From: a virus | Taxonomy: Duplodnaviria; Caudoviricetes | Length of the DNA stretch: 30,692 bases | Virus record (IMG/VR): IMGVR_UViG_3300045107_000151 | Span: 1 to 30,692 of that record | Reading direction: 5' to 3' (one strand) | Shown here: one piece after another, positions 1-30,692 of the stretch | Layout of the letters: every line of letters begins with the position of its first letter | How positions within the stretch are numbered: the first letter of the stretch is position 1 | Notes under the pieces: model-generated | The model's database searches: none | Seen by the model: the letters and a program-made list of their open reading frames with translations, nothing else | Told to the model about the DNA's origin: nothing | Made by a program: the position numbers and the translations under genes

Positions 1-153
1 CTTCACCTTCTTCTTGCCCTTGATGGCCACCTTCGACTTCCCCGCCTCCTTCATCGCGATGGCGACGGCCTGCTTCTGCGGCCGGCCGCTCGCCATCAGC
101 TCCTTGATGTTGGCCGAGACGACGGCATTCGACGAACCCTTATGCAGCGGCAT
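1..153 (-). CDS. Small basic phage protein, 3' truncated ([51 protein letters not shown]...)
   Basis: Hand-translated, not in the ORF track. ATG at 153 preceded by GAGGTGAGGC. The MPLxKG...NIxE...QKQAVAIA pattern is a recurrent small Lys-rich protein of podovirus-like virion modules. Confidence 0.75.
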
Positions 154-161
154 GCCTCACC

Positions 162-3100
162 TCACTGAATTTTGAGCTTCCTCTCCTTCGACGACTCGCG
201 CGCCTTATGCTCCAGCAGACGCTGCAAGCGCACCAACTCCCGCTCCCCCGGCGTGAGCGTGCCGAGCAGCTCCGGCTTGACGGCTATCGTCTCGAACTTC
301 GAGATCGCCGGCAGCCCCTGGAGCGCCTTCTTGACGTACTCCCGCTCGGCGATCGTCTCGTACTTCGGCATGTCCACGTCGGTCACCTTGGCCCCCGTCA
401 GCAGGTTGAGCGGCAGGGCGTAGGGGTCCCACTTCCTGGGGTCGGTGACCTGGCGCGCCGTCGTCGCCAGCCGGGCCGCCGGGCTGTTGAAGAGGATCTG
501 GTCGATCACCGGGTTCCCGGTCATGCTGAACAGGTCGCCCAACTCGCGGCCGCTGTAAAACTGCCGGTCGGCGGCGTACTCCAGCGGCGCCTTAAGGATC
601 GGGTTTAGCTGGCCCAAAAGCCCCATGAGGGTGTTCTGGATGCCGCCGCCCTTCAACATCTCGAACGCCTGGTCGGCGGGAAGGTCCAGCCGCGACAGGT
701 AGCGCTGCATCCCCTCCGGCGTGCGGCCGCCGATCGGGACCGCCAGCCCCTCGCCCATGTACGCGGGGAGGAACCCGCCCTGCTGCCGGGCGTCCAGCGC
801 CAGCCGCGCCATCTGGCCGTACAGCCCGCCCGGCTCCGCCGCCAGTTGGCCGATCACGGCAGGGATGTTTCCGCGAGCGTAAGAATAAAAGGGCATCAGC
901 CGCCGCATCACCGTCTTCTCGAACGGCGTCGTGGCGTTGGCCGTGTAGTCGAAGTGCGTGGCGAGCACCTCCCGCGCGGCCGCCTCCGGGCTGTAGCCCC
1001 GCTTCAGCAGCGACAGGTACTCCGTGCCACGGTTGACGCCCTCCACCACGTCGCCCAGTTCGCGGCCGGCGACGATCGGGGTGAACACGTCCCGCGTCGT
1101 GTTGACGCCGGCCACGTCCAGGGCGCGCGCCGGGTTCCAACTGGTGCCCTCGCGGCCGCCCTTGAGGATGTCCAGGACGGTCCCGAGGTCCTTCGGCGTG
1201 TTCCCCGGGATGCGTGACAGCACGTCGTCCAGTGCGTGCGGCAGGTTCACCGTCTGCCCGGCCGGCCCAACGATGTCCCGCCCGACGTGCGGAACGTGGC
1301 CGCCGATCCCCCAAGCAGCCATCATGCGGGCCAACTCGCCGGTGGCCTGCTCCGGCGTGAGGTTCCGGCCGGCGAAGATCGGCAGGTCGGCCGCCCACTC
1401 GATCGGCTTGCCCTGGAGGAGGCGGTACGCGTCGCCGGCCAGGCCAGGCGCGTCCGTGGCCCCGCGCGCGAGGTTGGCCACCTGCCCGGAGGTGAGGTTG
1501 CGGACGTGGAAGCCAGGCCACGGCGCCGTGACGTGGCTCTTGAACAGGTTCGTCAGCCAGTCGAATCCCCGGATGAGCGGGTTGAGCGCCTCCGGGTTGC
1601 TGAAGCTCCGCGTGTAGCGGCCGATCTCGGCGGCGATGTCGGCCGGGATGTACGTCGTGGACAGGTCGGCCAGAGGCGCCGCCCCCCGCTTGGCGCGGAG
1701 GGCGTTGATGCGGCCCAGCAGTTCGCCGGCCGCCCCTTGCAGCTGCGGCGCCGCCCCTCCGCCCGGCGCGAACACGGGCTGGCTGACGAGCCCCGCCTTC
1801 TTGAGCACCTGCTCGGCCGCCAGCGCGCCCTGGGGCGGCGTGGCGCCGGAGGCGATGTCGAGCGCGTGCTTCGCCAGGAGGTTCTGCGTGGCCTCGCCGG
1901 TGGCCCGCAGTCGGGCGAAGCGGTCGAAGTAGCTCAGGTAGTCCGCGACCGGGTGGTGACCGAAGAAGTTCAGCCGCTCCGGGATCTGTCCCAGCGCCGA
2001 CTGCATGTACTCCGCCGGCAGGTCGCCGATCCACTTCACCAGCTGGTTCGCCTGCGCCTGCTGCGAGGCCGGGTCCACGAGGTAGTTTTGCAGGATGTGC
2101 GCCGCCCGCTCCAGCGGCGTCCCCTGGTGGACGGCCGGGTCGAGGATCATCTTGTTGATCCCCTCCGTGCCCTCCTTGAACCCCTCCAGAATCGACTCGC
2201 GGCCGGTCATCAGGCGGGCGTCTGTCGCGCGCAGCGCGGCCATCGGGTCGCCGGCGCCGCCGGACACCCTGACGGGCTTCGCCCACTGGCGGGGGAAGTA
2301 GCCCATCGTGTCCATGAGCGGGTCGGCCCACTCCTTCAGGTTGATCCCCAGCCGCTCGGCGACCTGCCGGGCGTTGGCCAGATCCTGGCGCATCGCCTGG
2401 GCGATCGTGTTGACCTGCGGGTTCGAGTGCGAGGCGAGCCCTTCGAGCACGGGCCGCAGCTCGGAGGCGTCCTTGACGCCCAGCGCCGCCAGTTCCTGCC
2501 CGTAGCGGAGCCCGCGCTCGCGCGCCTCCGCCATGTACGGCAGGATTCGCTGGAAGGCGTCCTGGGCGGCCTCCGCGCCGGGCGCCGTCGTCGCCCCCAT
2601 GCGGCTGGAGTCGAACAGGGCGCCTAGGTGCCGGCCCAGCCAGCCGGCCGCCTTTCCCCCGTACTCGATCGCGTTGCCGGCGAGTCCGGGCGGGGTGACG
2701 TTGTACAGGTGGCCAAGCCCGTAGGGCAGCCCCTGCATGTAGCGGTGCGCCCCGGCCAGCGCCTGGCCGGCGGCGGCCGCCTTGTCGAGGGCCGCCACGC
2801 CGGCCTGGCCGGTCAGCATCGGTGCCTCCTCGCCGACGAACGGGATCTTCCAGCCGAAGAGGCCGCCGAGCGGCTCATTCAGGAGCGGCTGAAGCTTTGC
2901 CGCCCCGCCGGCCGCCGCCTCGGCCGCGCCCTGGAGCGCCGGCTCAGCCTGGAGGATGTCCGCGAGCGAGCCGGTGAGGCGCCCCCTGGCGGTGCTGGGC
3001 AGCCGGCTGATCTTCTGCGCCACCTTGCCGGCCTGCGTCGCCGCGCCGGTCCCGAAGGTAAGGTACGTCCCCGGGTCCGTGGCGACCTCCAGCCCGAGCC

Positions 3101-3473
3101 CGCCCAGGAAGTTCCCCCAGGTGTCCTCCTTGTCGGCGAGCCCGGCGTCGCGCAGAAGGTCGCGGCCGGAGACGCGGTCGGCGTAGTCCGTGATACCCAG
3201 CGTGTCCGAGAAGGGGAGGACGGAGAGCAGTTCACGCGGCCTGCCGCCCAGGAGGCCACGGATCGCCCGGCCGCCGAACGTCTTCTCCAGGACGGAGCCG
3301 ACGTAGCCCAGGCCTCCCAGCGCCGCCCCGCCGATGCGCGGCAGGAGCCCCTGCTCTTCCTGCTCCGACAGCGGCTGGATCTTCGCCGGCTGCTGGCCGG
3401 GGGGCTGGAGCGCCTGCGCCTGCATCCGTTGCAGGCGGGCCATCGGGTCGATGATCTCGTTAAGGTCGAGCAT
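162..3473 (-). CDS. Large internal virion / ejection-type protein (1103 aa)
   Basis: Long Ala/Gly/Leu-rich ORF at the end of the virion module. The C-terminal FDY..TPFEK.VMRRLMPFYSY..GNIP motif resembles C-terminal regions of large phage internal/polyvalent proteins. The N-terminal module is shared with ORF 17522..18544. Confidence 0.7.
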   Translation of the reverse strand: MLDLNEIIDPMARLQRMQAQALQPPGQQPAKIQPLSEQEEQGLLPRIGGAALGGLGYVGSVLEKTFGGRAIRGLLGGRPRELLSVLPFSDTLGITDYADRVSGRDLLRDAGLADKEDTWGNFLGGLGLEVATDPGTYLTFGTGAATQAGKVAQKISRLPSTARGRLTGSLADILQAEPALQGAAEAAAGGAAKLQPLLNEPLGGLFGWKIPFVGEEAPMLTGQAGVAALDKAAAAGQALAGAHRYMQGLPYGLGHLYNVTPPGLAGNAIEYGGKAAGWLGRHLGALFDSSRMGATTAPGAEAAQDAFQRILPYMAEARERGLRYGQELAALGVKDASELRPVLEGLASHSNPQVNTIAQAMRQDLANARQVAERLGINLKEWADPLMDTMGYFPRQWAKPVRVSGGAGDPMAALRATDARLMTGRESILEGFKEGTEGINKMILDPAVHQGTPLERAAHILQNYLVDPASQQAQANQLVKWIGDLPAEYMQSALGQIPERLNFFGHHPVADYLSYFDRFARLRATGEATQNLLAKHALDIASGATPPQGALAAEQVLKKAGLVSQPVFAPGGGAAPQLQGAAGELLGRINALRAKRGAAPLADLSTTYIPADIAAEIGRYTRSFSNPEALNPLIRGFDWLTNLFKSHVTAPWPGFHVRNLTSGQVANLARGATDAPGLAGDAYRLLQGKPIEWAADLPIFAGRNLTPEQATGELARMMAAWGIGGHVPHVGRDIVGPAGQTVNLPHALDDVLSRIPGNTPKDLGTVLDILKGGREGTSWNPARALDVAGVNTTRDVFTPIVAGRELGDVVEGVNRGTEYLSLLKRGYSPEAAAREVLATHFDYTANATTPFEKTVMRRLMPFYSYARGNIPAVIGQLAAEPGGLYGQMARLALDARQQGGFLPAYMGEGLAVPIGGRTPEGMQRYLSRLDLPADQAFEMLKGGGIQNTLMGLLGQLNPILKAPLEYAADRQFYSGRELGDLFSMTGNPVIDQILFNSPAARLATTARQVTDPRKWDPYALPLNLLTGAKVTDVDMPKYETIAEREYVKKALQGLPAISKFETIAVKPELLGTLTPGERELVRLQRLLEHKARESSKERKLKIQ

Positions 3474-3476
3474 GGG

Positions 3477-3818
3477 TCACTCCAGGCGCTTCATCTCGCC
3501 CTTGGCCCAGTGGATGTCGAGGTGCAGGCGACCTTCCCTGGACCGCCGGATAGAACCTTCCCACTTGATCGGGTGGGCCGGGTCCGCGCCGACGCGGCAC
3601 TCGATGATATGGAGGCGGCCGTCCTTGTACGACCACTCGCCGCAGTATTCGTTGCCGTACTGGCCAACGGCCTCGTAGTAGCCGTCGCCGGCCAGGGCGA
3701 CCTTCCAGCCGGCCACATCCCAGAGGCCGACGAGGTCTTTCGCTGTTACTGGGGCCGGCGACTTGTGTTTAGGGGCGGGCGCGCCCGCCAGCGCCGTCGC
3801 GATAACCAGTCCGAGCAT
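3477..3818 (-). CDS. Small secreted protein with signal peptide, lipocalin-like beta domain
   Basis: SD TAAGGAG; hydrophobic N-terminus followed by APAPK and DLVGLW, reminiscent of planctomycete secreted paralog families (TIGR03066/TIGR03067-like). Confidence 0.6.
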   Translation of the reverse strand: MLGLVIATALAGAPAPKHKSPAPVTAKDLVGLWDVAGWKVALAGDGYYEAVGQYGNEYCGEWSYKDGRLHIIECRVGADPAHPIKWEGSIRRSREGRLHLDIHWAKGEMKRLE

Positions 3819-3829
3819 CCTTGCACTCC

Positions 3830-4093
3830 TTAGCCGCCCTTGGCATATCCGCCCGCCGCATCAACCTCCGGGTAGACACCCATCGGCCCGGCAGGGCCGC
3901 CTGGCCCCGTCGGCGGCCCGCCCTGGCCCATCAGGAGACTGAGCAGCAGTTCCGGCAGCAGGGCCATCAGCAGCTGCGATCGCGTGCCGCCGGCGCCGGC
4001 AGACGGAAGCCCTGGCCCGCCGCCTTGTGGTAGTGGCATGCCGATGTCGGGCTGCCCGCCGGCCATCTCAGATCCTAGCATTTTTCCGAGCAT
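3830..4093 (-). CDS. Gly/Pro-rich hypothetical protein with one hydrophobic segment (87 aa)
   Basis: SD GGAGGAG upstream of ATG; stop abuts the SD of the next gene; LLMALLPELLLSLLMG segment. Confidence 0.6.
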   Translation of the reverse strand: MLGKMLGSEMAGGQPDIGMPLPQGGGPGLPSAGAGGTRSQLLMALLPELLLSLLMGQGGPPTGPGGPAGPMGVYPEVDAAGGYAKGG

Positions 4094-4133
4094 CGTCTCC
4101 TCCGTGAGCTATGGTTGGTGCTGGAGGTGCCAC

Positions 4134-4364
4134 ATGAGTAACGCCCAACGCCTCGTCTTGATCGCCGGCTTATCTGTGAGTTTCTGGCTCGTATGGAATA
4201 ACCAGGCGGGCGCCCTGGTTTACGTTTGGATCGCCGCTGCCGCCGCCTACCTCTACATTCCCCTCACCGACCTTCATGAGCCGGCGAGGGAGGGCCGTAA
4301 CGCTGACGCCGCCGAGCAGGATCAGGGCGCCGGCCGCCCGGCCTCGATCAATTTCCGCAAGTAG
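4134..4364 (+). CDS. Small two-TM membrane protein on the opposite strand (76 aa, MSNAQRLVLIAGLSVSFWLVW...); superinfection-exclusion candidate
   Basis: SD GGAGGTG before ATG 4134; fills the gap between minus-strand genes; lower GC; two hydrophobic stretches. Function is inference only. Confidence 0.6.
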   Translation: MSNAQRLVLIAGLSVSFWLVWNNQAGALVYVWIAAAAAYLYIPLTDLHEPAREGRNADAAEQDQGAGRPASINFRK

Positions 4365-5680
4365 CCCGCCAGGGCGGTCGCCTGCTTGGCGGATTCCTCC
4401 CGGCCGCCGGCGGACAGTCGCGGCGTGGTCGGGAAGAACCTGGGGGCGGTGCCGAAGGTTAGGCTGCCCAGGTCGGGGATCGTCATCGTCGCGCTGTCAA
4501 ACCCGAACGGGCTGAAGCCGCCGCTGAAACTGATGTCGCCTACGCTCCTGCTATTGCCGGACTGGCGGGCCAACTGGTGCAGGTGCCTGGCGGCGTCGGC
4601 GATGAGCTTATCGCCCGAGCCGTAGGCGCCGGACCTGGCCTCGTTCACCAGCGCCTTGATCTGGTCCGGGGTCACGTCGGCCCTGCCGGCCAGCGCGGCG
4701 GCGATCGCGGCGGGGTCGAACTTGCCGCCGGTGGCCTGCCCCTGCGGCGTGAACGTCTTGCCGAACGCCTGCGCGATCAGGTCGCGCTGCGCCTTGCCCT
4801 CGCGCGTCGCCCTCTCCATCTTGTCGAAGGCGTCCTCACTCTTGCCGCCGGCCGCCTGAGCCGGGCCGCCGGTGTCGATCTTGACCGGCGGCTGCTCCCC
4901 GGTGATGCGGACGCCGCCGGGGCCGGGGTTGACACCCTCGCGCATCTCCTTGAGGCTGTCGCGGGCGGCGCGGCGCTCCTCCGGCGTGGAGTTGGGGTCC
5001 ATCGCCCTTTGGGCCGCCGCCCCGGCGAACGCGGCCTCGATGCTGCCCTTGCGGGCCATCTCCGCGATCGACTTCTGCGTCACGCCCTTCTCGCGCTCCA
5101 GCTGGAGCGCCAGGGCGTCCTGCTGCGGGCCGCGCACCTTGGCGCCGTACTCTTGCAGCGCCGCCTCCGCGCGCTTCGTGTCGCCCTGGAACGCCTGCTC
5201 GCCCAGCCCCATCGCCTTCAGGAACGCATCGACGGGGGCCTTGGCCGCCTGGTCCACGAGCGGCGCCAGCTGGGCGTTAGCCTGCGCGGCCAGGTGCGCC
5301 TGCGCCGCCGGGGAGTGCGCCTGGTCGAAGATCCCTAGCCCGAACGGCAGCCGGGTCGCGTTCGCCGCCCGCTGCCCGTCCTCCTGGGCGCGGCGGAGCA
5401 TGGCGTCGATGGCGGCGGCATCGCCGGCCTGGGCGCGCTGGAGCATCCCGGAGGTGTCGCCGGAGAGGTAGTCGTTTGTCGCCTTCTGCATGGACGGCCC
5501 CTGCTGGCGCGCCGGCGCCAGCGAGCGCCAGTCGCCCTCCGCCGGCTCGTCGCCGGGGACCACCTTGCCGGCGGCGTCGATGCGCAGGCGCTTCGGCTGC
5601 CCCTGCATCCGCACCGCCGGCTGTGCGTTTTGCAGCTGGTCCACCCACGGCGCGCCGAAAAGCGTCGGGTCCACGTACAT
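4322..5680 (-). CDS. Putative internal virion/ejection protein (452 aa)
   Basis: Ala/Gln/Gly-rich, apparently helical ORF between tail genes and the large internal protein; SD GGGTGAG. Confidence 0.6.
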   Translation of the reverse strand: MYVDPTLFGAPWVDQLQNAQPAVRMQGQPKRLRIDAAGKVVPGDEPAEGDWRSLAPARQQGPSMQKATNDYLSGDTSGMLQRAQAGDAAAIDAMLRRAQEDGQRAANATRLPFGLGIFDQAHSPAAQAHLAAQANAQLAPLVDQAAKAPVDAFLKAMGLGEQAFQGDTKRAEAALQEYGAKVRGPQQDALALQLEREKGVTQKSIAEMARKGSIEAAFAGAAAQRAMDPNSTPEERRAARDSLKEMREGVNPGPGGVRITGEQPPVKIDTGGPAQAAGGKSEDAFDKMERATREGKAQRDLIAQAFGKTFTPQGQATGGKFDPAAIAAALAGRADVTPDQIKALVNEARSGAYGSGDKLIADAARHLHQLARQSGNSRSVGDISFSGGFSPFGFDSATMTIPDLGSLTFGTAPRFFPTTPRLSAGGREESAKQATALAGYLRKLIEAGRPAP

Positions 5681-5690
5681 GACTCACCCC

Positions 5691-6470
5691 TCAGACTGCG
5701 GAGAAGATGCCGCCCAGCAGCTGGCTCAGGATGCCGGACTGGACCTTGTTCCGCTCGATCTCCTCGTTCTGACGGGAGGCGAACTGCCCCTCCCGCGCCT
5801 TCTGCGCTTCGAGCACCTGCTGCGCGTTCCCCTGGGCCGCGTTCCACCGCAGTTGCTGCTCGGCCGCCGTGTTCCCCGCCAGGTTCTGGCCGAACATCGC
5901 GTTGTTGAGCGCCATCGCCAAGGGCGACCGGGAGCCGTACCCCTTCCCCGCCATGTCCTTGCTCAGCTGCGCCTGCCTGGACGCGAGGGCGGCGTCATTC
6001 TGCGCCCGCGTCGCGTTGACCTGGTTCTGGATGTCCATCTGGCTGTAGATCGGGGCGTCGGAGATCGTGGGCTGCTGCCCGACCTGCCCCTGCCCACGGT
6101 AGCCCGACATCCAGCTGCCAGGCCCGCCGGCCAGGAGGTTCTGCGCGAACGGCCAGATCTGCTCCCACCGCTGCTGCTTGAGCAGGTAGGGGTACTTCGA
6201 GGCGTCCGACTGCATCTGGGCGATCCGCGCCTGGTTGGCGTACCCCTCGCGCTGGACGCCGGCGTTCACGTCCACGCCGTAGCGCTGCGCCGCCAGTTGC
6301 GCGTCCTGGAGCTGCTTCTGGGACTTGATCTGCTGCTGCTGGTTGACGTAGTCCATCCCGCTCCGGCTGGCCACGTCAGGGTCCACCTGCGTGTACGGCG
6401 TCAGCAACTTTATGCCGCCGCCGCCACTGGTCGCGTTCAAGTTCCAGGGCATGTACCCTTGCACGGGCAT
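5691..6470 (-). CDS. Putative internal virion/DNA pilot-type protein (259 aa)
   Basis: Gln/Ala-rich coiled-coil character, C-terminal GILSQLLGGIFSAV amphipathic tail; SD GAGGTGA. Confidence 0.65.
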   Translation of the reverse strand: MPVQGYMPWNLNATSGGGGIKLLTPYTQVDPDVASRSGMDYVNQQQQIKSQKQLQDAQLAAQRYGVDVNAGVQREGYANQARIAQMQSDASKYPYLLKQQRWEQIWPFAQNLLAGGPGSWMSGYRGQGQVGQQPTISDAPIYSQMDIQNQVNATRAQNDAALASRQAQLSKDMAGKGYGSRSPLAMALNNAMFGQNLAGNTAAEQQLRWNAAQGNAQQVLEAQKAREGQFASRQNEEIERNKVQSGILSQLLGGIFSAV

Positions 6471-6481
6471 GGGTCACCTCG

Positions 6482-7075
6482 TTAATGAGTGGCGGTAATT
6501 CCTGGCATGAAGTTCGGCCGGGCGCCGGCGTAGCCGTAATTCTTGGCCACCTGGTACTCCCAGTCCTGCATCGCCCGCTCGACGTTGTTCATCGCCGGCA
6601 TGAACGCGGCCGGGCGGCCGTAGGCGTTGTAGATCCGCGACCGCTCCGCCTGCCGCGCCTGCTCCAGGCCCGGGTGGGCCTGCTCCAGCCAGGAGCCGAA
6701 GCTGAGCCAGTCGCTGCGATCGACGCCGGCCGGCACCGTCGGCTGCCGGCCCCCACTTTGCTGCTGTTGCTGGGCCGCCGAACCCTGCCCCTGCTCGGAC
6801 GGCGCCGTGGCCTGCTGCTGGGCCGGGTTGTAGTTGGCGCCGTGGCCGGAGAAGAAGTTCGCCTGGCCACGGTAGGGGGCGAAGTAGTCCACCAGCGGAC
6901 TCGGCTGTGAGGCCGCCGGCTGCTGGGCCTGCTGAGTCGCGGCCGGCTGTTGCTGCTGCCCGCCCAGGTAGTTCGCCAGGGGGCTGCGCGGGGCTGAATA
7001 CATGAGGCTGCGGTTCACCCAGCCCTGCTGCTGGGCCGGATCAACCATGCCACCAGTCATCGTCGATACGGCCAT
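6482..7075 (-). CDS. Gln-rich low-complexity putative virion protein (197 aa)
   Basis: Poly-Q tracts; first gene of the ejection-type cluster; SD GGGGTGAG. Confidence 0.6.
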   Translation of the reverse strand: MAVSTMTGGMVDPAQQQGWVNRSLMYSAPRSPLANYLGGQQQQPAATQQAQQPAASQPSPLVDYFAPYRGQANFFSGHGANYNPAQQQATAPSEQGQGSAAQQQQQSGGRQPTVPAGVDRSDWLSFGSWLEQAHPGLEQARQAERSRIYNAYGRPAAFMPAMNNVERAMQDWEYQVAKNYGYAGARPNFMPGITATH

Positions 7076-7135
7076 TGCTCACCCCGTCCTTGGCACTGTA
7101 CATATGATACCTTGCCGGCGGCGAAAAAGCCATCC
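7076..7135 (-). promoter_or_regulatory. Possible promoter upstream of the internal-virion gene cluster
   Basis: One of few intergenic gaps; AT-richer; -10-like TATCAT on the minus strand at 7104-7109; no convincing -35. Confidence 0.3.
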
Positions 7136-8062
7136 CTACAGGCCGAAGAAATCGCTGACCGCGTTCGCAAGGTTCGACGTGACCCAGCCACTCAACTGCG
7201 CTAATTGTTCGTCCATGCCAAGGTGCTGGATGACCACGTCGCCGTGCCCCGCGAAACGGTCCACCTGCCCCATCGTCGCCTCGTAAAGCCTGAGATTTCT
7301 GTCATCAGTCTCCCCGTTCCCCAAGGTGAGGTAGATCAGGCGCACGCGCGAGAAGATGGGTCGCATCGTGTCCCAGTTGGCCAGCTCCGCGTCAACAAGC
7401 TGGGTTTCCGGGATGGCCGTTTTGTCCGGCGTTGAGTGCGCGTACAATTGGAGGTTGCCGAAACAATTGATGATCAGCGTCTCGCCCCCGGTCCAGTTGG
7501 CCGGGTCGCCGGACGGGTAATCCACGCTAGCTTCGCCGCCGTTAGTGGGAATCGTCTGAGAAGAGTCGTGCGGCAACAAATTACTCAATAGCGACGCTCC
7601 CATTTCTACAAGAAACGGTGATATGAGCGACACGCCGCCGCTGCTCATCCTGTCCGCGACGCCGGACAGCGCCGCCGGGATAATCCCATGGTCCAGGATG
7701 AAAAACTGGTTTAAAATCACCGTTCGCGTGGCGCGCACCACGAAGTTCTGACGGCCGAAGTATGCCGCCGGCTTAAAGTACACCGTGTCTACGAACGGAA
7801 TGGCGCTGAAGCCGATCGGTATGGTGGACCCGGTCTGGTCCAGCCCGAAGTTCGACAGGACGAACGGGTCGTAGTCCAGGAACGTGGCCATGGACCCGTG
7901 GACCGGCAGGTACTCCGCGTCGGCACTTCGGAGCGGCCTCCCGGCCCAGGAGTAATCGGTCGGGTTCTGCAATCCTACCGGGGTATCCAATCCTCCCGGG
8001 AGGCGCGTGAAGGCGCGCCGCTTGCTGGGGAGCCTCAGCGGAGAATGTTGTTTCAGAGCCAC
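7136..8062 (-). CDS. Hypothetical protein, lower GC than neighbours (308 aa); possible tail-associated variable module
   Basis: ORF fills the gap; GTG start overlaps the end of the upstream gene; many A/T-ending codons; no recognised motif. Confidence 0.65.
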   Translation of the reverse strand: MALKQHSPLRLPSKRRAFTRLPGGLDTPVGLQNPTDYSWAGRPLRSADAEYLPVHGSMATFLDYDPFVLSNFGLDQTGSTIPIGFSAIPFVDTVYFKPAAYFGRQNFVVRATRTVILNQFFILDHGIIPAALSGVADRMSSGGVSLISPFLVEMGASLLSNLLPHDSSQTIPTNGGEASVDYPSGDPANWTGGETLIINCFGNLQLYAHSTPDKTAIPETQLVDAELANWDTMRPIFSRVRLIYLTLGNGETDDRNLRLYEATMGQVDRFAGHGDVVIQHLGMDEQLAQLSGWVTSNLANAVSDFFGL

Positions 8063-8613
8063 ACCGGCACCATCATGAAGAAAGAGTTTCCGACCTTACC
8101 GACCATCACCCAGGTGTTTTCCTGGATCGTCTCGGCCGGGTCGATCTGGAGCTGCTTCACCACCCGCGTCTTCGGTTCCCCCGCCAGGCCACTCTCGTAC
8201 ACGGCCACGCTGTAGGTGTCTCCGGAGCCGGACAGGATCTTGCCGGGGAAACAGCCGCCCCCTCCGCCGCCGCCCACCGGCTGCTGGCCGTTCGGGTCCG
8301 GTCCGGAGGTGACGTTGCCGCCGTTGTAGATGATTGTCACGACCGGGGCCGTGGTCGGCGGGACCGGCGGCAGGTCGGGGAAGTTTATCCCCGGGTCCGG
8401 CTGCCGGTTGATCTGGATGCCGCCGGTGTTGCCTGGCCCGCCGTTGTTGATCGTGATCCCCGGGCCGCTGGTGTTGTTGTTGATCGTCACCGGGCCGTCG
8501 ATCTGGAGCGGCTCGTCGTTGTTGAGGATCGCGTAGATCTCCTCCGCGAGCTCCGTGGCGTCGTTCCACCGCTCGCGCAGGAGGCGGATCGATTGCTTCG
8601 CGAAGAGTCCCAT
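8053..8613 (-). CDS. Putative tail-associated structural protein (186 aa)
   Basis: Directly follows the nozzle-like gene; N-terminal helix, Asn/Gly/Pro-rich middle, poly-Gly linker, small beta-rich C-terminal domain. Confidence 0.55.
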   Translation of the reverse strand: MGLFAKQSIRLLRERWNDATELAEEIYAILNNDEPLQIDGPVTINNNTSGPGITINNGGPGNTGGIQINRQPDPGINFPDLPPVPPTTAPVVTIIYNGGNVTSGPDPNGQQPVGGGGGGGCFPGKILSGSGDTYSVAVYESGLAGEPKTRVVKQLQIDPAETIQENTWVMVGKVGNSFFMMVPVWL

Positions 8614-8614
8614 G

Positions 8615-10642
8615 TCACTGCGCCCCCACGGCCCCGTCGATGGTGATCTGGTAGATGATCGCCCCGTCCTCGCTCGCCACGCCCTCGAAGCCCCAGCTGA
8701 GCAGGCGGGGGCCGTCGATGTAGACCTCCTTGTGCCCGTCCATCCGCCGCTGCATCCAGCCGGAGCGGGTGGTCAGGTCGCCGGTCATCGCCTGCCGGCC
8801 GGCGACGGTGCCCAGGCCGTTGAGCTCGTCCGGCTCGTAGGTGGAGTCCCAGGCGACCGGCTCTCCGCTGCGGTCCTGGTAGAGGTAGGCGTCCAGCGTC
8901 TGCTCGGACGCGGACGGCTCGAACAGGATCTCCAGCCGGCGCGGGTTCTCCTGCTCGTCCACGGCCCAGCGGAACCAGCCCGTCCGGTAGCGCCAGCGGA
9001 CGCCGCCCACCTGGTAGGTGTCGCCGGCCGCCGGCAGGGTGTTCCACGGGCGGTCCAGCCGCAGCGTAGTAGCCGTAGCCTCGACGACCCGCCGCCACTG
9101 GCCCCGCCCCTCGCCGTTGACCAGCACGACGGGCGCGCCCGCCACGTCGTCGCCGAAAGACGCGGCGTCGTCCGTCAGGCTGAGCGGGGTCCTGGCGGTG
9201 ACCGCGCCGCGCACCGTGCCGCGCGCCGGGTCCGCCACGTCGAGCGACCCCTTGCCCAGCAGGTAGACCGCCCCGCCGGGGCCGCCCAGAAAGACGCGGC
9301 GCTCGCCGTTCAGCGTGCCGACGCAGCTGGCTCCGACCGGGAAGGGGAACTCCTCCACCCACCACGCCTTCGAGCGGAGGTCCAGGCAGAGCGCGTGGCG
9401 CGGCGTGCCGGTGCCCTCCAGGGTGACGAACCAGCGGACCAGCTGCTGGGCCGGGTCGAAGACGGCGTGGAAGCGCTTGGCGGCCTCCCAGCGGACGCGG
9501 TAACGCTGCCGCACGTTGCCGGGCTCGAAGAGGTCCTGGATCGGCTGGGACACCGGCTCCGTCTGCCGCGAGCCCGTGAACATGTGGACGCCGGCCTCGT
9601 CGAGCATGTACGCCGCGTCCTCCACCACGGCCCAGCAGCGGCCGTTGACGCAGCCCCGGTTGCAGGCGAGGAAGACGTACCCGTCGTCCAGCGGGTCCTG
9701 CTGGAACGTCAGCCGGTAGACGTGCCGCCGCTCCAGGATGTAGAGGAACGACCCCATGGGCATCAGGCCCACGATGTCGTCGTTGTCCTCCTGCACGAAG
9801 AGGGCGTCGGCCGCCGCCCAACTTTCGGGCTTGCCCGCGCGCGAGAACTGGACCAGCCGCCGCTGCGCCACGGGCGGGCGGATGCCGTAGGCGGCGTAGG
9901 GGTCCGTCTGGGACTGGTACTCCTCCAGTAGAGTAAGTGTCTGATTGACACTATCAACGGAGTCGATCTCGTAGCTCTTGTCGGCCCCGGCCACCCAGAG
10001 GAACCGGCCGGCGAGCGAGGCGGGCCACTCCGTCCCGATGCCGGTTACGGTCTTGCTGCCGAAGGTGACGATCACCGAGCCGTCCGAATACACCTCCTCG
10101 CCGGCCAGGAACATCCGGTCCAGGTGCGCCGCCACTACGGACTTGTCGGAGGGCGGAACGCCGTTGGTGTTGGCCAGCGGCAGCCCCTTCTCGTCGAACA
10201 GAGCCACCGCTTCCTGCGATTGCAGCAGGGCGTCCGTTTTGGCGGACGTGAAGGAGGCGGACGTGAGGTCTTCCGTGTCGATGTCCACATAGAACACGCT
10301 CGTCTGGCCGGACGTGTTGCGCAGGATCTGCCGCCGCTTCACCTTGGCCGAGGCCGGCGCCGGTACGTCCGAGTAGGCGACGTTGAGGATGTCCTCGAAT
10401 ATCACCGGCCCGGCCAGGGGCGAGAGGTCGGAGACGTTGCCGTAGGCGTCCACGAAGCGGGAGTAGGCGTAGTACGTCCCGGAGATGGTGCCGAGGCTGT
10501 TGCCGGTGACGGTCAGCGCCGTGGCCGGCGGCGCCAGGCCCGCCTCCTCCATCTGCCGCGTCAGCCCGTCCCAGCGGAGGACCGGGTCGATCCCGTTCGC
10601 CGCCAGGAGGAAGCCGTCCGAGGTCGCCGCGAAGTATTCCAT
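8615..10642 (-). CDS. Tail nozzle / tail tubular protein B-like (P22 gp10 / T7 gp12-type beta-propeller), 675 aa
   Basis: Motifs NGIDPVLRWDG, AAHLDRMFLAG, VQFSRAGKPESW, DDIVGLMPMGSFLYILE and RGCV are typical of podovirus nozzle propellers; SD GGAGGTGA. Confidence 0.75.
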   Translation of the reverse strand: MEYFAATSDGFLLAANGIDPVLRWDGLTRQMEEAGLAPPATALTVTGNSLGTISGTYYAYSRFVDAYGNVSDLSPLAGPVIFEDILNVAYSDVPAPASAKVKRRQILRNTSGQTSVFYVDIDTEDLTSASFTSAKTDALLQSQEAVALFDEKGLPLANTNGVPPSDKSVVAAHLDRMFLAGEEVYSDGSVIVTFGSKTVTGIGTEWPASLAGRFLWVAGADKSYEIDSVDSVNQTLTLLEEYQSQTDPYAAYGIRPPVAQRRLVQFSRAGKPESWAAADALFVQEDNDDIVGLMPMGSFLYILERRHVYRLTFQQDPLDDGYVFLACNRGCVNGRCWAVVEDAAYMLDEAGVHMFTGSRQTEPVSQPIQDLFEPGNVRQRYRVRWEAAKRFHAVFDPAQQLVRWFVTLEGTGTPRHALCLDLRSKAWWVEEFPFPVGASCVGTLNGERRVFLGGPGGAVYLLGKGSLDVADPARGTVRGAVTARTPLSLTDDAASFGDDVAGAPVVLVNGEGRGQWRRVVEATATTLRLDRPWNTLPAAGDTYQVGGVRWRYRTGWFRWAVDEQENPRRLEILFEPSASEQTLDAYLYQDRSGEPVAWDSTYEPDELNGLGTVAGRQAMTGDLTTRSGWMQRRMDGHKEVYIDGPRLLSWGFEGVASEDGAIIYQITIDGAVGAQ

Positions 10643-10645
10643 GGC

Positions 10646-10858
10646 TCACCTCCGGTAGCGGTCCGTGGCCAGCGGGCCGCCGGACGAGGCGTGGCGGTCC
10701 GACAGGATGACGGTGTGCTCCGTGTCCTCGTGGGCGACGATGGCGGCGAGGTTGAGCGGGCGCGAGCGCCGCGAGCGGCCGGCGGCCGGCGGCTCGGACT
10801 TCCAGCCCAGGCCCACCGCCCGGAAGCACAGCGACGGGATCAGGTAGAACCGGCGCAT
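10646..10858 (-). CDS. Hypothetical protein (70 aa)
   Basis: TGATG overlap with the upstream gene; its stop sits in the SD of the nozzle gene. Confidence 0.45.
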   Translation of the reverse strand: MRRFYLIPSLCFRAVGLGWKSEPPAAGRSRRSRPLNLAAIVAHEDTEHTVILSDRHASSGGPLATDRYRR

Positions 10859-11358
10859 CAGGTGCCTCCTGCCGCGCGGACGGTGTAGGTGTCGGTGAGC
10901 GACTGGCCGGCCTGGACCGTCCGCGCGGTGGCGAACGCGGCCGTGGACCAGAGGGTGCTCGCGGCCTCGCCTTTGACGCCGCTGCTAGCGACGAAGATCC
11001 CGCGCGCCGTCCGCGTCACGCTGAACGTCCACTGCACCGGCGAGGTGTTCGCGATGACCGCGCCCGCGACGGACAGCGTGGACCACTGCGGGCGGGTCGC
11101 GCCGACGTAGTCGGAGAACTCCTGCCAGCCGGCGTGGCTGGACATGGTGTCGTCGGCCGACAGCGCGCTGAAGTTGACGTTGTCGATCAGCCCCATGTAC
11201 CAGGCCGTCTTCTGCGGGCCGGCCGCGAAGAAGTCCTGGAGCAACGCCGCCAGTCCGGCGGCGGTGATGCCGTTTCGGACCGTCTCCACCCAGACTACCT
11301 TCCCGTCCGGGTTGCGGCAGACCAGCCTGTGCTCGCCGAAGATTCGCAGCTTCACCAT
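10858..11358 (-). CDS. Tail fibre/appendage N-terminal-like structural protein (166 aa)
   Basis: Pattern W.E...NGIT..G...LL...F.....WYMGLI...DTM.SHAGWQEF..Y...RPQW is common in phage tail appendage proteins. Confidence 0.65.
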   Translation of the reverse strand: MVKLRIFGEHRLVCRNPDGKVVWVETVRNGITAAGLAALLQDFFAAGPQKTAWYMGLIDNVNFSALSADDTMSSHAGWQEFSDYVGATRPQWSTLSVAGAVIANTSPVQWTFSVTRTARGIFVASSGVKGEAASTLWSTAAFATARTVQAGQSLTDTYTVRAAGGT

Positions 11359-11359
11359 C

Positions 11360-11785
11360 TCAAGCCCTCGGGTTCTTCCCCTTGTAGATCCGCCCCGAGC
11401 TCCTGCCCTGCACGAGGTAACTCGCGCCGGGGCGGACGTAGCTGTAGAGCGCGTTCACCTGGCCCGAGCCGTCGCCGCCCGGGATCACCTCGAAGGTGTA
11501 GGCGCAGCAGTAGGGGGCGCCGGCGTAGAGCCAGCGGACCGTGATCGTGTGCCGCCCCTCGGTGAACGCCTCCGACAGGAAGACGCGCCCCTCGAACAGG
11601 CCGGTCGCCGCCGGCCGGTCGCGGGACGGGATCGCGTTCCCGGAAATCACGCGGCCGCCCGGCGCGTACACCGTCATCACCGGCGCCGCCGTGGGGGCGA
11701 GCGGCTGACCGGAGGGGTCGCGCGTCAGGAGGCGGAACGTCACCTCCTGGCCAAGTTGGTAGCGACCAAGGAACACTACTGCCAC
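11360..11785 (-). CDS. Putative beta-sandwich structural protein (141 aa)
   Basis: Beta-strand-rich ORF in the tail cluster; GTG start with a weak SD and an in-frame TGA just upstream. Confidence 0.55.
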   Translation of the reverse strand: MAVVFLGRYQLGQEVTFRLLTRDPSGQPLAPTAAPVMTVYAPGGRVISGNAIPSRDRPAATGLFEGRVFLSEAFTEGRHTITVRWLYAGAPYCCAYTFEVIPGGDGSGQVNALYSYVRPGASYLVQGRSSGRIYKGKNPRA

Positions 11786-11851
11786 CTTTCAAGTTCGGCG
11801 CGAAGACGGGCGTTTTCGGCATGCCGATGTTGTCCGACTGACGGGGCATCT

Positions 11852-12364
11852 CTAAACCACCCCGAAGCTGTGCAAATCCGCCCACGGCGTGCTAGAAATC
11901 GCGCCCTGGACGAGAACCTCAAAGATATCGCCTGCGGCATAACCATTGGCGCCCGTACAGGATAAGTCTATCTTGTACAGGCCGCTGACATTCCAGACGC
12001 CACCACTAGTATACGCGGCGTTGCCGCTCGACCCGTCGAGGCTGAACGTGTTGCCGGTGAGCACCGTCACGGTCCAGGTGCCGTTGGCCGCCGCGTTGCC
12101 GCCGACGCCGGTGATCGTCACCCGGTCGCCGGTGGCCAGGTTGTGGCTCGGGCTGGTGATGACGATCGGGCTGGCGTTGGACGCGCCGGTGATGATGCCG
12201 GTGTCCGCGAAGCCGCCGGAGCCGGATTGGCCGGACACGAAGCCGTCCGGGCCGTAGACGCGGAAGGTCGGCGGCGCGTCAAGGTTGACGGGCGTCTTCG
12301 ACGAGTCGGTGACCAGGAACCGCAGCGTGAAACTGTCGGCCAGTTCGACGAAACCCTGGAACAT
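11852..12364 (-). CDS. Structural protein with ubiquitin-E1 FCCH-like beta-barrel domain (170 aa)
   Basis: ITGASNASPIVITSPSHNLATGDRVTITGVGG...NGTWTVTVL..NTFSL is the FCCH-like motif frequent in phage tail proteins. Confidence 0.7.
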   Translation of the reverse strand: MFQGFVELADSFTLRFLVTDSSKTPVNLDAPPTFRVYGPDGFVSGQSGSGGFADTGIITGASNASPIVITSPSHNLATGDRVTITGVGGNAAANGTWTVTVLTGNTFSLDGSSGNAAYTSGGVWNVSGLYKIDLSCTGANGYAAGDIFEVLVQGAISSTPWADLHSFGVV

Positions 12365-12365
12365 C

Positions 12366-12587
12366 TCAAGTCCCCTTCTTCTTGCGCTCGCGCGGCCGGC
12401 GGCGAACGAACACGTTCTCCGCCGGCGGCCGGAGCGTGACGGCCCGGGCGCCGTTCTCGACGGCGTCGGTCGGGGCTTTCGCCTCCCGGATAAACTTCTC
12501 CGGGTTCGCCTTCTGGAACCCGCCGAAGATCCGGTCGGCGGCGCCGGAGATACAGTCGCCGCCGGGCTTTTCGTCTCCGCAGCTCAT
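12366..12587 (-). CDS. Hypothetical protein (73 aa)
   Basis: SD GGAGGAG; fills the gap exactly between neighbouring genes. Confidence 0.5.
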   Translation of the reverse strand: MSCGDEKPGGDCISGAADRIFGGFQKANPEKFIREAKAPTDAVENGARAVTLRPPAENVFVRRRPRERKKKGT

Positions 12588-12588
12588 C

Positions 12589-12768
12589 TCACTCCTCCTC
12601 GAAGGTCACTTTTGAAGCGCCCGGCCGGCTGCGAAGTTGGCCGTCGTAGTTCGACGTGACGTTCTCCTGGGCGATCGCCGCGCCGGGCGGCGTGTCCAGG
12701 GAGTCCGGCCGCGTCGCCAGGCCGGGGAAGCTGCGGATCTCAACCGCCTGCTTTGCGGGCATACCCAT
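12589..12768 (-). CDS. 59-aa protein resembling the N-terminal segment of tail nozzle proteins
   Basis: ATG 12768 with SD GGAGGAG; SFPGL...D...PPGAA...ENV....GQLRSRPG matches the usual nozzle N-terminus pattern. Confidence 0.6.
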   Translation of the reverse strand: MGMPAKQAVEIRSFPGLATRPDSLDTPPGAAIAQENVTSNYDGQLRSRPGASKVTFEEE

Positions 12769-12769
12769 G

Positions 12770-13015
12770 TCAACTCCTCCTCTGGCAGTTGCCAATCGTT
12801 CCGGGGACAACCACGCCGAATCTAACCTCGCTGTAGTCCACGCCGTCCACGTCAGCCGCGTAGGCGCGGCGGCCGACCTCCCCCAGCGGGCCGGCGGCGA
12901 AGGTCCTGGCCTCGTCGAGCGTCATGAGCACCATCAGCGAGCCGGGCTCACAGTAGACGTGCTCCGTCTTGGCTATGTCCACACCACCACCCCTGTGAAG
13001 CCGGAACGACATCAC
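12770..13015 (-). CDS. Hypothetical protein (81 aa)
   Basis: SD GAGGTGA; fills the gap; start is GTG 13015 or ATG 13012. Confidence 0.5.
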   Translation of the reverse strand: MMSFRLHRGGGVDIAKTEHVYCEPGSLMVLMTLDEARTFAAGPLGEVGRRAYAADVDGVDYSEVRFGVVVPGTIGNCQRRS

Positions 13016-13020
13016 TCACC

Positions 13021-14181
13021 TCACGAAACGTCCTGGCCCAACGGGAAGTCGCGCAGTCGCAGGGGCCAGATGCGGTTGTCGCCGACGCGCTCCTCCTTGA
13101 AGTTTCGCGCGTCCGCCTCGCGGGCCTGGATGAGCGCGCGCTGGTAGACCTGCTCCAACTGTTCCCGGTCGCGCTTGTTGCGGGCGTGGCCCGTTTCCAA
13201 CTCCGCCTTGCGCAGCAGCGCGGTCAGCATGCTGCCGACCTCCACGTCTACCGGGTCGGAGATCAGGTACTTGACCGCCGAGTAACTGTTGGTCCAGGGG
13301 TAGTCCACGGTAAGCGCCGTGTCGCTATCGACCGAGATCACCACCCGCTCCTCCTGCGCCGGGCTGCCGCCCCAGCGGGCGGTCGGGACGGCAGTCCTCG
13401 TCCCCAGGCGGATCACCGACCCGGCCATGAGCGAGGTGAAGGCGGTCCCCGAGCCGGCGATGGTGGTCTGGCTGGCGGTTGCGGTCACCGTGCCGGCCGA
13501 ATAGGCGTCCAGCCGCAACTGCCTGGGGCGGCGCTTGTAGAGGTAGTCCATCGAGTAGAGGTTGTCGGGCGGCGGGTAGAACCCGATCGCCAGCGTGTTC
13601 TGGAAGTTGGGGTCGCCCAGGATCGCGTAACTGAACGGCGTCGCCGTGCCGCGCCAGATCCGCTGCCGCGACAGCCAAGTGGAGGGGTGCTCCGGGTGGA
13701 GGATGCGCGACTGGGTGGCGATCTGAAGCTCGCCCATCGCCTGGAAGTTTGACGGCAGCGGGTAGGTGTCCCGGAAGATCGTGAAGGCGGTGTCGGTGCT
13801 GATGTCCGCCCCGGGGTTGCTATTGGTCGAGAGTTGGAGCCGCGTCGAGTCGATCCGCGCGTACACCTCGTAGTTGACGTTGCCGATGTCTAGCGTGCCG
13901 CTCGCCGCCCAGTCCGGCCAGAGGCCGCCGGTCAGGGTGACGAGTCGCTCGTAGGCACCGCCGGTGTGGTCGTACTGGATAGTGCCCGTGGCGTAGGGCG
14001 CCACGGTGGTGAGGCGCCCCTTGGCGTAGTAGTACGTCCAGTTGTGCGCGTTCCCCAGCTCGCGCAGCGCGTGGATCGACGCGCGGCGGGCGTCCCGCCT
14101 CGCCTCCTGGCCGGGGTTACCCCCCATCCAGTCAACCAGGTGGGTGATCACGTCGTCCCAGGTCGTCAGTTCGACTCTCAT
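13021..14181 (-). CDS. Head-tail adaptor / tail tubular protein A-like with inserted beta domains (386 aa)
   Basis: N-terminal helices ending ...ELGNAHNWTY, YPLPSNF and IGFYPPPD...MDYLYKRRP motifs, C-terminal helices; these follow the adaptor layout. Confidence 0.65.
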   Translation of the reverse strand: MRVELTTWDDVITHLVDWMGGNPGQEARRDARRASIHALRELGNAHNWTYYYAKGRLTTVAPYATGTIQYDHTGGAYERLVTLTGGLWPDWAASGTLDIGNVNYEVYARIDSTRLQLSTNSNPGADISTDTAFTIFRDTYPLPSNFQAMGELQIATQSRILHPEHPSTWLSRQRIWRGTATPFSYAILGDPNFQNTLAIGFYPPPDNLYSMDYLYKRRPRQLRLDAYSAGTVTATASQTTIAGSGTAFTSLMAGSVIRLGTRTAVPTARWGGSPAQEERVVISVDSDTALTVDYPWTNSYSAVKYLISDPVDVEVGSMLTALLRKAELETGHARNKRDREQLEQVYQRALIQAREADARNFKEERVGDNRIWPLRLRDFPLGQDVS

Positions 14182-14204
14182 GGCTCACCTGCACCTGTAG
14201 CTCC

Positions 14205-15053
14205 CTAGCGGCACTCGTCGCGGAAGATGGGCGCCGGCGGCGAGTAGCCGCTCTCCTCAACCAACGCCGGCCGGCTGTCCCCATCGTCCGCATAGGCGGA
14301 AACCCGCGCATCCTCGTCCGCGTACCGTGGCCTGATCGGGCACTCCCCGGGAGGCCCGCTTTCGCCGGTGTGGAAGTTCCGCCCCCGCCTCACCCCGCCC
14401 GGCGACGAAAGAGCGGCCGTGGCGGACAAACGCCTTGGAACTACCGCCTGGATCACCGGATCCGGCATCGGCAGGCGCCTGGTGGCCCGCCCTTCCAGAA
14501 CCGCCTCCAGCGCCCAGACCTTGACCGTCCGGTGACCGAACGGGCGGGCGGAGACGATCGCCGGCGGGTCCGGTCCTGACGGTCCTGTCCGCCACACCCC
14601 GCCGCGCGTCAGGTTGTCTGGCAGGGGCGAGCGGGAGAGCCGCCCTCTGCGGACCGCAGCATCAGACACCTCCGGCGCCATCGGGAGCTCGTGGCGCCAA
14701 GCCCGGCCCGCGTACTGGTCCGGCACGTCGCGGTTGTAGAGCCGCCGCCCGCGCAGCCACTGGACCACCGGGACGTAGTCCGGGGTCGGGTAGGAGCGGA
14801 CGACGCGCCCCCCGGAGATCGCCGCGTGGCCGTAGGACGGCTCCCTGGAGAGGCGCCGCTTCGCCAGCACGGCCGGCGGCGACGGCTGGTCGTCGCCCAG
14901 GGAGCGCGAGCGCGTGACGCGGCCGGAGGCCAGGAAAGGCGTCGGGTCGCCGGAGGCGCCGCGCTGGCAGCGCCCCATAACGATCGACGTGTCCTGGGCC
15001 ACGGACTGCGGCACCGGCCGCCGCTGCTGCTTCCTGGACTTGCGGTAGAACAC
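14205..15053 (-). CDS. Arg/Pro-rich repetitive hypothetical protein (282 aa)
   Basis: Only ORF spanning the whole gap; degenerate GRxxRxxxPD repeats; acidic C-terminus. Confidence 0.55.
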   Translation of the reverse strand: MFYRKSRKQQRRPVPQSVAQDTSIVMGRCQRGASGDPTPFLASGRVTRSRSLGDDQPSPPAVLAKRRLSREPSYGHAAISGGRVVRSYPTPDYVPVVQWLRGRRLYNRDVPDQYAGRAWRHELPMAPEVSDAAVRRGRLSRSPLPDNLTRGGVWRTGPSGPDPPAIVSARPFGHRTVKVWALEAVLEGRATRRLPMPDPVIQAVVPRRLSATAALSSPGGVRRGRNFHTGESGPPGECPIRPRYADEDARVSAYADDGDSRPALVEESGYSPPAPIFRDECR

Positions 15054-15073
15054 GGCCGCACCCCGCTATCCGC

Positions 15074-15520
15074 TCACTCGGAGCCGGCGACGCGCACCGT
15101 GGCCGACACGGACGCGCCGGCGGTCACGATGATGCCGAGCCGGCCGCCGCCGCCGATGGCGATCTCCTTGCCCAGCGGCGCCTGCCAGGTGTAGCCGGTC
15201 TGCGGGTGGACGTACTCCTCGAAGAGGATGTCGCCCAGCGTCGGCTCCGCCGAGGCGGTGTGCTGCGCCGTCGTCTGCATCGTCTCGTCCCAGTCGGCGG
15301 GGTCCTTGACGCCGGTCAGCGCCGACATCGTGCCGGCGGTCGTCTGCCGCGCGACCTGCACCAGGATCGGCGACGCCGTGTTCGACGTGCCCTGGAAGCT
15401 GATCGACCACTCATCGATCAGAACCTTGTGGTTGGACGCCGCCACGATCTGGATCAGCGTCTTGAGGGAAGTCCCGGTCGAGATGCCGGACTTCGTGAAC
15501 TTGAAACGGTTGCCTGCCAT
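15074..15520 (-). CDS. Putative jelly-roll virion structural protein (148 aa)
   Basis: SD GAGGAG; Thr/Ser/Ala-rich beta-strand pattern; strongly GC3-biased codons. Confidence 0.65.
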   Translation of the reverse strand: MAGNRFKFTKSGISTGTSLKTLIQIVAASNHKVLIDEWSISFQGTSNTASPILVQVARQTTAGTMSALTGVKDPADWDETMQTTAQHTASAEPTLGDILFEEYVHPQTGYTWQAPLGKEIAIGGGGRLGIIVTAGASVSATVRVAGSE

Positions 15521-15576
15521 GGCAAACTCCTCTCTTCCATGAAGTACACGTTAACGCAAAGGTAACGCGCGCGAAA

Positions 15577-16413
15577 CTACCACACGTGCTCCGCCGCCGG
15601 CTCCAGGGGCGCCACCCTGGCCGCCCGCCGGTTGCGGATCAGGGCGTCGGTCGAGGCCGCCGCGACGCCGACGTTGAGCGGGCCGCCGTGGAGCATCCCG
15701 GCGTAAAGGTTGCTGGTCAGGTGCATGTACTGCTTCAGCTCGCCGGCCGTGAGGGCGCGGTTCCAAACCCCGGCGTCCAGCATGTAGCCCTGGTACCAGT
15801 CGAACGCGTCCGTGTTGAAACCCAGGTTCAGATTGAACGGCGGCGCCGTGATCGTCCCCGTGCGGGAGGCCGTGCCGTCCAGCGACCCGTTGATGTAGCA
15901 CCTGACGGTTGAGCCGTCCCAGGTGAACGCCAGGAAGCTCCACTTGCTTAGACTGACCGTGGCGGACGAGGTCGCCGTCGAAATTCCAGAGTTCGTGGTG
16001 AGGTACCCTTGCAGTTTCGCGTTGAAGGTGTGCAGGAGCACCGATCTGGCGCCGGCCGAGACGTAGTCCCCGACCAGGGAGTGGCCGCCGAATGACAGGT
16101 TGGTCGGGTAGACCCAGGCCGCCAGCGTGAGCGCCGTTCGCGGGTACCGGAAATTGTTCACCGTGAACTTGTCGTTGGTCCCCCCACGGAATGACGGGGT
16201 GAGGAGGTCGCCCGACACGCCGAGTACCTGACGGTCCCGAACCGTCGTCGATAAGCCGCCGGTCCAGGTGCGCACGGCGTTGTAGTGCTGGATCAGGTCG
16301 ATCCAGCCGCCCGGGTGCAGCGTGTCCGGCAGGCCGAGCCACCAGGCCACGCGCCCGAGGTTGAGCGGGTGGCCAAGGTCGGCGAACAGCACCGAGCCTG
16401 GGAGGTTGAACAT
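15577..16413 (-). CDS. LamG / concanavalin A-like lectin domain protein (278 aa), putative virion carbohydrate-binding appendage
   Basis: LTLAAWVYP, W.FLAFTWDGSTVRCYING, G.MLDAGVWNRALT..E are canonical LamG_3 motifs. Confidence 0.85.
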   Translation of the reverse strand: MFNLPGSVLFADLGHPLNLGRVAWWLGLPDTLHPGGWIDLIQHYNAVRTWTGGLSTTVRDRQVLGVSGDLLTPSFRGGTNDKFTVNNFRYPRTALTLAAWVYPTNLSFGGHSLVGDYVSAGARSVLLHTFNAKLQGYLTTNSGISTATSSATVSLSKWSFLAFTWDGSTVRCYINGSLDGTASRTGTITAPPFNLNLGFNTDAFDWYQGYMLDAGVWNRALTAGELKQYMHLTSNLYAGMLHGGPLNVGVAAASTDALIRNRRAARVAPLEPAAEHVW

Positions 16414-16419
16414 CGGGCA

Positions 16420-16905
16420 TCACGTCCCCTGGATGTTGATCCCGGTGAAGGTCTTGGTGTGGTTGCCCTCCGTGGAGTCGAAGGCCAGCCCGGTGAGGTT
16501 CTCGACCACGATCCCCCACTTCCTGGGCAGCACGCCGCCGAACGCCCGCGCCACGGACATGGGGTGACTCTTCCACGTCAGCGCGCCGGAGGCCGGCGTC
16601 TGGATGCAGCCGATGATCCGCAGGTTCGTCGGGCTGCGCATCGTCAGGGCGGCGTCCGAGCCCGTTACGTTGTCGCCGTAGTTCGTGCCGTCCTCAGAGC
16701 CGTAGGCGTACACGTTGATAACCTGATTGTTGCCCGGCGTCCCCGTCGCCAGTTTGATCGCCAGGTACACATGCGCGTCCGTGTACTTGTTGCTGGTGTT
16801 ATCGATCGCCGTACATTCGCGCGCGGCGCCGTCCCCCAAGCTGGCGAGGGAAATCGTGATCCCGGCGGAGGTCGCGTACAGCGGCTGGAACGTGCTTGAC
16901 ATCAC
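16420..16905 (-). CDS. Putative jelly-roll structural protein (161 aa)
   Basis: Beta-rich; LP.KWGIVVEN.TG.AF motif seen in phage structural proteins encoded next to LamG genes. Confidence 0.6.
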   Translation of the reverse strand: MMSSTFQPLYATSAGITISLASLGDGAARECTAIDNTSNKYTDAHVYLAIKLATGTPGNNQVINVYAYGSEDGTNYGDNVTGSDAALTMRSPTNLRIIGCIQTPASGALTWKSHPMSVARAFGGVLPRKWGIVVENLTGLAFDSTEGNHTKTFTGINIQGT

Positions 16906-17525
16906 TCACTCCAGTGAGGTTTCCGCGCTTCGACGATCTGCTCGCGCAAATCTTCCGTGTCCACATAGGCCCGCTCCGCCGGCGGCACCGCCTCCAGCGC
17001 CTGGGCCATCTCCCGCCGGACGATGTCCTCCGCCACGGCGCCGCGCTTCTGGTTCGTGTCCCGCTCGCGGGGAGTCACGCTGACGGAGCCCTCGCATCCC
17101 CAGCCGCGCGTCTCGCAGACCCGCTGCACGTCGCCGCGACCGCCGACCCAGGCTTCCGGGTCGCCCGGGAAGCGGGCGAGCCCGGCCATGTACACCTTAC
17201 CCTTGGGGTCAACGCCGGCCTCACGCGCCTGCTTGTGGTAGAGGTCGCCGACCCACTCCTCGTTCGAGAACTGGCTGCCGTTGCAGTGCCCCTCCAGGAA
17301 CTCCCGGTCGGTGTTGCTCATGGGCGGCCGCTGGAGCGCCAGCATCTCGGCGAGCGCGTGCGGCGCCGCGTCCAGCCGCATGGCGTTGTAGAACGCCTGC
17401 CGGTGGGGATCGTCGCTCACCAGTGGCATGGCGCGGCCGACGCGCAGCATAGCATGGACCATCGCCTTGTAGTCCGGGTCGCCGGCCAGACGGAACCGCT
17501 CTAGCCTGTCCGCGTAACTCGTCAT
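16902..17525 (-). CDS. Conserved-looking phage hypothetical protein (207 aa)
   Basis: ATGA overlap with the upstream gene; globular composition (GKVY..GLARFPGDPEAWV). Confidence 0.7.
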   Translation of the reverse strand: MTSYADRLERFRLAGDPDYKAMVHAMLRVGRAMPLVSDDPHRQAFYNAMRLDAAPHALAEMLALQRPPMSNTDREFLEGHCNGSQFSNEEWVGDLYHKQAREAGVDPKGKVYMAGLARFPGDPEAWVGGRGDVQRVCETRGWGCEGSVSVTPRERDTNQKRGAVAEDIVRREMAQALEAVPPAERAYVDTEDLREQIVEARKPHWSE

Positions 17526-18544
17526 TGCTCGCCCTCCGTGACGGGCTGACCGTTGGGCCAGAGCCGCTTCGCCAGGCCGAGCCCCAGCCCGGCCGTCGCC
17601 GCGCCGCCCAGCGCGTGCGGGGCGTAGCCGACCGCCCGGTACAGGTTCGCGGCCGCCGGGCTGAACTCCCCGACCACCGAGGCGTAGTGGCCACGGTCGA
17701 TCGGGTTGCCCAGCGGGTTGTTGAACAGGAACCGCCCCGCCCCGCGCAGCTGCTCCTTCAACCCCCTGTTCTCGTAGGTGAACGCCTGAAGCTCGTCGAG
17801 CAGCGTCGCCAGCCCGGACCTTGTCGCCCCTATGTTCTGGCCGTCGCCGTAGGCGTTGGCCGCCAGTCGGCTGAGGAAGGGCAGCCCTTCGGTGTTCCCC
17901 TGCTTGACGGCCTGGTCCACCAGGCCGTGCAAAACCTCGTGCCGCACCGTCCTGGGGTCGGCGCCGGGAACGAACGCCGCCACGTTGTCCCTCCAGCGGT
18001 ACATCCCCTGGAGCCCGCTCGGCGCCTCCTCCATCATCCGCGAGGCGGTGCTGAGGAGGGCGTCGTCGCCGGCCACAGGCATCCCGCCGCCGGCGCCGCC
18101 CATGATCTTGCTGATCTCCGAGGCGTGCGGGTCCACCTCGATCACGTCGAAGCCGCGCCGCTTGCCCAGCATCCGGCCGACGCCGGCGGACGGCTGCCCC
18201 TTAGCCTGGGCGGCGTAGCGGTCCAGCCTGGCCGCCGGCTGCGACCGGCCTAACAGGCGACCCGCCCCCAGCGGGCCGGCGTAGGTCAGCGGGTTGGTCA
18301 GCGCGTCCACCGCCATCCCGGCCAGGTAGTTGCCCCAGTTGTCGTCCTCGCCGGCCAGCCCGTACTGCCGCAGCAGGTCGCGGCCGGACACCTTCCGCGA
18401 CGGGTCGAGCAGGCCGATCGTCTCGGCGCCGGGCAGCAGGTTGGCCAGCTGGTCGGGGCGGCCGGCGAGCAGACCGCGAACCGCAGCGCCGGGGCGGTCC
18501 AGGGCGTCGCCGACGAAGCCCAGCGCGTCCAGGAGCATACTCAC
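17522..18544 (-). CDS. Two-module protein: N-terminal module shared with the 1103-aa internal virion protein plus a zincin-like HExxH domain (340 aa)
   Basis: QGMY...RTVRHEVLH (H202-H206) and downstream DELQA; residues 4-88 align with residues 51-137 of ORF 162..3473; start overlaps the portal stop codon. Confidence 0.75.
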   Translation of the reverse strand: MSMLLDALGFVGDALDRPGAAVRGLLAGRPDQLANLLPGAETIGLLDPSRKVSGRDLLRQYGLAGEDDNWGNYLAGMAVDALTNPLTYAGPLGAGRLLGRSQPAARLDRYAAQAKGQPSAGVGRMLGKRRGFDVIEVDPHASEISKIMGGAGGGMPVAGDDALLSTASRMMEEAPSGLQGMYRWRDNVAAFVPGADPRTVRHEVLHGLVDQAVKQGNTEGLPFLSRLAANAYGDGQNIGATRSGLATLLDELQAFTYENRGLKEQLRGAGRFLFNNPLGNPIDRGHYASVVGEFSPAAANLYRAVGYAPHALGGAATAGLGLGLAKRLWPNGQPVTEGEQ

Positions 18545-20514
18545 GGCTGGCCCCCTTTCTTGGGCGGCCGCCCGCCCTTGCCGTTTTCCTCACCAGGCGG
18601 CCGGCCGGGCGGGGGAGGCGGTGGAGGCGGGGGAGGCGGCTGAAGCATGTACTTGCTCGCGTCCAGGTCGATCGACTTGGCCCAGTCCTCGACGAGCGAG
18701 TTGATCGGGTTCACGTCGCCCGTCATCTGGGCGTACTGCATCAGCGGCTGGAATAGTTGCTGGATCGCCTGCTGCATGTTCTCCGCCTCCTGAGCCCGGT
18801 TCGGCTTGCGGGCGCTGTTCGCCTCGATGCGGTACTCCAGCTGGTAGAGGACGCCGGCCGGGTCGCTGGGCACCAGCAACTGCTCCCACATCTGGGCGCC
18901 GAGCGGGCCGAGCACCCGGACCACGTCGTCGCCCGTCAGGTGCCAGCGGGCGGCGAACGCCTCCTTGCGCGCCACGTCCGTCATCGCGTCCTCGACGCAG
19001 TTCGCCATGTCGTCGGGGCGGACGTTGATCGCGTCGCTCTTGATCTGCGCCTCCTGGGCGGAGCGCATCTGGCGGGCGCTCATGCCGTACATCAACTCCG
19101 TCAGGCCGACGCGCTGCTCGAAGGCGTGGGTCACCCGCTCGATCACGTTGTAAAGCTCCGGGTTGAACCCGGGGTGCTGCAAGAACTGGACGACCTGGTT
19201 GATCGGACCCAGCGCCTGCTCCAGCGTGATGACCGTGAAGTCAGAGCCGTGCTTGATGATCTCCTTCAACTCCTCGCCGGCGCTCTTGGCGATCGCCACG
19301 AAGTCCCGCGCCGACACCCGCACCTTCGCCGCGAGGAAGCTGTAGGCCCAGTTGAGGAACTTCAGCTCGCCCAGCCCCGGCTTCAGGTGACTCATGGGCC
19401 ACAGCTTGCCCGGCCGCCAGTGGAAGGAAAAGAAGCTGACGGGCCAGGCGTTGTCCGCCCAGTACGGCGTCTCCCACCCCGTCTGCTGCTGGACCAGCGG
19501 GAGCGCCTGCCGGAGCAGCTGCTCCTGCCCCTCGTCGAACAGGTCGCACAGGGGCGGCGGGATGTTGAGCGGGTAGTTGGGGCAGCTCTCGGCGACCACC
19601 AGGTAGACGTAGTCCCCCAACATGTCGAACTTCTTCCGCCACTGCTCGGGGATGCTGACCAGCCGGCCGCCCATCCCCATCTTGCTGTAGACTTCCCAGT
19701 AGACGATCAGGTCCGCCGTCCGCCCTTGCTTCCGCTTGTACTCCTGCTCCGGGTCGGTGGCGACGGCAGCCTGCTGGGTGCTGCTCTCCAGGCCGGGCGA
19801 CGCCCGCAGCTTCTCGACGGGGATGTTGAACTCCCGCGCCACCTCCCACGCCGGGCGGCAGCGGCGGCGGGCGATCCACTTCACGTCGGAGATCTTCGCC
19901 GCGTCGGGGTCCATGAGGAGGTTGTCCACGGAGTCGTGGAAGCTCCCCACCCACGTCTGCGTCGCCCCCGGCGGCCGGTGCCGCTGCGTCCACAGGACGC
20001 CCATCCCCTTAATGAGCGCCTCCGTGATCGTCCACCGGGAGTTGTTCTTCAGGTCCAGCGGCGTCGGGGTGTAGTTGAGGTACTTCTCCAGAAGCTCCGC
20101 CCGCGCCTTGTCGATCTCGGCCCCCTGCTGCACCAGCATCATGTCCTGCTGGAGCCGCTGCCGCGCGACCGGGTCCGCCTGGACATTCGGGTACATCGAC
20201 ATCGGCGGCTGCACGACCTGGCGCGGGTTCACCTTGCGGACGGGATTCCTGTGGTATAACGCCGGGCCGAACAGCTGCACCAACTCCGCCGTCTTGTTGA
20301 TGGTGATGCGCACGCTGGGCGCGCGCATCTCCATCTCGTCCACGTCGAAGCCGCCGCTGTTCGGGCCGCGCGGCTTGTACAGCCAGTCGTAAGGGCCGTC
20401 GAAGAAGCGCATGCACTCCTGGGCGTCGTCGTCGAACTCCGCCTTCTTGTGCTCGTAGGCGAGCTGGAGCAGCTTGAGCCACTGCCCGACAACAGGTCTG
20501 AGTGCGTCCGCCAT
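18541..20514 (-). CDS. Portal protein (657 aa)
   Basis: Size, position after terminase, and motifs TINKTAELVQLFGPALY..NP, EALIKGMGVLW, DNLLMDPDA..ISDVKWIARR, FEQRVGLTELMYG...RSAQEAQIK typical of P22-like portals; poly-Pro C-terminal tail. Confidence 0.85.
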   Translation of the reverse strand: MADALRPVVGQWLKLLQLAYEHKKAEFDDDAQECMRFFDGPYDWLYKPRGPNSGGFDVDEMEMRAPSVRITINKTAELVQLFGPALYHRNPVRKVNPRQVVQPPMSMYPNVQADPVARQRLQQDMMLVQQGAEIDKARAELLEKYLNYTPTPLDLKNNSRWTITEALIKGMGVLWTQRHRPPGATQTWVGSFHDSVDNLLMDPDAAKISDVKWIARRRCRPAWEVAREFNIPVEKLRASPGLESSTQQAAVATDPEQEYKRKQGRTADLIVYWEVYSKMGMGGRLVSIPEQWRKKFDMLGDYVYLVVAESCPNYPLNIPPPLCDLFDEGQEQLLRQALPLVQQQTGWETPYWADNAWPVSFFSFHWRPGKLWPMSHLKPGLGELKFLNWAYSFLAAKVRVSARDFVAIAKSAGEELKEIIKHGSDFTVITLEQALGPINQVVQFLQHPGFNPELYNVIERVTHAFEQRVGLTELMYGMSARQMRSAQEAQIKSDAINVRPDDMANCVEDAMTDVARKEAFAARWHLTGDDVVRVLGPLGAQMWEQLLVPSDPAGVLYQLEYRIEANSARKPNRAQEAENMQQAIQQLFQPLMQYAQMTGDVNPINSLVEDWAKSIDLDASKYMLQPPPPPPPPPPPGRPPGEENGKGGRPPKKGGQP

Positions 20515-20531
20515 CCCTGGCTACTCCGGCT

Positions 20532-20765
20532 TCAACCCTTCGGTTTCTCATCGCTGGCAATCGCGGCGTTCGCCAAGAAGGCGTTCGCCGAGAAGACGGC
20601 CCGCCCCAGGCCGGGCGGACAAAGCGTGAGAAGGCGACGCGCGAGGTCGTGGGTCCGGGAGCGGATCGCCCCGTACCGCCCGGCCCGCGCCAGCCCCCCG
20701 GTCAGTTTGTGACGCGCGAAGTCGTTGGCGATCCGCTTCACGTCTTCCGGCCGTGGCGTGCACAT
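20532..20765 (-). CDS. Degenerate Acb2/Tad1-like (nucleotide-signal sponge family) small protein, 77 aa; possibly a pseudogene
   Basis: ATG 20765 overlaps the upstream TGA; NDF..H.....RY.AIR....LA..L..LCP.G...ANAAIA resembles the family as I recall it, but the RExSLAxTKLEE segment and Trp are missing. Confidence 0.5.
   Translation of the reverse strand: MCTPRPEDVKRIANDFARHKLTGGLARAGRYGAIRSRTHDLARRLLTLCPPGLGRAVFSANAFLANAAIASDEKPKG
20565..20594. repeat. Imperfect 15-nt tandem duplication (ggcgttcgccaagaa / ggcgttcgccgagaa)
   Basis: Direct reading, 14/15 identity; encodes FSANA-FLANA on the minus strand. Confidence 0.85.
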
Positions 20766-21055
20766 CACTTCCCTCCGAGTTCCTTGAACAACTTCTCCAG
20801 CCGCTTCGTCCGCTCCGTGTGGTCCCAGCCGCCGGAGTCCCGCGTCTCCAGCCTGCGGCACGCGGGGTCGTCGATGTGATGGACGCCGTCCTCGATCCGG
20901 AACGTCTTGATGTCCGGCCCCATGACGTTCAGCGTCAGGGCGTGCTCGCCGGCCGCCGTCACGACGGCCGGGTGCGGCGACGCCGCCTTGTCGCCGTCCG
21001 GGTACCACCACACCACCTCACCGATTTCAGCCTTCGCCATTTCAGCCTTCGCCAT
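20765..21055 (-). CDS. Small hypothetical protein, SH3-like beta pattern (96 aa)
   Basis: SD GGGAGG; IGEVVWWY...PAVVT...LTLNV pattern; duplicated MAKAE start. Confidence 0.7.
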   Translation of the reverse strand: MAKAEMAKAEIGEVVWWYPDGDKAASPHPAVVTAAGEHALTLNVMGPDIKTFRIEDGVHHIDDPACRRLETRDSGGWDHTERTKRLEKLFKELGGK

Positions 21056-21063
21056 TTCAGCCT
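21024..21063. repeat. 15-nt tandem repeat, ~2.7 copies (atttcagccttcgcc)
   Basis: Two exact copies (21024-21053) plus a 10-nt partial copy (21054-21063). Confidence 0.9.
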
Positions 21064-21482
21064 CCCGCAGCAGCCACGGTCAGGTAATTCGCCTTCTTGC
21101 TGTACCAGTCCAGCCACATCCGCTCCGACTCCTCCGGCGAGGACAACTCGTCGCAGTCGATCAGCGTGTGCAGGTGCCTGGCGATCGCCTCCCAGCGGAG
21201 GCGGAAGCCGTCGTCCGGCGTCTGGTAGAACACCTGCTCCGCCCCGTCGGCGTCCTCGGGGGCGCAGGCCAGCTTCCACAACTGGGCGGCCACGTCGCGC
21301 AGCCGCGCGCCCTCCATCCCCTGCATCTTCGCCGGGCCGCGCGACGCCAGCGCCAGCCAGGGCAGTTGATGCTCGTAGGCCAGCCCCTCCCACGGCTCCG
21401 GCTCGCGGCCGCACAACTGATCGTTCAGCCTGTGCAGCGACTGGGCGGTTTCGGCCACGGACAGTTCAACGTCGTTCAGCAT
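21057..21482 (-). CDS. Hypothetical acidic helical protein (141 aa)
   Basis: TGATG coupling with the terminase stop; fills the gap. Confidence 0.65.
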   Translation of the reverse strand: MLNDVELSVAETAQSLHRLNDQLCGREPEPWEGLAYEHQLPWLALASRGPAKMQGMEGARLRDVAAQLWKLACAPEDADGAEQVFYQTPDDGFRLRWEAIARHLHTLIDCDELSSPEESERMWLDWYSKKANYLTVAAAGG

Positions 21483-23293
21483 CAGTACAACCTCCCGCCA
21501 GGGCCAAGGTGAATGACGTGCGGCCCGTCCCGGTCTTTCTTCCGCTGCATCTTCAGCCGGAAGGACTCCAGGGGGCCGCCCACCGGCCGCTTCTCCTCCT
21601 TGCGCGGCACGAACTTCGGGTCGTGCAGCGCCATGTAACGGAGGTCGTCCATCATGTGGTTGTCCTTCCGCTGGTCAGGCGCCTCCTGCACGACACCCGC
21701 CACCCGCTTCCTGTGGTAGCGCTTGATCTCGTAGAGGAAGTTGGGCAGTTTCTGCTCCATAACCCGCAGCCTGGCCTTGCCGTTCTCCCTCACCCGCAGA
21801 AGCCCCTGCACCGCCAGGACGCCGGCCATCACGTCGTCGTTCGCCAGGATGAAGCCGTGGCCGGTGGCGAGACTCTTGACCTTGTTCTGCTGGAGCGCCT
21901 CCGAATACTGCTGCATCACCGTCTTGCCGGCGGCCACCTGCGTCGTCAGCGCCATGTTCGGGTCCATGACGAACGCCTGGAAAACCTGCCCCTCGCAGGC
22001 CCGCCGCATCGCCTCGCCGAACAGGGCCGCGTTCGTCTCGCGCAGGTACAGCTCGTCGTAGAGCAGGACGATGTCCTCCTCGTCCCTGGGCGGGACCGCG
22101 ACGAACAGCACGGCGCAGACGCGGTGGCCCGGGTCAACGTAGGCGTACCGCGTCCAGTGCTTCGGCACCTCCTTGAGCGGGTGGCCGTGGATGAGCATGT
22201 TGAAGGTCGGGTAGACCTTGTAGCTCGTGATCGCGTACTCCCCGCCGACGCGGACCCGCGCCTCCTCGTCCGTCAGGTCCGCCGCGAACTCCCTCCGGGC
22301 CTCGTCGGAGATGTGCTTGTTCTCCGAGAGGAGGACGACGAACTCGCTGATGCGCCGCTTGCCCTCCGGCTTATCTACGCGCTCCTTCTCCGCCCGCTCG
22401 TGCAACTCGTACAACTGGTCGGTGCCGGCCTGCGGCGTCGCCGACCAGATCCCCCGACCCTTGCGGTCCACGATGCGGGCCGCCATCTCCGGGTACCAGG
22501 CCGGGTCGATGATCTCCTCGTCGAACCAGAAGCCGTCGATCGGGCTCCCCTGCGGCGGCTTGCCCAGCGAGGAGAAGAAGTACAACTCCCACCCGTTGGT
22601 AAGGCGAATGACGTTGGGGACGTTCTCCTTCTTGTTCTCCCAGCCGACCTCCGCCACGAACCGCTTGGGGATCAGCGGCTGCGCCGGCCTGGCCTCGCCC
22701 TCCCGCGCCGCGTCCTCCGGAGTCCAGGGGCGGAAGGCGCGCCACCGGCCGGAGTGCCGGTCGCGGATAATCTTGAAGGCGTTCGGCCGGAACAGCTTCG
22801 CGTACATCACCTTGCCGAGGTGCTTCTGGTCCTTGCCGACGAGGAACCAGCAGCCGTCCCGGACGGGGTACTTGCCGTAGGGGTCTTGCCCGGTTACCGC
22901 CCTGGCGACTTCGACCGCCGCCGTGAGGGTCTTGCCGCTTCGATTACTACCTCTAAGGATGCGATACGGGGAGTTACACGCAAGGAACCGCTCCTGCTCG
23001 GGCAGCGGCTCAAACAGGTTGAGCGCCTCGACGCGGCGCTTCGCCAGTTCGTTCACCAGGGTCCGCGTCCGCTGGAGGGTGAACGCCGAGACGTAGCCCT
23101 TGCCGTACAGGTCCGCCTCGTCGAGCGTGACGCGGTCCGCGTCCACCGAGACGCCCGGGTCGGGGTCCGTTGGCAGGCGGGCCGGCGGCACGACCTTCGG
23201 CTGCGGCCGGTTGCGCGGCGCCCGGTCAGGGTCCGGCAGGCTCTCCAGGGTTTGCTCCGGCCCCTTCCGCCGGGCCGGCCTCTTCTTCGCCAT
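21482..23293 (-). CDS. terL: Terminase large subunit (603 aa)
   Basis: Walker A GSNRSGKT, Walker B GFWFDEE, coupling motif SATP, nuclease motifs YVDPG and HMMDDLRY; exact start uncertain. Confidence 0.93.
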   Translation of the reverse strand: MAKKRPARRKGPEQTLESLPDPDRAPRNRPQPKVVPPARLPTDPDPGVSVDADRVTLDEADLYGKGYVSAFTLQRTRTLVNELAKRRVEALNLFEPLPEQERFLACNSPYRILRGSNRSGKTLTAAVEVARAVTGQDPYGKYPVRDGCWFLVGKDQKHLGKVMYAKLFRPNAFKIIRDRHSGRWRAFRPWTPEDAAREGEARPAQPLIPKRFVAEVGWENKKENVPNVIRLTNGWELYFFSSLGKPPQGSPIDGFWFDEEIIDPAWYPEMAARIVDRKGRGIWSATPQAGTDQLYELHERAEKERVDKPEGKRRISEFVVLLSENKHISDEARREFAADLTDEEARVRVGGEYAITSYKVYPTFNMLIHGHPLKEVPKHWTRYAYVDPGHRVCAVLFVAVPPRDEEDIVLLYDELYLRETNAALFGEAMRRACEGQVFQAFVMDPNMALTTQVAAGKTVMQQYSEALQQNKVKSLATGHGFILANDDVMAGVLAVQGLLRVRENGKARLRVMEQKLPNFLYEIKRYHRKRVAGVVQEAPDQRKDNHMMDDLRYMALHDPKFVPRKEEKRPVGGPLESFRLKMQRKKDRDGPHVIHLGPGGRLY

Positions 23294-23606
23294 CAGGCAT
23301 CTGCTCCATCAGACGCTTCAGCTCCGACTCCAGGTCCGCGTCGTTGACCAGGTCGATCTCCTCGCTGCCGCCCATCGCCTGGTTGGCGATATTCAGCATG
23401 CGGAGGACGCTGTCCAGGATCCGCTGCCGGATGATGCTCCCCGGCTTCGCGTTCAGGTACTCCTCCAGCAGCATCTTCGCCAGCGCCAGCGCCCCGCCCG
23501 CCGCCGCCATGAAGTGGGATACCAGTTCGGCCACCTGCGGTATCTGCACTCCTGCCCCCGCGAGGGCGCGCCGGACGGAGGCGGGGATCTTCTTGGGCTT
23601 GGGCAC
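23226..23606 (-). CDS. Putative terminase small subunit (126 aa)
   Basis: Helical protein immediately upstream of and overlapping terL, ending ...DADLESELKRL; positional inference. Confidence 0.45.
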   Translation of the reverse strand: MPKPKKIPASVRRALAGAGVQIPQVAELVSHFMAAAGGALALAKMLLEEYLNAKPGSIIRQRILDSVLRMLNIANQAMGGSEEIDLVNDADLESELKRLMEQMPDGEEEAGPAEGAGANPGEPAGP

Positions 23607-23618
23607 GTCCTAACCCCC

Positions 23619-24386
23619 TCAGCTCGGCGCGGCGGTTTGCGGCGGGGCGGGAGGCTCCGGGCCGAACCGCTTCGTCTTCCGCCCCTTCCAGTTGTGCCCC
23701 ATCGGCGCCGGCTCGCTCTCCAGGTGGAGGACGACGACTTCCGGCAGCAGGATACGCCTCCGCCGGTCCCAGTGCATGGCGAACTTGATGTCGGAGTGGC
23801 CGGCGTCGGAGTTGCAGTCCGGGTAGTCCTTCCACCGCATGCCCGAGTGGATGCCCTCCTTGTTGTGCCACATTTGGAAGAAGCCGATCGGCACGTACCC
23901 GTGCTTGCCGCGAATCACCCTGGTGCCGACCGACTTGCCCTCGGGGAAGTTGCAGCACAGGTGGTAGCCGTGCTGCGCGTGCAGATAACCCCGGCGCTGG
24001 AACTCCTGCCACTCCTCCCAGGACCGCACGTTCACGCGGTCGCAGCCGTAGATGCACTCCCTGTCCAGGCCGGCGACCGTGAGCATTCGCCGGAACTGCG
24101 GCGGAAGCACAATGTCCGCGTCGAGGTGTAGCACCCAGGCGTCCGTGTTGATGTAGTTGAGCCCCAGGGAGATTCCGCGCCCCTTGTTGAACTTCCCTTC
24201 GCTGTAGAACTCGCCGGTGGTGATACAGCCAAGGTTCCACCGGCGGCACAACTCGATGGTTTCCTTATCATCCGGGGTCGTAATGATGGTCCAGTGGTCA
24301 AAATGCTGGTGGTTCCACCTCACGGTTTCCGCCAGGAAATCCGCGTAGTGGACGCAGACCGTGACAGCCTCGACCGCGATCGTCAT
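23619..24386 (-). CDS. GT-A fold glycosyltransferase (GT2-like), 255 aa
   Basis: N-terminal VTVCV.Y..FL..T, FNKGRGISLGL, WVLHLDAD (DxD), IGFFQ, SDIKF, VVLHL. Confidence 0.85.
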   Translation of the reverse strand: MTIAVEAVTVCVHYADFLAETVRWNHQHFDHWTIITTPDDKETIELCRRWNLGCITTGEFYSEGKFNKGRGISLGLNYINTDAWVLHLDADIVLPPQFRRMLTVAGLDRECIYGCDRVNVRSWEEWQEFQRRGYLHAQHGYHLCCNFPEGKSVGTRVIRGKHGYVPIGFFQMWHNKEGIHSGMRWKDYPDCNSDAGHSDIKFAMHWDRRRRILLPEVVVLHLESEPAPMGHNWKGRKTKRFGPEPPAPPQTAAPS

Positions 24387-24389
24387 GGG

Positions 24390-24665
24390 TCACCTGTCGC
24401 AACAGCAGCATTTTCGGCCGGCGTCCGCCTTCGCCGGCGCGGCGATACACACACACGGCCAGCCTTTCAGGCAGCCGCATTGGCAGCCGGGCAGACCCGT
24501 GATCGGGCAGACCGGCGTCGCCCCTTCCTTGCGGGCGCGGCGGCCGCACGCCGGTGATTCCATCACCCCTTCGCTGCCGGCCAGCACCAGGCACAGCGCG
24601 GCGGCGATCAACAGAATCAGCCACATCACCATCGGCCGGTAGAAGAAGGCGCCTCGCCCATCCAT
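24390..24665 (-). CDS. Small membrane-anchored Cys-rich protein (91 aa, 12 Cys)
   Basis: SD TAAGGAG; TM/signal segment, then CPxxGxxGCxCGCxxGxPCxC and terminal CCCC. Confidence 0.65.
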   Translation of the reverse strand: MDGRGAFFYRPMVMWLILLIAAALCLVLAGSEGVMESPACGRRARKEGATPVCPITGLPGCQCGCLKGWPCVCIAAPAKADAGRKCCCCDR

Positions 24666-24676
24666 GGGTCATCTCC

Positions 24677-24778
24677 TTAATTCCACACGCCGCACCCGCA
24701 AGCCACGAACACGACCAGCAGGAAGGCCACGATCAGGATGGTCGCGGCGTTGGCGGCGTCAGAGATCTCGTCGGCCAC
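24677..24778 (-). CDS. 33-aa single-TM peptide (MADEISDAANAATILIVAFLLVVFVACGCGVWN)
   Basis: Hand-translated; GTG start after GAGGTGACCC; TAA stop overlaps the SD of the next gene. Confidence 0.6.
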   Translation of the reverse strand: MADEISDAANAATILIVAFLLVVFVACGCGVWN

Positions 24779-24781
24779 GGG

Positions 24782-24859
24782 TCACCTCAAGAAGCAAACG
24801 GCCGGCGTGCAACCTGGCGCCGCCCCGCCCACGGCATCGCCCGGCGCCCAACCGCCCAT
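24782..24859 (-). CDS. Possible 25-aa peptide (MGGWAPGDAVGGAAPGCTPAVCFLR)
   Basis: Strong SD GGAGGTGA before ATG; exactly fills the gap; very short. Confidence 0.35.
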   Translation of the reverse strand: MGGWAPGDAVGGAAPGCTPAVCFLR

Positions 24860-24861
24860 AT

Positions 24862-25422
24862 TCACCTCCCGGAGCCGTACTGGTTGAAGCCGCCGGACAA
24901 ATCCTTGAGCTTGTCCACGACGGTTTCCAGGATGACCACGTCCTGGATGCAGTGTTCGACGATGTAGTCCATCGCCTCGCGGTCCCCGTCGAAGGCCGCC
25001 CGGCACCAGATCTGCGCGTCCACCTCCGTCTTGGTGTTGACGCCCAGCAGGCTGGAGATCTGGTCGAGCGAGTTGTAGCTCATCCGCAGGTTGTTGCGGG
25101 CCAGCTCGACGGGGTCCACCATCACCTTCGGCTTCGGCAGCGGCGGGATGCCGGCGCGGAGCAGGCGCGTGTTGATGTACGGCAGGTCGAACTTCTTCCC
25201 GTTGTGCGCCACCCAGATCGGGTGCTTTGACAATTCCCTGGCCACCGCCGCCGCTATGGCGGAGTCGTCCGAGCGCCTCGTCTTCCAGGTCTTGCACAGC
25301 TTGTCGTGACGGAAGACGATCGGGTCGTTGCCGTCCTGCTTGATCACCGCGCAGAGGATGATCCCGAAGTTAGCGGCGAAGTTGAACGTTTCGATGTCTA
25401 CGCAGATCGAAGACAACGCCAT
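24862..25422 (-). CDS. DnaQ-like 3'-5' exonuclease (RNase_H_2 / YprB-type), 186 aa
   Basis: ExoI VDIET, ExoII HNGKKFD, ExoIII YIVEHCIQDV; SD AAAGGAGG. Confidence 0.88.
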   Translation of the reverse strand: MALSSICVDIETFNFAANFGIILCAVIKQDGNDPIVFRHDKLCKTWKTRRSDDSAIAAAVARELSKHPIWVAHNGKKFDLPYINTRLLRAGIPPLPKPKVMVDPVELARNNLRMSYNSLDQISSLLGVNTKTEVDAQIWCRAAFDGDREAMDYIVEHCIQDVVILETVVDKLKDLSGGFNQYGSGR

Positions 25423-25433
25423 TGCGGCCTCCT

Positions 25434-25715
25434 TTACTTGGCGCCGATGATCTCATCCGCCAGCTGGCGGAACGTCGCGAGCGCCTTCTTGTCGGCGTCG
25501 GTCACGGCGAACTGGCCGGAGCGCGCCCGCAGCACCCACTCGACGGCGTCGGTCAGGGCGGAGGCGACCGCCGGCACGTCCACGGCGGGCTTGGCCCCCG
25601 GCGCGACGCTCGTGTCCGGCACAATCACCGGCACCTTGACGCCGAAGCGGTGCAGGAGGGCCGGCACCACGACGCCGAGCACGAAGCTGATGATTTGCGG
25701 CAGGTACGCTTCCAC
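25434..25715 (-). CDS. Small protein with N-terminal TM helix (~93 aa)
   Basis: GTG at 25715 (or 25721) after AGAGGAG; YLPQIISFVLGVVVPALL hydrophobic segment. Confidence 0.65.
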   Translation of the reverse strand: MEAYLPQIISFVLGVVVPALLHRFGVKVPVIVPDTSVAPGAKPAVDVPAVASALTDAVEWVLRARSGQFAVTDADKKALATFRQLADEIIGAK

Positions 25716-25717
25716 GT

Positions 25718-26509
25718 TCACTTCTCCTCTTTCTTGAGCGCCATGAAGAGCCCGAAGGCGCCGATCGCCCAGGCGACCGTGGGCACCTTGGACAGGTCGA
25801 TGGGCGACGCGCCGCCGTCGGGCCTCACGTCGGGACGCCGCATGTCCGGGTCGCGGTACGGGTCGTAGTATGGGTCCGCCTTCCGCAGCGCCGCCGCGAG
25901 CCCCTCGGCCCCGTCCTGGTAGTCGCCCTGCCGGTGGAGCACGGTGCCGTCCGGCAGCTGAAGGTAGACCGTCGTGCCGGGGCCGGCGCTGAAGCCGGAG
26001 ACGGCCCAGTGCGAAGGCTCGTAGGACTGCACCGTCAGCTTGTCCGCCCACCCTGTCAGCGCCGGGTGGGTGGCCAGGTCCATAATCACCTCGCGCCGGG
26101 CCGCCTCGTCGCCGATCACCGTCAGGCGCAGCCTGTTGGCGTCGTCCGGGATATCCTTACCGGTCACCAGGCTGAGCGCCTGGTCGCGCGAAATCTCGCG
26201 GCCACGGCGGTAGAACCTCTGCTTGGAGGCGTCCAGCTTCGCGCGGTCCACGCCGTAATTCTGCTCGGCGGGCGGCGCGGTCCGGCGAGCCTCCAGCGGC
26301 TTTCCGGTGGCCTTGTCTACCCAGCGCCAGCGGTAAGCGCCCTCGACGTTCCAGTACCAGCCGTCGTCGTCCGGACCCTTGTTGGTGCCGGGCGGCGCGG
26401 TAACCTCCGGCCCCGGCACGCGGCAGGAGTCGCCGCCGCACTGCGCGAGCGCGGCGGGACCGGCCCAAACCAACGCCGCCGTCACGGCGGCGAGAATCAG
26501 CGTTCGCAT
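25718..26509 (-). CDS. Exported protein with signal peptide and C-terminal TM anchor (263 aa); possible degenerate thioredoxin-like domain
   Basis: ATG 26509 after GAGGT; MRTLILAAVTAALVWAGPAALA|Q signal; C-terminal VAWAIGAFGLFMALKK anchor. Confidence 0.7.
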   Translation of the reverse strand: MRTLILAAVTAALVWAGPAALAQCGGDSCRVPGPEVTAPPGTNKGPDDDGWYWNVEGAYRWRWVDKATGKPLEARRTAPPAEQNYGVDRAKLDASKQRFYRRGREISRDQALSLVTGKDIPDDANRLRLTVIGDEAARREVIMDLATHPALTGWADKLTVQSYEPSHWAVSGFSAGPGTTVYLQLPDGTVLHRQGDYQDGAEGLAAALRKADPYYDPYRDPDMRRPDVRPDGGASPIDLSKVPTVAWAIGAFGLFMALKKEEK

Positions 26510-26519
26510 CGTCGTGACC

Positions 26520-27314
26520 TCACGTCCTGTTCCTGGGCATCGGGGGCGGGGGCGGCGCGAGCAGGATGACGGCCCACTCAAGGATGCCGGCGCGCCGGGC
26601 CTCCTCGGGGGTCATCCACTCGTACTTGTCCTCGCCGGGGTAGTTGTTATCCAGCACGCAGAACCACCTGTCGTCCGCGTGCGGCAGCGAAACCATGTGC
26701 GCGATCCGCCCGCCGCCGTACCGCCCGGTCGGGCTGCGGGAGTACGTCACCCCGGGCATGCGGCCGGACGCGCAGGCGCGCTTGAGCAGCTCCGGGTCCA
26801 CGCGCTCCGCCTGGATGTAGTCCGGCACCGGCATGCCGCGCTCCTCGCAGATCATCTTGATCATCTGGTCAACCTTCTGCGGGTAGCCGCCGCCCGGGTG
26901 CCTGGTCATCCAGTCGCGGAAGCCGACCAGCTGCGGCACGTTCTGCCACCTGGCCGCGTGGTCGATGCTCGTGAAGACGCAGAGCCCGGCGCCGTCTCTG
27001 CCGCCCTTGTTCTTCAGGTGCTCCGACCCGGGCAGGTCGCAGTCGATCTCCGTGCCGTCCGGGCTGACGTTGCCGCCCACCTGCGCGCCGACCGGCGCGG
27101 CCCTGTTCTCCCCCCACGGGCGGCGCGGCGGCTTAGGCTCCGGTTCCGGCGGCTTAGGCGCTGGCTTCGGCGCGGGCCTTGGCGCCGGCTTCGGCCTTGG
27201 CGCTGGGCAGTTCGGCCCGGGGCAGACCGGCTCCTTCGGCGCCTGCCGCGCGGAGTCGTAGACCATGAACCCGGCGAGGGCGAGGGCCAGCAGGCCGACG
27301 TTCTGGGACTTCAT
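26520..27314 (-). CDS. Membrane-anchored papain-like (C39-like) cysteine peptidase with Pro-rich linker (264 aa)
   Basis: ATG 27314 overlaps the upstream TGA; N-terminal hydrophobic GLLALALAGFMVY; PKPAP linker; GLCVFTS / IAHMVSL / VLDNN give the Cys-His-Asp/Asn order. Confidence 0.7.
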   Translation of the reverse strand: MKSQNVGLLALALAGFMVYDSARQAPKEPVCPGPNCPAPRPKPAPRPAPKPAPKPPEPEPKPPRRPWGENRAAPVGAQVGGNVSPDGTEIDCDLPGSEHLKNKGGRDGAGLCVFTSIDHAARWQNVPQLVGFRDWMTRHPGGGYPQKVDQMIKMICEERGMPVPDYIQAERVDPELLKRACASGRMPGVTYSRSPTGRYGGGRIAHMVSLPHADDRWFCVLDNNYPGEDKYEWMTPEEARRAGILEWAVILLAPPPPPMPRNRT

Positions 27315-27568
27315 CAGTTGACCCTCCGCACGACGGAAAAGAGGACGGCGATCAGCAGGCCGACCAGGAGGCCGGAGACGAAGGTTTCGGCGATCGTCTT
27401 CTCGTTGACGCGCTCCAGCCCGCCGTCGATGCGCACCAGCATCTTGCCGACGGTCTGATCGACGCGGTCCATCGCCTTGTCGAAGCGGTCCATCGCCTTC
27501 TCGTGCGGCTCGACCAGGACGTGCGATTTCACGTTGAAGCCTCGCGGCTCGGCCTTCAGCGACTCCAC
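27314..27568 (-). CDS. Small coiled-coil protein with C-terminal TM helix (84 aa); holin-like candidate
   Basis: SD GGGAGGTGA; KAMDRFDKAMDRVD repeats; FVSGLLVGLLIAVLFSVV-RR. Confidence 0.65.
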   Translation of the reverse strand: MESLKAEPRGFNVKSHVLVEPHEKAMDRFDKAMDRVDQTVGKMLVRIDGGLERVNEKTIAETFVSGLLVGLLIAVLFSVVRRVN

Positions 27569-27571
27569 AGG

Positions 27572-28354
27572 TCACCTCCCCGGGCGGACATCGATCAGTT
27601 TCTCGTCGGACCGGACCGCGCGGCCCTTCGCCTTCTTCGCCCGCAGCTGAAGCGCGTCGGCCGTGAGGATCTCCGGCTTGCCGACGACCTTCCATTTGCG
27701 GTGCCCGGCCCAGGAGTCCCAGTTGCAGTAGACCGGGACGCCCTCCAGGCTGGCGTTGCGGGTGAAGTACACGTCTTCCGTGGTGTCCTTTTTGGTGCAG
27801 TATTCGTCCGAATACTCATAATCGAACCACGGGATCGGGACCTTCGCCAGCGCCTCCGTGTGGAACAGCATGAGCCCCGTTGGCAGCGCCGCCACCTCCT
27901 CCATCCCGGCCCGCTCGAACGCCTCCTCGCGCGTGTACTGGTCCAGCCGGAAGTCCGTCTCCCCGGGGTGGTCCGACTGGCGGTTCCGCCAGCGGAAGAC
28001 GTAGACGTTCTCGTTGGGCGGCGGCCCGCAGTAGGGGGCGGCGACGATCGCCGGCCCCCCGTGCCCCAGGAGGAACTCGAAGCTGGAATCCCAGAACGGC
28101 TTCGTCGCCTGGTAGTCCCCGATCGTGTCCGAGTCCATCATGAGGACGAAGTCCGCCCCGAGCAGCTGGGCCTGGCGGCACGCCTTGTTCCGCGTCATCG
28201 AAATGGGCGTGTCGTCCTCGTCCGCGCAGTGGACTTCGCCGATCCGCCTGTCCGCCTTCAGCTTCAGGATCAGCCTCGTGTACCACCGCGAAGCCTTGGT
28301 GTGCTCCAGCCCGCCGTAGGGGAACGTGGCCACGAGGATCGAATACTTCGGCAT
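27572..28354 (-). CDS. GT-A fold glycosyltransferase (GT2-like), 260 aa
   Basis: ATG 28354 with SD GGGAGG; ISMTRN, FVLMMDSD (DxD), TGLMLF, TEDVYF..N...G.PVYC......GH motifs of phage GT2-like enzymes. Confidence 0.88.
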   Translation of the reverse strand: MPKYSILVATFPYGGLEHTKASRWYTRLILKLKADRRIGEVHCADEDDTPISMTRNKACRQAQLLGADFVLMMDSDTIGDYQATKPFWDSSFEFLLGHGGPAIVAAPYCGPPPNENVYVFRWRNRQSDHPGETDFRLDQYTREEAFERAGMEEVAALPTGLMLFHTEALAKVPIPWFDYEYSDEYCTKKDTTEDVYFTRNASLEGVPVYCNWDSWAGHRKWKVVGKPEILTADALQLRAKKAKGRAVRSDEKLIDVRPGR

Positions 28355-28368
28355 GAGCCCTCCCAAGC

Positions 28369-28707
28369 TCACGAGTCCAGGATGTAGGTGATAGTCCCCG
28401 ACAGGTTGGTGACCGTGGCGAGCGTCACGTTGAACGCCTCGCCGGCGTTCGTCTCGAACCATACGGCCGGGTTGTACGGCATGACCAGCGGCGTGCCGCC
28501 GAGGATATTCATGTCGCCGGTGAGGTCGTTGGAGGCCGACTGGAACTTGACCGTGCCGGACGTGGTCGCCGCGAGCGACAGGGCCAGCACGCGGATCTTC
28601 TTGCCGGCGGCGGCGGCGATCAGCGCGCCGCTGGCCGACACGTCCACCTTCTGGCGGAGGAGCGTCAGCGGCGTTTTCGGGTCCGTGCCCAGCAGGTACT
28701 CGGCCAT
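28369..28707 (-). CDS. Small beta-rich putative capsid-associated protein (112 aa, MAEYLLGTDPK...)
   Basis: ATG 28707 with SD GGAGG; LIAAAAGKKIRVLALSL pattern; the ORF-track extension to 28980 is low-complexity and unlikely to be translated. Confidence 0.7.
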   Translation of the reverse strand: MAEYLLGTDPKTPLTLLRQKVDVSASGALIAAAAGKKIRVLALSLAATTSGTVKFQSASNDLTGDMNILGGTPLVMPYNPAVWFETNAGEAFNVTLATVTNLSGTITYILDS

Positions 28708-28973
28708 CGCCGCCTCCGCCTGTGTTCGGGCTCTGTTCCGGGACGCCGCCCTCGGCGTCCCGGCGTGGGGCCGAACGGCCGACCTCCCCACCCCGCACGC
28801 CCTTCCGGCGCTCAGAGCCCAACTCCGGGTTGGGTATTTCCGTCGGGTCGCAGGCCGACGGGCCGAACGTCGCTCGCGGTGGTTATGAGCCGCCGCCGGG
28901 CGCCGGCCCGCCTGTGCTTGGCGCCGGGTGGCGTCCGCTTTCGCGGCCGCACCCGGCGCGCGGGAGGTAGATC
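28708..28973 (-). ncRNA. Highly structured intergenic RNA candidate (GAAA hairpin, tRNA-like cloverleaf, multibranch domain)
   Basis: 10-bp stem GCGCCGGGTG/CACCCGGCGC with GAAA tetraloop (28921-28959); GGGCTCTG/CAGAGCCC stem (28813-28820 with 28728-28735); 11-bp hairpin 28738-28763. Confidence 0.6.
28848..28916 (-). pseudogene. Degenerate tRNA-like element with CAU anticodon (pseudo-tRNA-Met/Ile2 or tRNA mimic)
   Basis: CACAGGC gg GCCG-gcgcc-CGGC GGCGG-CTCATAA-CCACC gcgag CGACG-TTCGGCC-CGTCG GCCTGCG A. Lacks U8, A58, a normal D loop and CCA; one mismatch each in the acceptor and anticodon stems. Confidence 0.65.
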
Positions 28974-29618
28974 TCACCACATGCCGACGTCCACCAGGAT
29001 GTCGGTGTTGGTGTTGCCCGTGGTCGCGGCGCTGAGCGCGCGCCCGAGCTGGTTCGCGGCGTTGTTGACGACGGACGTGTAGTCACCCGTCTGCGTGGAC
29101 GCAGTGATGTTGCGGTTCTGCGGGCGGCCGGCCGTGGTGCCGGTGGACGCGGCCGCCGTCGCGGCGACCAGCGGGTTGCCCACCGCGATGTCGCCGTTGA
29201 AGTCCGCCCCCGCCACGGGGGTCGTCATCATCGACGGGCCTTCCGTGACGATGTAGAAGTACCCGTTGGCCGGCACGCCGGTGGACGGCAGGAACTCGTC
29301 GGCGACGCCCGCCCAGTCCTCCGCCGTCACGTTGGTGTGGGCGATGACGCAGGAGCCGAAGTTGCCGGCCGTCAGGTCGTACTTCGTCAGCCGCTTGGGC
29401 AGGATCGCCGCCGTGCCGGTGTTCTTCACCAGGCGGAGCTTGATAATCTTGCCGGAGCGCTGCGGCTTCGCGCCGCCGACCGCGTTCCAGTCCACGTCCT
29501 CGATCTCGTAGGTGCGGCCCACCTGAGCCCCGAGGCTGAGCGAGGGGTTTACCAGGTTGGCCGAGTCGTCCGTCTGGTACTCGCCCCGCGCGAACGGGAG
29601 GCTTTCGTACTTAGGCAT
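28974..29618 (-). CDS. Capsid decoration / minor capsid-type protein (214 aa)
   Basis: Immediately downstream of the capsid gene; SD AAGGAGGG; Thr/Ala/Gly-rich; GV.D......V.ANGYFYIV.EGP pattern. Confidence 0.65.
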   Translation of the reverse strand: MPKYESLPFARGEYQTDDSANLVNPSLSLGAQVGRTYEIEDVDWNAVGGAKPQRSGKIIKLRLVKNTGTAAILPKRLTKYDLTAGNFGSCVIAHTNVTAEDWAGVADEFLPSTGVPANGYFYIVTEGPSMMTTPVAGADFNGDIAVGNPLVAATAAASTGTTAGRPQNRNITASTQTGDYTSVVNNAANQLGRALSAATTGNTNTDILVDVGMW

Positions 29619-29631
29619 GGTCGAACCCTCC

Positions 29632-30692
29632 TTAGTTCTTCCACTTGGTGAAGTTGCGCGGGGACGAAGTCCGCAGGTTCCCGAAGAAGTCGATCGAGAA
29701 CCGCCAGGTCTGCGTGGCCGGGTCGAAGTCCGGGCCTTCGGGCACGAACAGTTGGCCCTGGAGCGAGCACAGCTCCATGCACTCCAGGCACAGGCCGTAG
29801 CCGAGGTTGGTCGGCACGCCGTACTCGTAGGTGACCTCGCAGCCCTCGAAGTTCACGAAGTCCTTGAAGCCGAGCGACCAGAGGCCGAGGTCCTCGCCGC
29901 GCGTGACGACGAGGCGCTCGTTCGTCTCCAGCTTCTCCTCGAACAGGCGGTACAGCTCGTTCTCCAGGAACACCGTGTCCATCATCCCCTTGCGGGACTT
30001 GTTCCGGCGGCCCTTGATGATCCCGAACCGCAGCGCCTCGCGGCACTGGTTGGCCCAGTTGTGCGTGGCCGCGCTGAAGCTCGTCGAGGTGTACTTGACG
30101 ATCAGCGGCGTCCAGAAGTCGTAGTGGGCGTCCCCCGTGCCGCTCGGCCAGTTGACGTTGGACGACACCGTGCTCCAGTTGCCGCCGTAGTTGCCCAGCG
30201 CGGTGCTCAGGCCGGCGTAGCTGTCCGACGGGACGTAGACGTAGCCGGCCGCCGCCTCGGAGCCGGTGTCGCCGAGGAACGACTCCAGGCCGTGGATGCG
30301 CTTGCTGTTGCCGGTCGCGTTCCCGTCAACGTACAGTTCGTCCCCGAACTGATCTTCCATGTCCTCCATGAGGTTGGTGGCGATCTCGGAGTACACCTTG
30401 ACGATCGCCTCGGTGTTCTTGTTGATCAGCCGCTCGCGCTTGGTCATCGCGTCGGTCGCGGCGTACCCGCGCCAGTCCAGCTGGGCCGTCTTCCAGCGGT
30501 CCCGCCTGGTGAACGTCAGGGTGTCCATGTCGGCGTAGCCGGTCATGGGAACCCGCTTGAACCGCACCTTCCAATCCAGCAGGTCGCCGCTGTGGTTGAA
30601 GGTGATGCGCCCCCGCTGCTTCAGCAGCGCGAGCATCTTCCGGTTGCGGAGGACGTTAACCTCCTGCTCCCGGATGAACTTGTGGATCGTAG
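29632..30692 (-). CDS. Major capsid protein, 5' end beyond the window
   Basis: Frame is open to the window edge (TIHKFIREQEVNVLRNRKMLALL...); ELYVDGN...IHGL, LGFKDFVNFEG.EV.YE and FFGNL...SPRN motifs typical of HK97-fold coat proteins of podovirus-like phages. Confidence 0.85.
   Translation of the reverse strand, partial: TIHKFIREQEVNVLRNRKMLALLKQRGRITFNHSGDLLDWKVRFKRVPMTGYADMDTLTFTRRDRWKTAQLDWRGYAATDAMTKRERLINKNTEAIVKVYSEIATNLMEDMEDQFGDELYVDGNATGNSKRIHGLESFLGDTGSEAAAGYVYVPSDSYAGLSTALGNYGGNWSTVSSNVNWPSGTGDAHYDFWTPLIVKYTSTSFSAATHNWANQCREALRFGIIKGRRNKSRKGMMDTVFLENELYRLFEEKLETNERLVVTRGEDLGLWSLGFKDFVNFEGCEVTYEYGVPTNLGYGLCLECMELCSLQGQLFVPEGPDFDPATQTWRFSIDFFGNLRTSSPRNFTKWKN

What the first reader, a model, noticed from the sequence alone, without database searches (positions are those of the whole stretch)
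17522..18544. Shared ~85-aa N-terminal module links a portal-adjacent HExxH protein to the giant internal virion protein: candidate capsid cargo-loading/injection tag
Seen: residues 4-88 of this ORF (18281-18535) align with residues 51-137 of the 1103-aa ORF 15 kb away (3063-3323). The pattern is LG[FY]VG..L...RGLL.GRP..L..LP...T.G..D....VSGRDLLR..GLA...D.WGN.L.G.....T.P.TY, about 42 of 87 positions identical by hand count. The C-terminal parts are unrelated: G.Y...T..HEVLH...E zincin-like here, a large helical body there. Established: short-tailed phages package and inject internal proteins, and zincin peptidase domains occur in phage polyvalent proteins delivered with DNA. Inference: the module is a portable address for loading or ejecting interchangeable effector domains, that is, a polymorphic cargo system. 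This gene is translationally coupled to the portal gene.
Basis: partly seen in the sequence, partly recalled or inferred. Interest (0 to 1): 0.85.

Follow-up and report, generated by a model that had tools for sequence, protein, structure and literature searches.

The report
Ejection-protein module carrying swappable phage enzymes
In a family of short-tailed phages that likely infect planctomycete bacteria, a 90-amino-acid piece from the front of a giant protein predicted to be injected into the host is also found on many small proteins with different enzyme-like ends, and it likely serves as a handle that would load those enzymes into the virus particle for delivery.

Summary
In detail: 42 identical positions, BLASTP E 1e-21. 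The module matches no Pfam or PHROG family, yet occurs in 1,777 protein clusters.

Most copies sit at the N-terminus of a 1,000-1,400-aa protein. That protein's predicted fold weakly but repeatedly matches podophage ejectosome proteins (PhiM1, A4, T7 core).

A minority of copies head short proteins with 13 kinds of C-terminus. These include the HExxH zincin seen here (metal ligands invariant in 27 of 27), ART-PolyVal, an exoenzyme-type ART-like domain and kinase-like domains. There are up to four copies per genome, located after the portal gene or in tandem before the giant gene. A rough module tree needs at least four switches between giant and short proteins.

Limits: 12 of 12 complete, more distant phages showed strong copies only in the giant protein. 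Portal adjacency is not fixed. No binding, packaging or injection is shown.

Best reading: a polymorphic cargo system whose carrier is the N-terminus of a gp16-like ejection protein. It works like T4 capsid-targeting sequences or MuF fusions but is neither. Verdict: new variant of a known kind.

The parts
17522..18544 (-). 340-aa short cargo-type protein: module + zincin-like domain + Gly/Ala-rich tail
18275..18538 (-). Module, copy 1 (residues 3-90); predicted all-helical, pLDDT mostly 80-90, followed by a low-confidence linker
17627..18193 (-). Zincin-like metallopeptidase domain (residues about 118-306)
17927..17941 (-). HExxH motif (H202, E203, H206), invariant in 27 of 27 aligned homologues; third ligand candidate E251 (17792-17794) also invariant
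17561..17626 (-). C-terminal Gly/Ala-rich, mildly hydrophobic helix, common in short module proteins and absent from the giant ones
162..3473 (-). 1103-aa giant protein, predicted T7 gp16-like ejection protein; some relatives carry inserted ART, HExxH and other domains
3054..3323 (-). Module, copy 2 (residues 51-140 of the giant protein)
4322..7075 (-). Three genes (452, 259, 197 aa) between the tail genes and the giant gene; candidate smaller ejection proteins by position and size only
   Evidence: inference
18541..20514 (-). Portal (SU10_portal PF23899, above cut-off); its stop overlaps the start of the 340-aa gene
16902..17525 (-). 207-aa unknown gene that follows the cargo slot here and in L003, L004, L064, L084
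8615..14181 (-). Tail-region genes, including an SU10-adaptor-like gene (13021-14181, just under cut-off); with terminase 21482-23293 and major capsid 29632-30636 they mark a podophage-type virion module

Best explanation
The 90-aa module is the conserved N-terminal region of a giant phage protein predicted to be a T7 gp16-like ejection protein, the same module heads short proteins with many different C-termini, and it likely acts as a handle that would let those short proteins join the ejection-protein core inside the capsid and be expelled into the host. SHOWN: the shared module; its presence on the giant protein and on 13 kinds of short C-terminus; up to four copies per genome; location inside the virion-gene operon; invariant zincin ligands in the window's cargo. 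PREDICTED: a helical, separately folded module; zincin fold of the cargo; ejectosome-like fold of the giant protein. INFERRED: the genes are expressed late; the module docks on the same core site as the giant protein's own N-terminus; after ejection its amphipathic Gly-rich helices and the C-terminal tail hold the enzyme at the host inner membrane, as a miniature of the giant protein whose middle also accepts enzyme insertions. The window's zincin would cut either a host defence protein or the phage's own core proteins; I put these at about even odds.
For: Family size: 1,777 clusters at E<=0.001. Of 266 proteins retrieved, 198 are giant, 12 are N-terminal giant fragments, 28 are module+zincin and 28 are other; of those 28, 17 have distinct long C-termini and 11 look truncated (one search was restricted to short proteins, so the shares are biased). 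Cargo classes: ART-PolyVal above cut-off (P0138); exoenzyme ART-like, weak (P0253, E 0.042); kinase-like by motif (3 proteins; one more in G490); a QSD-motif domain (2). The QSD domain also occurs inserted in 5 of 226 giant proteins, ART-PolyVal in 2, and HExxH motifs in 13 of 27 giants over 1,350 aa. Tandem arrays directly before the giant gene: G001, G002, G584, G585, L030, G490, and a broken copy in G541. Tree of 120 modules: the giant/short label needs 5 changes, at least 4 forced by starred branches; zincin needs 8, at least 4 forced. Giant model pLDDT 86, pTM 0.87. The only VIA rows with over 150 aligned residues are PhiM1 ejectosome (Z 5.7, rmsd 7.4, 223 aligned) and A4 pre-ejectosome (Z 5.3, rmsd 5.1, 159 aligned). 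The top Foldseek row is a T7 core protein (E 0.082). The giant-family HMM hits A4 gp26 (23 bits, E 2e-8 among 17 proteins).
Against: No experiment, and no binding partner identified. Each ejectosome match is below significance on its own (Z under 8; no Foldseek E<=0.001; the profile search of PDB sequences found nothing under E 0.07). In 29 of 30 records searched, including 12 of 12 complete ones, strong copies were only in giant proteins, though this search misses diverged copies (compare). An ART-PolyVal-like gene in the post-portal slot of G014 has no module, so cargo there may load by another route. The R..R..D.WGN residues are 92-98% conserved in giants but only 30-48% in non-zincin short proteins, so part of the surface is relaxed. 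The zincin cargo HMM hits 0 of 226 giants. Several short C-termini (X2, X3, X6-X8) have no recognisable enzyme. The tree has only 96 columns and its bootstrap did not settle.
Confidence: 0.55

Rival explanations
1. The module is mainly a membrane-insertion element. It anchors the giant protein and the short enzymes in the host inner membrane, and packaging is decided by something else, such as the C-terminal Gly/Ala tail.
For: The top VIA hit for residues 1-99 is the membrane lipoprotein MlaA (5nuo_D, Z 5.3, rmsd 4.1, 97 aligned), and HHalign gives a collinear 85-column match. T7 gp16 has a similar Gly-rich DPL-Y stretch at residue 338, inside the region described as putative TMH I, 243-410 (PMC8954989, passages). 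The module-less ART-like gene in G014 ends in an Ala/Gly-rich tail.
Against: HHalign probability is only 8.6%, and 3 of 39 block-shuffled controls score as high. None of 279 modules has a 19-residue hydropathy above 1.6. The module HMM does not score T7 gp16.
Confidence: 0.17
2. The module binds the portal, like the MuF/SPP1 gp7 proteins encoded next to portal genes, and loads cargo at the portal vertex.
For: A short module gene follows the portal directly in the window, L064, L067 and (portal identified by eye) L058, with different C-termini. Ejection proteins of N4 and related phages sit against the portal (PMC13434306, passages).
Against: A methyltransferase gene intervenes in L004 and L084, and other copies, including zincin ones, lie before the giant gene. 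No MuF hit in Pfam for 27 of 27 family members at E<=1.
Confidence: 0.1
3. The short proteins are not packaged. They work inside the infected or lysogenic cell, either bringing a protease or kinase to the assembling ejection proteins or decoying the ejection machinery of a superinfecting relative.
For: The family occurs in bacterial genomes (11 of 401 of one planctomycete class). MPTases are proposed to process virion proteins before packaging, as for P1 DdrB (PMC5512222, passages).
Against: The genes are co-oriented and overlapped within the virion operon. The cargo types (ART, kinase, MPTase) are those described for virion-delivered polyvalent proteins, and two of them (ART-PolyVal, QSD) recur inside the giant protein.
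Confidence: 0.12
4. The short genes are relics of partial duplication of the giant gene that supplied a start and leader to passing domains, and the module has no targeting role in them.
For: Broken copies exist (G541 with an internal stop; a G585 zincin split over two frames). Polar residues decay in short copies. Most distant phages show no short copy.
Against: Eight core positions stay at least 85% conserved in giant, zincin and other groups alike. The module boundary is kept across independent fusions, and the zincin ligands are invariant.
Confidence: 0.06

Closest known systems
Phage polyvalent proteins (Iyer et al. 2017, PMC5512222; passages read)
   Same: Virion-gene context; MPTase (HExxH plus Glu), ART-PolyVal and kinase domains; small cassette genes near a large protein; long relatives of the giant protein carry such domains as insertions.
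   Different: The window's giant protein has no recognised polyvalent domain. The cassettes here each carry their own copy of the large protein's N-terminus. No Pfam LPD or MPTase family matches the module or this zincin. The paper's FTP alignments were not seen.
T4 capsid targeting sequence and internal proteins IPI-III (PMC9026906; passages read)
   Same: A shared N-terminal address on otherwise divergent proteins that are packaged and injected; variable between relatives; used in counter-defence.
   Different: CTS is a 10-19-residue cleaved propeptide in a myophage. Here it is a folded 90-aa domain that is also part of a conserved, probably essential ejection protein in podophages. Targeting is proven for CTS and only inferred here.
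MuF / SPP1 gp7 fusions (as described in PMC5512222; passages read)
   Same: A head-associated N-terminal carrier fused to varied C-terminal enzymes; position next to the portal gene is recalled from memory.
   Different: No MuF match; several carrier copies per genome; the carrier derives from the ejection protein.
T7 gp16 / PhiM1 ejectosome protein / cyanophage A4 gp26-gp27 (PMC8954989, PMC12002296; passages read)
   Same: Last and largest gene of a run of candidate ejection genes; helical globular predicted fold; weak structural and HMM matches; a weak module-like stretch in A4 gp27.
   Different: No lytic transglycosylase domain was detected; similarity is below significance per method; paralogous cargo proteins were not described in the passages seen.
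MlaA/VacJ lipoprotein (PF04333)
   Same: Best structural match for the module (Z 5.3) and collinear profile alignment.
   Different: Not significant against shuffles; the module lacks the rest of MlaA; a lead only.

Membership tests
Zincin metallopeptidase (MPTase type) | HExxH on a helix and a Glu on the following helix | tested here: met
   H202, E203, H206 and E251 invariant in 27 of 27; on helices 197-215 and 240-257
Zincin metallopeptidase (MPTase type) | Small beta-sheet with an N-terminal helix before the HExxH helix; fold match to solved zincins | tested here: inconclusive
   Helices and four strands are predicted in that order; VIA zincin hits Z 3.5-4.7 only; no Foldseek E<=0.001
Zincin metallopeptidase (MPTase type) | Zn-dependent proteolysis | not testable with these tools
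   needs an assay
MuF head protein fusions | MuF domain at the N-terminus | tested here: not met
   no MuF family among Pfam hits at E<=1 in 27 of 27 members; none in PHROGs for 75 modules
T4-type capsid targeting sequence | 10-19-residue N-terminal propeptide removed by the prohead protease | tested here: not met
   the shared region is about 90 aa, predicted folded, and starts at residue 25-90 in giant proteins
T4-type capsid targeting sequence | Sufficient to package a foreign protein | not testable with these tools
   needs a reporter fusion
T7 gp16-like ejection protein (giant ORF) | Fold or sequence match to solved ejectosome proteins | tested here: inconclusive
   VIA Z 5.7 and 5.3; Foldseek E 0.082; HMM 23 bits to A4 gp26 among 17 proteins; nothing in the PDB profile search
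T7 gp16-like ejection protein (giant ORF) | Largest, last gene of a run of genes following the tail genes in a podophage-type virion cluster | tested here: met
   197, 259, 452 aa, two small ORFs, then 1103 aa
T7 gp16-like ejection protein (giant ORF) | Inside the capsid and ejected on infection | not testable with these tools
   no isolate; needs proteomics or cryo-EM
Phage polyvalent protein (giant ORF) | Two or more recognised conflict domains in one chain | tested here: not met
   no family hit in the window's giant; met only by long relatives such as L057 and P0228
MlaA/VacJ | Significant profile match to PF04333 | tested here: inconclusive
   HHalign probability 8.6%; 3 of 39 shuffles as high; VIA Z 5.3

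The most novel reading that the evidence does not exclude
Planctomycete podophages turned the N-terminus of their main DNA-ejection protein into a portable loading and delivery domain, and used it at least four separate times to build arrays of interchangeable injected enzymes (protease, ADP-ribosyltransferases, kinase). The 90-aa module alone would package and deliver any fused protein through a podophage ejectosome, exposing how ejection proteins are selected for the capsid.
Probability: 0.4. Interest if true: 0.85.

Novelty: new variant of a known kind. Interest (0 to 1): 0.66.

Why it matters
Podophage ejection proteins are packaged and expelled, but the passages read describe the ejection mechanism as unknown (PMC8954989) and name no portable loading signal for podophages; the proven case is T4's short CTS. 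A domain that evolution has repeatedly copied from the ejection protein onto unrelated enzymes points to the part that is likely sufficient for loading or delivery. That makes the question testable with one fusion. It also names a large unannotated family (1,777 clusters) and a set of candidate early-acting effectors against planctomycete defences.

Tried and rejected
Family libraries: Pfam, PHROGs and NCBIfam give no name for the module, the 340-aa protein or the giant protein. The best is phrog_36598, in 12 of 75 modules, at E 0.015.

PDB sequence profiles: nothing significant.

ESM Atlas: polyvalent-type clusters (LPD23, LPD5, LPD22) at 0.82-0.88 for the short protein and an LPD38 cluster at 0.95 for the giant; leads only.

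MlaA homology: not significant against shuffles.

Module versus T7, PhiM1 and phiKMV gp16-type proteins: no significant match. A4 gp27 residues 355-398 score only 10 bits.

Covariation (247 giants, Neff about 110): dominated by phylogeny and conserved columns; no usable contact.

AU test of one origin for the short proteins: not obtained.

Search for the genomic context of the ART cargo P0138: found only two ART-domain matches without the module region.

Cultured phages: only weak C-terminal matches to the giant protein, in 7 records, best E 2e-5.

Expression: no RNA holder listed. Rfam: no match at E<=0.1. Earlier scan findings: none.

Literature: eight full-text searches listed no paper on this family; two searches returned zero. 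The library lacks most subscription papers.

Rejected: a specific link to the portal; a classical transmembrane helix.

Full report
OBSERVATION. The window is a single-strand phage virion cluster: major capsid, terminase, an SU10-type portal, an SU10-adaptor-like gene and tail genes. The 340-aa ORF and the 1103-aa ORF share about 90 residues with 42 identities (BLASTP E 1e-21). The next-best pair among 41 window ORFs scores E 1e-4. The 340-aa gene overlaps the portal stop and the next start by four bases each. Contigs of two hot-spring runs from one sample, possibly the source, cover the region and bridge position 5075.

THE MODULE IS A LARGE UNNAMED FAMILY. A profile of 18 copies finds 1,777 clusters at E<=0.001, of which only the best 150 were listed. 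No Pfam, PHROG, NCBIfam or PDB-sequence family matches it. The 266 proteins retrieved by four searches split into 198 giant, 12 giant fragments, 28 module+zincin and 28 other. Of the last 28, 11 look like truncations and were set aside, and 17 have distinct C-termini. One search was limited to short proteins, so these shares overstate the short class.

CARGO CLASSES. With locus ORFs added, 54 short proteins fall into 13 C-terminal classes, grouped by BLAST and partly by eye (a few rows are near-duplicates). They are: zincin (31), ART-PolyVal (1; above cut-off), exoenzyme ART-like (1; weak, E 0.042), kinase-like by motif (3), a QSD-motif domain (2; my label), and eight unknown classes.

GENOME CONTEXT. 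Complete record G002 has four copies and G001 three, plus one by eye. Complete record G585 has three plus one by eye, in tandem. Complete record G584 has two diverged copies before the giant gene that the search missed. Short genes occupy two slots. One is after the portal (window, L064, L067, L058; with a FkbM methyltransferase gene between in L004 and L084). The other is just before the giant gene (L030, G001, G002, G584, G585, G490, G541). The zincin gene uses both slots, so portal coupling is not essential. Against generality: 29 of 30 further records, including 12 of 12 complete ones, showed strong copies only in giant proteins; these are lower bounds. G014 has a module-less ART-PolyVal-like gene after its portal.

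HOST. The module occurs in 11 of 401 genomes of the class that holds a Pirellulaceae MAG (9 of them strong). That points to planctomycete hosts for the family. The window's own host is not shown.

EVOLUTION. A tree of 120 modules (all 54 short; 66 of 225 giant, 35 of them drawn at random) needs 5 giant/short changes, at least 4 forced by starred branches. The QSD cargo sits on two separate module lineages and the zincin on at least four. The tree has 96 columns and an unsettled bootstrap, and the AU test was not obtained. Eight Gly/Pro/Leu positions stay at least 85% conserved in all groups, while four Arg/Trp/Asn positions fall from 92-98% in giants to 30-48% in non-zincin short proteins.

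STRUCTURE OF THE SHORT PROTEIN. The model (pLDDT 82) has a helical module, a low-confidence linker, then a domain with strands, an HExxH helix and a second helix carrying E251. These residues are invariant in 27 of 27 homologues and match the MPTase description in PMC5512222 (passages). Fold hits to zincins are many but weak (Z up to 4.7).

STRUCTURE OF THE GIANT PROTEIN. The model (pLDDT 86, pTM 0.87) gives only two long VIA alignments, both to ejectosomes (PhiM1 Z 5.7; A4 Z 5.3). The top Foldseek row is a T7 core protein (E 0.082), and the family HMM hits A4 gp26 at 23 bits among 17 hand-picked proteins. None is significant alone; their agreement plus gene order is the basis for calling it gp16-like. 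Longer relatives carry insertions in the middle: QSD in 5 of 226, ART-PolyVal in 2, and HExxH in 13 of 27 over 1,350 aa. A preprint reports that an LPD38- and metallopeptidase-bearing giant protein is in phi24B virions and proposes it as an ejection protein (10.64898/2026.04.10.717836, passages).

MEMBRANE LEAD. The module's best fold match is MlaA (Z 5.3), but the profile match is matched by 3 of 39 shuffles. No module has a classical transmembrane stretch (0 of 279). Zincin cargo proteins end in a mildly hydrophobic Gly/Ala tail (median hydropathy 1.0, against -0.2 in giants).

MECHANISM. The most economical reading is that the short proteins copy the giant protein's N-terminus to use whatever that region binds during head assembly, ride in the ejection core and reach the host with the DNA (confidence 0.55). 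The binding partner is unknown, and no complex prediction was available. Rivals are membrane anchoring with separate loading (0.17), action inside the producing cell (0.12), portal binding (0.10) and relic duplication (0.06).

COMPARISON AND VERDICT. It works like T4 CTS-bearing internal proteins (PMC9026906, passages) and MuF fusions, and draws on the polyvalent-protein enzyme pool, but fails the defining tests for CTS and MuF. Eight literature searches listed nothing on this family. No paper was read whole, no supplement was opened, and Iyer et al.'s FTP alignments could bear on novelty. New variant of a known kind; interest 0.66.

Noticed in passing
G034 (IMGVR_UViG_3300045256_000251), L167:1-11424, versus window 1-5074: A record nearly identical to window 5075-30692 switches inside the 452-aa gene to a different C-terminal half (448 aa in all) and lacks the giant gene; sigma-70-like, DUF932 and Y-family polymerase genes follow. 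Recombinant, decayed prophage or chimera. The window's version is bridged by a contig.
   Followed up: partly
L173:598-2383 (G014): The post-portal slot holds an ART-PolyVal-like gene without the module and a 294-aa gene with only a faint trace of the module's last helix: possibly a second way to load cargo.
   Followed up: partly
window 3477-3818; L007:6637-7005; L026:9088-9495: Small proteins with a hydrophobic N-terminus (signal-peptide-like by eye) sit inside the ejection operon; the L026 one weakly hits Gemmata paralog family TIGR03066 (E 7e-4, far below cut-off). Candidate superinfection-exclusion or host-derived genes.
   Followed up: no
window 23619-24386 and 27572-28822; L084:9300-9995, 13231-14136: Glycosyltransferase-like genes in the window (one weak Pfam GT2 hit, one by eye), and FkbM methyltransferase and (by eye) sulfotransferase-like genes in relatives, lie among head and tail genes; possible virion or surface modification.
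   Followed up: no
window 25718-27695: Two adjacent genes with signal-like N-termini, one with a Cys/His pattern suggesting a papain-like peptidase (by eye; no family hit). A lysis-cassette candidate; L004:1-1116 matches both.
   Followed up: no
P0005, P0221, P0057, P0193, P0196, P0228, P0251: An unnamed QSD-motif domain (weakly phrog_7348) moves between short cargo proteins and insertions in giant proteins.
   Followed up: partly
L204:1878-2534 (G541); L230:1495-2603 (G585): Broken module genes directly before the giant gene (an internal stop; a zincin split over two frames), as expected of turning-over cassettes.
   Followed up: no
L201 (cyanophage A-4L gp26 and gp27): gp26 matches the giant family from profile position 181 on, while a weak module-like stretch lies in the neighbouring gp27 (10 bits): possibly a split form of the same ejection protein.
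   Followed up: partly
window 3830-4093; L214:524-1111: A Gly/Pro/Met-rich low-complexity ORF lies in the cargo slot before the giant gene here and in the G490 prophage.
   Followed up: no
L007:9453-9842; L026:9462-9842: A MUG113/T5orf172-family gene is inserted directly before the giant gene in two relatives (for L007; L026 by eye).
   Followed up: no
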